Source: Mycobacteriales bacterium (GTDB lineage: Bacteria; Actinomycetota; Actinomycetes; Mycobacteriales; SCTD01). Taken from it: a stretch of 64,000 nt of DNA. Within the stretch, counting starts at the first letter, position 1; the number at the start of each line of letters is the position of its first letter. Under the pieces are notes generated by a model. It worked only from the letters and a program-made list of their open reading frames with translations. It was not told where the DNA came from and made no database searches. The position numbers and the translations under genes are program-made. Shown here one piece after another: positions 1-64,000 of this stretch. The stretch covers positions 9,498 through 73,497 of the forward strand of contig DASTLY010000067.1 in assembly GCA_035714445.1 (NCBI GenBank), in the 5' to 3' direction.

Positions 1-452
1 CCTCACGCCGGCCCGGCTCTCTAGCGGCGGCGAACGGCGTCATCGGGACGGGCGGACCCGACGGTGTGACGGTGCGCTGGTCCGACGGCCTCGAGCGGGT
101 GTACGGCGTGGACTCGTCGGCGAGCCTGACACCCGGCGGCGACCACCTCGCCTGGTGGCGCTACGACCCGCCCGCCATGACGCTCTGGGAAGTGACGCGC
201 CACGGCCCGACTCCCGAGCCCCGAGTCCTCTGGCTGCCACCGCAGACCGAGATCCCAGGACCGGCCAGACCGTGCGTATGGGAGGACCGGCAGACCGTCG
301 TGCTGCACAGCCGCTCCTACGGCGGGGCCGGCGACGCGGTACGCCTCAACCTGACCAGCGGCCACAGCGAACTTGTCTCCGTGGAGACCATGGAAGGGGC
401 CGGCCAGCCGTACGTGTTCATCGAACCGCTGTTGGGCGCTGCAGGGCCGTGA
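1..452 (+). CDS. hypothetical protein, C-terminal part (reading frame open to the window edge)
   Basis: The frame of track ORF 66..452 has no stop back to nt 3. Balanced composition (W, Y, D, E, H present), unlike R/P/G-rich off-frame ORFs. No family recognised. Confidence 0.5.
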   Translation, partial: SRRPGSLAAANGVIGTGGPDGVTVRWSDGLERVYGVDSSASLTPGGDHLAWWRYDPPAMTLWEVTRHGPTPEPRVLWLPPQTEIPGPARPCVWEDRQTVVLHSRSYGGAGDAVRLNLTSGHSELVSVETMEGAGQPYVFIEPLLGAAGP

Positions 453-517
453 CACGCAAAGCTGAGCATGGCTAACGGACCGCGGTCTCACAGGAAGTGC
501 ATCTCAGGCTACGGTGA

Positions 518-1036
518 GTGATGTTCACCAAGCACTACACGCTCGCCACCATCGCCTCGCTATTGGCCCTTGGCGCCTGCGGTGGGACCCAGACGACTCC
601 GACTGCCGGGTCTCTCGCCCCGACGCCGTCCACGGCGGGCTCTGTGCCGACGGGCACCTCACAGACCCCTGCCGGCTCCGGCAATGCGGCCGTGCCCGCG
701 GTGCCAGCCCCCGCCTCCTCGTCGGCCAGAGACCTGGTCGCACGTCTGGCCAGCTCGGAGGTCGGCTGCGCGGACCCGCAGGAGTCCGCCGGACTCGTGA
801 CGGACGACGGCCTCCGATGCCAGAGCAAGGCTGGCAGGAGCATCGTCGTCCTCGCCAAGCTCGCCGGAGCCGCTCGAGCCGACTACCTCGACATCATGGA
901 CGACGGCGGCTTCGGCGCCGCCCAGTACCTCGTTCTCGGCGACGGCTGGATCGTCAACGCGAGTGACGGCATAGGCGAGCTCGCCGCCCGGGTGTCCTCT
1001 GTGCTCGGCGGCGAGGTCAGGAAGTACGACGCCTAG
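518..1036 (+). CDS. putative secreted lipoprotein
   Basis: N-terminus MMFTKHYTLATIASLLALGACGG has a hydrophobic signal peptide ending in a lipobox-like L-G-A-C. This is followed by a T/P/S/A-rich linker and a globular C-terminal part. Confidence 0.6.
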   Translation: MMFTKHYTLATIASLLALGACGGTQTTPTAGSLAPTPSTAGSVPTGTSQTPAGSGNAAVPAVPAPASSSARDLVARLASSEVGCADPQESAGLVTDDGLRCQSKAGRSIVVLAKLAGAARADYLDIMDDGGFGAAQYLVLGDGWIVNASDGIGELAARVSSVLGGEVRKYDA

Positions 1037-1221
1037 TCGGCTACGAATCCGGGTCGCCCTTGGAGCTCAACGACGGCTGTCCCCACGTTGTTGCTGGCGC
1101 GCACGACTCGCGCGCTGACGCCTGGCGCAGGAGGGGGACGGCCCGGCGGTCCGGCCGAAGAAGGGGCGGACCTGCCGGCGGCCTCCTCGCTACGGTGGCC
1201 GCTCGCCGATGAGAGGTCGTC

Positions 1222-1797
1222 ATGCGCAAGATCCCAACCGTCTTCCTGAGGGACGAGCAGGACCGCAAGTACGTCACCAGCACCCCGAACCCGGACGCCG
1301 CCTGGGTGTTCGCGGGCGAGGGACAGGCCACCCGCAAGTACGACGGCACCTGCGTCCGGACCGACGGCGAGACGTGGTGGGCACGCCGCGAGGTGAAGCC
1401 GGGCAAGACCGCGCCTGCCGGGTTCGAGCCCGTCGAGCACGACGAGACGACCGGCAAGACGGTGGGCTGGGAGCCCGCGGAGCAGTCGGCGTTCGTCAAG
1501 TACCTGCGCGAGGCGCTCACCGAAGCTCGCGAGCTGCCGGCGGGCACGTACGAGCTGATCGGGCCAAAGGTCAACGGCAACCCGGAGCGCGCCGATCGGC
1601 ACGTCCTGGTGTCCCACGACGCTGCCGCCCGGGTCGCTGCTGACGACCTGACCTACGAGGGCATCCGCCAGGCGGTGCTGGCGCTGGCCGACGACGGTGT
1701 CGAGGGCATCGTCTGGCACCACCCCGACGGACGGATGGCCAAGATCAAGGCCCGGGACTTCGCCCGATCGGCCGGCACGCCGGTCAGCCCCGCCTGA
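1222..1797 (+). CDS. minimal ATP-dependent RNA/DNA ligase-like nucleotidyltransferase (stand-alone NTase domain, 191 aa)
   Basis: Candidate covalent-nucleotidyltransferase motifs in the canonical order: motif I KxDG (TRKYDGTC), motif III-like YELIGPKV, motif IV EGIVWHH, motif V MAKIKARDF. ATG start. No OB-fold-sized extension. Confidence 0.6.
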   Translation: MRKIPTVFLRDEQDRKYVTSTPNPDAAWVFAGEGQATRKYDGTCVRTDGETWWARREVKPGKTAPAGFEPVEHDETTGKTVGWEPAEQSAFVKYLREALTEARELPAGTYELIGPKVNGNPERADRHVLVSHDAAARVAADDLTYEGIRQAVLALADDGVEGIVWHHPDGRMAKIKARDFARSAGTPVSPA

Positions 1798-1859
1798 GCT
1801 GCGGGCCGGTCGCGACGGCCCTCGCCCCGGTCGCCGCCGGCGCACCTACCATCGGGCCG

Positions 1860-3077
1860 GTGCCCCGGCCTTCCCGCGCGCCGTCCGCACCCGCGGCGCC
1901 CGACCTGCAGGACAGCCCGCAGGCGTGGCTGGTCGTGGTGGCGGCGTTCGTCGCGATGTTCACCAGCTTCGGCGTGGCCTACAGCTTCGGGGCGTTCCTG
2001 CAGCCGATGAGCGAGGCGCTGGGGTCCGGGCCCGGCGCGACCGCCGCCGTCTTCTCGCTGACCACGATGGCCCTGTTCGGCCTGGGGGCGCTCTCCGGCC
2101 CGGCGGTCGACCGGTTCGGGCCCCGGCGCGTGGTGCTTGTCGGGGCGCTCGCGATGGGCCTCGGCCTCCTGCTCACCTCCCGCGCCACGGCGCTGTGGCA
2201 GGCCTACGTCGGGCACGGCCTGGGCGTGGGGCTCGGGGTCGCCTGCAGCTACGTCCCGCTGGTGGCCGTCGTGGGCGGGTGGTTCACCCGGCGACGCACC
2301 CTCGCGGTGGGCATCGCGGTGTCCGGCATCGGGCTCGGCACGCTGCTCGTCGCCCCGCTGGCCGCCGACCTGATCGACCGGTACGGCTGGCGGCAGGCCT
2401 ACCTGATCCTCGCGGCCGTCAGCACCGTCGCCCTCGCCGGGTGCGGGCTGCTGGTGCGCGCCGCCCCAGTGACCACCCAGGGCGAGGCAGCGCCGCTGCT
2501 CCCCCGCCTGCGCACCCCGACCTACCTGCGCCTGTACGCCAGCGGGCTGCTGCTCTCGGTCGTGCTGTTCGTGCCGTTCGTGCACCTGCCGGCGTACGCC
2601 GCCAGCCGGGGCGCGGGGGACGTGGCGGCGGCGACGCTGGTCGGGGTGATTGGCGCGGCCAGCATCGTGGGGCGGCTGGCGCTCGGCGCCGCCGCCGCCC
2701 GCACCGGGGTGCTGCGCACGTACCAGGCCTGCTTCGCGCTGATGGCCGGCAGCTTCCTGTGCTGGCTCGGTGCGCCCGGCTACCCGCGGCTCGTGGTCTT
2801 CGCGGTGCTCCTCGGCATCGGTTACGGCGGGTTCGTGGCGCTCGGCCCGGCGCTGGTGGCCCACCTGTTCGGGGTGCGGGGGCTCGGCGGGCTGCTGGGG
2901 GTGCTCTACACATGCTCGGCGGTGGGCTCCGCGATCGGGCCGCCGGCCGCGGGGGCGATGATCGGCGCGACCGGGGAGTACCTGCCGGTGATCCTCGCGG
3001 CCCTGGCGATCGGGGCCGCGGCCACCGCCACGGTGCTCACCGTCCATCCACCGCACTCGGTGAAGGCGGGCGGGTAG
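1860..3077 (+). CDS. MFS transporter (monocarboxylate / oxalate-formate antiporter-like)
   Basis: About 12 predicted hydrophobic helices with a central loop. The motif GPAVDRFGPRRVVLVG resembles the MFS loop 2-3 signature. Exact start uncertain (GTG at 1860 is the longest option). Confidence 0.75.
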   Translation: MPRPSRAPSAPAAPDLQDSPQAWLVVVAAFVAMFTSFGVAYSFGAFLQPMSEALGSGPGATAAVFSLTTMALFGLGALSGPAVDRFGPRRVVLVGALAMGLGLLLTSRATALWQAYVGHGLGVGLGVACSYVPLVAVVGGWFTRRRTLAVGIAVSGIGLGTLLVAPLAADLIDRYGWRQAYLILAAVSTVALAGCGLLVRAAPVTTQGEAAPLLPRLRTPTYLRLYASGLLLSVVLFVPFVHLPAYAASRGAGDVAAATLVGVIGAASIVGRLALGAAAARTGVLRTYQACFALMAGSFLCWLGAPGYPRLVVFAVLLGIGYGGFVALGPALVAHLFGVRGLGGLLGVLYTCSAVGSAIGPPAAGAMIGATGEYLPVILAALAIGAAATATVLTVHPPHSVKAGG

Positions 3078-3219
3078 CGGCGTCGGAGCAGGCCGTTCAG
3101 CAGGACCGACCGGGTGCAGTTTCGAGGTTCGCGGGACAGGAGCGGATGCGGGAAACACTCTGCTTGCGTCACTCCCGAGGCACGGAGGCCACGATGCGTA
3201 GCAGCACCAGCAGGATCGC

Positions 3220-4986
3220 GTGAAGCGGGTCGTGGCGGGGCCGGCGCTCGCGCTGGCCGCCCTGGTCGCTGCCCCCGCGTTGCCCGCCCCGGCGCAGGCT
3301 GCTGCGGCCGCCGCGGCGGTCCGGGTCATCGTGGTGCTCGACGCGGCTCCGGCGGCGGCTCGCGCTGACCGTGCCGCCCTCGCCGACGCCCAGGTCTCCC
3401 GGCACGGGGGCGCGGTCCGGCGGGTGTACCGCTCGGCGCTGTCCGGCTACGCCGCCACGGTCCCGGCCGATCAGGTCGAGGCGCTGCGGGCCGAGCCCGG
3501 GGTCCGGTCGGTGGAGGTCGACCAGCTCGCCTCCCATACCGGCACGCAGGCCCCCGTCCCCTCGTGGGGCCTCGACCGTGTCGACCAGCGGGCGCTCCCG
3601 CTCACGGACTCCTACACCTACGACAGCGGCGGGGCCCGGGTCGCCACGTACATCTTCGACAGTGGGGTGCGGCTGACCCACACCGAGTTCGCCGGCCGGA
3701 TGAGGACAAGCCCTGACTTCGTCGACGGGGACTCCTCGTCGGAGGACTGCCACGGTCACGGCACCCACGTCGCCGGTACGGCGGCGGGCACCTCCTTCGG
3801 CATCGCCAAGCGGGCCCACCTCGTCGCGGTCCGGGTGCTGGGCTGCGACGGTCAGGGCTACTACTCGGACATGATCGCGGCGATCGACTGGATCAACGAG
3901 GACCACCAGCCGGGCCAGGCTGCCGTCGCGAACGCCAGTCTGGCCGGCGGCTACAGCGCCGCGCTCAACGAGGCTGTCACCAACTCCGTCGCCGACGGTG
4001 TCGTGTGGGTCGTCGCTGCCGCGAACGACAACGCCGACGCCTGCGAGTACTCCCCCGCCTCCGCCGCAGACGCGATCACCGTCGCCGCGACCGACAGCAC
4101 CGACAACCGCGCGTGGTTCTCCAACTACGGCGCCTGTGTCGACGTGTTCGCGCCCGGCGTGGGGATCACCTCCGCCGGCCTGTCCAGCGACACCGCCGTC
4201 GCGCCAGGGTGGAACGGGACCTCCATGGCCGCACCCCACGTGGCCGGGGCCGCTGCCCGCTACATCGTTCAGCATCCGACGGCGACGGCCCCCGAGGTCT
4301 CCGCCGCGCTGCTCGCGTCCGCGACAGCGGGGCTGGTCACGGACGCGCAGTCGCCGAACAGGCTCCTCTACGTCTCCCCCGGCGGGGTCTCCGTGCCGGG
4401 GGCCCCGCAGAACGCCCAGACCACGGCGCTCAACCCCAACCAGTCAGCCCTGTTCTGGGAGGCCCCGAGCACCGACGGCGGCGCTGCGGTCACCGGCTAC
4501 CAGGTGCACCGCAACGGCAGGAGCACCACCGGGGAGGGCGACTACACCAGCCCGGTCCTGGGTGCTGACCGGCGGTCGTTCAACTTCGGCCGGCTGGTCC
4601 CGGGTGCCACGTACACCTTCGACGTGGTGGCGATCAACAGCCAGGGCCGCAGCCAGCCGGCGTACGCCACGGTCACGCAGCCGGCCGGTCCCCCGAGCGC
4701 TCCGGTCATCGGCACCGCGGCACCGGGGGCCTTCGGCGGCCAGGTGCAGGCCAAGGCCCGCTGGTCCGCCCCGGCCTCCACCGGCGGGACAGCCATCACC
4801 GGCTACCAGGTCTTCGCCTACAGGAGCACCGGCGCGGTGGCGCAGAGCGTGGTGCTGGCCCGGTCGGCGCGGGAGTTCACCATGCCCCTGCCGTCCAAGG
4901 GCCAGTGGCGGTTCCGCGTCGTCGCGATCAATGCCGCCGGCCAGAGCCCGCTCTCCGGCTACTCGAGCTACGTCACGGCCCGCTAG
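3220..4986 (+). CDS. secreted S8 (subtilisin-family) serine peptidase with I9 propeptide and two fibronectin type III-like domains
   Basis: Signal peptide [27 protein letters not shown]. Catalytic triad motifs FDSGV (Asp), [10 protein letters not shown] (His), [11 protein letters not shown] (Ser). Two C-terminal repeats of the form W..P..GG..ITGYQV. Confidence 0.88.
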
Positions 4987-5102
4987 CTCCTCAAGTCTGC
5001 GCCCGCCCGACCGATGTCGCAGGGGCCGGCACCGCCGTACCGCGCCCTGGCCCCGACGCGCTACGGCAGTGGCGGGCCCTATCCGGACGACGCGAGGACC
5101 AT

Positions 5103-7856
5103 ATGGCTGCAGGCGTCGCTGACCTGGTCGTCGGCGTACGGGTGGTGGAGCTGGCCAGCGTCGTCGTCGTGCTCGTGGTCGTCGCACCCGGTTGGTGGCG
5201 CACCCGGGCGGCGTCCAGCCGGCTGGTCCTGCTGGCGTTCGCCTGCCTCGGCATCCTGCTCCTGACGGCCTTTCTCCCGGAGCCCCCGGACGGCGGCCTC
5301 CTGCTCGTCGTGCAGACCAAGCTGACCGTCGGCGTGCTCGTGAGCTTCCCCTGGCTGCTGGTGCGGTTCGTGCGCACGTTCGGGGCGGTCGGCCGCCGGG
5401 CCGGCCGGCTGGCCGACGCGCTGTACGCCGCGGAGCTGCTGGCCGTGGTGGTGGCCCCGACGCTCGACCCCGACGCGCCCCAGCCGGCGTGGGTGATGGC
5501 GTACATCGCGCTCATCCTCGTCTCCTGGACGCTGCAGTCCGGGATCGCCGCCCGCGGGCTGTTCGTCGCGGGGCGGGGGCAGGCCACGATCGCGCGGCGG
5601 CGGATGCGGCTGCTCAGCGCGGGGACGATGCTCATCGCGGCCACCCTGATCGCCGGGGTGCTCCTGCCGGACGCGACGGCCGGGCCGCAGGGGCTGGTCG
5701 TCCCGCTGCTCGGACTGACCGGCATCCAGCTGTTCTGCCTGTCCTTTGTCCTGCCCCGGTGGCTGCGCACGCTGTGGCGGCAGCCGGAGCTGCAGGGGAT
5801 GAGCGGCGCGCAGGTGGCGCTGCTGTCGGCGGGCACCCCGGTGGAGGTGGCCGAGATCCTCGTGCCGCAGCTGCTGCAGGTCCTCGGCGGCAGCGGCGCG
5901 GTCATCGTGGACGCGTCGGGAACGGTGCTGTGCTCCAAGGGCGTGCCGGCCTCCGAGCTGGCGCTGCTCGGCGGCCCGCCCCGCGAGGGCGAGCTGGCTC
6001 CGGGGTTCGTCGCGCTGCCGCTGCGGCACGGCCGGCTGGGGGTCCGCACCAGCCCGTTCAGCCCGCTGTTCGGCGCGGGCGAGGCCGGCCTGCTGGCCGG
6101 CATCGGCTACCTCACCGACCTGTCCCTGCAGCGCGTGTTGCTGCTCGGGGCCGAGCGGGCGGCGCTGTCCAGCGTCGCCGCGGCGAACGTGCAGCTGCAG
6201 GCCTCCCGGCAGGAGCTGGAGTCGGCGCACGACCGGGCGCTCGAGGCCAGCCGCATGAAGTCGCAGTTCCTCGCCAACATGAGCCACGAGATCCGTACAC
6301 CGATGAACGGGGTCATCGGGATGACGTCACTGCTGCTGGAGACCGAGCTGGACGTCGACCAGCGCGACTACGCCGAGACGGTGCGCTCCTCTGCCGAGGG
6401 CCTGCTCACGGTGATCGACGACATCCTCGACTTCTCCAAGATCGAGGCGGGCAAGCTCGACATCGAGGTGATCGACCACGACCTCGTCGCGGTCATCGAG
6501 GAGGCCGCCGGGCTGCTGGCCGCGCCCGCGCACGCGAAGGGCGTGGAGCTCAGCTGCTCGGTCGACGCCGACCTGCCGCCGCTCGTACGAGGGGACCCGG
6601 GACGCGTACGCCAGGTGCTGGTCAACCTGCTCGGGAACGCCGTGAAGTTCACCGAGTCGGGCGAGGTGGAGCTCAGCGCCCGGGTCGTCGGTGGCGACGC
6701 GGACCGGGTCGACGTGCAGCTGCAGGTGCGCGACACCGGGATCGGCATCGAGCCGGGCAGCCTCGAGACGCTGTTCGAGGGCTTCACGCAGGCCGACACC
6801 TCCACGACCCGCCGGTTCGGCGGCACCGGCCTGGGGCTCGGGATCAGCCGGCAGCTGGCGCAGCTCATGGGTGGGGACCTCACCGTCGCCAGCACGCCCG
6901 GCCTCGGCAGCACCTTCACGGTGTCGCTGCCGTTCGCCCGCTCGCCCGCCGCCCCGCACCCCGCCGCCCCGGTCGACCTGACCGGCCTGCGCGCGCTGGT
7001 GGTCGACGACAACGCCACCAGCCGCCGGGTGCTGGTGGGCATGCTCGGCGCGGTCGGCTGCGCCACCGACACCGCGGGCGGAGCCGTCGAGGCGCTCGGG
7101 ACGCTGCGCGCGGCGCACGACGCAGGCACGCCGTACGACGTGGCGCTGCTCGACCTCCACATGCCCGACGTCGACGGCCTCCAGCTGGCCGGCGCGATCC
7201 GCGAGGACCCGGGCCTGCGCGGGCTGCGGCTGCTGATGCTGACGAGCACGGCCGACCGCGGCACCCTCGGCGATACCGCGACGGCCGGTATCGACGGCTA
7301 CCTCACCAAGCCGATCCGGGTCGCCCAGCTGCACGGCCTCATGCTCCGGCTGACCGGCCGCGCGCCCAGGCCGGCCACTGCGCTGACCGCTCCGGTCGCC
7401 GTCCTCCGCGAGCAGGCGACCCTGCTGCTCGCCGAGGACAACCCGGTCAACCAGAAGGTCGCGGTGCTCACCCTGCGACGGCTGGGGTACGACGTCCACG
7501 TCGTGCCGGACGGCCAGCAGGCGCTCGACGCGCTGGCCAGGCAGACCTTCGACGCCGTGCTGATGGACTGCCAGATGCCGGTGCTGGACGGCTACGACGC
7601 GACCGTCGAGCTGCGCCGCCGCGAGGGCACCGCGCGTCATACGCCGGTGATCGCCCTGACCGCGTCGGCGATGCAGGCCGACAAGGACCGCTGCCTGGCC
7701 GCCGGCATGGACGCCTACCTCTCCAAGCCCATCCGGGCGGAGGAGCTGCGGCTGCTGCTGCGGCGCTGGACCGACGGCGGCGCGCCCCGCGCCCTGCCGC
7801 TGGCGCCGCGCCAGCCCGAGCCGGCGGCCCAGCCGGCCGGCGCGGTCGTGGACTGA
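5103..7856 (+). CDS. hybrid sensor histidine kinase / response regulator (multi-TM sensor, HisKA, HATPase_c, two REC domains, no Hpt)
   Basis: H-box [24 protein letters not shown]-lid motifs DTGIGI and [13 protein letters not shown]1 LVVDDN...[10 protein letters not shown]...KP and REC2 [10 protein letters not shown]...[10 protein letters not shown]...SKP. Start set at ATG 5103 ([10 protein letters not shown]...), which avoids overlap with the protease. The track ORF starts at 4905. Confidence 0.85.
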
Positions 7857-7860
7857 GCCG

Positions 7861-9192
7861 CTACCCGGGACGCCTCGTCCGGGGCCGCAGCGGCGCCAGG
7901 GTGCGGGCCGCAAGGCAGCCCCGCCACACCCCGGCGGCGTAGGCGAGGTCGTCAACGAGCCGCAGCGCGGCCCAGCGGACCGGGTCGACGGCCGGGCGCC
8001 TGTCGTACCACTCGAGCAGCGGCGGGACGAGCAGCGCGGTCGCTGCCGCCGGGCGGGTGCGTCGCAGCGCGAGCATCCCCAGCAGCAGCGGGCCGGTCAC
8101 CACGGCGCCGGCGCCGCCCAGCCCCCCGGCGGTCGCCGCCATCCCGCGGGCGACCGTCGCCGCAGCGGCGCGCCCGCAGGTGCTGATCGGCAGGCCGGTA
8201 CGCCGCAGGGCGCGGAGCAGCCGGACGACCGGCACGGCCGCCACGGCCAGCGCCGGCCCGGGCTGCCCGGCGAGCAGCAGCAGCCAGGCCGCGGTCGGCC
8301 AGGGCGGCAGGACCAGCGGGGCGAGCCGGTCACCGTGCCGGGCCGCGAGCGGGGCCGCCGAGGTGCCGTAGCGGTAGCGGCGGGCCAGCCAGCGGCTCCA
8401 GCGGGCCGGCTCGGCATGCCCCACGACGGTGCGCGGGTCGTACCGGACCACGCCGCCCGCGTCGTGCAGCCGCCACACCAGGTCGACGTCCTCGCCGTAG
8501 CGCAGCCCCGGCTCGAAGGGCCGCGCCGGCAGGGCGGAGCGACGTACGAGCAGCGCCGCCGTCGGGACGTACGGCACCCGGCCGCCCGGCCGGACCCGCG
8601 CGGGCCGGGGCCCGAGGTCGAGCGGTCCGCGGGCGCGGGCATAGCGGGCGAGCAGGGACGGCCCGCCGGCGGCGCGGACCCGGGGCGCGACGGCGGCGAC
8701 CGAGGGGTCCGCGAAGTGCCCCAGCAGCTCGGTCAGCCAGTCCGGCCCCGGGGTGCAGTCACTGTCGAGGAAGGCGACGATGCCGGTGCCGGTCGCGGCC
8801 AGCCCCGCGTTGCGGGCCGCGCCCGGCCCGCCGTTGACGGGCAGCCGGAGGAGCCGGGCGCGCCCCGCACACACCCGAGCGAGGGCTGCGGGGTCGTCGG
8901 AGCCGTCGTCCACCACCAGCACCGGCACCCCCGCGCCGAGCGCGGCCAGGCAGCGGTCGAGCTCGTCGGCGCGGTCGCGCACCGGCACGAGCACGGTCAC
9001 GTCGGCCGGCTCGACCGGCCCGGGCACCGGGTGGACGAGGCCGCCGTCCAGCAGCCGCCGGCCGAGGGCCTGCTGCGCGGGGGTGCACAGGTCGTCGAGC
9101 GCGGACAGGACGGCCGCCCCCGCCCCGCTCAGCCGGACCAGCCGGCCCGGGTCGCCGCCCAGCAGGACCCGGCCGGCGCCGAGCACCCGCAC
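7861..9192 (-). CDS. mftF: mycofactocin biosynthesis glycosyltransferase MftF (GT2 family)
   Basis: GT2 motifs VTVLVPVRDRADEL, VVDDGSDDP, FLDSDC. Multi-TM C-terminal half. Located at the end of the mft operon. N-terminus LQLDQDVRVLGAGRVLLGGDPGRLVRLS resembles MftF N-termini. Start uncertain: the first canonical start in the conserved region is GTG 9192, but conservation seems to extend to about 9234. Confidence 0.8.
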   Translation of the reverse strand: MRVLGAGRVLLGGDPGRLVRLSGAGAAVLSALDDLCTPAQQALGRRLLDGGLVHPVPGPVEPADVTVLVPVRDRADELDRCLAALGAGVPVLVVDDGSDDPAALARVCAGRARLLRLPVNGGPGAARNAGLAATGTGIVAFLDSDCTPGPDWLTELLGHFADPSVAAVAPRVRAAGGPSLLARYARARGPLDLGPRPARVRPGGRVPYVPTAALLVRRSALPARPFEPGLRYGEDVDLVWRLHDAGGVVRYDPRTVVGHAEPARWSRWLARRYRYGTSAAPLAARHGDRLAPLVLPPWPTAAWLLLLAGQPGPALAVAAVPVVRLLRALRRTGLPISTCGRAAAATVARGMAATAGGLGGAGAVVTGPLLLGMLALRRTRPAAATALLVPPLLEWYDRRPAVDPVRWAALRLVDDLAYAAGVWRGCLAARTLAPLRPRTRRPG

Positions 9193-9230
9193 GTCCTGGT
9201 CCAGCTGCAGCGGCCCGCGCCGGTCCGCGC

Positions 9231-10004
9231 TCAGAGCGCGAGACCGCCGTCGACGGGCAGCACGGCGCCGGTGACGGCGCCGCTGCCCTCCCCCGCCAGC
9301 CAGACCAGCGCGCGGGCGACCTCGGCCGGCTCGAGCAGACGGCCGACCGGCTGCTGCTGCGCGAACGCGGTCGCCGTCCCCAGGCCGTACAGCCGGGCGC
9401 TCTCGGCCAGGATGTCGGTGTCGGTGGACCCGGGGCTGACGGCGTTGGCGGTGATCCCGTGCGGCGCGAGCTCGACGGCCAGCGCCCGCACCAGCCCGGT
9501 CACCCCGGCCTTGGCCGCGCAGTAGGCGGCGAGCATGGGCAGGCCGCGGGACGCCGCGGCCGAGGCGACCGCGACGAACCGCCCGGAGCGCGGGGCCGGC
9601 CGGCGCAGCAGCGCGGGCACGGCGGCGCGGGCCAGGTGCACGACCCCGAGCAGGTCGACGTCGAGCACCGCGTGCACCTCGTCGCCCGGCTGCTCCCACA
9701 GCGGCACGCCGCCGGCGACGACGCCCGCCACGGCGATCGCCGCGTCCAGCCCCCCGAACGCCCTCTCCGCCTGCTCCACCGCCGCGGCCAGAGCGGCAGG
9801 GTCGCAGGTGTCGGCGACCACCGGCAGCACCGTCTCGCTGCGCAGCGCCGCCAGCTGCTCGCGGGTGCCGAGGGCGTACGGCAGCCGCGGGTCGTCGGCG
9901 CAGCGGTCGGTGGCGACGACCGCCCAGCCCTCGTCGGCGAGCAGCCGGACGGTGGCCGCGCCGATGCCGCGGGCGGCGCCGGTGACCAGCGCGACGCGGG
10001 TCAT
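9231..10004 (-). CDS. mycofactocin-coupled SDR family oxidoreductase
   Basis: Rossmann motif VALVTGAARGIG and catalytic YCAAKAG (YxxxK). Embedded between mftE and mftF. ATG 10004 chosen, because the upstream part of track ORF 9231..10553 is R/P-rich and overlaps mftE out of frame. Confidence 0.85.
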   Translation of the reverse strand: MTRVALVTGAARGIGAATVRLLADEGWAVVATDRCADDPRLPYALGTREQLAALRSETVLPVVADTCDPAALAAAVEQAERAFGGLDAAIAVAGVVAGGVPLWEQPGDEVHAVLDVDLLGVVHLARAAVPALLRRPAPRSGRFVAVASAAASRGLPMLAAYCAAKAGVTGLVRALAVELAPHGITANAVSPGSTDTDILAESARLYGLGTATAFAQQQPVGRLLEPAEVARALVWLAGEGSGAVTGAVLPVDGGLAL

Positions 10005-10014
10005 CCCAACCACC

Positions 10015-10674
10015 TCATCCCAGCCACCGGTCGAGCCCGTCGACGGCCTCGGCCAGCAGCCGCTCGCCCTCCTGCGCCGATGCGCCCGCAGGGTCGCCGA
10101 GCACGCCGTTGGCGCTGACCGCCCGGATCCCGCCGGTCTGCAGGGCCGGCAGGAGCTCGGCGAGCGGCTGCACCGCGCCGGCGGCCCGCGACGGCCCGAC
10201 CCGGCCGGGGTCCAGCGCCAGCTGCACGGAGGTCTCCGTACGGCCCGCGTGCGCGTCGCCGTCCCACGAGGGCGACCACGCCCGGACGTCCCGCGACTCC
10301 GCCCGCAGCAGGGTGACCGCGGCGCGCACCGCCTCGGCGTTGCCGCCGTGCCCGGACAGCAGGACGACGCGCCGCCAGGTGTCCGTCGCCGAGCGGCACA
10401 GCTCGACGAGCAGCAGCTCGAGCGCCGCCGTACCGATCGACAGCGTGCCGAAGAAGCCGGCGTGCTCGCCGCTGGCGCCGTACGGCAGCGCAGGCGCGAC
10501 GTCGACGTCGTCCCGGCGGGCCGCCAGCCGGGTCGCCACCGCCACCGCCACATCGGTGTCGGTCGACAGCGGCAGGTGCGGCCCGTGCTGCTCGGTGGAG
10601 CCGAGCGGCACCACGAGCACCCGGTCCAGACGGCCCTGCGCCCGCGGCCAGGTGAGCTCGGCGACCCAGCTCAC
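10015..10674 (-). CDS. mftE: mycofactocin biosynthesis peptidyl-dipeptidase MftE (creatininase family)
   Basis: Creatininase-family motifs LGSTEQHGPHLPL, SGHGGN and HAGRTETS. Position directly after mftD. Confidence 0.85.
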   Translation of the reverse strand: MSWVAELTWPRAQGRLDRVLVVPLGSTEQHGPHLPLSTDTDVAVAVATRLAARRDDVDVAPALPYGASGEHAGFFGTLSIGTAALELLLVELCRSATDTWRRVVLLSGHGGNAEAVRAAVTLLRAESRDVRAWSPSWDGDAHAGRTETSVQLALDPGRVGPSRAAGAVQPLAELLPALQTGGIRAVSANGVLGDPAGASAQEGERLLAEAVDGLDRWLG

Positions 10675-10684
10675 CAGGTTGGGC

Positions 10685-11911
10685 TCAGACCGTCACCGGC
10701 GCCACGTCGCGGACGCCCGACCCGGTGCCCGCCTGGCCGGGCACGCCGAGCACCCGCGGGAAGGAGTCGGGGATGAGCAGGTCGTCCGGGGTGAGGTCGC
10801 GGACCGCGGACTTGCCGATGCCGAGCAGGCCCGAGTCGATGCCGCTGCGCAGGATGTCGAGGACGTTCTCGACGCCGGCCTGGCCGTTGGCCGCGAGCCC
10901 CCACAAGTAGGCGCGGCCGATCATGACGGCCTTGGCGCCGAGCGCGCAGGCCTTCACGACGTCGCTGCCCCGCCGGACGCCGCCGTCGAGCACGACGTCG
11001 AGCTGGTCGCCGACCGCCGCGACGACCGCGGGCAGCGCTCGGACGGAGGCGGGCGTGCCGTCGAGGTTGTTGCCACCGTGGTTGGACACCGAGATCGCGT
11101 CGAAGCCCACGTCGACGGCGTTCCTGGCGTCGTCGACCCGCATGACGCCCTTGAGCATCAGCTTGCCGGTGTAGTTCTCCCGCAGCCAGCGCAGGTCGTC
11201 CCAGGTCGGCAGCGGGGTCTGCATCCACTCGCCGTACGCGCCGAAGAAGCCGGGAGCCGGCTCGCCGGGCAGCGCCATGTTGGGCGTGGTGAGGTCGGGC
11301 AGCGCGCCGCTGCGGGCCCACCGCAGCGCCCAGGCCGGCCGCAGCGCGACCTCGGGGGCGAAGCGCACCATCGTCCTCAGGTCGATCTGGTTGGGGATCG
11401 TGGGGCTGCCCCAGTCGCGGCCCTGCGAGAACGACCAGTCCAGCGTGACGATGATCCCGACGGCGCCGGCGGCCTCGGCCCGGCGTACGCGGCCGAGGAT
11501 CTGCTCCCTGGTGCCGGCCCAGTAGAGCTGGAAGAAGGTCTTCGGGTTGGCCGCGACGACCTCCTCCACGGGCTTGCTGGCGAACGACGACAGGCCCATG
11601 GACGTCCCGCGCGCCGCTGCCGCCCGGGCGATGGCGACCTCACCCTCGGGGTGCACGGCCTGCACGCCGGTCGGGGAGATCATCACCGGCAGCGCGAGCT
11701 CCTGACCCATCACCGTGACGGACAGGTCGCGCTGCTGCGCCAGGTTGGCGACGTGCGGCGCGAAGCCCAGCTCGCCGTACGCCTCGACGTTGTCGTGCAG
11801 CGTGCGCCCGCTCTCCGAGCCGGCCACCAGGGCCATGTAGACCGACTTCGGCAGCGTCTTCTTGGCGCGCCGCTGCGCCTCCTGAACCGTCTCGAACCAG
11901 CGGTTGGCCAT
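10685..11911 (-). CDS. mftD: pre-mycofactocin synthase MftD (FMN-dependent alpha-hydroxy-acid oxidase family)
   Basis: Starts MANRWFETVQEAQRRAKKTLPKSVY. FMN-dehydrogenase motifs SNHGGNNLDG and LDGGVRRGSDVVKA. ATG at 11911, 5 nt after the mftC stop. Confidence 0.9.
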   Translation of the reverse strand: MANRWFETVQEAQRRAKKTLPKSVYMALVAGSESGRTLHDNVEAYGELGFAPHVANLAQQRDLSVTVMGQELALPVMISPTGVQAVHPEGEVAIARAAAARGTSMGLSSFASKPVEEVVAANPKTFFQLYWAGTREQILGRVRRAEAAGAVGIIVTLDWSFSQGRDWGSPTIPNQIDLRTMVRFAPEVALRPAWALRWARSGALPDLTTPNMALPGEPAPGFFGAYGEWMQTPLPTWDDLRWLRENYTGKLMLKGVMRVDDARNAVDVGFDAISVSNHGGNNLDGTPASVRALPAVVAAVGDQLDVVLDGGVRRGSDVVKACALGAKAVMIGRAYLWGLAANGQAGVENVLDILRSGIDSGLLGIGKSAVRDLTPDDLLIPDSFPRVLGVPGQAGTGSGVRDVAPVTV

Positions 11912-11916
11912 CGCTC

Positions 11917-13101
11917 CTACCTCGTCAGGCCCGCGAGCGGGCTCTCGTCGCACGCCTTGTCGGGTCTGCGCACGCTGAGCGTGACCGGGACCGGACCGCC
12001 GCGCACGCCGCCCTTGTGCGAGTGGTCCAGGGACGGCTTCGGCGCCGCCCCCGGAGTGATCTTGGACAGCGCGATCTCGCCGTAGCCCTTGACGCACTCC
12101 GGGTCGGGCCCGTCCAGCGGCAGGCCGGTGAAGAACTTCGCCGCCATGCAGCCGCCCCGGCAGGCGTCGTAGGAGCTGCAGCCCGAGCAGGCGCCGCCGC
12201 TCTGCGGCTCGCGGAGCTCCAGGAACAGCTCGGACTCCCGCCAGACCCGCGCAAAGCCGCCCTCGCTGCGCACGTTGCCGGCCAGGAACTGGTCGTGGAT
12301 CGCGAACGGGCAGGCGTACACGTCGCCGACCGGGTCGATCAGGCACACGACGCGGCCGGCGCCGCACAGGTTCAGCCCGGGCAGGGCGTCGCCGTACGCC
12401 GCAAGGTGGAAGAACGAGTCCCCGGTCAGCACGCCCTCGCCGTGCAGCACCAGCCAGTCGTAGAGCTCGCGCTGCTGCGCCTGGGTCGGGTGCAGGTCGT
12501 CCCAGACGTCCGCGCCGCGGCCGGACGGGCGCAGCCGGGTCAGCCTCAGCTGCGCCCCGAACCGGTCCGCGATGGCCTTGAACTCGTCCAGCTGACCGAT
12601 GTTGTAGCGGGTGCAAACCACCGACAGCTTGGCCTGCACACCGACGTCGGACAGGTGCTGCAGCGCGCGTACGGCGGTGTCGTAGGACCCCGTGCCGCGG
12701 ACGGCGTCGTTGACCTCGGGCGTCGCGCCGTCGATGGAGATCTGGATGTCGACGTAGGAGTTGGCGGCGATCCGGCGGGCCGCCTCCGCATCGATCTTGA
12801 TGCCGTTGGTGGAGAACTTCACCCCGACGTCGTGCGAAGTGGCGTAGTCCAGCAGGTCCCAGAAGTCGCTGCGGACCGTCGGCTCACCACCGCCGATGTT
12901 GACGTAGAAGACCTGCATGCGCTGCAGCTCGTCGATCACGGCCTTGCACTCGTCGGTGCTCAGCTCGCGGGGGTCACGCCGGCCGGAGCTGGACAGGCAG
13001 TGCGAGCACGCCAGGTTGCAGGCGTAGGTCAGCTCCCAGGTCAGGCAGATGGGGGCGTCGAGGCCGAGGGCGAAGTGCTCCACCAGCGGGACGGCAGTCA
13101 T
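11917..13101 (-). CDS. mftC: mycofactocin radical SAM maturase MftC
   Basis: Radical-SAM CxxxCxxC (TYACNLACSHC). SPASM-type C-terminal Cys clusters (CGAGRVVC..., CPF..., CSGCSSYDACRGGC). ATGA overlap with the mftB stop at 13098-13101. Confidence 0.92.
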   Translation of the reverse strand: MTAVPLVEHFALGLDAPICLTWELTYACNLACSHCLSSSGRRDPRELSTDECKAVIDELQRMQVFYVNIGGGEPTVRSDFWDLLDYATSHDVGVKFSTNGIKIDAEAARRIAANSYVDIQISIDGATPEVNDAVRGTGSYDTAVRALQHLSDVGVQAKLSVVCTRYNIGQLDEFKAIADRFGAQLRLTRLRPSGRGADVWDDLHPTQAQQRELYDWLVLHGEGVLTGDSFFHLAAYGDALPGLNLCGAGRVVCLIDPVGDVYACPFAIHDQFLAGNVRSEGGFARVWRESELFLELREPQSGGACSGCSSYDACRGGCMAAKFFTGLPLDGPDPECVKGYGEIALSKITPGAAPKPSLDHSHKGGVRGGPVPVTLSVRRPDKACDESPLAGLTR

Positions 13102-13358
13102 GCGCGCTCCTTGAGCATGTCGGTGTCGGCGAGCTGGGCCAGGGCCTTCTCGTACGCCGGCAGCTGCGCGTCGGTGAGCCCCGCCGCGGTGCAGGCCTCG
13201 CGGGCGGAGCCGGCCGCGCCGAGGCCCTGCACCACCTCGAGCAGCCGGCGGTCCTTGAGGAAGGACAGCCGGCGGGTGCCGAAGTGGTAGAGCAGCGCGC
13301 CGAAGGACTCCGGCCGCACCGAGACCTGCGGGTGCAGGTCCCAGGCCCGATCGAGCAC
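13098..13358 (-). CDS. mftB: mycofactocin biosynthesis chaperone MftB (RRE/PqqD-like)
   Basis: VVLDRAWDLHPQVSVRPESFGALLYHFGTRRLSFLKD... is typical of MftB. GTG start at 13358, 2 nt after the mftA stop. The longer track ORF (to 13484) overlaps mftA out of frame and is R/G/H-rich. Confidence 0.8.
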   Translation of the reverse strand: MLDRAWDLHPQVSVRPESFGALLYHFGTRRLSFLKDRRLLEVVQGLGAAGSAREACTAAGLTDAQLPAYEKALAQLADTDMLKERA

Positions 13359-13360
13359 GA

Positions 13361-13480
13361 CTAGTAGACGCCGCACATGCCGTCGATGGACACGTCCTCG
13401 ACCAGCAGGTCCTGCTCCACGACGGGCTCGTCGGCCTGGACCTCGACGACGGGGGCCTCGACGGTGGCGGTGGTGTCCAT
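13361..13480 (-). CDS. mftA: mycofactocin precursor peptide MftA (39 aa, not in the ORF track)
   Basis: Hand translation of the minus strand gives MDTTATVEAPVVEVQADEPVVEQDLLVEDVSIDGMCGVY-stop. The C-terminal IDGMCGVY is the canonical MftA core ending in Val-Tyr. AGGAGGA Shine-Dalgarno 5 nt upstream of the ATG (plus strand tcctcct at 13486-13492). Confidence 0.9.
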   Translation of the reverse strand: MDTTATVEAPVVEVQADEPVVEQDLLVEDVSIDGMCGVY

Positions 13481-13532
13481 GCATCCTCCTACGACGGAGC
13501 CGGACGTGTGACCGGCGTCATGGGGACCTTAA

Positions 13533-13547
13533 CGGCACCCGGTGCCG
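13533..13547. promoter_or_regulatory. perfect 7-1-7 inverted repeat CGGCACC-C-GGTGCCG in the mftR/mftA divergent intergenic region; candidate TetR (MftR) operator
   Basis: Palindrome read directly from the sequence, about 55 nt upstream of mftA and about 60 nt upstream of the proposed mftR start. Flanked by the direct half-repeats GTGACCGGC and GTGACCAGC. No binding data. Confidence 0.3.
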
Positions 13548-13604
13548 GTGACCAGCACCCTGCCCGGCAGGTCGTTGTCACCGGACGGACAGGGAGGACG
13601 GCAC

Positions 13605-14210
13605 GTGCTGCAGGACGAGGCGTCCGGCGACCTGCCGCGCTCCGGGCGCCCACCCGCGACCAGCCGGGACGAGCTGGAGCAGGTGGCGCGCGAGCTGTTC
13701 GCCGAGCGCGGCTTCGAGGCGACGACCGTCGACGACATCGCCGCCGCGGCCGGCATCGGCCGTCGGACGTTCTTCCGCTACTTCGCCTCCAAGAACGACG
13801 TCGTGTGGGGCGACTTCGACCACGGCCTCGACGAGCTGGCCCGGCGGCTGCGGTCCGGGGAACCCACCCGACCGCTGCTCGACGCGCTGCGCGAGGCCGT
13901 CCTCGCCTTCAACCGGCTCAGCGGCGACGGGGTGGCCTGGCACCGGGCGCGGATGCGGCTCATCCTGGAAGTGCCTGCCCTGCAGGCGCACAGCACCTTG
14001 CGGTACGCCGCCTGGCGGGCGGTGGTCGCGGAGTTCGTCGCGGCCCGGCTCGGCCTCGCGGACGACGACCTGCTGCCCCAGCTGGTCGCGCACCTGTGCC
14101 TGGGAGCCGCGCTCACCGCGTACGAGCAGTGGCTGCGCGACCCCGGCGCCGACCTCGAGCAGCTGCTCGACGCCGCGCTGCGCGCGCTAGACGGGTCCTG
14201 GGCGGGTTGA
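13605..14210 (+). CDS. mftR: mycofactocin system transcriptional regulator MftR (TetR family)
   Basis: TetR HTH region ATTVDDIAAAAGIGRRTFFRYFASKNDVV. Divergent from mftA. GTG 13605 preferred because GGGAGGA lies 6 nt upstream. The track ORF starts at 13542. Confidence 0.8.
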   Translation: MLQDEASGDLPRSGRPPATSRDELEQVARELFAERGFEATTVDDIAAAAGIGRRTFFRYFASKNDVVWGDFDHGLDELARRLRSGEPTRPLLDALREAVLAFNRLSGDGVAWHRARMRLILEVPALQAHSTLRYAAWRAVVAEFVAARLGLADDDLLPQLVAHLCLGAALTAYEQWLRDPGADLEQLLDAALRALDGSWAG

Positions 14211-14225
14211 CCGGCAGGAGGACGG

Positions 14226-15659
14226 TCAGTCGGGTCTGGCGCGATGGACCGCCCCACGGGGGCTGGTCCAGGTGGTGGTGCCGTCGGGGCTCCGGGCGCA
14301 GGTCCAGCCGTCGTGCTTGAGCCGGTGGTGTTGCTTGCAGAGCGGGTGCAGGTTGGCCACGCTCGTCGGCCCGTCGGGGTGCGGGCGGCGGTGGTCGAGC
14401 TCGCAGCGCCGGGACCTGCGGCCGCAGCCCGGGAAGCAGCAGGTCGCGTCGCGGGCACGCAGCAACCGGGCCTGGGCGGCGGTCGGCTGGTAGGCGTCGG
14501 TCATCGGCGGCGGTGCGGGCAGGCCGGAGGTGAGCCGGCCGAGCAGCCCGGCCTTCGTGCGGTGCCCCTCCAGCAGCCGTGCGAGGGGGACGGCCCGGTC
14601 GTCGACGGCCACGACCTGACCGAGCGGATCGACGCAGACCCGCCGCACCTTCACCCCGCCGAGCCCGACGGGCAGCCCTGCGGGATCGGTGAGTAGCTCG
14701 GCGAGCAGTCCAGGGTCGACGGTGCCGTGCCCGAGCATCTCCGGCCCGGCCTCGTGCCGCCGACGGCGCACCCCCAGCGGGTCCCGCGAGTTCGGCGGCT
14801 CCGTTGCCATGACTGCAGCTCCGGTGGGTGCGGGGGTGGGCTCCTGGAGCAGCGCGAGCAGGTCCGGGCTGAGGTCGGCCTGGATGGTGAGCGGCTCGGG
14901 AGGGCAGACCGGGGACACCTGCCGTGTGTCGGTGACCTGCACCGGGATCTCGAGCTGCAGCTCGAGGTCCGCGGCGCTGCCCGCGCGGGCGACCAGCGCG
15001 GCCAGCAGCGCGTCTACCTGCCGCTGCCCGTGCGTGCGCTCATCGTCCGGGCCGGCCGGGCGCGACAGCACGTCCAGGATCTGGTCCGCCGCGCCCAGCT
15101 GCCCCGCCGGCCCGGTGGTCACCCAGGCGGCGAGGCCGTCCGGCAACGGCCGGAGTCGCACCCCGCTGTCCCGCTCGGCCGCCTCCTGCCGCCGACGGGC
15201 AGCCGCGGCCGGGTCCAGGCGCACCGCCGCCCGTCGCAGCGCCCGGCGGAGCTCGGCGGGCGCGCCGTCCCACCCGAGCCGGCCGCCGGAGGCAAGCACC
15301 TCGGCCAGCACCCGATCGGCCAGCGCGACGTCGCCCAGGGCGTCGATCTCGTCGATCGTCACCAGAGCGTGCGCAACGCCGAGGCGGCCGTCGCGAAGCA
15401 GCGAGCGCAGCAGCGGGTGCTCCCGCAGCGACATCGCCATCCCGAGCCGGCGGCCCACGCTCTGCGGGTGCAGCCCCAGCGCGGTGCCGGCTTCCGCGAG
15501 AACGTGCGGACGACGGCCGGCCCGGCTGTCGGGCGGGGTGGTGTCCCAGATCTCCAGCAGCGCGTCGCACTGCCGCACGAGCAGCCCGCCGGCCTCCAGC
15601 TCGAGGGCGGTCAGCGCGTCGAGCTGCGCATCGCGCTCCCGAATCAGCTCCTCGAACAT
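14226..15659 (-). CDS. DUF222 / HNH endonuclease-domain protein (REP13E12-like family)
   Basis: C-terminal HNH motif CCFPGCGRRSRRCELDHRRPH...NLHPLCKQHHRLKH. Long helical DUF222-like N-terminal part. ATG 15659 (MFEELIRERD...). Confidence 0.8.
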   Translation of the reverse strand: MFEELIRERDAQLDALTALELEAGGLLVRQCDALLEIWDTTPPDSRAGRRPHVLAEAGTALGLHPQSVGRRLGMAMSLREHPLLRSLLRDGRLGVAHALVTIDEIDALGDVALADRVLAEVLASGGRLGWDGAPAELRRALRRAAVRLDPAAAARRRQEAAERDSGVRLRPLPDGLAAWVTTGPAGQLGAADQILDVLSRPAGPDDERTHGQRQVDALLAALVARAGSAADLELQLEIPVQVTDTRQVSPVCPPEPLTIQADLSPDLLALLQEPTPAPTGAAVMATEPPNSRDPLGVRRRRHEAGPEMLGHGTVDPGLLAELLTDPAGLPVGLGGVKVRRVCVDPLGQVVAVDDRAVPLARLLEGHRTKAGLLGRLTSGLPAPPPMTDAYQPTAAQARLLRARDATCCFPGCGRRSRRCELDHRRPHPDGPTSVANLHPLCKQHHRLKHDGWTCARSPDGTTTWTSPRGAVHRARPD

Positions 15660-15934
15660 GTGTGCGAGTCTACGCGAGAACCGCGGTCGAGGCAAGGAAT
15701 GCGCAGGTCAGGCAGGGGAAGCTAGGCCGGGGCCGGGGCACGTGGACGGCCGACAACGCTCGGGCACCGCCCCTGCCGACCCGCTGCCCAGGCCGCCGCT
15801 GCGGCCCACCCGGCCTGCCCATCGACGGCAGCGACATCCGCGAGGCTGTCCCAGCCGGCCACACCGGCCCAGCGTCGGACGCGCCGCAGCCCTCACGACC
15901 CGACGGTGCGCGCCGCACTGCGCGAGAATGGCGC

Positions 15935-16423
15935 ATGTCCTCCGCGCGCAACACCGTGCTGCTCCTGGCGGCGGCGGCCGGCACGGTCGCGGTCTACGTG
16001 AGCATCTTCTTCATCGACACGACGAGGGACAACCGCGCCACCCTGGACAACGAGCCGGTCAAGGGGGTCGCGACGAAGGCGTGCACCGCCCTGCGCCTGG
16101 AGCTGGACGCGCTGCCGCCGCTGCCCGCGGACGCCACCGAGCAGCAGCGGCAGGACCGGATCGCCGCCCAGGACCGGGCCGTGCGCACGCTGATCGGGAC
16201 CGTGCAGGCGGTCGGCGAGCCGGCGCTGCGCAAGGACGTCCCGGCGGCGGAGTGGCTGGCGGACTGGGCCACGCTCGCCGACGCGCGTCAGGCGTACGCC
16301 GCCGCCGGTGCGGCCGGGCCCTTCTCCGTCCCGGTCGCCGAGGGGCGCCCGCTGTCGGACCGGATGGGCGCCGTCGGGCTGCCCGGCTGCCTGGTGCCCG
16401 TCTCGCTCACCACCGCGCCCTGA
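15935..16423 (+). CDS. membrane-anchored hypothetical protein
   Basis: MSSARNTVLLLAAAAGTVAVYVSIFFI gives one N-terminal TM helix, followed by a helical soluble part. ATG 15935 is in frame with track ORF 15662..16423, whose upstream part is R/P-rich. Confidence 0.55.
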   Translation: MSSARNTVLLLAAAAGTVAVYVSIFFIDTTRDNRATLDNEPVKGVATKACTALRLELDALPPLPADATEQQRQDRIAAQDRAVRTLIGTVQAVGEPALRKDVPAAEWLADWATLADARQAYAAAGAAGPFSVPVAEGRPLSDRMGAVGLPGCLVPVSLTTAP

Positions 16424-16434
16424 CCGGGCCCGCG

Positions 16435-17196
16435 GTGCCCGACGAGGTCCGGCCGGCGGCGTTCTTCGAGCAGCTGGACGTCGTGGCGGCGCCGCGCGAG
16501 CTCGTGGCACTCGGCGGCACCCTGGACCCGGCGACGCTGGTGGCGGCCTACCGGGCGGGGTGCTTTCCCTGGCCGCCGTCCGGCCCGGCCACAGGGGCGC
16601 TGCAGCGCTCCGCCAAACGGTTGGCGAGGACCGGCCGGGTACCGGTGCTCGAGGGCTGCGACGGGCTGGTCCCCTGGTGCTCCCCCGAGCCGCGGGCCGT
16701 CCTGCTGCCGGACCTGCTGACCGTGTCGCGCTCGCTGCGCAGGCGGCTGCGCAGCTGTGGCTGGGAGACGACGGTCGACACGGCGTTCCCCGACGTGATG
16801 GCGGGCTGCGCCGACCGCGACGAGACGTGGATCAACGAGCGGATGCGGGCGGCGTACACCGCCCTGCACGCCGAGGGCGGGGCCCACAGCCTGGAGGTCT
16901 GGGACGGCGAGCGCCTGGTCGGGGGCCTGTACGGCGTGCTGACCGGCGGGGTCTTCAGCGGCGAGTCCATGTTCCACCGGGAGAGTGACGCGTCGAAGGT
17001 CGCGCTGGTCGACCTCGTGCACCGGCTGCGGGAGGGTGGCGTCGTGCTGCTCGACACCCAGCAGCAGACCGCCCACATGGCGTCGCTGGGACAGGTCGCG
17101 GTACGCCGCGAGGAGTACGTCGCCGCGCTGCGCCAGCTGCGCGACCTCCCGGCAGGCCTGCCCACCGGCCGGCGCCCGGTCGCCCGGCTGGTGTAA
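16435..17196 (+). CDS. aat: leucyl/phenylalanyl-tRNA--protein transferase
   Basis: L/F-transferase motifs AYRAGCFPW, VWDGERLVGGLYGV and GESMFHRESDASKVAL. GTG start 16435. This is the 3' part of the long track ORF 14689..17196, whose upstream part is S/R/P-rich and antisense to the DUF222 gene. Confidence 0.8.
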   Translation: MPDEVRPAAFFEQLDVVAAPRELVALGGTLDPATLVAAYRAGCFPWPPSGPATGALQRSAKRLARTGRVPVLEGCDGLVPWCSPEPRAVLLPDLLTVSRSLRRRLRSCGWETTVDTAFPDVMAGCADRDETWINERMRAAYTALHAEGGAHSLEVWDGERLVGGLYGVLTGGVFSGESMFHRESDASKVALVDLVHRLREGGVVLLDTQQQTAHMASLGQVAVRREEYVAALRQLRDLPAGLPTGRRPVARLV

Positions 17197-17202
17197 GAGG
17201 GC

Positions 17203-18321
17203 TCAGGCGCTGCGCCAGAGCAGCACCAGCCCGCGGTCGTCCGGCGCGGCGCCCGCGACCTTGCTGACCAGGCGGTCCGCGCCGCCGGCGAAGCCGCCCT
17301 GGACCAGCCGCTCGGCCTCCCCCAGCAGCTTGTCGATGCCGACGGACAGGTCGCGCCCGGGGATCTCGACCAGCCCGTCCGTGTAGAGCAGCAGCGCGTC
17401 CCCCGGGTCGAGCCGGCCGTGCACGGCGTCGTACGCCACGTCGGGGAGCAGCCCCAGCACGACGCCGGCGGCCTCGAGCAGGCTCCACCGGCCGCTGCCG
17501 GCGTCCAGGTGGGCGACCGGGGGGTGGCCGGCCGAGTCGAGGACGAACCTGCCCGTGTGCAGGTCGATCACGAGGTGGACGGCGGTGGCGAACCCCTCGT
17601 CCCAGTCCTGTCGTACGAGGTAGGCGTTGGCCGCGGGCAGGAAGTCGCCGGGTGCGCGGCTGCCCAGCAGCCCGCCGAGGGCGCCGGACAGCAGCAGCGC
17701 GCGGGTGCCCGCGTCGACGCCCTTGCCGGACACGTCGACCAGCGCGACCTCGAGCCGGCGGTCGCCGCCGGTGAGCGCGCTGACGACGAAGTCGCCGGAG
17801 AAGGGTCCGCCGCCGGCCGGCCGGACGACGGCCTCCGCGTGCCAGCCGCGCGGCAGCTCCGGCAGCCGGCCCTGCTGCTGCAGGCGGGTGCGCAGCTCGA
17901 CCAGGACGGAGCCGCCCCGGCGGCCCCCCATCCCGGTCGCGTCCCGGGCCCTGGCCAGCGCCCAGGACAGGGCGGCGCTCGCCGCGATGACCACGATCGC
18001 CGCCGGCGACGCGCTCTCGTCCGGCGCCGCGCTGTAGATCCCGACCACGCTGCCGGTCGCCACCACGAACAGCCACCGCATCTCCCGCCGCCCGAGCAGC
18101 AGGCCGCCGGCGAGCAGCGGGAGGACCTGCGCGCTCGGCGGCACCGCTCGCAGCCCCAGCCGGATGGTCCCCAGCATCGCCAGCAGCGAGGCGACGCACA
18201 GCGCCGGCAGGGCGACCCGCTGGCTGGGCGGGTGGCTGCGGGCGAGCTCCGCTGCGCGCGCGGCCAGCCGGCGCAGGCGCCGCGGGACCGTGAGGCGGGG
18301 CGCGCGGAGCAGCCGGATCAT
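17203..18321 (-). CDS. membrane-bound PP2C-family (SpoIIE-like) serine/threonine phosphatase
   Basis: About 4 N-terminal TM helices, followed by PP2C/SpoIIE motifs FSGDFV, LVDVSGKGVDAG and LLLYTDGLVE. Confidence 0.8.
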   Translation of the reverse strand: MIRLLRAPRLTVPRRLRRLAARAAELARSHPPSQRVALPALCVASLLAMLGTIRLGLRAVPPSAQVLPLLAGGLLLGRREMRWLFVVATGSVVGIYSAAPDESASPAAIVVIAASAALSWALARARDATGMGGRRGGSVLVELRTRLQQQGRLPELPRGWHAEAVVRPAGGGPFSGDFVVSALTGGDRRLEVALVDVSGKGVDAGTRALLLSGALGGLLGSRAPGDFLPAANAYLVRQDWDEGFATAVHLVIDLHTGRFVLDSAGHPPVAHLDAGSGRWSLLEAAGVVLGLLPDVAYDAVHGRLDPGDALLLYTDGLVEIPGRDLSVGIDKLLGEAERLVQGGFAGGADRLVSKVAGAAPDDRGLVLLWRSA

Positions 18322-18352
18322 GGTTCGGGCAGGCTACCGACGGTGCGGTCGG

Positions 18353-19153
18353 TCAGCCCGGCTGGCACGTCGGGCACCAGAACAGGTTGCGCTGCTGCAT
18401 CACCTGGGTGCGCACCTCGGTGCCGCAGCGGCGGCACGGCAGCCCCTGCCGCCGGTACACGTAGTGCGCGTCGGCCCGGGTCGGGGTGCCCGACCGGCGG
18501 TCGCGGTCGGCGCGCTCTGTGGTGATGATCCGACGCTGGCGCACCCCGGCGCGCAGCAGCGTGCGCAGGTCCTCCCACATCGGCTCCCAGACCTCGCGCG
18601 GGACCGTCGCTCCAGGGCGGAACGGTGACAGGCCGGACCGGTAGAGGACCTCGGCCCGGTACACGTTGCCGATGCCGCACAGCACCTTCTGGTCCATGAG
18701 CAGCTCGCCGACCGGGCGCCGGCTCTTCGCGATCCGGGCGTACGCCCGCTCCGGGTCGGCGTCCCGGCGCAGCGGGTCGGGGCCGAGCCGGGCGACCACG
18801 AGGTCGCGGTCCGGCGGTGTCATCACCTCGCACGCGGTCGGCCCGCGCAGGTCGAGCCAGACGCCGTCGGGGGTGGTCATCCGCAGTCGCAGCGCACCCC
18901 TGGGCTCCGGCGGCGGGCCGACGCCGCCGGCGAACTTGCCGTACAGACCCAGGTGCACGTGCAGGAGCAGCTCGCCCTCGAAGCCGTAGAACAGGTGCTT
19001 GCCGTACGCCTCGATGCGCTCGACGCAGCGGCCGGTCAGCAGCTCGGCGCCGGTCGCGAACCGGCCCTGCGGACTGGTCAGGGCCACGGGACGGCCGACC
19101 AGCAGCGGCGTGTGGTCCTTGGCCAGGCGGTGGATCGTGTGGCCCTCAGGCAC
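18353..19153 (-). CDS. nei: Fpg/Nei-family DNA glycosylase (endonuclease VIII-like)
   Basis: N-terminal (V/M)PEGHTIHR, giving the catalytic Pro2/Glu3. H2TH region. C-terminal zinc finger CRRCG...CPTCQ. Confidence 0.85.
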   Translation of the reverse strand: MPEGHTIHRLAKDHTPLLVGRPVALTSPQGRFATGAELLTGRCVERIEAYGKHLFYGFEGELLLHVHLGLYGKFAGGVGPPPEPRGALRLRMTTPDGVWLDLRGPTACEVMTPPDRDLVVARLGPDPLRRDADPERAYARIAKSRRPVGELLMDQKVLCGIGNVYRAEVLYRSGLSPFRPGATVPREVWEPMWEDLRTLLRAGVRQRRIITTERADRDRRSGTPTRADAHYVYRRQGLPCRRCGTEVRTQVMQQRNLFWCPTCQPG

Positions 19154-19192
19154 GCGGCGGCTCGGAGGGCGCAGTCATGGCACCAGCCTCGC

Positions 19193-19660
19193 TCACGGCA
19201 GCGGCGGCAGCACCTTGGTGACCTCGTAGCCGGCGAGCATCGCGATCCGCCGGCTGTGCCGCTCGTCGCCGCTGTAGTCGGTGTCGAGGAACGCCTCGAC
19301 GAGCGCGACGGCGGTGGCCTCGTCGTGCATGCGCGCCCCCACGCTGACCACCGTGGCGTCGTTGTGCAGCCGGCCGAGCCGGGCCGTCTCCTCGCTCCAC
19401 GCCAGCGCGCAGCGCACCCCGGGCACCTTGTTGGCGGCGATCGCCTCGCCGTTGCCGGAACCCCCGATCACGACGCCGAGGCTGCCCGGCTCCGTGGCGA
19501 CCGCGGTCGCGGCCCGGAGCACGTAGACCGGGTAGTCGTCCTCCGGGTCCAGCGCAGCCGGGCCGTGGTCGACCGCCTCGTGACCGAGGTCCGCGAGGCG
19601 GCGGCGCAGCGCCGACTTGAGGTCGAAGCCGGCGTGGTCCGAACCGAGGTGGACGCGCAT
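19193..19660 (-). CDS. rpiB: ribose-5-phosphate isomerase B
   Basis: MRVHLGSDHAGFDLK..., GGSGNGEAIAANK and RMHDEATA are typical of RpiB/LacAB. Confidence 0.9.
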   Translation of the reverse strand: MRVHLGSDHAGFDLKSALRRRLADLGHEAVDHGPAALDPEDDYPVYVLRAATAVATEPGSLGVVIGGSGNGEAIAANKVPGVRCALAWSEETARLGRLHNDATVVSVGARMHDEATAVALVEAFLDTDYSGDERHSRRIAMLAGYEVTKVLPPLP

Positions 19661-19677
19661 GTGGTCGAGTCTCGCTC

Positions 19678-20361
19678 ATGCCCGGACCCCGTCTCGTGCT
19701 GGGTGCGGACGGCTGCCCCGGCAACGGCTGGGTGGTCGCCGCGGTGGTGCCGGGACGGCGGGGCGTCGCCTGGCACTGGGTGGTCGGCGCGGACGCGCTG
19801 CTCGCCCTCGCCGACGAGCTCGGCGCGGCAGCGGTCGCCGCCGACGTGCCGATCGGGCTGCCCGCCACCGGCACGCGGGCCTGCGACCGGCTGGCCCGAG
19901 CCCGCCTGCGCGGCGGCGGCTCCTCGTCGGTGTTCGCCGCCCCGGCGCGGGAGGTGCTGACGCACCGCACGTACGCCGAGGCCCGCGACGCCCACCCGTC
20001 CCTGTCCGCCCAGACCTTCGGCCTGGTGCCGCGGATCCGGGACGTGGACGACGCGCTGCAGGCCGCCGGTCCGCAGGTGCACGGGCGGGTCCTGGAGTGC
20101 CACCCCGAGGTGAGCCTGCGGGCGCTGACCGGCGTCGTGCTGCCGCGCAAGAAGTCCGCGCCCGGCGCGCTGCTACGGCTGCGGGCGCTCGAGCAGGCGC
20201 TCGGCCCGGTACCGCCCGACGCCCCGGCGGGTGCTGCCGTCGACGACGCGCTCGACGCGCTGGCCTGCGCGTGGACCGCTCTGCGGTGGCTGCGCGGCGA
20301 GGCGGAGGTGCTCGGCGGCGACCTCGACGAGGTGGGTATGCCGATGCGCATCGTGATATGA
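19678..20361 (+). CDS. DUF429-like protein
   Basis: N-terminal VLGADGCPGNGWVVA, DVPIGLP and a C-terminal DDALDALACAW pattern match my recollection of DUF429. No experimental function known. Confidence 0.65.
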   Translation: MPGPRLVLGADGCPGNGWVVAAVVPGRRGVAWHWVVGADALLALADELGAAAVAADVPIGLPATGTRACDRLARARLRGGGSSSVFAAPAREVLTHRTYAEARDAHPSLSAQTFGLVPRIRDVDDALQAAGPQVHGRVLECHPEVSLRALTGVVLPRKKSAPGALLRLRALEQALGPVPPDAPAGAAVDDALDALACAWTALRWLRGEAEVLGGDLDEVGMPMRIVI

Positions 20362-20394
20362 GTTCCGCGAGGAATCGGGAGATCGCCACGTACC

Positions 20395-20817
20395 GTGGTG
20401 GCGGTGACCAAGCGGCCGGGGACCGAGCTGGAAGAGCTGGAGCGGGTGTACGCCAAGCTCGAGCGTCGCGCGGTCTACCGGGCCGACGGCAGTTTCGTCG
20501 GGTTGCGCAACCCGTTGCGGCCGGGCGGTATCGGCGGGTTCTGCCTCACGGCGGTGCTGACCGTCGTGATGCTGATCTGGGGCGGTACCCCCGTCGGCCG
20601 GTACCCGCTCGCGGAACGCCTGCTGGCGTACGACATCGGCATCTGCGTCCTGTCGCTGGTCGTCGGCCTGCTGCTGCTGCTGGTCAGCCGCTGGCGTACG
20701 CGGCTACGGCGCCCCGCGATAGCTGCCCTGCACACCACCACTGCCACCCTCATCGCCGCCGTGCTGGTCGTGAGCTTCTTCAGCTTCCTGCCGCTCCACC
20801 TGGAGAACTGGTTGTGA
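20395..20817 (+). CDS. hypothetical integral membrane protein (3 TM)
   Basis: Charged N-terminal 45 aa followed by three hydrophobic helices. GTGA overlap with the next gene at 20814-20817. Confidence 0.5.
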   Translation: MVAVTKRPGTELEELERVYAKLERRAVYRADGSFVGLRNPLRPGGIGGFCLTAVLTVVMLIWGGTPVGRYPLAERLLAYDIGICVLSLVVGLLLLLVSRWRTRLRRPAIAALHTTTATLIAAVLVVSFFSFLPLHLENWL

Positions 20818-21194
20818 CCGCCCCGGCGGCCACTCCCCTGCAGCAGCTGTGGCGCCAGCTCGCCATCGGCACCGGCATCGGCCTGGCCGGCGGGCTGGCC
20901 CTGGGGGCGGTGTCGGCCGCGGTGGGTTTCCCGGAGTGGACCGTCACGGCCTGGAGCTTCGTCGCGGTGCTCGCCATGATCTCTCTGCCGATGGCCCTGA
21001 TCATGCGCGCCCTCATGCACGGGGTTCACCGGCTCACGGTGATCGGCATCCCCCGGGAGCGGCGACCGCCCATGCCCGACTTCTTCCTGACCTCGTACTG
21101 GTGGGGGTACGTCATCGGCGCGGCGGCGATCGCGGCCTACCTGGTCCTGCTCGTCGTCTTCACCGTCGGCCACGACCTGACGACTCCGTTCTGA
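20814..21194 (+). CDS. hypothetical integral membrane protein (3 TM)
   Basis: VTAPAATPLQQLWRQLAIGTGIGLAGGLALGAV... with three hydrophobic helices. GTG 20814 is translationally coupled to the previous gene. The rest of track ORF 19617..21194 is R/A/G-rich artefact. Confidence 0.5.
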   Translation: MTAPAATPLQQLWRQLAIGTGIGLAGGLALGAVSAAVGFPEWTVTAWSFVAVLAMISLPMALIMRALMHGVHRLTVIGIPRERRPPMPDFFLTSYWWGYVIGAAAIAAYLVLLVVFTVGHDLTTPF

Positions 21195-21198
21195 GCCG

Positions 21199-21915
21199 TC
21201 AGCCCCAGGAGCCGTCGTCGGCCTGCCACTGCACCGAGCACGCCATCAGGACGAAGAGCTCGGTCAGCGCGGGGAACAGCGGCACGAGCGGCGTTGCGAA
21301 GGCCAACAGCAGGGTGTCGTCGCGGTCGGGCACCGGCAGGTAGACCTCCACCAGGCGCTGCCGGCCGGGCTCCCACGGCTCCGCAGGCCCGTCGTGCACC
21401 ACGCCGAGGGCGGTCACGACCTGGTCCGCGATCCGCTGCACCTCGGCCTCGGCCCCGGCCGGTACACTCAGCGGCTGCACCTCGTCGCGGACGACGACCA
21501 CCCCGCGGCTGCCGCCGAGCTCCGTGACGCTGACCTCGAGCGCGTCCTCGTGCATTGCGGCGAGCGCCTGCAGGGACGCCTCGTCGGGCAGCGGGTGGGG
21601 CAGGACCGACACCAGGCAGCTCGCGCTGATCGGCCGCCCCTGCGCCTCCACCGCGAGCACGAGCAGCATCCGGGAGTACTCCGCGCCGGCCCGACGGGTC
21701 AGCGCGACGAGGTCCTCGACCAGCTCGCGCCGAAGCGTCGCCGTACGGTCGCGGGGCGCTGCCGCGTAGCGCCTCAGGAGCCAGGCACGGGCGGCCGTGC
21801 GCATGGCCGAGGCCTCCATCGGCAGCCGGACCCACGTCGGCGGCAGCACCAGGCGGTAGCGCGTCTGCTCGGCGACCTCGACGGCGGTCACACCCGCCAC
21901 GCTCACACCCGCCAC
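21199..21915 (-). CDS. hypothetical protein, paralogue 2 downstream of the T7SS-substrate-like gene (candidate immunity/accessory protein)
   Basis: Balanced composition. Last gene of the four-gene minus-strand cassette. Shares a block pattern with the preceding gene (see findings). The start could be an internal GTG, because ATG 21915 overlaps the upstream gene by 13 nt. Confidence 0.6.
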   Translation of the reverse strand: MAGVSVAGVTAVEVAEQTRYRLVLPPTWVRLPMEASAMRTAARAWLLRRYAAAPRDRTATLRRELVEDLVALTRRAGAEYSRMLLVLAVEAQGRPISASCLVSVLPHPLPDEASLQALAAMHEDALEVSVTELGGSRGVVVVRDEVQPLSVPAGAEAEVQRIADQVVTALGVVHDGPAEPWEPGRQRLVEVYLPVPDRDDTLLLAFATPLVPLFPALTELFVLMACSVQWQADDGSWG

Positions 21916-22526
21916 GTGAGCGACGAGGCGACGGCCTCCAGGGCGGGCTCGTACAGCTCACTGTCGACGAACGAGGCGAACCAGGTGCTGAGGAAGACCG
22001 TCGTGTCGGGGACCGGCCCGGACCAGACGTGGACGACGAGCGTCTCGACCACCTGCTGGTCCGGTCCCACACCGGCCGGGCCGGGCGACACCATGTACTG
22101 CTGCACCCGCATGCCGTTGCCGGCCGGCGCCTGGATCTCGGTGACCACGGGCTCGCCGAAGCGCTCGCCGCGGTCGACCACGACGCCGTCGACCACCGCG
22201 TCGAGCGGCATCGCCGCGGAGAACACCCACAGCTCGGTCACCGACACCGGCAGCAGGTCGTCCTGCGACAGCAGGGCGTACGCCGCCGCGAGCTGCCCGT
22301 CCTCCTCCTCGGCGCGTGCGCGCAGCCGCTCGACCAGCAGCGCGTAGCTCTGCACGTACAGCTGGACCACGGGCTCCGGCTCGACCAGGCCGCGTCCCCG
22401 CAGCCCCTCGGACACGACCGTCGCCGCCCAGTCGCCCGGGTCCACCTCCTCGGAGAAGGGCACCTCGAGCCACCGGTGGTCGAGCTGCACGACCATCGCC
22501 GGGCCGACCTCCGGCGACACCGTCAT
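21903..22526 (-). CDS. hypothetical protein, paralogue 1 downstream of the T7SS-substrate-like gene (candidate immunity/accessory protein)
   Basis: MTVSPEVGPAMVVQLDHRWLEVPFSEE... ATGA overlap with the upstream gene stop (22523-22526). The upstream part of track ORF 21903..23321 is R/G-rich artefact. Confidence 0.6.
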   Translation of the reverse strand: MTVSPEVGPAMVVQLDHRWLEVPFSEEVDPGDWAATVVSEGLRGRGLVEPEPVVQLYVQSYALLVERLRARAEEEDGQLAAAYALLSQDDLLPVSVTELWVFSAAMPLDAVVDGVVVDRGERFGEPVVTEIQAPAGNGMRVQQYMVSPGPAGVGPDQQVVETLVVHVWSGPVPDTTVFLSTWFASFVDSELYEPALEAVASSLTWRV

Positions 22527-23872
22527 CGGAGCTTGCTGAGAAGGTCCGTGACGACCTGGCCGTAGCTGCCGAGGTCCCAGGCGTCGTCGATGTCCACACC
22601 GTCCGACAGGTTCCGGTAGGCCTGGCCGAGACCGTTGACCGTGCCGAGCGTGGTCGCGAGCACGCCACCGGCGGCGACGTTCCGGGCGTACCTCGCCAGG
22701 TCCTCGAGCTTGACCGCATCGGGCGCCAGGCGCGCCGGCAGGTTGTGCAGCCCCCGCAGGTCGCCGAGGATCCGGCGGGCGTGCGCGAAGTCGGTCGCGG
22801 CCGCCTTGCCACCCTGCAGGACCGCGGCGGCCCGGCTGACCGCGGGCGCTGTCGTGGCGGCCGTGCGGGCAGCGTTCATCGCGTCGAAGGCGTCGTCGGC
22901 GAGGCGGGCCACCAGCGGCGCTCCGAAGTGGCTCCCCAGGATCGGCAGGCGGGACACGAAGTTGGCCCAGGCGAGCCGCATGCCGCCGAAGGCCTCGTCG
23001 AAGGCCTGCGCACCCTTGAGGTTCGCCATGCCTGCCTTCAGCACGGGCATCGACTTCGCCAGCGCCTTGGTCACGAGTGCGCCGGCGCCGAAGGTCGCCA
23101 CGCCGACCGCGTCGTACGCCACGTCCCACCAGGAGCCGTTCCCCGTGGCCGCCAGCCCGGTGTTGATGGCGAGGGATAGCAGTCCCGCGCCCACCGAGAC
23201 GGCCACCGCGATCCAGATCATGCCGCCGGTGGCCACGGTCAGCAGGACGATGCCGGCGATGAGGATGATGACGGCCAGGACCTTGGTGACGACCTTCAGC
23301 CAGCCCGCGTTGCGGTCCCACCAGCCGTCCTTCACCCCGTCGTCCAGCGCGCCGCGGATCGTGCGCGCGGCCGCGTCGGCGGCCTCCCTGGCCTTGGTCA
23401 CCTCGTCGTCGAACAGCCCTGCCAGGCGGGCGATCTCGTCGAGCGCAGCCTGCCGCTGGGCGTTCGCGCCGACCTGCTCGGGCGTCAGGGGCACACTCGC
23501 GCCGGTGGGGTCGGTGCCGGGGGTCGCGGCGTCCCGACCGGCCGCCGCGAGCTCCTGCCGCGCCATGAAGCAGTGCCAGGCGCCGTGGGTCTGCGCGACG
23601 TCCAGGGTGTCGGACACCGTCACGATCGTGCTGCCGACCCGCTCGTACCGCTCGCGGGACGTGTCGATGTCCTTGGCCAGGTCCTCGGTCTTCTCCCGGA
23701 ACGCGTCGGCGGCCTCGGTCTCCCAGTTGTTCTCGTCGGCGCAGCGGCGCAGCAGCCGGACGGACTCCGCGATCAGCTCAGCGGTCTTCACCAGCCCGGT
23801 GCCGTACGCCTTGATCTCGTACGGGTCGGCGGGAAAGGGGTCGCCGTCGGAGAGCGGGGTGTAGTCGGGCAC
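22523..23872 (-). CDS. T7SS-substrate-like membrane protein: N-terminal WXG100/LXG-like helical domain, central 4-5 TM helices, helical C-terminal domain of unknown function
   Basis: N-terminal about 110 aa is a predicted helical hairpin with NWETEAADAFREK at the turn, resembling the W-x-G...AADAF pattern of actinobacterial T7SS-secreted polymorphic proteins. Hydrophobic stretch WLKVVTKVLAVIILIAGIVLLTVATGGMIWIAVAVSVGAGLLSLAINTGLAA plus VGVATFGAGALV. GTG start 3 nt after the stop of the small upstream gene. Confidence 0.7.
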   Translation of the reverse strand: MPDYTPLSDGDPFPADPYEIKAYGTGLVKTAELIAESVRLLRRCADENNWETEAADAFREKTEDLAKDIDTSRERYERVGSTIVTVSDTLDVAQTHGAWHCFMARQELAAAGRDAATPGTDPTGASVPLTPEQVGANAQRQAALDEIARLAGLFDDEVTKAREAADAAARTIRGALDDGVKDGWWDRNAGWLKVVTKVLAVIILIAGIVLLTVATGGMIWIAVAVSVGAGLLSLAINTGLAATGNGSWWDVAYDAVGVATFGAGALVTKALAKSMPVLKAGMANLKGAQAFDEAFGGMRLAWANFVSRLPILGSHFGAPLVARLADDAFDAMNAARTAATTAPAVSRAAAVLQGGKAAATDFAHARRILGDLRGLHNLPARLAPDAVKLEDLARYARNVAAGGVLATTLGTVNGLGQAYRNLSDGVDIDDAWDLGSYGQVVTDLLSKLR

Positions 23873-23875
23873 AGG

Positions 23876-24160
23876 TCAGTCCTTCAGCAGCTCGGTCGCG
23901 GCACCGCTGTCGAACGCGCGGTAGTTCTGGCAGATCTGGCCGAGCATGTCCCCGGCGCCGGTGATGGCCTCCACCTGCTTGTCCCGGTTGTTCTCCCAGT
24001 TGTCGGTGAACTCCGCGACCGCGTCCCGCAGCGAGGGATAGCCGAGCGCGTCCGAGGCCGCCCGCTGCACCGAGGACGCGTCACGGAACGAGCCGGCCAG
24101 TGCCGACAGCGCCCCGGCGGTCTCCTCGAGCTCGGCCAGGTCGTACCTGTAGATCGTCAT
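23876..24160 (-). CDS. small WXG100-like helical protein (94 aa, no canonical W-x-G)
   Basis: MTIYRYDLAELEETAGALSALAG...FTDNWENNRDKQVEAI...YRAFD. Its size, predicted two-helix architecture and position immediately upstream of a T7SS-substrate-like gene fit an Esx-like partner. ATG 24160 chosen inside track ORF 23876..24199. Confidence 0.55.
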   Translation of the reverse strand: MTIYRYDLAELEETAGALSALAGSFRDASSVQRAASDALGYPSLRDAVAEFTDNWENNRDKQVEAITGAGDMLGQICQNYRAFDSGAATELLKD

Positions 24161-24305
24161 CGCGCGCCCACCACCGTCCTGCGCGCCCGGCACGCACAAG
24201 ATGCCACCCTCCCAGCCCGGACGGCTCGGACGCCGCCGTCAGGGACGACACCACCCGAATGGACCAGCGGGAGGCAGCCCGCCGGGGCCGTGCCATCGTG
24301 GCCGC

Positions 24306-26279
24306 GTGACCGCCGCATCGCAGACCGCCACTGTCCTGTGGGAGCCGTCCCCGGAGCGGGTGGCGGCGGCCCGCCTGACCGCCTTCGCGGCGTACGCCTC
24401 GGAGCGGCACGGCGCGCCGGCCGACCCGACGTACGAGCAGCTCTGGGCCTGGTCGGTCGAGCACCTGCCGGAGTTCTGGGCGGCCGCGTGGGAGTACTTC
24501 GACGTCGTGGCCAGCGCGCCGTACGACCGGGTCGTGACCACGCTGGAGATGCCCGGCGCACGGTGGTTCCCCGGCGCCCGGCTCAACCTGGCGGAGAACG
24601 TGCTGCGGGCCGACCGCCCGGGCCCGGCCCTGGTCGCGACGACCGAGCAGGGGCCCGTCCGCGAGGTGTCCTGGCCGGAGCTGCGCGGGCTGGTGGGCGC
24701 CTTCGCCCGCACGCTGAGGGGCCTGGGCGTGACCGCGGGCGACCGGGTGGTGGCCTACCTGCCCAACGGCGTCGAGGCGGTCGTGGCCATGCTCGGCTGT
24801 GCCGCGGTCGGGGCGGTGTGGTCGACCTGCGCGCCGGACATCGGGGCGGCCAGCGCCGTCGACCGGTTCGGCCAGCTCGACCCCACGGTGCTGCTCGCGG
24901 TCGACGGCTACGCCTTTGCGGGCAAGGAGCGGGACCGGCGCGACGCGGTCGCCGCCCTGCTCGACGGGCTGCCCACCGTCGAGGCGGTGGTGTGCGTGCC
25001 GCTCCTCGGTCACGGCGTGTCCCGGCCGGGCCTGCGGGTGCTGACCTGGGACGAGGCGGTCGCCGACCCGTGCGACCCGACGTACGCCCAGCTCGACGCC
25101 GAGGCGCCGCTGTGGGTCGTCTACTCCTCCGGCACGACCGGCCTGCCGAAGGGCCTGGTGCACGGGCACGCCGGCGTGCTGCTCATGGGCCTGGTGCAGC
25201 AGGCGCTGCAGTACGACATCGGCGAGGGCGACCGCGCCTTCTGGTACACCACGACCAGCTGGATCATGTGGAACTCCCAGATCGCCGCGCTGACCGCCGG
25301 CGCCACCGCGGTCCTGTACGACGGCAGCCCCCTCTGGCCGACTCCCGACCGGCTGTGGCAGCTCGCCGAGGAGCACCGCGTCACCTCGCTCGGCACCAGC
25401 CCCGGCTACCTGCTGGCCTGCGAGAAGGCCGGCCTGCAGCCGGGCCGCGAGCACGACCTGTCGGCGCTGCGGGCGGTCGGCGTCACCGGGTCGCCGCTGC
25501 CGGCGTCGTCGTTCCGCTGGGTCTACGAGCAGGTCGGCGGCGACCTCGCGCTGCACGTCATCAGCGGCGGCACGGACTTCTGCGCGGCGCTGGTCTGCGA
25601 CGCGCCCTGGCTGCCGGTCACGGAGGGCGAGATGTCCTGCCGCGGGTTGGGCATCGCGGCGGCGTCCTGGGACGAGCAGGGCCGACCGGTCGTCGACGAC
25701 GTCGGCGAGCTGGTGGTGACCGCGCCGATGCCCTCGATGCCGCTGGGGATCTGGGGTGACGACGACGGCTCGCGCTACGCCGATGCCTACTTCGACGTCT
25801 ACCCCGGCGTCTGGCGGCACGGCGACTGGATGACGCTGACCAGCCGCGGCACCGCCGTCGTCCACGGCCGGTCGGACTCCACGCTCAACCGGCACGGGGT
25901 GCGGATGGGCAGCGCCGACATCTACGCCGCTGTGGAGAGCGTCCCGGAGGTGGCGGAGGCGCTGGTTCTGGGCGTCGAGCAGCCGGACGGCGGCTACTGG
26001 CTGCCGCTGTTCGTCCGGCTGGTGCCCGGCGTGGAGCTGGACGACGAGCTGGTTGCCCGGCTGAAGTCGGTGGTCCGGGAGCAGGCCTCGCCGCGGCACG
26101 TGCCCGACGAGGTGATCGCCGTGCCGGCCGTGCCGCACACCTCGACCGGCAAGAAGCTCGAGATCCCGCTGAAGCGGATCGCGCAGGGCGTCGCGGTCGA
26201 GAAGGCGCTCAACCTGGGGTCGGTCGACGATCCCGAGGCCGTGCGCTGGTTCGTGGAGCTGCTGGCGCGGCCGCGGTAG
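24306..26279 (+). CDS. acetoacetate--CoA ligase (acetoacetyl-CoA synthetase)
   Basis: N-terminus LWEPSPERVAAARLTAFAAY is typical of AacS. AMP-binding motif YSSGTTGLPKG. C-terminal TSTGKKLEIPLKR. GTG 24306 in frame with track ORF 24201..26279. Confidence 0.85.
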   Translation: MTAASQTATVLWEPSPERVAAARLTAFAAYASERHGAPADPTYEQLWAWSVEHLPEFWAAAWEYFDVVASAPYDRVVTTLEMPGARWFPGARLNLAENVLRADRPGPALVATTEQGPVREVSWPELRGLVGAFARTLRGLGVTAGDRVVAYLPNGVEAVVAMLGCAAVGAVWSTCAPDIGAASAVDRFGQLDPTVLLAVDGYAFAGKERDRRDAVAALLDGLPTVEAVVCVPLLGHGVSRPGLRVLTWDEAVADPCDPTYAQLDAEAPLWVVYSSGTTGLPKGLVHGHAGVLLMGLVQQALQYDIGEGDRAFWYTTTSWIMWNSQIAALTAGATAVLYDGSPLWPTPDRLWQLAEEHRVTSLGTSPGYLLACEKAGLQPGREHDLSALRAVGVTGSPLPASSFRWVYEQVGGDLALHVISGGTDFCAALVCDAPWLPVTEGEMSCRGLGIAAASWDEQGRPVVDDVGELVVTAPMPSMPLGIWGDDDGSRYADAYFDVYPGVWRHGDWMTLTSRGTAVVHGRSDSTLNRHGVRMGSADIYAAVESVPEVAEALVLGVEQPDGGYWLPLFVRLVPGVELDDELVARLKSVVREQASPRHVPDEVIAVPAVPHTSTGKKLEIPLKRIAQGVAVEKALNLGSVDDPEAVRWFVELLARPR

Positions 26280-26337
26280 CCACCGGCCGCTCGCCCGTCC
26301 GGGCCGTTCTGTCGGAGCGGTCCGGCATCCTGTCTGC

Positions 26338-29300
26338 ATGCGCCGCTTCACCCTGGTCGCCGGGGCCTCCGCCAAGTTCTGGGAGATCTCGCGGGACGAC
26401 GCCGCCGTGACGGTGCGCTTCGGTCGGCTCGAGACGCACGGGCAGACCAAGGTCAAGGACCTCGGCACCGCGGCGGCTGCCGTCGCCCACCTCGACGCGC
26501 TGGTCGCCGAGAAGCTGCGCAAGGGCTACACCGAGCAGCCGGGTGCGGCAGCCGAGCCCGCCGCAGAGCAGCCCGCTGCCCCGCCGGTGCCCGCTGCACC
26601 GCCGGTCCCCGCCGCCCCGCCAGTGCCGGTCGAGGCGCCCGAGGACCTGGCCGACGGCTCGTTCGAGCCACCGGCCGAGGACGAGTGGTCGGTGCCGGCG
26701 GCCGCGCGGGCCTCGGTCCACCCGATCCGCGGCGTCGACCCCGCCCGGGCCCCCGACCCGGACCCGGCGCCGTACGAGCGGGCGCTGGTCCAGCACCAGG
26801 CGCGGATCCGCGCGAGCATCGACCACCCGGCCACGGAGGACGACCTGCGGCAGGCGGGGCTGGCCGCCCTCGACGGCCGGCCGACAGCGCTCGGCGAGGC
26901 CGTCCTCGCCGCCGCCGTGGTCTACACGGGTGGCTACCGCAGGGCCGCCGATCTCGCCCGCAGCGCCTGGGACAGCTGGTGGCAGCGCCATCCCGCGGAC
27001 GTCGCCGTCCAGGCCCTGCTCGAGCTGTCGTTCCTGGCGCAGGCGGAGGGCTCGGACGCCCCCGGCGTCCAGCGCTCGCCCGGCATGCACGGGAGGCGCT
27101 ACAGCACGTCGCTCCCCATGCAGGAGCGCGCCCGCCGGGCGCTGGCGGCAGCGGACGACGACGCGTACGCCCGGGCGGTGGCCGTTCTCGAGCAGGCCGT
27201 GTCCGGTCCCGACGAGCTCGCCGTGGCCGCCTACCTCGCCCCCACCCGCCGGGACTGGGTAGCCGCAGCACTGTTACCGGAACCGACGGCACAGCCCCAC
27301 CTGCGCGAACGGCTGCTCGCCAGCGCGGCGACGGCCGAGCAGGCGGCGGCCGCCTGGCAGGCCCGCTCCAGGTCCTACGTCACCGTCGACCTGTCGCAGC
27401 TGACCTCGCTCGCGGCGCACCTCGGGCCGGCCGCCACGCCGGTGCTGCTCGCCGCGCTCGACGCGGCCCCCTCCGTCGACGACGCGCGCCGCATCCTGGA
27501 CCTGCTCGTCCTGCTCCCCGGCGAGCAGACGTTCCGCGGGCTGCTGCAGCGGCTGGACGTGCGCGGCGTCTCGCCCGCGGTGCTGGCGGCCAAGGAGCGC
27601 CAGCCGTTCCGGGCGACGCGGCTGCTCGCGGAGCAGGCCGCCGGCTCCTCGGCGACGGCCAGGACCTGCGCAGCGCTGCTGCGGACGCACCTGTCCGCCC
27701 ACCCTGAGACGACGGCCGTCGCGTCGCTGCTCGACCCGCCGGCCCGCGCGGCGCTGGCGGCGGCCGTACCGCCCCGGGACGAGCGTCCGGTGGCCGACCC
27801 CGCCCAGCTGCCGGGCGTGCTCACGGCGCCGCCCTGGGAGCGCCGCGGCCCGGCAGCCCGACCGGTCGTCGTGGCCGGTCTGGTCGCCGACGTCCCGGTG
27901 CAGGTGCGCTGGGAGCCGGGCGAGCGGGAGCGGTGGCGCGTCCGGCCGGGCCGGTGGGAGCGCTTCGCCCGCGACTGGGACACCGCGCTGCGCGAGCACC
28001 GCTACTCGCGCGTCGAGCTGCTCGCCGTCGCACCGCCCGCCATCGGACGCCCCTACCTCGAGGACACGTCCGGCGCCGTCCTGTGGACCGACCTGGCGAG
28101 CGCGCAAGGCGTGCTCGCCCAGTACGAGGCGGCCGCGGTGCCGCTCCTGCTCCAGCTGGCAAGCGACAGCGCCGGTCTGGCCGAGGCCCTGCTCCCGGTC
28201 GAGTTCGGCGACGTCGCGGTGGCGATGGCCGAGTGGCTGGCGCGGCGGCGCTCGGTGCGGCCGGTCGCGCTCGCATGGTTCGCACGGCACGCCGACGCGG
28301 CCGCGCGGGCGCTCGTCCCGGCCGCCCTCGACAAGCCGGGCGCCCGCCGACGCGCCGCCGAGCGCGCCCTGCGGGTGGTCGCGGCCCAGGATCCCGGCGT
28401 CGTCGAGCGGGCCGCCGCGTCGTACGGCCCGGCGGCCGCTGCTGGGACGGCGGCGGTGCTCGCCACCGACCCGCTCGACGTGCTGCCGGCGAAGGTCCCC
28501 CCGCTACCGACCTGGCTCGACGTGCACACCCTGCCGGCCGTCCTGCTCGCCGACGGCAGCGCCCGGCTCGACCCGGCCGCCGTACGCCGGCTGCTGACCT
28601 GCCTGGCGCTGTCCGAGCCGGACGAGCCGTACGCCGGGGTGGAGCAGGCCCTGCCCGCGCTGGACCCGGGGTCGGTCGCGGCCTGTGCCCGGGGGGCGCT
28701 GGCGGCCTGGCGGCTGGCCGACGAGCCGGCCAAGGAGGGCTGGGTGCTGCGCGCCCAGGGCCTGGTCGGCGACGACGAGACCGCCCGGCTGCTGAGCCCG
28801 ATGATCACGGCCTGGCCCAAGGCGGGTGGCAGCACCAAGGCGGGGACCGGCGTCGAGGTGCTCGCGGCGATCGGCTCCGACGTCGCGCTCATGCACCTGC
28901 ACCGGATCGCGGAGCGGGCACCGTCCAAGCCGCTGCGCGAGCGGGCGGGCGTGCTCGTGGGCCAGGTCGCGGACGACCTGGGCCTGACCCCCGACGAGCT
29001 GGGCGACCGGCTGGTCCCCGACTTCGGGCTCGACGGGGACGGCCGGACCGTCCTCGACTACGGCCCACGGCAGTTCGTGGTCGGGTTCGACGAGGCCCTC
29101 AAGCCCTACGTCGAGGAGGGCGGCACCCGCCGGCCCGCGCTGCCCAAGCCCGCCGCCAAGGACGACCCGGAGCTGGCGCCCGCCGCGTACGCGCGGTTCG
29201 CCGGGCTGAGAAAGGACGTCAAGGTCGTGGCGGCCGACCAGCTGCGGCGCTTCGAGCGGGCGATGGTGGACCAGCGGCGCTGGACCGCCGCCGACCAGCG

Positions 29301-29928
29301 CCGGCTGCTCGTCGAGCACCCGCTGCTGTGGCACCTGGCCCGCCGGCTGGTCTGGGCGGTCTTCGAGGACGGGCCGCCGCGGGCGTTCCGGGTCGCGGAG
29401 GACCGCACCCTCGCCGACCGGAACGATGCCGAGTTCACCCTGCCGGGCGACGCGACCGTGGGCGTCGCGCACCCGCTGCACCTGGGCGAGGACGTCGCGG
29501 TCTGGGCCGAGCTGTTCGCCGACTACGAGGTGATGCAGCCCTTCCCCCAGCTCGGCCGCGAGGTCCTGCACCTGACGCCGCAGGAGCGGACCGCGACCGC
29601 GCTGACCCGCTTCGCCGACACGAGCATCGAGACGACCCGGCTGTTCGGCCTGGCGTCCCGGGGCTGGGAGCGCTCGTCGGCGCAGGACGGCGGCCTGCAG
29701 GACCGCCTGGAGAGGCAGCTGCCCGGCGGGCTGGTCGCCGTCGTGCACCTCGACCCGGGCATCGCGGCGGGCATGCCCGACGCCCTGCCGGAGCAGCGCC
29801 TGACCGCTGTGCACGTGCTGCCGGCCGACGCCGACCCGTACGCCGCCGGCGAGGCCCTCGCTCTCGGCGCTCTCGACGACGTCACCGCCTCGGAGGTCCT
29901 GCGCGACCTCACCCGCGTGGCGGGCTGA
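26338..29928 (+). CDS. WGR domain + long helical region + C-terminal DUF4132 protein (MolR/YehI-like, 1196 aa)
   Basis: N-terminal WGR domain MRRFTLVAGASAKFWEISRDDAAVTVRFGRLETHGQTKVKD...EKLRKGY. C-terminal block ...RRWTAADQRRLLVEHPLLWHLARRLVWAVFEDG...FADYEVMQPFPQLGRE matches my recollection of DUF4132. First gene of a coupled operon. Confidence 0.85.
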   Translation: MRRFTLVAGASAKFWEISRDDAAVTVRFGRLETHGQTKVKDLGTAAAAVAHLDALVAEKLRKGYTEQPGAAAEPAAEQPAAPPVPAAPPVPAAPPVPVEAPEDLADGSFEPPAEDEWSVPAAARASVHPIRGVDPARAPDPDPAPYERALVQHQARIRASIDHPATEDDLRQAGLAALDGRPTALGEAVLAAAVVYTGGYRRAADLARSAWDSWWQRHPADVAVQALLELSFLAQAEGSDAPGVQRSPGMHGRRYSTSLPMQERARRALAAADDDAYARAVAVLEQAVSGPDELAVAAYLAPTRRDWVAAALLPEPTAQPHLRERLLASAATAEQAAAAWQARSRSYVTVDLSQLTSLAAHLGPAATPVLLAALDAAPSVDDARRILDLLVLLPGEQTFRGLLQRLDVRGVSPAVLAAKERQPFRATRLLAEQAAGSSATARTCAALLRTHLSAHPETTAVASLLDPPARAALAAAVPPRDERPVADPAQLPGVLTAPPWERRGPAARPVVVAGLVADVPVQVRWEPGERERWRVRPGRWERFARDWDTALREHRYSRVELLAVAPPAIGRPYLEDTSGAVLWTDLASAQGVLAQYEAAAVPLLLQLASDSAGLAEALLPVEFGDVAVAMAEWLARRRSVRPVALAWFARHADAAARALVPAALDKPGARRRAAERALRVVAAQDPGVVERAAASYGPAAAAGTAAVLATDPLDVLPAKVPPLPTWLDVHTLPAVLLADGSARLDPAAVRRLLTCLALSEPDEPYAGVEQALPALDPGSVAACARGALAAWRLADEPAKEGWVLRAQGLVGDDETARLLSPMITAWPKAGGSTKAGTGVEVLAAIGSDVALMHLHRIAERAPSKPLRERAGVLVGQVADDLGLTPDELGDRLVPDFGLDGDGRTVLDYGPRQFVVGFDEALKPYVEEGGTRRPALPKPAAKDDPELAPAAYARFAGLRKDVKVVAADQLRRFERAMVDQRRWTAADQRRLLVEHPLLWHLARRLVWAVFEDGPPRAFRVAEDRTLADRNDAEFTLPGDATVGVAHPLHLGEDVAVWAELFADYEVMQPFPQLGREVLHLTPQERTATALTRFADTSIETTRLFGLASRGWERSSAQDGGLQDRLERQLPGGLVAVVHLDPGIAAGMPDALPEQRLTAVHVLPADADPYAAGEALALGALDDVTASEVLRDLTRVAG
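26575..26628 (+). repeat. 3 x 18-nt in-frame tandem repeat encoding (AAPPVP)x3 in the linker after the WGR domain
   Basis: gctgccccgccggtgccc / gctgcaccgccggtcccc / gccgccccgccagtgccg, read directly from the sequence. Confidence 0.85.
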
Positions 29929-31017
29929 GTGGCCGGGTCGGCCGACCAGCGGCCACCGGCGGAGCTCCGGTACGCCGCCGAGCTGGAGCGGCTGCGCGCC
30001 GACGACCGCGACCCGCGGCCGCCGGGCTGGCAGCTGAGCCTCACGGCCGCCCGCCGGTTCGTCGTGGGCGACCCGCGGGCCGGGGTGGAGCGCAAGTTCG
30101 TCGGTGACCCCTCGCTGGTCGACCGGGCCCTCGTCACGCTCGCGACCGGCCGGGGGCTGCTGCTGACCGGCGACCCGGGGACCGCGAAGTCGCTGCTGTC
30201 GGAGCTGCTCGCCGTGGCGGTCAGCGGCACCTCCACCTTGACGATCCAGGGCGGGGCGGCGACGACCGAGGACCAGGTCCGGTACGGCTGGAACTACGCC
30301 CTGCTCATCGCCGAGGGCCCGTCCGAGCGCTCGATCGTGCCCGCCCCGGTGCTGCGCGGGATGGCCGAGGGCAAGGTCGTCCGGTTCGAGGAGCTCACCC
30401 GTTGCGCGCCGGAGGTGCAGGACAGCCTGCTGTCGCTGCTGTCGGACCGGGTGCTGGCGATCCCCGAGCTGCCCGGTGAGCTCGGGATGGTGCTGGCGCA
30501 GGACGGCTTCAACGTCATCGCGACCGCCAACACCCGCGACCGCGGGGTGAACGAGATGAGCGCCGCGCTCAAGCGCCGGTTCAACTTCGAGACGGTCTTC
30601 CCGATCGCCGACCTCGACACCGAGCTCGCCCTGGTGACCGCCGAGGCGACCCGGCTGCTGGCCCGCTCGGGGGTGCAGGCCAGCCCCAGCCGCGACGTGC
30701 TCGAGGTGCTGGTCACGACCTTCCGCGAGCTCCGCAACGGGGTCACCGAGGACGGCGACGCGCTCGACCGGATGAGCTCGGTGATGAGCACCGCCGAGGC
30801 CGTGCAGGTCGCGCACGCGGTCGGCGTACGCGGCTGGTTCCTGCGCGGGGAGGCCGGCACCGCCGCCGACGTCGTGGAGTGCCTGGCCGGTACGGCGGCC
30901 AAGGACAGCCCGGAGGACCTCGCCCGCCTGCGCCGCTACCTCGAGCAGGTCGTGCCACGCAAGCGCGGCCGGCAGTGGCGGGCGGTGCACGACGCCCGGC
31001 ACGCTCTGCCCGGTTGA
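29929..31017 (+). CDS. MoxR-like AAA+ ATPase (YehL-like)
   Basis: Walker A LLLTGDPGTAKS. Walker B-like KVVRFEELTRC. Sensor-1 VIATANTR. Arg-finger region SAALKRRF. GTG start abuts the stop of the previous gene (TGAGTG at 29926-29931). Confidence 0.85.
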   Translation: MAGSADQRPPAELRYAAELERLRADDRDPRPPGWQLSLTAARRFVVGDPRAGVERKFVGDPSLVDRALVTLATGRGLLLTGDPGTAKSLLSELLAVAVSGTSTLTIQGGAATTEDQVRYGWNYALLIAEGPSERSIVPAPVLRGMAEGKVVRFEELTRCAPEVQDSLLSLLSDRVLAIPELPGELGMVLAQDGFNVIATANTRDRGVNEMSAALKRRFNFETVFPIADLDTELALVTAEATRLLARSGVQASPSRDVLEVLVTTFRELRNGVTEDGDALDRMSSVMSTAEAVQVAHAVGVRGWFLRGEAGTAADVVECLAGTAAKDSPEDLARLRRYLEQVVPRKRGRQWRAVHDARHALPG

Positions 31018-31027
31018 GGAGGCGCGG

Positions 31028-33277
31028 GTGAGCCTCACCGTCGTCGGGGTGCGGCACCACAGCCCCGCGTGCGCCCGGCTGGTGCAGCGCACGATCGAGC
31101 GGCTGCGGCCGGCGCACGTGCTCGTGGAGGGCCCGGCGGACATGAACGGGCGCATCGACGAGCTGCTGCTCGACCACGAGCTGCCGGTGGCGGTGTTCTC
31201 CAGCCTGCGCACCGACGAGCGGGTCCTGCGCTCCTGGAGCCCGCTGTGCGCGCACTCCCCCGAGCAGGTCGCGCTGCGGGCCGGCCGCGAGGCCGGGGCG
31301 CAGGTGCGCTTCATGGACCTGCCGGCCTGGCACCCGGCGTTCGGCGAGCGCGAGAACCGCTACAGCGACGCCGAGCGGCGCTACGCGCGGGTGCAGCAGC
31401 GGCTGTGCGAGCAGTTCGGCGTCGACAACACCGACGTGCTCTGGGACACCCTCGTCGAGGTCCCGGACGACACCGACCTCGCCGAGCGCCTCGCGGCGTA
31501 CTTCGACCTGCTCCGCGACGACCTGCCCGCCACCGACGGCGACGCGGCGCGGGAGGCGTACATGGCGGCGTGGCTGCGGGCCGCCGTCGCCGACGCGCAG
31601 GGGCGCCCGGTCGTCGCGGTCTGCGGCGGCTTCCACCGGCAGGCGCTGCTGAGGCTGGCCGCGGCGGACCCGGCCGACCCGGGCTGGCCGGAGGTGCCGG
31701 AGCCGCCCGAGGGCGCCGTCGGCGGCAGCTTCATCGTGCCGTTCTCCTTCCGTCGCCTCGACGCGTTCGCCGGCTACGCCAGCGGGATGCCGTCGCCCGG
31801 CTACTACCAGGACCTGTGGGAGGTCGGCGCCGCCGAGGCCGCGCAGCGGGTGACCCGGCGGGTCGTGCAGCGGCTGCGGGCCCGCCGCCAGCCGGTCTCG
31901 ACCGCCGACCTGGTGGCCGCCGCCGCGCTCACCGCGGGCCTCGCCCAGCTGCGCGGCCACGCCGTGCCCGCGCGCACCGACGTGCTCGACGGGCTGGTGT
32001 CGGCGCTGGTGAGCGACGCGCTCGAGGTGCCGCTGCCCTGGGCCGGGCCCGGCCGGCTGCGGGTCGGCACGGATGCCGTCGTCGTGGAGATGGTCGCGGC
32101 GCTGTCCGGCGACGCGGTCGGCCGGCTGCACCCCGACACCCCCGCGCCGCCGCTGGTGCACGACGTGGCGGCCGAGCTGGAGCGGCACGCCGTCCCGGAG
32201 GCGGGCGGGCTCACGGTCCTGCTCGCCGACGAGCCGGGCCTGTCCCGCAGCCGGGTGCTGCACCGGCTGGCCGTGCTCGGCCTGCCCGGCTGGGACCTGC
32301 TCGGGGTCAGCACCGACGGCGTGCAGGAGCGGTGGGAGTGCACGCCCGACGAGCACCGGCACGCCGCGCTGGCCGAGGCGGGGGCGTACGGCCGGACGCT
32401 CGCCGAGGCCGCCGGCGCGCGGCTCGCCGAGCGCGCCGAGCAGGCCGGGGGCAGCCCGGGCGCGCTCGCCGACGTGCTCGAGGCGGCCGTGCGCTGCGGG
32501 CTCGCGGCCGCGACCCGGCTCGTCGTGGACGCCGTGGGCGCTGCGGTCCGGACGGTCCCCGTGCTCGACGGGATGGGCGAGCTGCTCCGCACCGTCGTCC
32601 GGGTGCGCCGACGAACCCCCGGCTCCGAGCTGCTCCCGCTGCTGGGCGCCGCCGTCCGGCGCACCCTGTGGCTGCTCGAGGGCGAGACGGGCGCGCAGGC
32701 GCCCGCCGACCCCGCGCGCGAGCTCGCGGTCCTCGGCCTGCGCGACGCCGCCCTCGACACCGGCGACCGGCCCGCGGTGCTGGACCTGGCCCGCCGGCTC
32801 GCCGACGACCGGGAGCGCCCGGCCGACCTGCGCGGGGCGTGCGTGGGACTGCTGTGGGTGCTGGAGCCGACCGGCGGCAGCGGCGCCGCCGCGGCCTCCG
32901 CGGCCCGGTCGGCGACGACGCCGGGCCGGCTCGGCGACTGGCTCGCGGGGCTGTTCGCCGTGGCGCGTGAGCAGGTGCTGCTGGACGACACCGACGACGG
33001 CGTGCTGGCGGCCGTCGACGCCACCCTCACCCGGCTGACCAGCGGGGACTTCCTGGCGGCCCTGCCCGCCCTGCGGCAGGCCTTTGCGTGGTTCCCGCCC
33101 CGCGAGCGCGAGCAGGTGGCCGCCCTGCTCCTGGCCCGGCGCGGGCTGCGCGGCTCGGCCGCCGCCCTGCTGCGCACCGCCGCCGACCCGCTGCTGCTCG
33201 CCCGGGCCGCCGAGGTCGAGGCGCGGGTGACCGGGCTGCTCACCCGCGAGCACCTGCTCCTGGGCGTCGACCCGTGA
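31028..33277 (+). CDS. DUF5682-like protein (YehM-like, 749 aa) with TraB/TIKI-like N-terminal motif
   Basis: N-terminus LTVVGVRHHSPACARLVQRTIERLRPAHVLVEGPADMNGR. GAGGAGG Shine-Dalgarno 6 nt upstream of GTG 31028. Position between the AAA+ and vWA genes. Confidence 0.8.
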   Translation: MSLTVVGVRHHSPACARLVQRTIERLRPAHVLVEGPADMNGRIDELLLDHELPVAVFSSLRTDERVLRSWSPLCAHSPEQVALRAGREAGAQVRFMDLPAWHPAFGERENRYSDAERRYARVQQRLCEQFGVDNTDVLWDTLVEVPDDTDLAERLAAYFDLLRDDLPATDGDAAREAYMAAWLRAAVADAQGRPVVAVCGGFHRQALLRLAAADPADPGWPEVPEPPEGAVGGSFIVPFSFRRLDAFAGYASGMPSPGYYQDLWEVGAAEAAQRVTRRVVQRLRARRQPVSTADLVAAAALTAGLAQLRGHAVPARTDVLDGLVSALVSDALEVPLPWAGPGRLRVGTDAVVVEMVAALSGDAVGRLHPDTPAPPLVHDVAAELERHAVPEAGGLTVLLADEPGLSRSRVLHRLAVLGLPGWDLLGVSTDGVQERWECTPDEHRHAALAEAGAYGRTLAEAAGARLAERAEQAGGSPGALADVLEAAVRCGLAAATRLVVDAVGAAVRTVPVLDGMGELLRTVVRVRRRTPGSELLPLLGAAVRRTLWLLEGETGAQAPADPARELAVLGLRDAALDTGDRPAVLDLARRLADDRERPADLRGACVGLLWVLEPTGGSGAAAASAARSATTPGRLGDWLAGLFAVAREQVLLDDTDDGVLAAVDATLTRLTSGDFLAALPALRQAFAWFPPREREQVAALLLARRGLRGSAAALLRTAADPLLLARAAEVEARVTGLLTREHLLLGVDP

Positions 33278-34398
33278 CCGGGCCGGACGCGGACCTCGAG
33301 CGGTGGCGGCTGGTGCTGGGCAGCGCCGCCGAGGGCGCGCTCGGCAGCGGCGCGCTGGGCGGGTCGGCCGCCCGCCAGGACGCCGCCCTCGACTGGCTGT
33401 ACGGGCGCGACCCGGAGCTCGGCCGGCGCGGCGAGCGGGCGGCGGGCTCCGGCCCGAGCCCGCTGACCGCCGTGGACTGGCTCGACGAGATCCACGAGCT
33501 GTTCCCGCGCGCGGTGGTGGAGCGGCTGGAGCGTGACGCGGTGGAGCGCTACGACATCCACGAGATCGTCACCGACCCGGCTGTCCTGCAGCGGGTCGAG
33601 CCCAACCCCGGGCTGCTGCGCGCGGTCCTGCGTACCAAGCACCTGATGAACCCGGACGTCCTGGTGCTGGCCCGACGCCTGGTGGCCGAGGTCGTCCGCC
33701 GGCTGCAGGAGCAGCTCGCCACGCAGGTGCGGCAGTCCTTCTCCGGCGCCCGGTCACGCCAGCGGTCCCGGCTGGCCCGGGCCGCAGCCTTCGACGCCGC
33801 GCGGACGGTACGGGCCAACCTCAGGCACTACCAGGGCGAGCAGCGGCGGCTGGTGGTGCAGACGCCGTGCTTCCTGGCCCGGCAGCGGCGCGAGGTCGAC
33901 GAGTGGCAGGTGATCCTCGTCGTCGACCAGTCGGGCTCGATGGTCGGCTCGGTCATCCACTCCGCCGTCACCGCGGCCTGCCTGTGGGGCCTGCCCGGTG
34001 TGCGGGCGCACCTGGTGGTCTTCGACACCGAGGTGGTCGACCTGACCTCCGACGTGGACGACCCGGTCGAGGTGCTCATGCGCACCCAGCTCGGCGGCGG
34101 CACGGACATCGCCAAGGCGATGGCGTACGCCGCCGACCTCGTACGCACCCCCCGGCGCACCGTCGTCGCGCTGGTCACCGACTTCTTCGAGGGCGGCGAC
34201 CGCGGCTGGCTCGAGCGCACCGTGCGCGAGCTCGTCGACCAGGGCAGCACGGTGCTCGGGCTGGCGGCGCTCGACGAGGACTCGGCACCGGCGTACGACC
34301 GGGAGCTGGCGCAGCGCCTGGCCGATCTCGGCATGCACGTGGGGGCGATGACGCCGGGCGAGCTCGTGGAGTTCGTGGCCGAGACGGTGGGCCGCTAG
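33274..34398 (+). CDS. von Willebrand factor A (vWA) domain protein (YehP-like)
   Basis: MIDAS motif VILVVDQSGSM, with downstream GGGTDI and LVTDFFEGG. GTGA overlap with the previous gene at 33274-33277. Confidence 0.85.
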   Translation: MTGPDADLERWRLVLGSAAEGALGSGALGGSAARQDAALDWLYGRDPELGRRGERAAGSGPSPLTAVDWLDEIHELFPRAVVERLERDAVERYDIHEIVTDPAVLQRVEPNPGLLRAVLRTKHLMNPDVLVLARRLVAEVVRRLQEQLATQVRQSFSGARSRQRSRLARAAAFDAARTVRANLRHYQGEQRRLVVQTPCFLARQRREVDEWQVILVVDQSGSMVGSVIHSAVTAACLWGLPGVRAHLVVFDTEVVDLTSDVDDPVEVLMRTQLGGGTDIAKAMAYAADLVRTPRRTVVALVTDFFEGGDRGWLERTVRELVDQGSTVLGLAALDEDSAPAYDRELAQRLADLGMHVGAMTPGELVEFVAETVGR

Positions 34399-36332
34399 TG
34401 GCGCGCCCCGACCTGCTCGCGCTGACCGACGACGCGCTGGCCGCCCTCGCCAACCGCGGCATCGTCAAACGGGCCGTGCGCGAGTACGAGGCCGGCGGCG
34501 GCCCCGCGCTCGTCGACTCGCCGGACGGCACCGTGACGGCGACCTGGCCGGACGGCACCTCGACCACCCTGGCGCCGGGCCGCACCCTGGAGCAGGCCGG
34601 TTGCAGCTGCGCCGCGTCCGGGGTCTGCCGGCACCGGGTCCTGCTCGCGATCGCGTACCGCACGCACCGCCCCCGTGAGGACCAGCCCGATCTTCGCTCT
34701 CCGGGGGGCTACGACGACGACCAGCTCGCGCAGCACCTTGGCGAGCGGGCGATGACGGCCGCGCGGCGGGTCCTGCGGGCCGGCTACGCGGCGCGGGTGC
34801 GCCGGCCCACCCCGGACGACCCGGTCCCGACCGTCGAGCTGGCCTCGGTGACGGTGCGCTTCCTCGTGGCGGGCGAGCTGGGGTACGCCCGGGCCGACGC
34901 CGCCCGCGGCTCCCGGCCGGACGCCGTCGCCCTGGCCGTCTGGGCCTGCCGCGCTGCCGACTGCGCCGACCCGACCGGCGCCGTAGTCGACGTGCAGGTG
35001 GGCGGCGGGGCCGCTGCCTCCCCCACCGCGGCGCTCGACGCGACCGCGCAGGCCCTGGCCGAGCTGCTCGCGGACGGCGTGACCCGCGCGGACGCCGGGC
35101 ACGACGCGGCGCTGGCCGCGGCCCGCCGGGCCCTCGACGCCGGCAACCTGCGCTGGCCGGTGGACGCCCTCGACGCGCTCGTCGAGCAGGTCCGGGCCTA
35201 CCGGGAGCGCACCTCGTCCTACTCTCCCCGCACCGCGGCCGGGCTGGTCGCCGAGCTGGTGGCCCGGGCCCGGTGCGCCGGCGGCGGCGCCAGCCCCGCC
35301 TCGACGGTGCTGGGCACGCAGGAGAGCACCCGTACGCCGATGCGGCTGGCCCGGCTCACGGCGCTCGGCGCCCGGTTGCGCGGCACCGCCGACCTGCTCG
35401 CGCTCGAGGTCTACCTCGCCCACCCGGAGTCGGCGACCGTGCTGGTGCTGCGCCGGGCGTTCCCCGCCGCGCAGGACGGGACGGCGCCGGAGCTGTCCCG
35501 GGTGCTGAGCAGCCGGGCCGGCGGGCACCGGCTGGCCGCGCTGGCCGCCGCCGAGGTGGTGACCGAGAGCGCCGTACGCGCGGCGGACCGCAGCGTGCAC
35601 CTGGCGTCCTCGCAGCTGGCCCGCACCAGCATCTCCCCGTCGTCCGGCAGCTGGTCCGCGCTGCCCCCGGGCCTGCTGCTGGGCGACCTCGACGCCGCGG
35701 CGGCGGGCCTGGCCACCCGGCCGCCAGCGCCGGTACGGCCGCGGGTCGCGGCGCACGACCTGCGCGCGGTGCTCGTCGACGAGGTCGAGGACCTCAGCTG
35801 GCACCCCGGCGCCCAGCAGCTGCGGGCCCGCGTCCGCGCGCCGGCGGGGACGCTGCTGCTGCGGGCGCAGCACACCTCCGCCGCGCCGGGCGCCGTCGAC
35901 GCTCTGCAGTCCGCGCTGTCCGGGCAGGTGCGCGCCGTCGCCGGGCACCTGCACCGCGAGGCGGGGCAGCTGGTCCTCGAGCCGACCGCGGTCGCCGTCG
36001 ACGGCCGGGTCGTCGTCCCCGACCTCACGCCGCCGCAGGCCGGCGCACCGGTGCCCGTGGGGGTCCACGCGGCCGGCGACCCGCTGCAGGCAGCCGTGGA
36101 ACAGGCGCTGGACGTGTGCGCCGCGGTCGTGCACGCCGGCTGGCGGCCCGCGCCGGTGTCGTGGGCCGGCCGGGCACAGCGGGCCGCGGACGACCTGCGC
36201 CGGGCCGGGCTGCCGGTCGCCGCGACGGCGCTGCAGGAGCTGCCCGCCGCGCTCGCCGGCGACCCGACCGGCGCCCTGGCGAGCTGGGCCGACGTCCACC
36301 TGCGCCTGCTCGTGACCGCCGAGCAGCTGTAG
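34398..36332 (+). CDS. SWIM zinc-finger protein (YehQ-like)
   Basis: SWIM signature C-x-C-x(n)-C-x-H in GCSCAASGVCRHRVLLAIAY near the N-terminus. Long A/L-rich helical remainder. Start GTG 34398 overlaps the previous stop (TAGTG). Confidence 0.8.
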   Translation: MARPDLLALTDDALAALANRGIVKRAVREYEAGGGPALVDSPDGTVTATWPDGTSTTLAPGRTLEQAGCSCAASGVCRHRVLLAIAYRTHRPREDQPDLRSPGGYDDDQLAQHLGERAMTAARRVLRAGYAARVRRPTPDDPVPTVELASVTVRFLVAGELGYARADAARGSRPDAVALAVWACRAADCADPTGAVVDVQVGGGAAASPTAALDATAQALAELLADGVTRADAGHDAALAAARRALDAGNLRWPVDALDALVEQVRAYRERTSSYSPRTAAGLVAELVARARCAGGGASPASTVLGTQESTRTPMRLARLTALGARLRGTADLLALEVYLAHPESATVLVLRRAFPAAQDGTAPELSRVLSSRAGGHRLAALAAAEVVTESAVRAADRSVHLASSQLARTSISPSSGSWSALPPGLLLGDLDAAAAGLATRPPAPVRPRVAAHDLRAVLVDEVEDLSWHPGAQQLRARVRAPAGTLLLRAQHTSAAPGAVDALQSALSGQVRAVAGHLHREAGQLVLEPTAVAVDGRVVVPDLTPPQAGAPVPVGVHAAGDPLQAAVEQALDVCAAVVHAGWRPAPVSWAGRAQRAADDLRRAGLPVAATALQELPAALAGDPTGALASWADVHLRLLVTAEQL

Positions 36333-36349
36333 TCGGGCAGCTGTGCGTC

Positions 36350-37969
36350 TCAGCGGCCCCGGGTGAGCGCGCCGGCGGCGCGGTGCCGGGCCACGGCGGC
36401 CGTGCCGAGGGCGACGCCCGCGACGACCAGCACGGCGGTGGGCAGCCGGTCGGGCGGCGGGGCGCCGGCGGCGAGCGCGGCGCGTACCGCGTCCCCCTGC
36501 AGGCGCAGCGCCAGCGCCGACCCGACGCAGGCCACGAGCACGGCGGCGAAGCCGGTGGTGCGGTAGCCGACGGCCGCCCAGGGCGGGAGCAGCGGTGACG
36601 GGTCGTCCGACAGGGCGCCGAGGGCGCCCGCGCCCGCCAGCAGCAGGGCGAGGGCCAGGGCGCCGAGCAGCAGCACCGGCACGTCGCGGCCGGCGACGAT
36701 GCCCAGGGCCGCGTCGGCGAGCACCCCGAGCACGCCGCCGACCAGCGCCAGCGCCGTGCTGACGAGCAGGTCGACCTGGGCCAGCCGGGCGTGCGGCACC
36801 GGCACCGACGCCGCCAGCGGCGCCTTGTCGACGTCGAGCCGGACCGGGTCGGCGAAGCGGGTGGCGACGACGGTGAGCACCACCCCGGCGGCCAGGGCCC
36901 AGATCACCGTGGGTCCGGCGTCCCGGCCGGTCGTGACGTGCGAGGCAGCGCCGAGGACCGCGCCGGTGCCGGCGGCGCAGGCCAGCAGCCGGGGGACGAC
37001 GGGAGTGCCCTGCTCCTGCAGGAACGCCTTGGCGGCCAGGGCGCGGCCGACCGTCGCCGCGGGCAGCGCCACCCGGCGGCGGCGCGCCCGGCGCAGCGGC
37101 TCGGTGCGCGTCAGGTAGACCGACGAGGTGAAGCCCAGCCGCAGCGCGGTACGCGTCACGTCCGCGCGGCGCGACCGGCCGAGCAGGCGCTCGGGGGTCG
37201 CGCGCGAGGCGGCCCGCACCGACAGCAGGCCGAGCGGGACGATCAGAGCGGCCAGCAGGAGGGCGGCCAGCAGCCCGGCCGCGGGCGCCGACCCCTGCGC
37301 GGCGCCGGACAGCGGCAGGCCGCGGGACGCCACGCCCGCGACCTCCCGCAGCGCGGGCTCCGGCCCGTCGACGGCCAGCCGCCGCCCCAGCTCGCCCAGC
37401 GCACCCAGCCCGGCCACCGCCAGCACGGCGCCGGCCAGCCGTACCAGGGGGGCCAGAGCCGGGGTGACCTGCACGAGCCAGGCGAGCAGGGTGACCGCGA
37501 CACCGAGCAGGACCGGCAGCAGCAGGTCGTCGCGCAGCACGGCGGCGGCCGGTGACCCGAGCGCGCGTACGTCGACGTAGACGAGCACGAGGCTGGCCAG
37601 CACGGCGGCGGCGACGGCCCGGCTGAGCGCGGCGAGCAGGGCCGGCAGCACCAGGGCCCGGCGCGGCAGCGGCCAGGTCAGCAGCAGGCGGGCGTCCTCG
37701 GGCGGCAGGACGACGGGGCCGCCGCGCACCGCCGCGACGGCGCGGCCGACGACGACGGCGAGACCGGCCGCCAGCAGCAGCAGCGGCTGGGCCGCCGCGG
37801 CGGCCTCCCGGGTGGGTCCGGGCCCGGGCGGGCTGCCGGAGAACAGCGCGTACAGCGGGAAGAACGCCACCAGCACCGTCACGTAGACCACGTACAGCGC
37901 GTCGCCGAGCGACTGGCGCTCGCGCCGTGCCTGCGACCGGGCGCGGCGCACCTGCGCCGCGACGCTCAT
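36350..37969 (-). CDS. polytopic membrane protein, putative permease partner of the adjacent ABC ATPase
   Basis: More than 10 hydrophobic helices. ATGA overlap with the ABC ATPase stop (37966-37969). The upstream part of track ORF 36350..38341 is R/A/G-rich artefact. Confidence 0.65.
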   Translation of the reverse strand: MSVAAQVRRARSQARRERQSLGDALYVVYVTVLVAFFPLYALFSGSPPGPGPTREAAAAAQPLLLLAAGLAVVVGRAVAAVRGGPVVLPPEDARLLLTWPLPRRALVLPALLAALSRAVAAAVLASLVLVYVDVRALGSPAAAVLRDDLLLPVLLGVAVTLLAWLVQVTPALAPLVRLAGAVLAVAGLGALGELGRRLAVDGPEPALREVAGVASRGLPLSGAAQGSAPAAGLLAALLLAALIVPLGLLSVRAASRATPERLLGRSRRADVTRTALRLGFTSSVYLTRTEPLRRARRRRVALPAATVGRALAAKAFLQEQGTPVVPRLLACAAGTGAVLGAASHVTTGRDAGPTVIWALAAGVVLTVVATRFADPVRLDVDKAPLAASVPVPHARLAQVDLLVSTALALVGGVLGVLADAALGIVAGRDVPVLLLGALALALLLAGAGALGALSDDPSPLLPPWAAVGYRTTGFAAVLVACVGSALALRLQGDAVRAALAAGAPPPDRLPTAVLVVAGVALGTAAVARHRAAGALTRGR

Positions 37970-38685
37970 ATGTCGTCGTCCGCGAACGGCACGACGTCGG
38001 CCGGGCTGCCCGAGCGCACCAGCACGCCGTCGGACAGCAGCAGCGCCCGGTCGGCGAAGTGCCCGACGCGGGCCCGGGCGTGGGTGGCGACGACCGCGGC
38101 AGCGCCCTGCGCGACCCGCTCGCGCAGCAGCTCGAGGAAGGCCGACCGGCCGGCGTCGTCCAGGCCGGAGAAGGGCTCGTCGACCAGCAGCAGGTCGGCG
38201 GGCCGCAGGAACGCCAGGGCCAGCCCGGCCTTCTGCCGCATCCCGCGGCTGAACGTCGCCGGCACCTCGTCGACGGCCGCCGACAGCGCGAGCCGCTCCA
38301 GCAGCTCGAGCAGCCGCGCCTCGCCGTCCGGCACGTCCCATGCCCCTGCGACGAACGCGCCGTGGGCGCGCAGGGTCAGGTCGGGGAACAGCAGCGGCTC
38401 GTCGGGCACGTACGCCACCCGCCGGCGGTGCTCGGGCTGGTCGGTGCCGGGCTCGACGAGCAGGTCGCCCACCCGTACCGACCCCTCGCTGGGGTCGAGC
38501 ACCCCGGCGACGACCGCGAGCGTCGTGGACTTGCCGGAGCCGTTGTGGCCGAGCACGGCGAGCACCTCGCCGGGCGCGACCTGGAAGCTCAGCGGGCCGA
38601 GCACCCGGGAGCCGTCGTAGTCCTTCGCCAGCCCGTCGACCGCGAGCACGGGAGGGACGACAGCGCGAGCGCTCTTGCGGGCCAC
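37966..38685 (-). CDS. ABC transporter ATP-binding protein
   Basis: Walker A GHNGSGKST. Signature-like FSRGMRQKAG. Walker B LLLVDEPFSGLD. Confidence 0.85.
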   Translation of the reverse strand: MARKSARAVVPPVLAVDGLAKDYDGSRVLGPLSFQVAPGEVLAVLGHNGSGKSTTLAVVAGVLDPSEGSVRVGDLLVEPGTDQPEHRRRVAYVPDEPLLFPDLTLRAHGAFVAGAWDVPDGEARLLELLERLALSAAVDEVPATFSRGMRQKAGLALAFLRPADLLLVDEPFSGLDDAGRSAFLELLRERVAQGAAAVVATHARARVGHFADRALLLSDGVLVRSGSPADVVPFADDDI

Positions 38686-38724
38686 CCCCGCGACGCTACG
38701 TGCCGCGGCTCATATAGAGCTGGT

Positions 38725-39342
38725 TCAGCCGAACTGGGGGCCTTCGGTGCGCGTGCGCTTGAGCTCGTAGAAGTGCGGGAAGCCGGCGAGCAGCCGCGCG
38801 CCGTCCCAAACCTTTCCGGCCTCCTCGCCGCGCGGGATCCGCGACAGGACCGGCCCGAAGAAGGCCACCCCCTCGACGTGCAGCACGGGCGTGCCGACGT
38901 CCATCCCGACCGGGTCCATGCCCGCGTGGTGCTCCTTTCTCAGCTCCTCGTCGAGCGCGTCGCTGTCGGCCGCAGCGGCCAGCGACGTCGGCAGGCCGGC
39001 CTCGGTCAGCGCCTCCTCGAGCAGCCGCGGGTCGCCCAGCTCGATCTTGTCGGCCTCCTGCAGCGGGTGCAGGCGGTTGCCCAGCGCGGTGTAGAGCGGC
39101 AGCAGCACCTCGCGCCCGTGCTCGAGGCGGGCGGCCGTGCACACCCGTACCGGCCCCCAGGCCTTGGTCATCATCTCGACGTACTGCTCGGGCAGCTCGC
39201 GGCCGTCGTTGAGCACCGCCAGGCTCATCACGTTCCAGGTCACGTCCAGGTCGCGGACCTTCTCGACCTCGAGGACCCACCGCGAGGTGATCCAGGCCCA
39301 GGGGCAGAGCGGGTCGAACCAGAAGTCGAGGGAGGTCGTCAT
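38725..39342 (-). CDS. DsbA-family thioredoxin-fold protein (Rv2466c / mycoredoxin-2-like) with monothiol CPWA motif
   Basis: [31 protein letters not shown]...[23 protein letters not shown]...[14 protein letters not shown]. Divergent from pepN as in mycobacteria. Alternative ATG at 39360. Confidence 0.8.
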
Positions 39343-39417
39343 ACCACGACTCTTGCCCATGCAAGCAGGGCGCGCAACGCCCGCCGCGGCGCCGGGACAC
39401 GGTGGCAGGATGTCTGG

Positions 39418-41955
39418 GTGAAGACCGATTCCGCCACCAGCAACAACCTCACCCGTGACGAGGCCCGTGCGCGGGCAGCGCTGTTGCAGGTCGCGTCCTA
39501 CGACGTGGCCCTCGACCTCACCGACCAGGCGTCGGGTGCGACCTTCCGGTCGACCACCACGATCCGCTTCTCGTGCGGCACGCCGGGGGCGGCGACGTTC
39601 GTGGAGATCGCCGCACCGTCGCTGCGCTCGGCGACGCTCAACGGCGAGCCGGTCGACGTGTCCGGCTTCGACGGCGAGCGGCTGCAGCTGCCCGGCCTGG
39701 CGGCCGAGAACGAGCTCGTCGTCGACGCGGACTGCCGCTACATGCGCACCGGCGAGGGCCTGCACCGCTTCGTGGACCCCGTCGACGGCTCGGTCTACCT
39801 CTACACGCAGTTCGAGACGTACGACGCGCACCGGATGTACGCCTGCTTCGACCAGCCCGACCTCAAGGCGACGTTCACGCTGACCGTCGACGCGCCCGCG
39901 GGCTGGGTGTGCGTGAGCGGTGGCGCGGTCGCCTCCCACGAGGGCGGCCGGTGGGCGTTCGAGACGATGCCGCGGGTGTCGACCTACATCACGGCGCTGG
40001 TGGCCGGGCCCTACACGCACGTGCACGACGAGCACGACGGCATCCCGCTCGGGCTGTACTGCCGGGCGTCCCTGGCTCAGCACCTCGACGCCGACGAGCT
40101 GTTCACCGTCACCAAGCAGGGCTTCGACTTCTTCCACCGGGTGTTCGGCTACCGCTACCCGTTCGGCAAGTACGACCAGCTGTTCGTCCCGGAGTTCAAC
40201 GCCGGCGCCATGGAGAACGCCGGGGCGGTCACATTCCTGGAGGACTATGTCTTCCGGTCCAAGGTCACCGACGCGGCGTACGAGCGGCGCGCCGAGACGA
40301 TCCTGCACGAGATGGCGCACATGTGGTTCGGCGACCTGGTGACCATGCGCTGGTGGGATGACCTGTGGCTCAACGAGTCGTTCGCCACCTACATGTCGGT
40401 GCTGGCGCAGGCCAGCGACACCCGGTGGACCGGCGCCTGGACCACCTTCGCCAACTCGGAGAAGACCTGGGCGTACCGCCAGGACCAGCTGCCGTCGACG
40501 CACCCGATCGCCGCGGACATCCGCGACATGGACGACGTACGGGTCAACTTCGACGGGATCACCTACGCCAAGGGCGCGTCGGTCCTCAAGCAGCTGGTCG
40601 CCTGGGTCGGCCAGGACGCGTTCCTCGCCGCGCTGCGGACCTACTTCCGCACCCACGAGTACGGCAACACGGTGCTGGCCGACCTGCTGTCCGAGCTGGA
40701 GCGGGCCAGCGGCCGCGAGCTGTCGTCCTGGTCGGCGCAGTGGCTGCAGACAGCGGGCGTCAACACGCTGCGGCCGTCCTTCGAGGTGGGCCCGGACGGG
40801 TTCACCTCCTTCTCGATTCTGCAGGAGGCGCCGGCGGCCTGGCCGACGCTGCGCTCGCACCGGGTCGCGGTCGGCCTCTACGACCTGGTCGACGGCCGGC
40901 TCGTACGGACCGGCCGGGAGGAGCTCGACGTCGTCGGCGCCAAGACGGAGGTCCCCGCGCTGGTGGGCCGGCCGCAGCCCGACCTCGTGCTGGTCAACGA
41001 CGACGACCTGACGTATGCCAAGGTGCGGCTCGACGACCGGTCGCTGGCGACGCTGGTCGCCCACATCGGCGACATCCGCGACTCGCTGCCGCGGGCGCTG
41101 TGCTGGTCCGCCGCGTGGGACATGACCCGCGACGCCGAGATGCCGGCCCGCGACTACGTGAGCCTGGTGCTGGCCGGGCTGCCGCAGGAGACCGACATCG
41201 GTGTCGTGCAGTCGCTGCTGCGCCAGGCCCAGAGCGCGGTCACGCTGTTCGCCGACCCGGCCTGGGCGCCCGTCGGTCGGGCCCGGCTCGCCGCCGCCGC
41301 CCACGACGCCGTCCGTGCGGCCGCCCCCGGCAGCGACCTGCAGCTGGCCTGGTGCCGGGCGCTCGGCACCCTCGCGGCGACGCCCGAGCAGGTCGGGCTG
41401 CTGCGCGGCCTGCTCAGCGGTGCGGCCACGGTGCCCGGGCTGGCCGTCGACGCGGAGCTGCGCTGGCACCTGCTGATGCGCCTGGTGGTGCTGGGCCTGG
41501 CCGACCTGCCCGAGATCGAGGCGGAGCTGGCCCGCGACCGCACCGCGGCGGGCGCCCGGCACGCCGCGTCCGCCCGGGCCGCCCGCCCGACCGCGCAGGC
41601 GAAGGCCGAGGCCTGGCAGCTGGCGGTGCACGACGACTCGCTGCCCAACGCGGTGCAGTCGGCGGTCGTGGGCGGCTTCAACCAGTCCGAGCAGGTGGCG
41701 CTGCTCGAGCCCTACCTCGACCCGTACTTCGAGATGCTCGACGAGGTGTGGCGCACCCGAACCGCCGAGATGGCCCAGAACGTGGTCGTCGGGCTGTACC
41801 CCACCCTGCTGGTGTCGCCGGACGTCGTCGCCCGCACCGACGCCTACCTCGCCTCCCGCACCGTCCAGCCGGCGCTGCGACGGCTGCTGCTCGAGGGCCG
41901 CGACGGCGTGGTCCGCGCGCTGCGGGCCCGCGACTGCGACGCCGCCGCCGACTGA
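39418..41955 (+). CDS. pepN: aminopeptidase N (M1 family)
   Basis: GAMEN motif ([10 protein letters not shown]). Zinc motif [10 protein letters not shown]...WLNESFA. GTG 39418. The first 497 codons of track ORF 37927..41955 are antisense artefact. Confidence 0.9.
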
Positions 41956-41971
41956 GCTCCCGGGGGCCCGG

Positions 41972-41991
41972 CTGAGCTCCCGGGGGCTCAG
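41972..41991. terminator. 8-bp stem / tetraloop hairpin CTGAGCTC-CCGG-GGGCTCAG between convergent pepN and the DUF5130 gene; candidate bidirectional terminator
   Basis: Pairing checked by hand (7 Watson-Crick pairs plus one G-U). No U-tract. The first 16 nt are also present as a direct repeat at 41952-41967. Confidence 0.35.
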
Positions 41992-42515
41992 TGCGAGCCG
42001 GTGCTCTGTACCTCGTCGTGCCCGGCGCCGGCGGCGGGGGCGGCGGCGGAGCCGTGCACGGCATCCGAGCGCACGGCCAGCTCGTCGTGCTTGGTCTCGG
42101 CGGGGGTGAGGGCGTCGCGGCGGCCGGCGCTGTCGGCGATCTGCCGGAGCCCCTCGGTGATCCCCCCGAGCAGGTCGCCGCCGGTGAACGCGGTCGTCAT
42201 CGACAGCACCGCGAGGGCGCAGACCCGGTCGGGCACCCGGCGTCGCACGGCGGCGCCGGTCACCACCTCGACCCTGCGCTGGCCCGGCGCGACGACCAGC
42301 AGCACCGCTTCCGGGCTGCGCGGCCCGAGGGCGGCGTGCAGCCGCTCGGCGCCCCCGCGGAAGTGGCTCAGGTCCTCCAGGTCGAGGTCGCCCACGAGCA
42401 CCGAGACGTCCAGGCCGTTCTCGGTGCGGATCTTCTGCAGGTCGTGCTCGATGCGCTCCTGTGCCTTGTGCGGCAGGCCCGCCGCGCTGGCGCTACCAGT
42501 TGCCACTTGCACCAC
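41988..42515 (-). CDS. DUF5130-like (TPM-domain-like) protein, Rv2468c-like
   Basis: [32 protein letters not shown]... matches the pattern I recall for DUF5130. Position next to pepN as in mycobacteria. Confidence 0.7.
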
Positions 42516-42864
42516 CCCTGTCGCCGGTCCGCGCCTGTGCGGTCTCCACCGCCGCGACCGGGTCGGGCGGCCCGGCGAACCACACCGGCGCTGCCGACCA
42601 GCCCTTCTGCGGGCGGTACCTTTCGGCCTTGATCATCCCGGGTAGCCAGACCAGTGCCGCCGTGCCGAGCAGGATGACGGCCGGGATCAGGACGAACAGC
42701 ACAATGGTGGCGACCGGCGAGAGGCCGGGACCGGGTTCCGCGCCTTCCCGGGGGCCCAGCTCGTCGTCGAAGGCGAGCGCGGGGCCCGCGGTCAGCAGCA
42801 CGGTCAGGCAGGCGCTCATCAGGAGGGCGCTGGTCCGGCAGGCGGCACGGCGTCGGCTGCTCAC
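42493..42864 (-). CDS. small secreted/membrane protein (signal peptide plus one TM helix)
   Basis: VSSRRRAACRTSALLMSACLTVLLTAGPALA signal peptide. TM helix VATIVLFVLIPAVILLGTAALVWL. GTG 42864. Overlaps the downstream gene start by 23 nt. Confidence 0.5.
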   Translation of the reverse strand: MSSRRRAACRTSALLMSACLTVLLTAGPALAFDDELGPREGAEPGPGLSPVATIVLFVLIPAVILLGTAALVWLPGMIKAERYRPQKGWSAAPVWFAGPPDPVAAVETAQARTGDRGGASGNW

Positions 42865-42871
42865 GTCATCC

Positions 42872-44959
42872 TCACGTCGGGGTCGGCTCGGTCTGGGGAG
42901 TGCTGATGGGGGCAGAACGTACCGCCCCTCCACCCACGCCCTCGCGCAGCAGGGTGGCGAGTCGGTCGACGCCGGGTGCGGCGAGCAGGTCCTCGAGGCC
43001 GAGCGGCCGGCCCTGCCCGTCCGCGACCGGCAGCCGCCAGTTGGGGTACTCGTCGACGGTGCCCGGCAGGTTGGGCTGGCGCAGGTCGCCGACGGCGTCG
43101 CCGAAGGCCGCCAGCACGACCCGGCAGGGCGACGCCGCCAGCGCCGCGTGCATGGCCAGCACCTCGTCGCCACCGGCGGCCTCGAGCAGCCCCTGCTCCT
43201 CGAGCATCGCGAACAGGCCCTTGCGCTCGGCGCGTACCCGCTCCCGCTCCTGCTCCACGGGCATGCCGAGCTGGCCCAGCTCGTCGCGCACCCGGACGTG
43301 CTCCTCGGCCAGGAAGCCGGCCGCCGTCGGCAGGTCGTGGGTCGTGACGCTCGCCATCGCCAGCTCCCGCCACTGCGCCGGCGGGACGAACGCGTCGTCC
43401 TCGGTCTCGAACCACAGCACCGCGCTGCCGAGCACGCCGGCGGCGTCGAGGGTGGTCCGGACCCGGTCCTCCACGGTGCCGAGGTCCTCGCCGACCACGA
43501 CGGCGCCGGCCCGGACCGCCTCGAGGGCCAGCACGCCGAGCATGGCGTCGGCGTCGTACGAGACGTAGGTGCCGTCCGCGGCCGAGGCCCCGGCGGGCAC
43601 CCACCACAACCGGAACAGGCCCATGACGTGGTCGATCCGGACGCCGCCCGCGTGCCGCAGCACGCCGCGCACGAGCTCCCGGTAGGGCGCGTAGCCCAGC
43701 TCGCGGAGCCGGTCGGGGCGCCACGGCGGCAGCCCCCAGTCCTGGCCCTGTTGGTTGAACGAGTCCGGCGGGGCGCCCACCGTGGTGGTCAGCGCGAGGG
43801 CGTCCTGCAGGGCCCACGCGTCGGCGCCGCCGGCGTCGACGCCCACGGCGAGGTCGTGGACGACTCCCAGGGCCATCCCCTCGCACGCCGCGCCGACCGC
43901 GGCGAGCTGCTCGTCCACCAGCAGCTGCACCCAGCACCAGAAGTCGACCCGCTCGGCGAGCTCCTCGCGGGCGGCGGCCACCCCGGCAGCGTCCGGCCGG
44001 CGCAGCTGCGCCGGCCAGTCCTGCCACGGCACGCCGTGAATCTCCGCGAGGGCCCAGAACAGCGCGACGTCGCTGAGTGCCTGCCCGAGCTCGGCCCGGA
44101 AGTCGGCCAGCGGCCCGGCGCGGTGCAGCGGCCAGAGCAGCTCGAGCGCCGCCAGCTTGGCCTGCCACGCCGGGTCGCGCTGGACCCGCTCCGGGTCGGT
44201 GGCCGGCCGCAGCCCGGCGATCCGCCTCCGCAGCGCGGCGTCGGCGGCCGCGTACTCCGGGACGTCCTCGATCCGCAGCCACAGGGGCGAGCGGAAGCGC
44301 CGGCTGGACGGGGAGTAGGGCGAGGGGTTGATCGGCAGGACCGGCGTCTCGGCGTGCAGGGGGTTCGCCAGCACCACGCCGCCGCCCTGGGCCGCGGTGT
44401 GCGCCACGACGGTGCGCAGGTCGGCGTAGTCCCCGACACCCCAGGAGCCCGCGCTGCGCAGGGCGTACAACTGCACCATCCAGCCCCAGGTGCGGTCCAT
44501 GCCGGCCGGCAGCCCGATCCGGTTCGGCGCGACGACGAGCACGCACTCGTCGCCGCCGGCCCGCAGCCGGTGCCAGCCCAGGCCCAGCGCCGGCAGGGCG
44601 ACCTCGCGGAGCGCCCGCCCGTCGCGCTCCGCGAGCACCGGGCCGGCCACCGGAACGTCCTCGGTGCCGCCGTCCTCGCGCTCGAGCACCAGCGGGCCGT
44701 CGCCGCGCAGCTCGACCCGCGCCGGCTCGCCCTCGCGCACGACCAGCGCCGGCGGCAGGGCGCGCCGCCACGGCGCCGCGGCCAAGTCCTCGATCGCGGC
44801 CGCGAGCCGGTCCGGCCCGGCCGCGTCGACGCCGAGCGCGGCCAGCGCGGCCAGGACGGCCTCGGGGCCGACCTCGACCGGCTCGCCCGCCCAGTCCTCG
44901 TACGACGTCGCGACGCCGTGGCCGGCCGCGAGCGCGGCGAGGTCCGGGGCGATGCTCAC
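42872..44959 (-). CDS. malQ: 4-alpha-glucanotransferase (amylomaltase)
   Basis: GH77 motifs WGVGDYADL, SPYSPSSRRF, RIDHVMGLFRLWW and VVGEDLGTV. GTG 44959 chosen (VSIAPDLAALAAGHGVATSY...). Confidence 0.85.
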   Translation of the reverse strand: MSIAPDLAALAAGHGVATSYEDWAGEPVEVGPEAVLAALAALGVDAAGPDRLAAAIEDLAAAPWRRALPPALVVREGEPARVELRGDGPLVLEREDGGTEDVPVAGPVLAERDGRALREVALPALGLGWHRLRAGGDECVLVVAPNRIGLPAGMDRTWGWMVQLYALRSAGSWGVGDYADLRTVVAHTAAQGGGVVLANPLHAETPVLPINPSPYSPSSRRFRSPLWLRIEDVPEYAAADAALRRRIAGLRPATDPERVQRDPAWQAKLAALELLWPLHRAGPLADFRAELGQALSDVALFWALAEIHGVPWQDWPAQLRRPDAAGVAAAREELAERVDFWCWVQLLVDEQLAAVGAACEGMALGVVHDLAVGVDAGGADAWALQDALALTTTVGAPPDSFNQQGQDWGLPPWRPDRLRELGYAPYRELVRGVLRHAGGVRIDHVMGLFRLWWVPAGASAADGTYVSYDADAMLGVLALEAVRAGAVVVGEDLGTVEDRVRTTLDAAGVLGSAVLWFETEDDAFVPPAQWRELAMASVTTHDLPTAAGFLAEEHVRVRDELGQLGMPVEQERERVRAERKGLFAMLEEQGLLEAAGGDEVLAMHAALAASPCRVVLAAFGDAVGDLRQPNLPGTVDEYPNWRLPVADGQGRPLGLEDLLAAPGVDRLATLLREGVGGGAVRSAPISTPQTEPTPT

Positions 44960-44987
44960 CCCGGCTGCCTGCCCAGCACCCACAGAC

Positions 44988-45512
44988 CTACCCGCCCGAC
45001 ACCGGGCCGTCTGTCCGGAGCCGGGCGTACTGCACCAGGTCCCGCCAGGCACCGCTCCGCCACTGGGCCCCGCGCAGCACGCACTCGCGGCGGAACCCCG
45101 CGTGCTCCAGCGCCCGCTGCTCCGGCACGTTCGCCAGGTCGGTCGACGCCTCGACCCGGTGCACCGGGTAGCTGACGAACAGGTAGTCCGCGAGCATGCG
45201 CTGCGCCCGGCTGCCGTGCCCGGCGCCGCGGGCCGGCGGTCGCAGCGAGATGCCGATGTTGAGCGCGGTGGACCCGCGGTTGGGGCCGTACGTCACCTCG
45301 TGCCAGCTCACCGACCCGAGCAGCACGTCGGCGCCGTCGGTCACCACGAGCCGGCCGAGTCCGCCCGGCCGGCTGGTCGCGGTCGCGTCGTAGCGACTGG
45401 GGGTGGGGCCGCCGCCGAAGTCCTCGAACTCCGACGCCGGCTCGGCGCGCCAGCGGGCGAGGACGTTCTCCTCCTCGGGCCGGACCGGCCGAAGCCTGGT
45501 CACGACGCTCAC
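44988..45512 (-). CDS. GNAT family N-acetyltransferase
   Basis: RimJ/RimL-like pattern ...IGISLRPPARGAGHGSRAQRMLADYLF...HRVEASTDLANVPEQRALEHAGFRREC. GTGA overlap with the amidase stop (45509-45512). Confidence 0.75.
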   Translation of the reverse strand: MSVVTRLRPVRPEEENVLARWRAEPASEFEDFGGGPTPSRYDATATSRPGGLGRLVVTDGADVLLGSVSWHEVTYGPNRGSTALNIGISLRPPARGAGHGSRAQRMLADYLFVSYPVHRVEASTDLANVPEQRALEHAGFRRECVLRGAQWRSGAWRDLVQYARLRTDGPVSGG

Positions 45513-46915
45513 GAGGTCCAGGCCGGCGGGTGCCGGTCCGCCCACGGCCGGGCGGCCTCGAGCTGCGCGGACAGGGACAGCAGCGTGACCTCGTCGGCCG
45601 GCCGCCCCACGAGCATGACGCCGATCGGCAGCCCGGCCGGGGACAGGTGCAGCGGCAGGCTGACGGCGGGCTGCCCGGTCGCGTTGAACAGCGCGGTGAA
45701 CGGCGTCCACTGCTTCATCCGGGCGAACTCCGCCGCCGGGTCCGACCCGTCGCCCGCGGCGCTGAACCAGCCGATCGGCGCCGGCGGCTGGGCCAGCGTC
45801 GGCAGCAGCAGGACGTCGTACGCCGAGGTGGCCCGGATGCCGGCGCGGGTGGCGGACTGCACGGCGGCGACCGCGGCGGTGAACTGGCGGGCGGACAGCG
45901 CGCGGCCGCGCTCGCGCAGCCAGCGGGTCAGCGGCAGCAGCTCGCCCTCGCGCTCCGCGGCGACCGGCACCCCGGCCGCGCTGACCGACCACAGCACCTC
46001 GAAGGAGGGGACCAGCTCCGGGCCGTACGGCGGGTCGATGTCGGTGACCTCGTGCCCGAGCTCGGCGAGCAGGCCGGACGCCGCGTCGTACGCCTCGACG
46101 ACGTGCGGGTGCACGACGGCGCCCTCGACCACCGGGGTGCGGGTGCGGCCGACCCGCAGCCGGCCGGGCGGCCGCGAGCAGGCCGACAGGAAGCTCTGCT
46201 CCGGCGGGGGCGCCCAGTGCGGGTCCCCGGGCATCGGGCCGGCGAGCACGTCCAGCATGGCCGCGGCATCGCGCACGGTGCGCCCGAGCGGGCCGTCCCA
46301 CGCCAGGCCGGTGATGTCACCGTTGACCGGCCCCCGGCTGATCCGGCCGCGGCTGACCTTGAGGCCGACCAGCCCGTTGACGCTGCCGGGGATGCGCAGC
46401 GAGCCGCCGCCGTCGGACCCCTGGGCGACCGGAAGGAGACCGGCGGCGACCGCGGCTCCCGCCCCGCCGCTGCTGCCTCCGGCCGACAGCGACAGGTCCC
46501 AGGGGTTGCGGGTGGGCGGGCCGACGGCGGTCTCGGTGTAGCAGGGCAGCCCGAACTCCGGCGTCGCGGTCTTGCCCAGGCTGATCAGGCCCGCGTCGCG
46601 CAGCTTCTCGACCACGTGATCGTCGACGGCCGGGACGAACCCCTGCATAGCCCGGGAGCCGAAGCCGGTGGGCACGCCGGACGTGAGGTTGAGGTCCTTG
46701 ATGCCGGTCGGCACTCCCGCCAGCGGACCGGCCGGCAGCGGCCGGCGGGCCTGCTCGCGGGCGGCGTCGACGGTCAGCGTCACGAACGCGCCGAGCTCCC
46801 CGTCGAGCCGCTCGATCCGCGCGGCGTAGTGCTCCACCAGCTCCAGCGCGGTCACCTCGCCGGCGCGCACGGCGGCGCCCTGCTCCAGAGCCGTCAGGTC
46901 ATGCAGCTGCGCCAT
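45509..46915 (-). CDS. amidase (amidase-signature family)
   Basis: AS-family motifs GGSSGGAGAAVA and GSDGGGSLRIPGS, with catalytic Lys region GIKDL. Confidence 0.85.
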   Translation of the reverse strand: MAQLHDLTALEQGAAVRAGEVTALELVEHYAARIERLDGELGAFVTLTVDAAREQARRPLPAGPLAGVPTGIKDLNLTSGVPTGFGSRAMQGFVPAVDDHVVEKLRDAGLISLGKTATPEFGLPCYTETAVGPPTRNPWDLSLSAGGSSGGAGAAVAAGLLPVAQGSDGGGSLRIPGSVNGLVGLKVSRGRISRGPVNGDITGLAWDGPLGRTVRDAAAMLDVLAGPMPGDPHWAPPPEQSFLSACSRPPGRLRVGRTRTPVVEGAVVHPHVVEAYDAASGLLAELGHEVTDIDPPYGPELVPSFEVLWSVSAAGVPVAAEREGELLPLTRWLRERGRALSARQFTAAVAAVQSATRAGIRATSAYDVLLLPTLAQPPAPIGWFSAAGDGSDPAAEFARMKQWTPFTALFNATGQPAVSLPLHLSPAGLPIGVMLVGRPADEVTLLSLSAQLEAARPWADRHPPAWTS

Positions 46916-46934
46916 CGGGGGAACGTACCGGCCC

Positions 46935-47459
46935 TCAGGCGGGCTCCTCCAGGGCGGCGAGATCCGGCAGGCCCTGCAGGAACGGCCGCCACCGCGGGTC
47001 GAGGCGGCGGGCCCCGACCACCCGCCACGCGGCGCCGCTCGGGGCCACCGGCGCCCGGCGCAGCCGCCAGCCGAGCTCGCTGACCGCGCGGTCCGCCTTG
47101 GCGTGGTTGCAGCGCCCGCACGCCGAGACCACGTTGTCCCAGGTGTGCGGGCCGCCGCGGCTCTTGGGCACGACGTGGTCGAGGCTCGTCGCGGCGGCCC
47201 CGCAGTAGACGCACCGGCCGCCGTCGCGGGCGAAGACCGCCTTGCGCGTCAGGGGAACCGTCGCCCGGTACGGCACCCGTACGTACCGGGTGAGCCGCAC
47301 GACGCAGGGCACCGGCAGCTCGGTGCGGGCGCTGTGCAGGACGTCGTCGGTGCCGGCGACCGGCACGGCCTTTGCGGTGAGGACGAGGACCACGGCCCGG
47401 CGGCCCGGCACCACACACAGCGGTTCGTACGTCGCGTTGAGCACCAGCGCGTCGGCCAT
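46935..47459 (-). CDS. HNH endonuclease
   Basis: CVYCG...LDHVVPKSRGGPHTWDNVVSACGRCNHAK is a classical HNH/McrA-type motif. Confidence 0.8.
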   Translation of the reverse strand: MADALVLNATYEPLCVVPGRRAVVLVLTAKAVPVAGTDDVLHSARTELPVPCVVRLTRYVRVPYRATVPLTRKAVFARDGGRCVYCGAAATSLDHVVPKSRGGPHTWDNVVSACGRCNHAKADRAVSELGWRLRRAPVAPSGAAWRVVGARRLDPRWRPFLQGLPDLAALEEPA

Positions 47460-47555
47460 CCGCCCTCCTCACGGCGATTCTGGCCGATCTGGGCCGGATG
47501 CGCCACGCACCGCTCCGACACGTGGCCGCCCGCGGCCGTGCGCGAGCATGCAGGG

Positions 47556-47996
47556 GTGGACGTCGCCCTGCTCGTGCCGGTGCTCCACCTCGTCACCGTG
47601 AGCTACCTGGCCGGGCTGGTCTGGGTCGTGCAGCTCGTGGTCTACCCGGGCTTTCGGGCGGTGGGCCCGACCGCCGCCTGGCCGGCCTTCCATCGCGCGC
47701 ACGGCCGGGCGATGGCCTGGGCGGTGGCGGCGCCGTGGGCGGTGCAGGGCGCGACGCTCGGCGTGCTGCTGCTGCGCCGGCCGGCGGGGGTGCCGCTGTG
47801 GCTCGTCCTGCTGGCCGCCGCGCTGGCCCTGGTCACCGTCGGCGTCACCGTGGCGTCGTCGGTGCCGCTGCACGGGCGGCTGCAGCCGTACGACCCGGCG
47901 CTCGCCGACCGGCTGGTCGCCACCAACTGGCTGCGGACGGCCGCCTGGACCGCCGGCGCCGGTGTCGCCGCGGCGATGGTGCTGAGCGCGTCCTAG
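47556..47996 (+). CDS. integral membrane protein (4 TM, tentatively DUF1772-like)
   Basis: Four hydrophobic helices. GTG 47556 in frame with track ORF 47103..47996. Stop lies 3 nt before the next gene. Confidence 0.5.
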   Translation: MDVALLVPVLHLVTVSYLAGLVWVVQLVVYPGFRAVGPTAAWPAFHRAHGRAMAWAVAAPWAVQGATLGVLLLRRPAGVPLWLVLLAAALALVTVGVTVASSVPLHGRLQPYDPALADRLVATNWLRTAAWTAGAGVAAAMVLSAS

Positions 47997-47999
47997 CGT

Positions 48000-50033
48000 G
48001 TGCGGGTGATCGTCTACCCGGCCGCCCGGCGCGCCGACACCGTCGAGGACCTGCACGGCGTCCGCGTCGCCGACCCGTACCGCTGGCTGGAGGACGCGAC
48101 CGCACCGGAGACGACCGCCTGGCGGCAGGCGCAGGACGAGCTGTGCGCGGCCGAGCTGGGCGCGCTGCCCGGCCGGGAGCAGCTGCGCGGGCAGCTCAGC
48201 CAGCTGCTGCAGGCCGGCTCGGTGGGCCCGCCGGCGTGGCGCGGCGACCGAACGTTCCGCACCCGCCGGCAGCCGGGCCAGGAGCACGCGGTGCTGTGGG
48301 TGCGGGCTCCGACACCGGCTGGGGCCGGCGACCGGCCGCTGCTGGACGTCGGCGCGCTCGACCCGACCGGCGCGACGACGCTGGACAGCTGGGCCCCGAG
48401 CAAGGAGGGGCGCCTGCTGGCCTACCAGCTGTCGACCGGCGGCGACGAGGAGTCGCTGCTGCGGGTGCTCGACGTCGACACCGGCGAGGTCGTCGACGGC
48501 CCGATCGACCGCTGCCGCTACTCCCCCGTGGCGTGGGTGCCCGGCGGCGACGCCTTCTACTACGTACGCCGGCTCGCTCCCGCCCTCGTGCCGGCCGGCG
48601 AGGAGCAGTTCCACCGCCGGGTCTACCGGCACGTCGTCGGCACGCCGGCCGCTGACGACGTCGAGGTGTGGGGCGCCGGGCTCGACCTGACCAACTACTA
48701 CGGCTGCTCGGTGTCCCTGGACGGCCGGTGGCTCGTCGTCAGCGCCAGCGCGGGCACCGCACCGCGCGACGACGTCTGGCTGTTCGACCTCGAGGCCGGC
48801 GGGCCGCCGGCCGAGGTCCAGGTCGGCGTGGACGCCCGCTGCGGCGCCTGGGTCGCCCGCGACGGACGGCTGTGGGTGCACACCGACGCCGGCGCGCCCC
48901 GCGGCCGGCTCTGCACGGCCGACCCGACCTCGCCGCAGGACTGGACGACCCTGGTCGAGCAGGACCCGGAGGCGGTGCTCGAGGACGTCGAGCAGCTCGA
49001 GGACGGCCGGCTCGTGGTGCTGCGCAGCCGGCACGCGGTCAGCGAGGTGACCGTCGACGGCGTGCCGCTGCCGCTACCCGGGATCGGCACGGTCGGGGGC
49101 CTGTCGGGCCACCCGGAGGGCGGCTCGGAGCTGTGGCTGAGCTGGACCGACACCACGACGCCACCGCAGGTGCACCGCTACGACGGCACCGCGCTGGCGC
49201 TGGAGGAGGCGGCTCCCGGCACGCCCGACCTGCCGGCGGTGCGCTCCCAGCTCGTCGAGGTGACGTCCGCGGACGGCACCGTGGTCCGGGCACTCGTCCT
49301 GTCGCCGGTCGGGCCGGGCCGCGCGCGCCCGACCGTCCTGTACGGCTACGGCGGCTTCGGGGTCTCGCTGAGCCCCGGCTACACCCCAAGCGCGCTCGCC
49401 TGGGTCGCGGCCGGCGGGGTCTGGGTGGTGGCCAACCTGCGGGGCGGCGCCGAGGAGGGCGAGGCCTGGCACCGCGCGGGCATGCGCGAGCACAAGCAGA
49501 ACGTCTTCGACGACCTCGCGGCGGTGGCGGACGCGCTGGTGGACCGGGGCTGGACCACGACCGCGCAGCTCGGCATCTACGGCGGCTCCAACGGCGGGCT
49601 GCTGGTGGGCGCCGCGCTCACCCAGCGGCCGGAGGCGTACGCGGCGGTGGTCTGCTCGGCGCCGCTGCTCGACATGGTGCGGTACGAGCTGTTCGGGCTG
49701 GGCCGCACCTGGAACGACGAGTACGGCACCGCGGCCGACCCCACAGAGCTGGGCTGGCTGCTGTCGTACTCGCCCTACCACCACGTCCGCGAGGGCGCCG
49801 CGTACCCGGCGGTGCTGTGCACCGTCTTCGACGGCGACTCCCGCGTCGACCCGCTGCACGCCCGCAAGCTGTGCGCGGCGCTGCAGTACGCGACGTCGTC
49901 GGACCGCCCGGTGCTGCTGCGCGACGAGCGCGACGTCGGCCACGGCGCGCGGTCGGTGAGCCGCACCGTCGGCCTGTCGGTCGACGTGCTCGCGTTTCTC
50001 GCCGAGCACACCGGGCTGTCTCTCACCCCGTAG
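48000..50033 (+). CDS. prolyl oligopeptidase family serine peptidase (S9A)
   Basis: N-terminus DPYRWLED. Nucleophile elbow YGGSNGGLLVG. C-terminal catalytic Asp/His region DSRVDP...VGHG. Confidence 0.85.
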   Translation: MRVIVYPAARRADTVEDLHGVRVADPYRWLEDATAPETTAWRQAQDELCAAELGALPGREQLRGQLSQLLQAGSVGPPAWRGDRTFRTRRQPGQEHAVLWVRAPTPAGAGDRPLLDVGALDPTGATTLDSWAPSKEGRLLAYQLSTGGDEESLLRVLDVDTGEVVDGPIDRCRYSPVAWVPGGDAFYYVRRLAPALVPAGEEQFHRRVYRHVVGTPAADDVEVWGAGLDLTNYYGCSVSLDGRWLVVSASAGTAPRDDVWLFDLEAGGPPAEVQVGVDARCGAWVARDGRLWVHTDAGAPRGRLCTADPTSPQDWTTLVEQDPEAVLEDVEQLEDGRLVVLRSRHAVSEVTVDGVPLPLPGIGTVGGLSGHPEGGSELWLSWTDTTTPPQVHRYDGTALALEEAAPGTPDLPAVRSQLVEVTSADGTVVRALVLSPVGPGRARPTVLYGYGGFGVSLSPGYTPSALAWVAAGGVWVVANLRGGAEEGEAWHRAGMREHKQNVFDDLAAVADALVDRGWTTTAQLGIYGGSNGGLLVGAALTQRPEAYAAVVCSAPLLDMVRYELFGLGRTWNDEYGTAADPTELGWLLSYSPYHHVREGAAYPAVLCTVFDGDSRVDPLHARKLCAALQYATSSDRPVLLRDERDVGHGARSVSRTVGLSVDVLAFLAEHTGLSLTP

Positions 50034-50066
50034 CGTGAGCCGCACGCCGGCAGGAAGAGGTCTCCC

Positions 50067-50339
50067 ATGCCCTGGTACGTGCCCATCCTCCTGGCTGTGC
50101 TGGTGTTCCTCGTGCTGTTCGCCCTGTTCAGCGGGCTGGTCGTCTCGCGGCTGAGGGGCTCCTCGCGCCGCCGGAGCGGGCTGCGGGACTCCGACATCAG
50201 CTCCAGCCCGTACGACGGCCGTGGCGGCGACGTCGACCAGTCCGACTCGGGCGGCGGCTGGGGCGGCTGGGGCGGCAGCGACAGCGGGGGCAGCGACAGC
50301 GGTGGGGGCGGCGACGGGGGCGGCGGGGGCGGGGACTGA
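50067..50339 (+). CDS. small membrane protein with Gly/Ser/Asp-rich C-terminal tail
   Basis: MPWYVPILLAVLVFLVLFALFSGLVV forms a TM helix, followed by a basic stretch and then SDSGGGWGGWGGSDSGGSDSGGGGDGGGGGGD. GGAAGAGG lies upstream of the ATG. The low-complexity tail lowers confidence. Confidence 0.45.
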   Translation: MPWYVPILLAVLVFLVLFALFSGLVVSRLRGSSRRRSGLRDSDISSSPYDGRGGDVDQSDSGGGWGGWGGSDSGGSDSGGGGDGGGGGGD

Positions 50340-50379
50340 CCGACGGGCCGAGCCGCAGGATCTGCACGACACTGGGAGC

Positions 50380-51855
50380 ATGCGGACGCTGGTCACGGGC
50401 GCGACCGGCTACATCGGCGGCCGGCTGGTGCCGCGGCTGCTCGCGGAGGGCTACGACGTACGCGCGATGACCCGGGACGCCGGGCGGCTGCGCGACGTCC
50501 CGTGGGCGGCGGAGGTGGAGGTCGTCGAGGCGGACGCCCTGGACCCGGCGGCGCTCGGGCCGGCGCTGACCGGGATCGACGTCGCCTACTACCTCATCCA
50601 CTCCATCGACACCGGGGAGTTCGAGGACACCGACCGGCGGGCGGCGCAGGCTTTCGCGGACGCGGCCCGCACCGCGGGGGTGCGCCGGATCGTCTACCTC
50701 GGCGGCCTGGTGCCCCCGCACCAGCAGCTCAGCCCGCACCTGCGCTCGCGGCACGAGGTCGGCCAGGTGCTGCTGGACAGCGGCGTGCCGACAGCGGTGC
50801 TGCAGGCCGCGGTGATCCTCGGCAGCGGCTCGGCGTCGTTCGAGATGCTGCGCTACCTGACCGAGCGGCTGCCGGCGATGGTGACCCCGAGGTGGGTGAA
50901 GACCCGGATCCAGCCCATCGCCGTACGCGACGTGCTCCGCTACCTCGTCGGCTGCGCCCAGCTCCCGGCCACGGTGTCCCGGCGCTTCGACATCGGTGGC
51001 CCCGACGTCCTCACGTACGCGCAGATGATGCAGCGCTACGCAGCGGTCGCGGGGCTCCGTCCACGGCTGATCCTGCCGGTGCCCCTGCTCACCCCCCGGT
51101 TGTCCGGGCACTGGGTCAACATCGTCACGCCGGTGCCGGGCGCGCTGGCCAAGCCGCTGGTGCTGTCGCTCGTCAACGAGGTGGTGTGCTCCGAGCACGA
51201 CATCGCGGCGTACGTACCGGACCCGCCCGAGGGCCTGCTGCCCTTCGACGAGGCCGTACGGCTGGCGCTGCAGCGCATCCGTGACGCCGCCGTCGAGACC
51301 CGGTGGTCCTCGGCGAGCTGGCCGGGCGCCCCGTCGGACCCGCTGCCGACCGACCCGGACTGGGCCGGCGGCACGCTGTACGAGGACGACCGCCGCCGCG
51401 CCGTCGACGCGGCCCCCGAGGACCTGTGGCGGGTCATCGAGGGGATTGGCGGCGACAACGGCTGGTACTCCTTCCCCCTGGCGTGGACCGTGCGCGGCCT
51501 GATGGACCGGCTCGCCGGCGGGGTCGGCCTGCGCCGCGGCCGGCGCGACCCGCACGTGCTCTACATCGGCGAGTCGCTGGACTGGTGGCGGGTGGAGGAG
51601 ATCGTCCCGGGCGAGCTGCTGCGGCTGCGGGCCGAGATGCGGGTGCCGGGGGTGGCATGGCTGGAGCTGGGGGTGGAAGAGCGGGACGGGCACACGGTGT
51701 TCCACCAGCGAGCGGTCTTCTTCCCGCGCGGCCTCGCCGGGCACGCCTACTGGTGGGCCATCGCCCCGTTCCACGGGGCGGTGTTCGGGGGGATGCTGCG
51801 CAACATCGCGGCAGCCGCCCGGCGGGCCGGCCAGAGTCGAGAGGCAGTGCGCTGA
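50380..51855 (+). CDS. NAD(P)-binding SDR-family protein fused to a DUF2867-like C-terminal domain
   Basis: MRTLVTGATGYIGGRLV Rossmann motif. C-terminal ...WYSFPLAWTVRGLMDRL...LDWWRVEE... resembles DUF2867. ATG 50380. Confidence 0.8.
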   Translation: MRTLVTGATGYIGGRLVPRLLAEGYDVRAMTRDAGRLRDVPWAAEVEVVEADALDPAALGPALTGIDVAYYLIHSIDTGEFEDTDRRAAQAFADAARTAGVRRIVYLGGLVPPHQQLSPHLRSRHEVGQVLLDSGVPTAVLQAAVILGSGSASFEMLRYLTERLPAMVTPRWVKTRIQPIAVRDVLRYLVGCAQLPATVSRRFDIGGPDVLTYAQMMQRYAAVAGLRPRLILPVPLLTPRLSGHWVNIVTPVPGALAKPLVLSLVNEVVCSEHDIAAYVPDPPEGLLPFDEAVRLALQRIRDAAVETRWSSASWPGAPSDPLPTDPDWAGGTLYEDDRRRAVDAAPEDLWRVIEGIGGDNGWYSFPLAWTVRGLMDRLAGGVGLRRGRRDPHVLYIGESLDWWRVEEIVPGELLRLRAEMRVPGVAWLELGVEERDGHTVFHQRAVFFPRGLAGHAYWWAIAPFHGAVFGGMLRNIAAAARRAGQSREAVR

Positions 51856-51863
51856 GCGAGTCC

Positions 51864-52229
51864 GTGTACGAGATGGTCGGTGGCGAGCCGGTCTTCCGGC
51901 TGCTGGTGGACGAGTTCTACCGGGGCGTGGCCGACGACCCGGTGCTCCGCCCGCTGTACGAGGGCGACGACCTCGAGCCGGCCAAGCGCCGCCTGCAGAT
52001 GTTCCTCGAGCAGTACTGGGGCGGGCCGACGACCTACTCCGAGGAGCGCGGCCACCCCCGGCTGCGGATGCGGCACGTGACGTGGCAGATCGGCGAGCGT
52101 GAGCGCGACGCCTGGCTCACGCACATGTCCGCCGCCGTCGCCCGCCTCGACATCGACGAGCGGGCCCGGGCGGCGATCTGGGACCACCTCGAGCGGGCGG
52201 CCCAGACGCTGGTGAACTCCCCGCGGTAG
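51864..52229 (+). CDS. glbO: group II truncated haemoglobin (GlbO-like)
   Basis: VYEMVGGEPVFRLLVDEFY...LRPLY...MFLEQYWGGPTTYSEERGHPRLRMRH closely matches trHbO. Start uncertain: GTG 51864 or ATG 51873. Confidence 0.85.
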   Translation: MYEMVGGEPVFRLLVDEFYRGVADDPVLRPLYEGDDLEPAKRRLQMFLEQYWGGPTTYSEERGHPRLRMRHVTWQIGERERDAWLTHMSAAVARLDIDERARAAIWDHLERAAQTLVNSPR

Positions 52230-52330
52230 GGACTTGCGCCCGCCACGTCGGCGACCTGCGCTGCACCTGGCGGACCTGGAGAACCCCGCGTACTCCGCCG
52301 CCTGCGCTGCGGGGCGTGCGCTCGCCGTGC

Positions 52331-54049
52331 TCATGCCGCGGCCGCGTGCTGGTGGCCCCAGCCGGTGAAGTTGATCAGTCGCCCGTCGCGCAGGCGCAGG
52401 GTGCGCCCGCCCTCGTGGACGTCGTGATGATGGTGCTCGCAGACGGGCAGCAGATCCCGCAGCCGGGTCCGCCGGCTCAGCCACCACGGCTCGACGTGGT
52501 GCGGGACCGTGCGCGTGCTGGCGCAGCCGAGCACGGCGCAGGTCGGCCCCCACTGCGCACGCAGCGCCCGCCGTTCCCGCCTGCTGGCGTGCCGGTGGGT
52601 GCCGGACGCACCGACCGGGTTGCCCAGCGCGTCGAGCAGCACCGCGGCCAGGACCCCATCGCAGCCCAGCCGGCGCACCGTCTCGGTCGGTAGCGGAACC
52701 GCGCCCCGAGCGGTGGTCAGGACGCCCGGGGTGGCCCCCGGCTGGCCTTGCAGCCCGCCCAGGCTGGTCACGATCGTCAGCTGAGCCGGGCGTGGAACGC
52801 CCTGGCCCAGCCCGGCCGTGGCGTCCAGCAGCAGGGCGACAAAGGCGTCGTACAGGTTCTGCTTGCGGCTGCGCACGGCACCGAACTCGACCACGTCCGC
52901 CTCGTCAGCCGGGGCCGCCGGGTGCAGCGCCAGCACTGTCCCGCCCTGCGGAGCGCCGTCGTGGGTGACCGGGACCTCGGGGTCGCCGTCGTCGTTGTCC
53001 TGCGCGTCGTTGTCCTGCGCGTCGTCGTCCTGCGCGTCGTCGTCCGGCGCGTCGTCGTCCGGCGCGTCGTCGTCCTGCGCGTCGTCGTCCTGCGCGTCGT
53101 CGAGATCGACGTCGAGGCCGAGCTGCTCGGCGACGTGCGGATCCACCTGTCGATCGGCACCGGCGTCAGCGGCCCGGCCCTCGGGGTCAGTGGCCGGTGC
53201 CGGCTGTCCGACCATGCCTCGTAGCAGCGCCCGAACCTTCGTCTCGAGGAGCTCCGCGAGGGTCTGCCCGGCCACGTCGTCCAGGTGGATCAGCAGGTCC
53301 CAGCCGCCACTGAGGACCTTGCGCAGCCGCACGTACGTCTCGTCGTAGCCGTCCTGCCCGTCGAGCTGCTCGGGCAGCAGGGCGTCCACCAGGGCGCCCA
53401 GCGTGCTGGCCAGGTGCGCCGGCGTGACCGTCCGGGCGAGCAGGACGAACACCGGCTCGAGCCGGGCAGCGGGAGCGGAGGCCGTGTCGTCCGCGCAGGC
53501 GCGCAGCACCACGGCTGCCTCCTCCCGTCGCGCGATGAGCTCGTCCGTCACGAGGTCGTCAGCGATCAGCCCGCCGGTCCACGCCGACAGCACGTCCGGA
53601 ACCCCGTGCACCAGCAGCCCGAACAGCTGCTCGTCCGGCACGTCGGCGGGGATCCGCTCCAGGTGCGAGCAGACCAGGCTCGCGGTGGCTGCGGACAGGA
53701 CGCCCTCCCGCAGCGCGGACTCGACCACCGGGTACCTCCCGAGCTGCCGCGCCCGGCTCGCGTGCTGCCCCTCACCGCACGGCAGCGTCCGCAGCCAGCT
53801 CCGGGTGCTGCCCGCCTCATCGAGCACGAACAGCTCCCGCGCCTGGACGTCCCCGACCGCGCGCGCCGTGACCGCCGCCAGCCTCTCGGCCAACCCCAGC
53901 AGCGCCCGGGTCCGCTCCAGCGCCACCGGACCGGGGAGGTCAGCCGGAGCAGTCAGCGACACGGCGACGAACGCCGCAAGGAGTGCCGCTGTCGCCTCGT
54001 CCGGCGCTGCCTGACCAGAGGCTGGACCACGGGCACTGTCCTGGCTCAC
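52331..54049 (-). CDS. DUF222 / HNH endonuclease-domain protein with internal acidic pentapeptide repeat
   Basis: C-terminal HNH-like motif CAVLGCASTRTVPHHVEPW...LLPVCEHHHHDVH. DUF222-like N-terminal part. Internal DDAQDDDAQDDDAPDDDAPDDDAQDDDAQDNDAQDND. Confidence 0.8.
   Translation of the reverse strand: MSQDSARGPASGQAAPDEATAALLAAFVAVSLTAPADLPGPVALERTRALLGLAERLAAVTARAVGDVQARELFVLDEAGSTRSWLRTLPCGEGQHASRARQLGRYPVVESALREGVLSAATASLVCSHLERIPADVPDEQLFGLLVHGVPDVLSAWTGGLIADDLVTDELIARREEAAVVLRACADDTASAPAARLEPVFVLLARTVTPAHLASTLGALVDALLPEQLDGQDGYDETYVRLRKVLSGGWDLLIHLDDVAGQTLAELLETKVRALLRGMVGQPAPATDPEGRAADAGADRQVDPHVAEQLGLDVDLDDAQDDDAQDDDAPDDDAPDDDAQDDDAQDNDAQDNDDGDPEVPVTHDGAPQGGTVLALHPAAPADEADVVEFGAVRSRKQNLYDAFVALLLDATAGLGQGVPRPAQLTIVTSLGGLQGQPGATPGVLTTARGAVPLPTETVRRLGCDGVLAAVLLDALGNPVGASGTHRHASRRERRALRAQWGPTCAVLGCASTRTVPHHVEPWWLSRRTRLRDLLPVCEHHHHDVHEGGRTLRLRDGRLINFTGWGHQHAAAA
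52991..53100. repeat. 15-nt tandem repeat, 7 full copies plus a partial one, in frame inside the DUF222-HNH gene
   Basis: Plus-strand units: gtcgttgtcctgcgc x2, gtcgtcgtcctgcgc x1, gtcgtcgtccggcgc x2, gtcgtcgtcctgcgc x2, then gtcgtc. Read directly from the sequence. Confidence 0.9.
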
Positions 54050-54111
54050 TGCGGTCCCCCTCGAACTGGTGTTCGAAGACTACCACGCCTCCCCGCGCAC
54101 CACCAGGTGCT

Positions 54112-54432
54112 TCAGCGATCAGGTTGGCGGCCGTCAGGGGTGCCCAGCAGGCGCCCGGCGAGCAGCCAGCCGAGCGCGACGCCCAGCAGGTCGGCGACCG
54201 CGTCGTGCCAGTCGCCGTCGCGGTCCGGCAGCAGCGCCGCCTGGACGACCTCGCTCAGCGGTGCGTAGGCGCACACCAGCAGCAGCACCCGGGTCGACGA
54301 ACCGAACCGCCAGCGCGACGTGCCGGCCAGCAGGGCGAACAGCGTCCCGTGCACGAGCTTGTCGGAGTGCGGGAAGGGCGCCGCGGCGTCGCCGCTGGGC
54401 GCGAACAGGATGACAAGGCTGAGCAGCAGCAC
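54112..54432 (-). CDS. VanZ-like family membrane protein
   Basis: DKLVHGTLFALLAG...LSEVVQAALLPDRDGDWHDAVADLLGVALG is the VanZ pattern. GTG 54432 is the only canonical start before the ettA stop, so the N-terminus may be misplaced. Confidence 0.6.
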   Translation of the reverse strand: MLLLSLVILFAPSGDAAAPFPHSDKLVHGTLFALLAGTSRWRFGSSTRVLLLVCAYAPLSEVVQAALLPDRDGDWHDAVADLLGVALGWLLAGRLLGTPDGRQPDR

Positions 54433-54487
54433 GACCCCGAACGCCAGCGTGGCCTTCGGGGTCGTCGTGCTCGTCGTCGTGTCCAGC

Positions 54488-56170
<1,683 letters not shown>

Positions 56171-56236
56171 GACTCCAGCCTACGGGCGCGCCTGCGGGGC
56201 CGGCCCGGCCGACGCGGGCGCCGGCCGGGCCGCACC

Positions 56237-56716
56237 TCAGGCCGCCGCGGCGTGTTCGTCCTCCTCCTGCACGTCGAGCTCCTCGGGCCGTACGACGCCG
56301 GTGAGCGGGTCGACCAGGCCGCTCGACACCCAGGGGTCCTGGTCGGTGACCAGCGTCGGCGCCTTGACGTACGCCGCACTGCCCTTGGAGAGGTCGAGGC
56401 CGACGCTGGTGGCATCCACCTCGAGCCCGGTGCGCCGCTCGCCGCCCTCGACGTCCCAGCTCCGGGTGGTCAGCCGCCCGGTGACGACGACCCGGTCGCC
56501 CTTCTTGAGCGAGTCGGCGCAGTGCTCCGCCAGCCCACGCCAGGCGGTGACGCCGAACCAGATCGTCTCGCCGTCGCTCCAGGTGTTGGCCGCGCGGTCG
56601 AGCCGGCGCGGGGTGGCCGCGATCCGGAAGTCGGAGACCGCGACCCCGGCGGGAGTGGTGCGCTGGCGGGGCGGGCCGGCGACGTTGCCGACGACGGTGA
56701 TGAGGGGCTCGTGCAC
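56237..56716 (-). CDS. ssb: single-stranded DNA-binding protein paralogue (SsbB / Rv2478c-like)
   Basis: OB-fold pattern ITVVGNVAG...FRIAATPRR...TIWFGVTAWRGLAEHCADSLKKGDRVVVTGRL. Acidic tail EELDVQEEDEHAAAA without the canonical DDDIPF end. GTG 56716. Confidence 0.8.
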   Translation of the reverse strand: MHEPLITVVGNVAGPPRQRTTPAGVAVSDFRIAATPRRLDRAANTWSDGETIWFGVTAWRGLAEHCADSLKKGDRVVVTGRLTTRSWDVEGGERRTGLEVDATSVGLDLSKGSAAYVKAPTLVTDQDPWVSSGLVDPLTGVVRPEELDVQEEDEHAAAA

Positions 56717-56806
56717 GGGGACCTCCAGGCTCGGCCCGGTGGGAGTCACCGGCGCCTGTCGACCTTGCGGCCGGATCGACCTCGGCAGAGCGTCCGGAAG
56801 CCAGGT

Positions 56807-56834
56807 TGTGGACACCCGGCCGGGCTGTGGACAA
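56807..56834. promoter_or_regulatory. two DnaA-box-like 9-mers (TGTGGACAC and TGTGGACAA) upstream of the ssb paralogue
   Basis: TGTGGACAA (56826-56834) is the exact reverse complement of the actinobacterial DnaA-box consensus TTGTCCACA. TGTGGACAC (56807-56815) matches 8/9. A third, weaker copy GTGTCCACG lies at 56932-56940 in the opposite orientation. Confidence 0.35.
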
Positions 56835-56939
56835 CCCCTGGCGCCGGTCACCTCGCCCGAGGACCGCCCGAGACGCCGGCCGGCCGTCCTCGCGTCCCGA
56901 GCGATCATCGCCCCGGGCGCGGCTGGATACCGTGTCCAC

Positions 56940-57915
56940 GTGCATCCGGAACGGCGGGACGTGACGCTTCCGGAGGAGGGCCGTCGGGCGGGGGCCGAGC
57001 CGGCCGGCGACGTACGACGGCTGCTGGAGCTCGGCAACGAGCGGTCGGACGCAGGGGACGAGGCTGGGGCCGAACCGTACTTCCGCGCGGCTGCGCGGTC
57101 CGGGTCGGCCGCGGGGTCCTTCAACCTGGGAAATGCGCTGAAGACGCAGAAACGGCCTGCTGAGGCGGTTGCCGCATACCTGGAAGCCGGCGCGGGCGGA
57201 GTGAGCGAGGCGCTGCTGAACCTGGGTCTGGCGTACGAGGACCTACAGGACTGGCCCGCTGCGGAGGCGGCATACCGGCGAGCTCTCGTCGCCGGTGATC
57301 CACGTGCGCGCCTCTGCCTGGGCAGTCTGCTGCGCCGGCACGGGAACCCGGTGGCGGCCGAGGCGCTCTGGCGAGGCGGCGGAAGACGGGGACGGGCTCT
57401 GCGCCGGCGCCCTCGCCCGCTGGCACCTGCTCCGGGACCGGCTGGACGAGGCCGAGCCGCTGCTGCGGCAGGCCATGGCGGTCGACGACGACGCCCGCTC
57501 GGACCTCGGGCACCTGCTGCGCCGACGGGGGCACCTGGAGCAGGCGCAGCGGCTGCTTGAGCAGGGCGTCGCGAACGGACATCTCGACTCGATGATCAAG
57601 CTGGCGTTGCTGCTGGAGGAGGAACGCGGCGACGTGGGCCGAGCAGAGACCCTGCTACGGCAGGCCCTGATGGCCGGCGAGTTGTACGCGCACAACAACC
57701 TGGGCGTCCTGCTGCGTGACCGTGGCGCCGTCGTTGAAGCGCAGCAGCAGTTCCGGCTGGGCGCCGAGGGCGGCGACCGCCTCGCGGCCGACAACCTCAA
57801 GCGGCTGCACCGGACGCACCGCCGACAGCTCAACAGGGCCTATCGGGTGCGTGCCCGACCTCCGCAAGGGACAGGTCAGGGCCGGACGGTCGCAAACCCG
57901 GCGGCCCCACACTGA
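56940..57915 (+). pseudogene. Sel1/TPR-like repeat protein gene disrupted by a frameshift near 57372-57376
   Basis: Eight repeats of about 32 residues (A-E-x-x-[YLF]-R-x-A...LG..L). Repeats 1 to mid-4 are in the frame of track ORF 56169..57560. The remainder is in the +1 frame (track ORF 57295..57915). The 5' start is uncertain (GTG 56940 or 56961). Confidence 0.55.
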
Positions 57916-58013
57916 TCGTCCGGGCCGCACTCGTCGCTGCCGGGTGTTGCAAGGAGAAGCCCGACGCCCACCAGTAGCGCCACGATCAGGAGAAGCAGCA
58001 GCCATTGGTGCAT
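57876..58013 (-). CDS. possible small membrane peptide (45 aa)
   Basis: MHQWLLLLLIVALLVGVGLLLATPGSDECGPDDQCGAAGFATVRP has one TM helix and two Cys. Poor Shine-Dalgarno spacing, and it overlaps the 3' end of the TPR gene. Speculative. Confidence 0.2.
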   Translation of the reverse strand: MHQWLLLLLIVALLVGVGLLLATPGSDECGPDDQCGAAGFATVRP

Positions 58014-58060
58014 GTCCTCGAAGAACCTCACGGGGATCGGAACCCTCCTGCTCGTGCCCG

Positions 58061-58486
58061 CTAGAAGCGCTCGACCAGCCACCTCGAGAGGTCGATCAGC
58101 AGGGCGACTGCCGAGATGAGCCCGAGCACCAGGACAGTGACGAAGCCCACGACCACGGCGCAGCCGAGGACGTCACCGAGCCAGCCCTCCTTGTCGGGGG
58201 GCAAGGGCACGGCCGGCGGCAGGTGTTCCTTGACGCCCAGGCCGAGGTGTTCCTGGGAGCAGTACGCGAGGTTCACGTCCCGTGCGCCGTTCCGGGCCAC
58301 CACAAGGCTCAGCCAGCCGGGTGGAGGTTCGGCGGGCCAGGGCACGTCATCGTCGGCCGCCCACGTCCCCGTCCGCGTGCAACCGGGCAGGTCGCACGTG
58401 AACTCGTGCTCGTCCGGGTCCGCCGATGCGGTCACGTCGTCGGCGTTGCTGTCGGCAGACACTCGTACCTCGCTGTCGTCATGCAC
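58061..58486 (-). CDS. hypothetical protein with Cys/His cluster and C-terminal TM anchor
   Basis: VHDDSEV...EHEFTCDLPGCTRTG...LAYCSQEHLG... suggests a possible C-x4-C...C-x3-H zinc site. C-terminal TM helix VLGCAVVVGFVTVLVLGLISAVALLI. The GTG 58486 start is a guess inside track ORF 58061..58666. Confidence 0.45.
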   Translation of the reverse strand: MHDDSEVRVSADSNADDVTASADPDEHEFTCDLPGCTRTGTWAADDDVPWPAEPPPGWLSLVVARNGARDVNLAYCSQEHLGLGVKEHLPPAVPLPPDKEGWLGDVLGCAVVVGFVTVLVLGLISAVALLIDLSRWLVERF

Positions 58487-58727
58487 GTGTCGAGCAGGGT
58501 GGCACTTGCGGAGACACTGAGTCGTGCACGGTGTCGATCGGCAGGTCGACCCGGTGGCTTGCGCCGCGAGCCGACGGCACCGGCGACGGGGCACCCGAGA
58601 CAACCCTGTACGGCCCCGCAGGGCCTCGTCCGTGACCCGGGCAGGGGCCGGATCGGGCAGACTCACCGGCAGGAGTACCGACGGGCCGCCAGCAGGAGGG
58701 TTTCCTACCAGCTTCCCGTCAAGCCCC

Positions 58728-58801
58728 GCGCTCGTAGCTCAGCCGGATAGAGCAGCCGCCTTCTAAGCGGCAGGTCGCAGGTTCGAACCCTGCCGGGCGC
58801 A
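58728..58801 (+). tRNA. tRNA-Arg (anticodon TCT)
   Basis: Cloverleaf folded by hand. Acceptor GCGCTCG/CGGGCGC (6 WC pairs plus 1 G-U). D-arm GCTC-AGCCGGATA-GAGC. Anticodon arm GCCGC-CTTCTAA-GCGGC. Variable loop AGGTC. T-arm GCAGG-TTCGAAC-CCTGC. Discriminator A. CCA is not encoded. Confidence 0.9.
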
Positions 58802-58867
58802 CAGAAGCCGCAGTCCGCGGCGCCAGGAGGCCGGACGGCGCGCGCGCCGGGTGACAACCCCTGCCAG

Positions 58868-61800
58868 CTACGAGACTGCTGACGCCGCCGACGGTCGCAG
58901 AGCGGCGACCGCGTCCCGCAGTGCCGACGCGGCGCCTTCGTGCTCCTGGCGCAGCTGTGCGACATCGGCGGCCGTCGCTGCCACACCGCGCCGGGCGGCC
59001 TGCTCCATGGCGTGGCTGCCTGCCGCGACCCGGTGCGCCGCCACGCAGCTGCTGCTGCCGGCCAGCGCGTGCGCCAGGCGTCCGGTCTGTGCGCTGTCCC
59101 CGCCGGTCGCTGCCGCTGCGAGGTCGTCGAGCAGGTCGGGCGCCGCCGCCAGGTAGGCGTCCACGACGGCAAGGAAGCCCTGGCCGAGGGTGAGCATCTC
59201 GGCGAGCACGTCGTGGTCCAGCGCGCCGACCGGCGGCGACGGCACCGCAACCGTCAGGGAGTGCGCCGGGATCTGCCCCGGCGCCGGCGTCGTCCACCGC
59301 AGGAGCACCTCGGCCAGGGCCTCCCGCCGCAGCGGCTTGGACAGGAAGTCGTCCATGCCGGCCTCCTGGCAGTGCTGGCGGTCGACGGCCAGGGCGGAGG
59401 CCGTCAGCCCGATCACGGGGGTCGTCGCCGTCGCGCCGTCGGCTGCGCGGATGCGGCGGGTCGCCTCGAAACCGTCGAGCTGCGGCATCTGGCAGTCCAT
59501 GAGCACCGCGTCGTAGCGCCGGGCCAGGGCGCGCTCGACCGCGACCAGGCCGTCCGGGGCGAGGTCGACCACGTACCCCAGCTGTTCCAGCATCGCGGTG
59601 ACCACGCGCTGGTTGACGACGTTGTCCTCCGCCACGAGCACGCGCCCCGCCGCGACGGCCAGGCGTACGGGTGCTCCCGCTCCGGCCGCTCGGGCGCCGC
59701 CTTCGTCGTCGCCGCTGAGCAGCCCGGCGAGCCGGTCGAACAGCTGCGCCTGACGTACCGGCTTGATCAGGTAGGCCCCGATCCCTGCCCGGCGCGCCGC
59801 CGCTCGTTCGCCGCGCTGCCCGGTCGAGGTCAGCAGGGCCATGGGCAGCCGGGCCAGGTCCGGCTGGGCCCGGATGGCGGCGGCCAGCTGCAGGCCGTCC
59901 GTGCCGGGCATGTGCATGTCGAGGATCGCCACGTCGTACGGCGCCCCGAGCTGCAGCGCCCCGAGCAGCTCGTCCATCGCCGAGCGCGCGTCGGCCACGC
60001 AGGTGGGGATCAGCGACGCGGCGCTGAGGTACTCGTGCATCACGGTCAGGTTCGTCGGGTTGTCGTCGACCACCAGCACCCGGACGCCGGCCAGGCTCAG
60101 GCGGGCGGGCTCCGCAGGCACGGGGGCGGTCACGGCCGGCAGCGGCAGCTCGAAGAAGAACGTCGAGCCGGCGCCAGCGGTGCTCTCGACGTCGAGCCGG
60201 CCACCCATCAGCTCGACCAGCTGGCGGCTGATCGTCAGCCCGAGTCCGGTCCCTCCGTAGCGGCGCGTGGTCGAGGCGTCGGCCTGCTGGAACGCCTCGA
60301 ACAGCCGGGTCTGCTGCTCGGGGGTGATCCCGATCCCGGAGTCCCGGACCGACCAGCGCACCCAGCCGGGGGCGGCCGGCACCAGGTGCACCACGATCTC
60401 GCCGCGCTCGGTGTACTTCACCGCGTTGCCCACCAGGTTGCTGAGCACCTGGCGCAGGCGGTGTGGATCGCCGTGCACGTGCCGCGGCAGGGCGGGGTCG
60501 ACCCAGGCCACCACCTCCAGGCCGCGGGCCCCGGCGGTGCTGGCGAGCAGGCCGACGACCTCCTCGACCAGGGGGCGCAGCTCGAGGTCGACCGACTCGA
60601 GGTCGAGCCGACCGGCCTCGATCTTGGAGAAGTCCAGGATGTCGTCGATGACGACGAGCAGCGACTCCGCGCAGGAGCCGACCGTCTCGACGTAGTCGCG
60701 CTGCAGGGGATCGAGGTCGGTGTCCTGCAGCAGGGTCGTCATGCCGAGGACGCCGTTCATCGGGGTGCGGATCTCGTGGCTCATGTTCGCCACGAACTCC
60801 GACTTCAGCCGCGAGGCCACCAGGGCGCCCTCGTGCGCGTCGGCCAGCACCCGCTCCTGCTGCTTGACCTGCGTGAGGTCGCGGACAAAGGCGCTGAAGG
60901 AGGGCGCGGTGGCCGTGCCGCTGGGCCACAGGGTGATCTCCGCGGGGAACTGGTGCCCGTCGGCGTGCAGCGCCTCGACCTCGGTGCGCAGCCCCAGCAG
61001 CCGCCCTGCGCCACCGGCGCCGACCCGGGCCACCCCGGCGCGGTGGGCGGCGCGGGAGCCGACCGGCACGACCAGCTCGGCGAGGTCGGCGCCGAGCGCG
61101 GCGTCCCGGTGGTGACCGAAGACCGCCGTCGCCTGCTCGTTCCACCCGGTCACCAGGCCGTCGCCGTCAATGGACACGTAGGCGTCACCGGCGGCCTCCA
61201 GGACGCCGCTGAGGTGCCCCTCGCGCTCGCCGAGCGTGACCTCCACGATCCGCCGCCGGCTGTCGGCGCGCACCGCGAGGACGAGCCCGATGAGCAGCAG
61301 CTGCGCTAGCAGGACGGCCGCGGCGACGACCCGGGCCGCCAGCGCCGTGGCCGCGGACAGCGCGCGACTGGTCGGCAGCTCGGCGACCACGGCCCAGCCG
61401 AGCTCGCCGACGGTGCGGTACGACACCAGCCCGGCGCCGTTCCCCGACCCGAGGTGCAGGGTGGCGGCCGGCTCCTCCAGCGCCGCCCGGACGAGGCTGT
61501 CCAGGGGGGTGCTGAGGCTGCCGCGACCGCCCTGTCCGCCCGCCAGCAGCTGGCCCTGCTGGTCCGCCACGGCGAGGTGGACGCCCTGCAGCTCCGCGAG
61601 ACGGTCGGAGAACGCGCTGATGGCGTCGAGGCGGTAGCCGACCGTGACGACCCCCACGAGCCGGCCCTCGTCCCGGACGGCCGCACTCACCCCGACGGCC
61701 CGCGGGCTGCCGGCGGTCACGGCGGTGAAGGCCGGCGAGACGAACGCGGCGTCGGAGCCGACCGCGCCCTTGTAGTAGTCCCGGAAGGAGAAGTCCCGAC

Positions 61801-64000: not shown

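Follow-up and report, generated by a model that had tools for sequence, protein, structure and literature searches.

What role does a membrane protein with a T7SS-like targeting domain play in a stretch of actinobacterial DNA where no T7SS machinery is encoded? The question is raised by a cassette of four minus-strand genes, g1 to g4, from an uncultured soil actinobacterium. The initial annotation read the cassette as a membrane-targeting toxin accompanied by duplicated immunity or chaperone genes. Here, the cassette is examined within its window (the whole 64-kb stretch of DNA that was analysed) and across its relatives in other genomes.

Organization of the cassette

The four genes are contiguous and tightly packed, as originally laid out, with the exception of the g4 start codon. 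g1 (positions 23876 to 24160, minus strand; 94 aa) encodes a small helical protein and lies upstream of g2 (22523 to 23872, minus strand; 449 aa), which encodes an unannotated membrane protein. The 3-nt gap between them (23873-23875) and the ATGA overlap of g2 with g3 (22523-22526) were both found. g3 (21903 to 22526, minus strand; 207 aa) is followed by g4 (21199 to 21915, minus strand; 238 aa). The 13-nt overlap reported for this last pair holds if g4 begins at the GTG at 21915; from the GTG at 21906, the start used by a public gene call, g4 encodes 235 aa and the overlap is reduced to a 4-nt GTGA. The ambiguity stems from a 15-nt tandem duplication (gtggcgggtgtga, present twice).

GC3 is 0.95-0.97 in each of the four genes, and at least 17 further loci contain all four, with one cassette copy per genome found. 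Because their homologues co-occur in other genomes, the genes are real and their grouping is no accident. The divergent intergenic region between g1 and an acetoacetyl-CoA synthetase gene (24161 to 24305) is the presumed site of the cassette promoter. No sigma-70-like consensus was found there, a search that is uninformative at 75% G+C.

A membrane protein with a WXG100-like head

g2 consists of an N-terminal WXG100/T7SS_signal-like helical domain (residues 1-190; 23303 to 23872), a hydrophobic region delimited by hydropathy and the conservation profile (residues 191-270; 23063 to 23302), and a C-terminal domain (residues 271-449 and the stop codon; 22523 to 23062), all on the minus strand. 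The N-terminal domain contains FPADP and W50-E-T52-x-x-ADAF, and residues 49-61 read NWETEAADAFREK. W-x-T is found in the g2 subfamily of the window, and W-x-G is the consensus of the wider family.

No T7SS family matches g2 itself above threshold, and membership is transitive, via its relatives. A g2 family profile searched against the PDB aligns with the Streptococcus agalactiae WXG100 proteins 3gvm and 3o9o (E 0.01), tryptophan on tryptophan, and weak WXG100 matches occur in 8 of 15 close relatives. Among 100 wider relatives, PF21725 is matched by 51 (best 6e-13), TIGR03930 by 30, PF06013 by 24 (best 7.6e-9), and WXG100_2 by 10. One g2 relative carries the IMG name YukE. The PDB profile match and the PF21725/WXG100 matches of the relatives bear out the T7SS-type targeting domain first proposed for the g2 N-terminus, which is assigned to the WXG100/T7SS_signal superfamily through a link that is indirect but strong. 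An LXG domain (PF04740) was detected neither in g2 nor in the 15 close or 100 wider relatives, and PF18879 (EspA_EspE) is matched below threshold in 4 of the 15 and 1 of the 100 (best E about 0.01).

The membrane region is simpler than the block of four to five hydrophobic helices initially described: hydropathy reveals two strongly hydrophobic helices (about residues 191-242) and a third, weaker segment (247-270) with conserved aspartates. An invariant DxVKDxWWDRNAGW motif precedes the region. In a conservation profile of 151 relatives, the most conserved block of the family, G-x-G-S-W-x-D-V-x-x-D-x-x-x-L-A-T-F-G-x-G, falls inside it.

Residues 271-449 have no Pfam, NCBIfam, or PDB match and form the least conserved part of g2, with 53/29/29% identity to relatives compared to 64/49/55% in the membrane region. 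An exhaustive profile search recovered 860 representatives at E <= 1e-10. Full-length relatives, such as the 100 wider ones, were retrieved at E <= 1e-30. The best 150 of these 860 are nearly all 420-510 aa long and share a roughly 450-aa architecture with alignable C-termini. Such uniformity of length and architecture among the best 150 is atypical for polymorphic toxins. No recognizable toxin domain varying in kind and length is found at the g2 C-terminus, where the sequence diverges fast and the architecture stays constant.

The small partner protein g1

The initial annotation likened g1 to WXG100 proteins, with DNWENN in place of a true W-x-G. DNWENN is indeed present and W-x-G absent, and g1 is at most a putative WXG100 protein. 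Its scores fall below the cutoffs of PF06013 (16.2 bits against 27.3, E 0.013) and TIGR03930 (14.7 bits against 44.85, E 0.027), a PDB profile search with g1 returned no WXG100 protein, and its profile shows no similarity to that of the g2 N-terminal domain (hhalign probability 0.7%). Of six g1 family members, just one has a WXG100 match and two match DUF6507 below threshold (E 7.9e-5); EspC Pfam matches in the family are weak and sub-threshold (E >= 0.01).

An alignment of six homologues reveals invariant F51, D53, W55, R59, and Y80-x-x-x-D84. The conserved tryptophan (D-N-W-x-x-x-R) comes 15 residues after the probable turn, A-[LMFIW]-G-Y. Y80 and D84 match the Y-x-x-x-D/E pattern of the T7SS substrate signal, which stands near the C-terminus of one member of a helical pair. 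In a set of 10 g1 sequences the motif reads [YF]-x-x-x-D, F replacing Y in two distant members. Homologues of g1 adjoin g2 relatives down to ∼25% g2 identity (hhalign 97-99%). Judged by sequence, g1 is a conserved partner of g2, always encoded beside it.

g3 and g4 are probably distant paralogues

g3 and g4 were first described as mutually related. BLASTP detects no similarity between them (E 0.079), and a first profile comparison gave a probability of 0.2%. Once distant members are added to the alignments, the two profiles match co-linearly (global probability 72-90%, E 4e-6 to 2e-7; reversed control 0.1%), and the predicted structures present their secondary-structure elements in the same order. 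g3 and g4 are probably distant paralogues.

The AF2 model of g3 is of low confidence (pLDDT 65); that of g4 reaches pLDDT 74 and pTM 0.70. Foldseek retrieves PsbP-like proteins, 3lyd, MTC28, Mog1, and Tli5 for g3 (E 8e-3 to 0.3), and MTC28, 3lyd, Tsi3, LpqN, PsbP, SciW (an Eag chaperone), and Mog1 for g4 (E 5e-3 to 2e-2). The best matches of both belong to the Mog1/PsbP superfamily, whose fold is an alpha-beta-alpha sandwich, with weak scores (E about 5e-3 to 4e-2, TM-score 0.3-0.6), and EspG is absent from the fold matches. The immunity proteins Tsi3 and Tli5 also have a Mog1/PsbP-like fold, as do Sec-secreted lipoproteins. No sequence family matches g3 or g4, no DUF1795 or other Pfam match at E <= 1 occurs in 21 g4 homologues and 10 g3 homologues, and neither protein has a transmembrane segment or signal-like N-terminus.

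Within the cassette, conservation is highest for g4, exceeding that of g2, with 73/60/49% identity to relatives, and a g3 homologue is found within the operon of Brevibacterium ihuae (hhalign 98.7%). The gene order differs in half of the relatives, where g3 and g4 precede g2 and another gene intervenes. Their conservation, cytosolic location, and predicted Mog1/PsbP-like fold suggest chaperones rather than duplicated immunity proteins, the other role raised in the initial annotation.

A convergent membrane protein gene

The earlier description omitted a fifth conserved cassette gene on the opposite strand. m126 (20814 to 21194, plus strand) is convergent on g4, with a 4-nt gap, and codes for a membrane protein of 126 aa in which three helices are predicted. 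Homologues of m126 occupy the same position in two other loci, L014 (E 1.4e-29) and L013 (E 4.6e-7). With 47% and 31% identity, m126 evolves faster than any other gene of the set, at about the pace of the g2 C-terminal domain. It is a candidate immunity protein or membrane partner, and a better immunity candidate than g3 or g4. The gene call m140 (20395 to 20817, plus strand; a 140-aa membrane protein) shares 4 nt with the start of m126 and is therefore probably co-transcribed with it. m140 resembles small membrane proteins of L013, L001, and L002 by eye only (pairwise BLASTP E 2.3).

Genomic context of the cassette and its relatives

In agreement with the initial annotation, no EssC/EccC, EccB/D/E, or mycosin gene is found among the large and mid-size ORFs scanned in the 64-kb window. 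The window also contains none of the Tad cluster, envelope, 97-aa WXG-like, or EssC genes of the relatives. Within it the cassette is detached from secretion machinery and sits among housekeeping genes, as does the L017 cassette.

Relatives were located by searches that were all seeded with g2, g3, or g4. In 11 related contexts, the cassette is clustered with Tad pilus genes, three uncharacterised envelope proteins, a 97-aa WXG-like protein devoid of tryptophan, and an EssC-type ATPase; it follows envelope proteins of roughly 330 aa and roughly 910-950 aa and lies near the WXG-like gene and EssC. An EssC-like ATPase is encoded 1-6 kb from the cassette in eight loci (L001/3, L002, L004, L005, L006, L013, L019, and L020). 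These ATPases are 1468-1480 aa long, match TIGR03928 (E 5.6e-163), and have an FHA-like N-terminus. Variable hydrolase modules adjoin EssC, PGAP1-like in L001 and Abhydrolase_8 with LppA in L013. No EssC is present within 8-10 kb of the cassette in Brevibacterium ihuae, the Blastococcus loci, L007, L008, L011, L016, or L017. Tad genes occur at most 10 kb from the cassette in three lineages, namely a metagenome-assembled clade, B. ihuae, and the distant L016; no EssC is in view in either B. ihuae or L016.

A consistent housekeeping context had been named beforehand as speaking against a T7SS reading, and no such consistency is seen across the relatives. The recurrent linkage to Tad pilus genes would also suit a non-toxin role as an accessory of the machinery.

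Comparison with known systems

The closest likeness of the g2 head is to PF21725/WXG100-type actinobacterial proteins (‘putative T7SS-secreted proteins’), which share the ∼190-residue helical domain, the D-P-x-P-x-D-P lead-in, and the W-x-G...A-x-x-F hairpin. In contrast, the g2 subfamily of the window carries W-x-T and remains below every curated threshold, and behind its domain come a membrane hairpin, which is conserved, and then a uniform C-terminal domain, with no recognizable toxin domain.

In the ESX-1 operons espA-espC-espD and espE-espF-espG-espH, a substrate of roughly 400 aa is encoded with a helical partner of roughly 100 aa and with soluble accessory proteins, and the mycobacterial espACD operon is required for ESX-1 secretion yet lies far from the ESX-1 locus. 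The cassette resembles them in combining a putative substrate with a helical partner and accessory proteins, and in its weak EspA_EspE and EspC matches. However, these matches are sub-threshold (E >= 0.01), EspG is not among the fold matches, and EspA and EspE are not known to have a transmembrane hairpin.

The LXG effectors TspA of Staphylococcus aureus (PMC7456083) and TelE (PMC10434224) likewise possess a helical N-terminal targeting domain, small helical partners, a membrane-active region, and a polytopic membrane protein as immunity protein or partner, for which m126 is a candidate here. They belong to a different phylum, their hydrophobic region is C-terminal while that of g2 is central, and no LXG domain is detected in the cassette. 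TelE, a T7SSb pore-former of Streptococcus gallolyticus, requires a seven-protein pre-secretion complex; this soluble multi-protein assembly, a feature of TelE alone, is a known analogue for the cassette (bioRxiv 10.64898/2026.03.12.711312). The Lap/DUF3130-type factors of LXG effectors differ in fold from that predicted for g3 and g4.

The Eag (DUF1795) chaperones of the T6SS, EagT6 and SciW among them (PMC7773334), are cytosolic, have the Mog1/PsbP-like fold predicted for g3 and g4, and are encoded beside an exported protein with transmembrane helices, as g3 and g4 are beside g2, whose export is putative. Like g3 and g4, they are also more conserved than the variable domain of the putative or known cargo. 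Unlike them, g3 and g4 have no DUF1795 sequence match and would serve a different secretion system, and SciW is a mid-ranking fold match of g4 with a low TM-score.

Tad-adjacent T7SS variants described in 2024 unite an EssC-type ATPase, WXG-like genes, and a full Tad set in one cluster, as the cassette relatives do; those described are from Bacillota (PMC11217815). The sole extra actinobacterial variant described, T7SSd, includes a kinase and an Ig-like protein of 1654 aa (PMC11217815), neither of which is seen in the cassette relatives. None of the machinery of these variants lies within the 64-kb window.

Possible functions

The cassette is best explained as a T7SS-dependent module comprising a membrane-inserting substrate, its targeting partner, two chaperones, and a membrane partner, a reading to which we give about an even chance. 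The N-terminal domain of g2, of WXG100/T7SS_signal type by homology, would pair with g1, and the Y-x-x-x-D of g1 would complete a composite export signal as its second half. The ATPase that recognizes the signal would be of EssC/EccC type, with its gene at another site in the genome. Before export, g3 and g4 may keep the hydrophobic middle of g2 soluble, as Eag chaperones do for T6SS effectors, a role inferred from their fold, conservation, and location. Once exported, the helical hairpin of g2 would insert into a membrane and place the fast-evolving C-terminal domain there; the target would be either the membrane of a competitor, making g2 a toxin, or the producer’s own envelope. m126 would be the membrane partner of g2, most plausibly its immunity protein.

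A rather unlikely alternative is that the cassette encodes no effector but a conserved component, accessory or structural, of a Tad-linked T7SS variant. g2 would then be a hairpin-anchored inner-membrane protein that uses its WXG-like domain to bind the ATPase or to lengthen the conduit. It would be assembled with the help of g1, g3, and g4, and the window copy would be comparable to the mycobacterial espACD operon. The constant position of the cassette in the 11 contexts, by the envelope proteins, the 97-aa WXG-like gene, and EssC, is consistent with this, as are the single copy per genome found, the constant g2 length and architecture among the best 150 of 860 relatives at E <= 1e-10, the location of the most conserved block within the membrane region, and the weak EspA_EspE matches in 4 of 15 g2 members; the hydrolase modules beside EssC in L001 and L013 also look likelier as true toxins. 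Yet these clusters are known here through g2/g3/g4-seeded searches alone, a core component standing alone amid housekeeping genes (window, L017) would be unusual, and fast evolution of the kind seen in effector-immunity pairs marks both m126 and the C-terminal domain of g2.

The initial proposal in its immunity version, with an antibacterial toxin g2 whose C-terminal domain is neutralized by g3 and g4 as duplicated cytosolic immunity proteins, appears quite improbable. The T6SS immunity proteins Tsi3 and Tli5/PA3488 do occur among the fold matches, and g3 and g4 sit directly behind the putative toxin gene with overlapping stop and start codons. However, g4 is the most conserved and the putative toxin domain the least, the reverse of usual toxin-immunity co-variation, half of the relatives have g3 and g4 upstream of g2 with an intervening gene, and cytosolic proteins are ill placed against a toxin that inserts into the membrane from outside; m126, a fast-evolving membrane protein, suits the task better. 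The slimmest chance belongs to a role outside T7SS altogether, in the Tad pilus or a general envelope complex, with the WXG-like domain a mere helical interaction module. Tad genes within 10 kb in three lineages, two with no EssC in view, and the housekeeping surroundings in the window and L017 would fit such a role, but Pfam and NCBIfam tie the family of the g2 N-terminal domain to T7SS targets, EssC is adjacent in eight loci, and housekeeping surroundings are not consistent across relatives. Tad-T7SS adjacency is, moreover, already known elsewhere, where a functional link was not shown (PMC11217815).

Returning to the T7SS-dependent module, a more tentative joint reading, on balance doubtful, is that g3 and g4 are the first Mog1/PsbP-fold T7SS chaperones, shielding the g2 hairpin, and that the cassette belongs to an undescribed Tad-linked T7SS variant of soil Actinomycetota. 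If so, g3 and g4 would have arrived independently at the solution used by T6SS Eag chaperones, and the machinery of the variant would include an EssC with an FHA-like N-terminus, the 97-aa tryptophan-less WXG-like protein, and the three uncharacterised envelope proteins. The cassette in the window would then be a detached copy of the variant’s membrane-inserting substrate.

Organization and Surroundings of the Cassette

The cassette comprises four minus-strand genes, g1 (94 aa, 24160..23876), g2 (449 aa, 23872..22523), g3 (207 aa, 22526..21903) and g4 (ending at 21199), together with the convergent gene m126. Both the 3-nt gap separating g1 from g2 and the g2/g3 ATGA overlap described in the initial annotation are present in the sequence. 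The 13-nt overlap it gave for g3 and g4 exists if g4 begins at the GTG at 21915, but the GTG at 21906, which is the start in a public gene call, produces a GTGA overlap instead. This start is ambiguous because a 15-nt tandem duplication spans the g3/g4 junction at 21888-21915 (gtggcgggtgtgagc / gtggcgggtgtgacc). The duplication takes in both the stop codon of g3 and the start of g4, so that VAGVS/VAGVT is repeated at the g4 N-terminus and several GTG codons are candidate starts. GC3 is 0.95-0.97 in g1, g2, g3 and g4 alike, and a promoter and terminator scan and a repeat search found neither insertion scars nor promoter or terminator signals around the cassette.

The window has a G+C content of ~75% and matches the 96-kb contig k141_193252 of the ENA metagenome assembly ERZ27253086. 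The cassette is flanked by housekeeping or unrelated genes, namely rpiB, nei, a DUF429 gene, acetoacetyl-CoA synthetase, a MoxR/VWA set, mycofactocin genes, sensor kinases and peptidases. As the initial annotation had stated, no EssC/EccC, EccB/D/E or mycosin gene lies within the 64 kb.

Several other features of these surroundings can be recorded. A subtilase at 3202-4986, considered as a mycosin, was ruled out, as it carries an I9 propeptide and an fn3 domain. The mycofactocin biosynthesis cluster (10015-13488, minus strand) extends toward lower coordinates and includes MftA, MftB and the radical-SAM protein MftC according to public gene calls, with a creatininase-family gene at 10015-10692 inside it. 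Four consecutive plus-strand genes at 26338-34398 resemble a conserved ATPase/VWA system; their products are a 1196-aa protein with no Pfam match, a MoxR-type AAA_5 ATPase, a DUF5682 protein and a VWA_CoxE protein. The intervals 8001-10000 and 36001-38000 reach ~80% G+C with strong positive AT skew (0.23 and 0.32, respectively). The open reading frame at 36599-37555, whose first codon positions are 97% G+C and which has no Pfam match, may encode a low-complexity Ala/Gly/Pro-rich protein or be no gene at all. Actinobacterial DUF222 genes are often associated with HNH endonucleases; the HNH endonuclease gene (46935-47468) and DUF222 gene (14226-15707) found here, both on the minus strand, could be mobile or selfish elements amid otherwise housekeeping surroundings. 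Two very large hybrid sensor kinases with receiver domains are encoded at 4569-7856 (plus) and 58868-64000 (minus), the latter also containing dCache, PAS and Hpt domains and extending past the window end.

The g2 and g1 Proteins

Pfam and NCBIfam scans gave nothing above sub-threshold matches for any of g1-g4. For g2, a word-indexed search returned just 15 close relatives, none annotated. An exhaustive search with a profile from the alignment of these 15 recovered 1515 cluster representatives at E <= 1e-3 and 860 at E <= 1e-10. The best 150 relatives listed are nearly all 420-510 aa long, with alignments starting at residue 2. The consensus of 100 relatives contains a true W-x-G followed by A-A-x-x-F-R, which reads W-E-T-x-A-A-D-A-F-R in the subfamily of the window. 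PF21725 (T7SS_signal) is matched by 51 of the 100 (best 6e-13), PF06013 (WXG100) by 24 (best 7.6e-9), TIGR03930 by 30 and WXG100_2 by 10. Against the PDB, the close-family profile matches the Streptococcus agalactiae WXG100 proteins 3gvm and 3o9o (E 0.01), with W50 of g2 aligned to the W-x-G tryptophan, and one relative bears the IMG label 'YukE'. Because of these family matches, the consensus, the structural match and the label, we take residues ~1-190 of g2, from sequence, as a WXG100/T7SS_signal-type domain, in agreement with the targeting role first proposed for its N-terminus.

An invariant D-x-V-K-D-x-W-W-D-R-N-A-G-W motif is encoded 3' of this domain, ahead of the hydrophobic helices. 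The initial annotation counted four to five very hydrophobic helices; hydropathy instead indicates two strong ones (~191-242), forming a hydrophobic hairpin, and after them a weaker segment (247-270), which contains the most conserved block of the entire family, G-x-G-S-W-x-D-V-x-x-D-x-x-x-L-A-T-F-G-x-G. A prepilin-peptidase-like (GxGD) reading of this membrane motif was rejected, the G-x-G and D not being contiguous and only two to three helices being present. For the last 180 residues no family match was obtained, and they are the least conserved part of g2 (53/29/29% identity to three relatives, versus 64/49/55% in the membrane region).

Homologues of g1 adjoin g2 relatives at every locus examined, down to ~25% g2 identity (hhalign 97-99%). 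Across six homologues F51, D53, W55, R59, Y80 and D84 are invariant, while two more distant ones carry F in place of Y80. Y80 and D84 form a Y-x-x-x-D motif near the C-terminus; in T7SS substrates, a motif of this type makes up the second half of the composite signal. The WXG100 membership initially suggested for g1 is not established by sequence comparison: its scores for WXG100-type models in Pfam and NCBIfam scans are sub-threshold (E 0.013 and 0.027), a PDB profile search returned no WXG100 protein, and an hhalign comparison with the g2 N-terminal profile gave no similarity. DUF6507 is matched by two of the six g1 family members.

The g3 and g4 Proteins

No Pfam or PDB sequence family was matched by g3, g4 or any of their homologues in per-member scans and profile searches. 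AlphaFold2 models built on family alignments (pLDDT 74 and pTM 0.70 for g4; 65 and 0.55 for g3) have an identical order of strands and helices. Foldseek places both models weakly in the Mog1/PsbP-like superfamily (E 5e-3 to 4e-2, TM-score 0.3-0.6), with matches including MTC28, LpqN, PsbP, Mog1, the Jonesia protein 3lyd and the T6SS immunity proteins Tsi3 and Tli5; the Eag chaperone SciW is among the matches of the g4 model. From these models, a Mog1/PsbP-like fold is probable for both proteins. Neither has a transmembrane segment or a signal-like N-terminus.

The mutual relatedness of g3 and g4 claimed at the outset was not apparent by BLASTP (E 0.079) or in a first profile comparison (probability 0.2%), but emerged once distant members were added to the alignments. 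The enriched profiles match co-linearly over their full length (global probability 72-90%, E 4e-6 to 2e-7), against 0.1% for a reversed control. A 190-aa distant homologue at locus L016 gives a full-length match to g4 and a second match to the g3 C-terminus. The two are probably distant paralogues.

Small Membrane Proteins

The plus-strand gene m126 (20814-21194), 4 nt from the end of g4, encodes a 126-aa protein predicted to have three membrane helices. Homologues occupy the equivalent convergent position at two loci carrying cassette relatives, L014 (E 1.4e-29) and L013 (E 4.6e-7), and m126 is the fastest-evolving gene of the set (47% and 31% identity). The start of m126 overlaps by 4 nt with m140 (20395-20817, plus strand), whose 140-aa product is charged at the N-terminus and is predicted to contain membrane helices. 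By eye, a G-x-x-V-x-(V/L)-R-N-P motif is shared by m140 and small membrane proteins near the cassette at L013, L001 and L002; BLASTP between m140 and the small membrane proteins of other loci is not significant (E 2.3). Membership of m140 in the module is uncertain.

The Cassette in Relatives

The five cassette genes travel together. Among g1-g4 two gene orders are seen, g1-g2-g3-g4 and g1-g3-g4-(97-aa gene)-g2. At loci L001/3, L002, L004, L005, L006, L013, L014 and L018-L021 the cassette is part of a larger conserved cluster; as all searches were seeded with g2, g3 or g4, every cluster counted carries cassette genes. Its order is TadB/C, Flp, TadE, TadE and TadG; a ~200-aa lipoprotein-like protein; a ~330-aa protein; a ~910-950-aa protein with several N-terminal membrane helices; a 97-aa WXG-like protein lacking tryptophan; the cassette; small membrane proteins; and an EssC-like ATPase (1468-1480 aa, TIGR03928 E 5.6e-163) with an FHA-like N-terminus. 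Cassette relatives are linked to an EssC-type ATPase. PDB searches with the ~905-aa and ~335-aa flanking envelope proteins returned nothing.

Other arrangements also occur. In Brevibacterium ihuae a g4-like gene adjoins g1-g2-g3 and a 424-aa gene, and Tad genes are found 5-10 kb from them; at the distant L016 the cassette converges on a Tad cluster that includes the ~330-aa gene. L017 and two Blastococcus loci have neither Tad nor EssC within 8-10 kb. The term 'orphan', applied initially to the cassette, is supported by the window being the only one of ~12 contexts in its own subfamily that lacks all of the cluster neighbors.

The cluster spans positions 1-21338 of L001 and is also seen in L004, L005, L006, L013 and L020. 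Beside the EssC gene, a second module (L001 11884-15206; L013 16959-20604) pairs a hydrolase with a small WXG100-like protein; the hydrolase is PGAP1-like (501 aa) in L001 and Abhydrolase_8 (587 aa) in L013, where three LppA-type lipoprotein genes then follow. The module resembles a lipase-type effector accompanied by lipoprotein immunity.

In a survey of T7SS variants, T7SSg and T7SSh of Bacillota always adjoin Tad genes, and the sole extra actinobacterial type is T7SSd, with a kinase and a 1654-aa Ig-like protein (PMC11217815). The gene set of the relatives' cluster differs from that of T7SSd and from variants a-j as a whole (PMC11217815), and the cluster may therefore represent an undescribed actinobacterial T7SS variant.

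Proposed Function

The g2 protein combines a T7SS-type targeting domain with a hydrophobic hairpin. We propose that g1 would pair with the g2 N-terminus and contribute the Y-x-x-x-D motif, while g3 and g4 would serve as cytosolic chaperones of the hydrophobic region, on the model of the Eag chaperones (PMC7773334). Once exported, g2 would enter a membrane, and m126 may be its membrane partner or immunity protein. The membrane-active T7SS effector TelE of Streptococcus gallolyticus can need a seven-protein soluble complex, which includes a polytopic membrane protein and an immunity protein (bioRxiv 10.64898/2026.03.12.711312).

The initial annotation likened the cassette to a T7SS-delivered toxin with duplicated immunity or chaperone genes, an interpretation that is partly supported, the g2 targeting domain standing. 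Its assignment of g3 and g4 as immunity proteins is improbable, given the high conservation of the pair, g4 being the most conserved gene of the module (73/60/49% identity to relatives), and their variable position. The cassette could also be a non-toxic structural or accessory part of a Tad-linked T7SS variant, which is unlikely overall and nevertheless the strongest of the alternatives. An envelope or pilus role independent of T7SS has marginally less to recommend it than the immunity scheme.

Significance

The g2 N-terminal domain belongs to an already known kind. The membrane-hairpin architecture, the Mog1/PsbP-like pair, the conserved small membrane partner and the actinomycetotal Tad linkage do not appear to have been described, and literature searches on DUF6507, on PF21725 / T7SS_signal and on T7SS with DUF1795 yielded no paper on the module. 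To our knowledge, Firmicutes (TelE, TspA) are the only group in which it is now being worked out how T7SS substrates with transmembrane helices are kept soluble before export. A widespread actinobacterial family (860 representatives, E <= 1e-10) with dedicated cytosolic partners would be a second, independent study system, and would also offer a direct parallel to the T6SS Eag chaperones. As g2, g3, g4 and m126 are now 'hypothetical' and lack a Pfam family, defining them would annotate many genomes. Experiments are feasible, since both Brevibacterium ihuae, a named species, and Blastococcus haudaquaticus DSM 44270 are culturable carriers of cassette relatives. The repeated Tad-T7SS linkage provides an actinobacterial case for a question left open by the variant survey (PMC11217815).

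Follow-up and report, generated by a model that had tools for sequence, protein, structure and literature searches.

The five genes between positions 26,338 and 36,332 of the window (the whole 64-kb stretch of DNA analysed here) are the actinobacterial orthologue of the E. coli MolR/YehI plus YehL-YehM-YehP-YehQ module, and this analysis newly identifies a promoter motif of the PafBC type upstream of the module. The initial annotation had already equated the locus with the E. coli cluster, and the comparison bears this out: the five proteins are colinear with YehI, YehL, YehM, YehP and YehQ. A literature search found no published function for the five-gene module, in agreement with the earlier statement that its function is not known.

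Operon organization

The five genes are co-directional and tightly packed, and form one translationally coupled operon (Table 1). Direct reading of the sequence confirmed the packing and all four junctions, as well as the motifs GDPGTAKS, VIATAN, DQSGSM and CSCAASGVCRH. The called frames were favoured over long antisense ORFs because their third-position GC is 0.91-0.99. The GC content of the operon is just slightly higher than that of the flanking DNA, and the search next to it turned up neither a tRNA or integrase gene nor direct repeats on its flanks.

Table 1. Features of the operon and its promoter in window coordinates
Feature	Position	Strand	Description
PafBC (RecA-NDp)-type bipartite promoter motif	26310..26331	+	TGTCGGAGCGGTCCGGCATCCT
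Gene 1	26338-29928	+	1196 aa, WGR-solenoid-DUF4132; homologue of E. coli YehI and MolR
Gene 1/2 junction	29926-31	+	TGAGTG
Gene 2	29929-31017	+	362 aa, MoxR-type AAA+ ATPase, YehL subfamily
Gene 2/3 junction		+	stop 31015-17, GAGGAGG 31016-22, GTG 31028; gap of 10 nt
Gene 3	31028-33277	+	749 aa, DUF5682
Gene 3/4 junction	33274-77	+	GTGA, 4-nt overlap
Gene 4	33274-34398	+	374 aa, CoxE-type von Willebrand A (vWA) protein
Gene 4/5 junction	34396-400	+	TAGTG
Gene 5	34398-36332	+	about 644-645 aa from GTG at 34398, SWIM-motif protein, YehQ homologue

Domain architecture of the five proteins

The WGR, DUF4132, AAA+, DUF5682 and vWA domains proposed from the sequence were all recovered by Pfam profile search, far above the cut-offs. 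Gene 1 consists of an N-terminal WGR domain (47.9 bits, aa 4-68), a disordered Pro/Ala linker (about aa 70-107), a long solenoid of HEAT/ARM-like alpha-helical type (about aa 144-890), and, at the C-terminus, an alpha/beta region containing DUF4132 (193 bits, aa 929-1110). In the AlphaFold2 model (pLDDT 87), Foldseek matched the WGR domain to 2ra8 (rmsd 0.6) and the solenoid to SF3B1, importins and CAND1. In PARP1-3, the WGR domain contacts DNA breaks. The BLASTP match to YehI (34% over 580 aa, E=4e-88) covers the C-terminal part only, and the N-terminal half has no recognisable similarity to YehI. Likewise, the mean identity among gene 1 homologues is 30-32% in the N-terminal solenoid vs 50-53% in the C-terminal half. 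Gene 1 also diverges faster than genes 2 and 3, with 57% identity to its nearest relative, compared with about 80% for those two.

Genes 2 and 4 encode an AAA+/vWA pair with intact motor motifs. The gene 2 product (AAA_5, 120 bits, E=1.2e-34; 62% identity to YehL over 356 aa) contains the Walker A motif GDPGTAKS, a Walker B-like motif VVRFEE in which the acidic pair is E-E, not D-E, the sensor-1 motif ATAN, and an Arg-rich RDRG...KRRF segment; of 76 homologues, 73-76 retain these motifs (Walker A in 76, VRFEE in 73). The gene 4 product (VWA_CoxE, 182 bits, E=1.6e-53; 54% identity to YehP) carries the MIDAS motif DQSGSM, present in 71/72 homologues, and a conserved N-terminal region of 145 aa that probably docks to partners.

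Gene 3 is a DUF5682 protein (308 bits; 38% identity to YehM), modelled by AlphaFold2 (pLDDT 91) as an N-terminal alpha/beta domain (about aa 1-260) followed by a mixed and alpha-helical repeat scaffold. Ten residues of the N-terminal domain (R9, H10, H11, E34, D38, E79, D97, E144, E176 and H203) are invariant across five phyla, and this His/Glu/Asp constellation may form a metal-dependent hydrolytic site. The 4-nt overlap of genes 3 and 4, together with the existence of a natural DUF5682-vWA fusion (P0391, 1180 aa), argues that the two products are physically coupled. Some DUF5682 proteins carry the source-database name 'ChaN family lipoprotein'.

In gene 5, the SWIM assignment stood as a zinc-finger motif (CSCAASGVCRH, near the N-terminus) but not as a Pfam domain, which scored 12.9 bits (E=0.083) against a threshold of 19.6, and only when the N-terminal fragment was scanned. 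The assignment relies instead on the conservation of CxCx6CxH in 63/68 homologues, the alignment of the motif with that of YehQ (29% over 634 aa, E=3e-53), and the annotation of YehQ as a SWIM protein in RefSeq. No recognised domain was found in the rest of gene 5.

Conservation and spread of the module

The comparison set comprised 80 related actinobacterial loci (1.59 Mb). The order of genes 2-3-4-5 is kept in every locus long enough to show it. In front of this core, with its single motor set, stand DUF4132 paralogues in tandem, numbering from one to three or more; only 41 of the 112 contain WGR. None of the genes flanking the operon in the window is conserved in these loci, and no sixth conserved gene was found among them. 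In six Dactylosporangium loci, a DnaE-type polymerase gene lies directly 3' of gene 5, which fits a link with DNA damage. The gene set is also represented in Bacillota and in alpha-, beta- and gamma-Proteobacteria, with a variant in Deinococcus, and occurs on plasmids of Bacillus mycoides, Sinorhizobium (conjugative, permuted order) and Iodobacter; of the approximately 35 plasmid records each for DUF4132 and DUF5682, 24 are common to both. Thus, the neighbourhood comparison, a check proposed in the initial annotation, shows the five families travelling together as a unit across phyla.

The E. coli K-12 cluster has the order molR (yehF/yehH pseudogene)-yehI-yehK-yehL-yehM-yehP-yehQ and shares with the window five protein families in identical order and of closely similar lengths (window/E. 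coli: 1196/1210, 362/362, 749/759, 374/378 and about 645/614 aa). Here too, the DUF4132 paralogues are arranged in tandem 5' of the motor genes, and the first paralogue has a DNA-damage-type promoter, although with a LexA repressor box in E. coli and a PafBC activator motif in the window. The two loci further differ in that the window operon lacks a YehK-like small gene, and in the placement of WGR, which forms a fusion with the only DUF4132 protein in the window but resides on the disrupted molR in K-12, YehI being devoid of it.

A PafBC-type promoter motif upstream of the operon

The window motif combines a -26 element, TGTCGG, with a -10-like hexamer, CATCCT, which ends 6 nt 5' of the gene 1 ATG, so that the transcript is probably leaderless. 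It fits the published PafBC consensus, tGTCgg(N10)tA(N3)T (PMC8635444), at all upper-case positions, the hexamer beginning with C in place of the preferred T, and its spacing from the start codon is that expected from the mycobacterial PafBC regulon. When scored with a weight matrix built from the related loci only, this site is the best in the 64-kb window (15.1 vs 8.0 for the runner-up). At least 47 of the 80 related loci have the consensus upstream of the operon; in these 47, 49 sites lie at -250 to +60 of operon-gene starts, compared with 0.7 expected. Across the complete 1.59 Mb, there are 77 sites on the plus strand and 19 on the minus strand, and the N10 spacer varies between genera. 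By its promoter motif, the operon is a putative member of the PafBC regulon; no mention of its gene families was found in the searchable PafBC papers and supplement, and one paper reports no apparent conservation of the mycobacterial motif in S. venezuelae (PMC9380542).

Relatives of the module are under damage control in other bacteria. E. coli molR is listed as a LexA-regulated gene with a known SOS box (PMC6590174), and we found a one-mismatch LexA box about 10 nt upstream of yehF. In D. radiodurans, DRA0166 (DUF4132) and DR2173 (WGR), which are stand-alone genes and not the full module, have RDRM sites and show an IrrE-dependent rise after mitomycin C (PMC8533742). The stress-surveillance role suggested initially thus gains support from the conserved PafBC-type promoter and from the reported regulation of relatives by LexA and DdrO. 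For the plasmid copies in Iodobacter, Bacillus and Sinorhizobium, the upstream DNA yielded no SOS box above chance; control by damage may therefore be less than universal.

Proposed mechanism and alternatives

Given its PafBC-type promoter, the operon would be inducible by DNA damage, with transcription responding to single-stranded DNA. We give about an even chance to the reading that it encodes a damage-induced MoxR/vWA remodelling machine whose targets are selected by variable WGR-solenoid proteins, the induction being predicted and the target and chemistry inferred. In the characterised MoxR/vWA pairs CbbQ/O, NorQ/D, RavA/ViaA and CoxD/E, specific target proteins are remodelled by way of the vWA MIDAS. 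These pairs share with the operon an AAA_5/MoxR ATPase gene beside an intact-MIDAS vWA gene, and the expected action, ATP-driven remodelling of a specific MIDAS-held partner, is the same. They lack counterparts of the three obligatory partners, DUF5682, the SWIM protein and the DUF4132 solenoid, and the operon, unlike them, has no client enzyme encoded nearby and has a damage-type promoter. By analogy, the YehL-type AAA+ ring would supply the force, with the vWA protein as the adaptor holding the partner, DUF5682 as a large scaffold bound to the vWA protein, and the SWIM protein as a zinc-finger accessory. Gene 1 would be an exchangeable specificity subunit, as suggested by the tandem paralogues per motor, the optional WGR, the variable solenoid and the faster divergence: its conserved C-terminal half would serve to dock it on the machine, and the fast-evolving solenoid, plus WGR where present, would recognise the target. 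The most likely job of the machine would be to remodel or extract a protein or nucleoprotein complex, presumably at damaged DNA. Two observations speak against this reading: none of the five subunits was found to contain a DNA-repair domain such as a nuclease, helicase or ligase, and WGR is absent from over half of the DUF4132 paralogues.

Considerably less probable, but the strongest of the alternatives, is an anti-phage or anti-plasmid conflict system, in which the diversified WGR-solenoid paralogues would act as sensors of foreign DNA or proteins and the motor would activate an effector, perhaps the hydrolase-like domain of DUF5682, with damage-type induction by single-stranded DNA serving as an infection or prophage alarm. 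The tandem, rapidly diverging sensor-like paralogues fit this scheme, as do the patchy distribution across phyla despite 62% YehL identity between E. coli and an actinomycete, the copies on mobilisable and conjugative plasmids, the type I restriction-modification system and transposases adjoining the Iodobacter copy, and the published control of defence systems by PafBC-related WYL-family regulators. The 'ternary' MoxR-vWA conflict systems (bpMoxR family in Pfam), which Kaur, Burroughs, Iyer and Aravind reportedly described in 2020, likewise combine a MoxR ATPase, a vWA protein and extra sensor-like partners, with one component diversified; however, the bpMoxR model scores below threshold in the operon (21.6 bits vs a cut-off of 27), and the operon has no beta-propeller or recognised effector, be it toxin or nuclease. 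Nor was the proposed defence-island setting borne out. Among 5027 PADLOC models, the five proteins gave only a chance-level Cas11 match (E=0.0078), and none of the PADLOC families matched more than three of the 129 immediate neighbours in the actinobacterial loci, which are metabolic or regulatory, with mostly generic, scattered matches. The cluster occupies one locus in 5353 of 5426 complete E. coli genomes (98.7%), unlike typical defence systems, and a relative was found in only 1 of 2.9 million viral contigs.

The old idea of 'MolR, molybdate metabolism' corresponds to a maturation chaperone that would insert a metal or cofactor into, or activate, a specific enzyme, with DUF4132 as a client or substrate carrier, comparable to CoxD/CoxE, NorQ/NorD and CobS/CobT. 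The CoxE and MoxR family memberships, a weak resemblance to GvpN and cobaltochelatase subunits, and the ChaN naming point in this direction. So does the similarity to class I chelatases, which are likewise made up of a large subunit, an AAA_5 part and a vWA part. Nevertheless, we consider this role improbable: the NCBIfam matches are far below the cut-offs (19 bits vs 779), no conserved metalloenzyme or cofactor-biosynthesis gene adjoins the module in the 80 loci, and the conserved damage promoter, WGR and SWIM find no place in it. In Deinococcus, molybdenum-cofactor genes were unchanged (PMC8533742).

A general proteostasis or remodelling factor with a functional promoter but no action on DNA, its WGR and SWIM serving as protein-protein modules, appears similarly doubtful: WGR is optional and SWIM domains can mediate protein contacts, but the convergence of three unrelated damage regulators (LexA, DdrO and the PafBC motif) on WGR/DUF4132 genes fits a damage-specific role better. 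The PafBC regulon itself, about 150 genes, includes some outside repair (PMC8635444), which would suit a general factor.

For the proposed damage-induced remodelling machine, the PafBC-type promoter motif suggests a testable function that would extend to the whole uncharacterised MolR/YehLMPQ family.

Equivalence to the E. coli yehI-yehLMPQ cluster

The five ORFs of the operon, all on the + strand at 26338-36332, bring together all five families of the module. Many long antisense ORFs arise in GC-rich DNA, and the GC content of the window is ~75%; third-position GC of 0.91-0.99 favours the operon frames over these competitors. All four gene junctions quoted in the initial annotation were found at exactly the bases given there (see the table), and its WGR, DUF4132, AAA+ and vWA assignments were recovered by Pfam, as was DUF5682, far over the thresholds; the SWIM assignment stood by its CxCx6CxH motif but missed the Pfam gathering score. 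A scan for sigma-70 promoters and terminators gave no matches, as expected at the GC content of the window.

Gene junctions of the operon, similarity of its products to E. coli proteins, and DnaE-type polymerase genes in related loci
Feature	Location	Strand	Sequence, identity or domains	Spacing or BLASTP E value
Gene 1/2 junction	29926-29931	+	TGAGTG	0 nt
Gene 2/3 junction	stop 31015-31017; GAGGAGG 31016-31022; GTG 31028	+	GAGGAGG	gap of 10 nt
Gene 3/4 junction	33274-33277	+	GTGA	-4 nt
Gene 4/5 junction	34396-34400	+	TAGTG	-1 nt
Gene 1 vs YehI			34% identity (C-terminal 580 aa)	4e-88
Gene 2 vs YehL			62% identity	5e-160
Gene 3 vs YehM			38% identity	7e-129
Gene 4 vs YehP			54% identity	1e-143
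Gene 5 vs YehQ			29% identity	3e-53
DnaE-type pol III alpha, locus L036	16962-20612		PHP, pol3-alpha, finger, HHH, OB	
DnaE-type pol III alpha, locus L023	16975-20517		PHP, pol3-alpha, finger, HHH, OB	
DnaE-type pol III alpha, locus L075	17597-21079		PHP, pol3-alpha, finger, HHH, OB	

The likeness to the E. coli molR/yehI-yehLMPQ locus, drawn in the initial annotation, proved correct: BLASTP identifies a homologue of each of the five proteins, and the homologues are colinear with the window operon and near-identical to its products in length. The annotated order in K-12 is yehF (WGR), yehH (pseudogene), yehI (DUF4132), yehK, yehL, yehM, yehP, yehQ; we take the older name molR to cover yehF and yehH. 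E. coli has only two MoxR ATPases, one of which is YehL. In the classification of this group, YehL represents one of seven named subfamilies and is uncharacterised (PMC3893208). Literature searches on DUF4132, DUF5682, yehL/M/P/Q/I/H and sets combining MoxR, vWA, SWIM and WGR found no functional study, in agreement with the initial view that the module has no established function. The operon is a further member of a known, uncharacterised family, not a new kind of system.

The yehLMPQ genes (query, L001 12597-18945) occupy a single chromosomal place in 5353 of 5426 complete E. coli genomes (~99%). Their identity to K-12 is widely spread (90-95% in 934 genomes and 80-90% in 8), seemingly more so than would be expected of chromosomal genes that are near-universal.

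Several other genes in the window have features of their own. Four tightly packed ORFs at 21199-24199 on the - strand (238, 207, 449 and 107 aa), divergent from the gene for acyl-CoA synthetase on the 5' side of the operon, have coding-type GC3 and no Pfam match. A 539-aa ORF (36350-37969, - strand; ~80% GC, strong AT skew, no Pfam match) overlaps by 4 nt the ABC-transporter ATPase gene lying just 5' on the same strand (37966-38685), and may encode an unrecognised permease or partner of this transporter. DUF222 and HNH are often paired in actinobacterial '13E12'-type repeat genes; the window encodes a DUF222 protein (14226-15695, - strand) and a separate small HNH endonuclease (46935-47459, - strand), both unrelated to the operon.

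Conservation of the module as a unit

A scan of one genome per species with the YehL alignment as query yielded at least 599 stretches, and among those listed 591 encode a relative; the best 80 loci of the at least 591 relatives are all from Actinomycetota. The order of genes 2-3-4-5 is kept in every one of these 80 loci that is long enough. The ATPase gene is preceded by one, two, three or more tandem large DUF4132 genes, and only 41 of the 112 DUF4132 copies carry a WGR domain. None of the genes flanking the operon in the window lies beside the module in any other of the 80 loci, and clustering of 588 flanking proteins revealed no conserved sixth gene; the most frequent flanking family is present in at most 12 of the 80 loci, which argues against a hidden sixth component.

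The module neighbourhood is also found on plasmids of Bacillota, alpha- and beta-Proteobacteria. A Bacillus mycoides plasmid carries all five genes in unchanged order, a Sinorhizobium conjugative plasmid carries the five in permuted order, and an Iodobacter plasmid carries the motor set with two DUF4132 genes. As judged from the 80 actinobacterial loci and these plasmids, the families do travel together as one neighbourhood. DUF5682 and DUF4132 are each encoded in ~35 plasmid records, 24 of which are common to both; among viral contigs, there is one match, and it is truncated. A Deinococcus taeanensis plasmid (L084 4780-12826) encodes a variant, SWIM-DUF5691-AAA-small ORF-DUF5682-vWA, without a DUF4132 gene, and the SWIM and DUF5691 proteins of this variant have no detectable similarity to gene 5 of the window.

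Just 3' of the module in an Actinomadura sp. locus (L024 17339-18715, - strand), there is a gene for a DUF2201_N metallopeptidase-like and vWA-like protein, a type of neighbour common to eight loci; this domain combination also occurs as a partner of a different MoxR system.

Domain architecture of the five proteins

The WGR domain of gene 1 (PF05406, 47.9 bits against a cut-off of 22) superimposes on PDB 2ra8 in Foldseek with 41% identity and an rmsd of 0.6 over 66 residues. In the AlphaFold2 model (pLDDT 87), the WGR fold is followed first by a disordered linker and then by ~750 residues of HEAT/ARM-like solenoid, similar to SF3B1, importins and CAND1; DUF4132 lies in a C-terminal alpha/beta region, in which many charged residues are invariant. 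Foldseek with the full-length model returned only the WGR match and helical-repeat look-alikes. The two halves of the protein evolve differently: among homologues, the N-terminal solenoid averages 30-32% identity versus 50-53% in the C-terminal half, and among 21 pairs of DUF4132 paralogues within a locus, the values are 47% and 66%, respectively. By analogy with the WGR domains of PARPs, that of gene 1 may bind nucleic acid or DNA breaks.

Gene 2, encoded alongside a vWA gene, matches AAA_5 with 119.7 bits and contains Walker A (GDPGTAKS), Walker B (VVRFEE), sensor-1 (ATAN) and Arg-rich (RDRG/KRRF) motifs, kept in 73-76 of 76 homologues; the Walker B acidic pair is unusual, E-E and not D-E. 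Gene 4 matches VWA_CoxE with 181.9 bits and has a MIDAS motif, DQSGSM, at aa 218-223 (kept in 71 of 72 homologues), which provides the DxSxS signature; GGGTD and VTDF further on provide the Thr and Asp residues of MIDAS. For gene 5, the Pfam SWIM profile (PF04434) scored 12.9 bits against 19.6 on the N-terminal fragment alone and gave no match on the full protein. We nonetheless assign it to the SWIM proteins because its CxCxnCxH signature (CSCAASGVCRH) is conserved, with CxCx6CxH kept in 63 of 68 homologues, and aligns with the same motif of YehQ, which RefSeq annotates as a SWIM protein.

A protein identical to gene 3 has been recorded in a metagenome-assembled genome of Mycobacteriales. DUF5682, represented by gene 3, is a large family, with 2145 cluster representatives at E<=0.001 (50% identity; 1.84 billion proteins), 1465 of them at E<=1e-10. 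One representative, P0391 (1180 aa), is a natural fusion of DUF5682 (~19-756) to a CoxE-type vWA domain (814-1180) that is 54% identical to gene 4, and several more are of similar length (1169-1185 aa). For gene 3, AlphaFold2 predicts an N-terminal alpha/beta domain and then helical repeats (pLDDT 91). Ten residues of the N-terminal domain (R9, H10, H11, E34, D38, E79, D97, E144, E176 and H203) are kept across five phyla and look like a metal-dependent active site. Proteins of the TIKI/TraB/PrgY/ChaN/erythromycin-esterase superfamily share an alpha/beta core on which a conserved Glu is combined with a pair of GxxH motifs; in the TIKI/TraB/ChaN pattern, the first GxxH follows the first strand, the Glu ends the second, and the second GxxH comes later. 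Gene 3 has a reminiscent arrangement, GVRHH after strand 1, VLVEGP at strand 2 and GGFH after a later strand, the first Gly not being invariant, and some DUF5682 proteins carry the database name 'ChaN family'. Alignment of the DUF5682 N-terminal domain to the profile of the E. coli YbaP (TraB) family with hhalign was not significant (E=0.15) and out of register, both profiles being of low diversity (Neff ~2). Searches of PDB sequences with full-length and N-terminal DUF5682 profiles yielded nothing better than E=0.37, and Foldseek with the full-length gene 3 model, in which the helical part is dominant, yielded helical-repeat matches only.

A PafBC-type promoter motif upstream of the operon

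The sequence of the 58-nt gap before gene 1 is TGTCGGAGCGGTCCGGCATCCT, which 6 nt separate from the ATG. The in vivo PafBC consensus, tGTCgg(N10)tA(N3)T, combines a PafBC-specific -26 element with a normal -10 hexamer (PMC8635444), and positions 26310-26331 of the window, 5' of gene 1, conform to tGTCgg-N10-tANNNT. With a weight matrix built from the related loci only, this site scores 15.1, and the next best on either strand of the 64 kb scores 8.0.

The motif TGTCRG-N10-[TC]ANNNT was searched in the 80 related loci (1.59 Mb), with 77 matches on the operon strand and 19 on the opposite strand. Within -250..+60 of the starts of DUF4132 or ATPase genes (59.7 kb in total), there are 49 sites, compared to 0.7 expected from the density on the opposite strand, and 47 of the 80 loci have at least one site near the start of an operon gene. 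About 15 more matches on the operon strand were classed as intragenic where crude gene calling over-extended gene 1 in the 5' direction, so that the true number of motif-bearing loci is probably near 60. Among Streptomyces, Micromonospora, Lentzea, Nocardia, Actinomadura, Nonomuraea and Dactylosporangium, the N10 spacer varies and the half-sites are fixed; recent common ancestry alone is thus insufficient to explain the match. The motif precedes the ATPase gene in loci that have no DUF4132 gene directly 5' of it (for example, L006, L023 and L034), and in some tandem arrays (for example, L039) it precedes more than one DUF4132 paralogue. The operon is a candidate member of the PafBC regulon, with predicted PafBC binding and PafBC-dependent induction after DNA damage.

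The families of the operon are not mentioned in the supplementary material searched for PafBC and for S. venezuelae LexA, and according to one study the mycobacterial PafBC motif is apparently not conserved in S. venezuelae (PMC9380542). In the Streptomyces loci L019, L022, L028, L030, L032, L035, L041, L043, L048, L052, L071, L078 and L079, TGTCAG(T/A)G-N8-TAnnnT is found 5' of the WGR-DUF4132 gene, at ~6220-6480, which suggests a PafBC-type regulon in Streptomyces. The result also suggests that PafBC-type promoters are in use in Streptomyces and further actinomycetes, for which doubts have been raised.

In Dactylosporangium sp. NPDC051541 (L036 4175-4480), ~2 kb 5' of the operon, five copies of TGTC[AG]GTGCGGCCGGA.C.TG are spaced 60-75 nt apart; this tandem repeat carries the PafBC -26 half-site.

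Association with DNA damage regulators in other bacteria

A published list of genes that have a known SOS box and are under LexA control includes E. coli molR (PMC6590174). We find a one-mismatch LexA box, CTGGATAAAATTACAG, ~10 nt 5' of the yehF start; this box is not significant by itself, and we accept it solely on the strength of the published LexA control of molR. In Deinococcus radiodurans, RDRM operator sites are associated with DRA0165-DRA0166 (DUF4132) and DR2173 (WGR), and the DUF4132 and WGR proteins show an IrrE-dependent rise after mitomycin C (PMC8533742). Three unrelated damage regulators point to WGR/DUF4132 proteins: LexA and DdrO/IrrE, both from published work, and PafBC, from the promoter motif detected here in silico. 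The predicted PafBC-type promoter on the full operon in actinomycetes is new in this analysis. Searches for SOS boxes 5' of the copies on the Iodobacter, B. mycoides and Sinorhizobium plasmids remained at chance level. In six Dactylosporangium loci, a DnaE-type polymerase gene lies directly 3' of the SWIM gene on the same strand.

Alternative functions

PADLOC-DB 2.0 returned nothing meaningful for the five proteins (the sole match, to Cas11, is at chance level, E=0.0078), which weighs against the operon being an anti-phage defence system, a reading for which the tandem, diversifying DUF4132 paralogues of the module speak. The defence-island setting, raised for testing in the initial annotation, was not borne out: when 129 proteins encoded next to the module in the related actinobacterial loci were compared with PADLOC, no family had more than three matches, mostly to generic regulators and a helicase, and Pfam identifies ordinary metabolic and regulatory genes next to the operon and its relatives; the Iodobacter plasmid departs from this, with a type I restriction-modification system beside the module. 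Plasmid-borne copies and high identity across phyla fit a defence role as well, whereas the single match on viral contigs and the fixed chromosomal place of the near-universal E. coli cluster do not. No tRNA, integrase or bracketing repeats were found beside the operon in the window, a further point against defence and the ground on which a mobile island is rejected.

No meaningful NCBIfam match was obtained for any of the five proteins, and membership in the class I chelatases (CobNST/BchHID) is not supported, TIGR02442 scoring 19 bits where its cut-off is 779 and gene 1 being modelled as a HEAT-like solenoid instead of a CobN/BchH-like large subunit.

Proposed mechanism and implications

The best-supported reading is that the operon encodes a damage-induced MoxR/vWA remodelling machine. 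Its motor would be the AAA+ ring of gene 2, with predicted ATP hydrolysis and hexamer formation, and the vWA protein of gene 4 a MIDAS adaptor bound to the DUF5682 scaffold of gene 3, a contact proposed because the two genes overlap and a natural fusion exists; the SWIM protein of gene 5 would serve as a zinc-finger accessory. The WGR-solenoid-DUF4132 proteins may be exchangeable specificity subunits, in which the conserved C-terminal half would dock onto the machine and the variable solenoid, with the WGR domain if present, would choose the target, for which damaged DNA is the most plausible site. Whereas the data directly show the orthology, the conserved unit, the motifs, the promoter enrichment and the fusion, the putative subunit roles, the action on DNA and any hydrolysis are modelled on MoxR/vWA pairs, PARP WGR domains and the conserved residues.

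A more specific version, which we consider rather improbable, is a DNA damage-induced extraction machine similar to eukaryotic p97/Cdc48 with SPRTN/Wss1. The WGR-solenoid adaptors would locate DNA breaks, or proteins stalled on or cross-linked to DNA; pulling on the trapped protein would fall to the MoxR/vWA motor, and its cleavage to the conserved His/Glu/Asp site of DUF5682. If true, this would amount to a widespread, unrecognised pathway of DNA-protein crosslink repair or nucleoprotein clearance, controlled by LexA, DdrO or PafBC depending on the phylum.

The interest of the operon lies in the link to the DNA damage response, which is now testable. The yehI-yehLMPQ/molR genes are long-standing genes of unknown function, carried by ~99% of E. 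coli genomes and represented in several phyla, and the connection to damage promoters narrows the function of the module to a specific hypothesis that is open to standard genotoxic stress assays.
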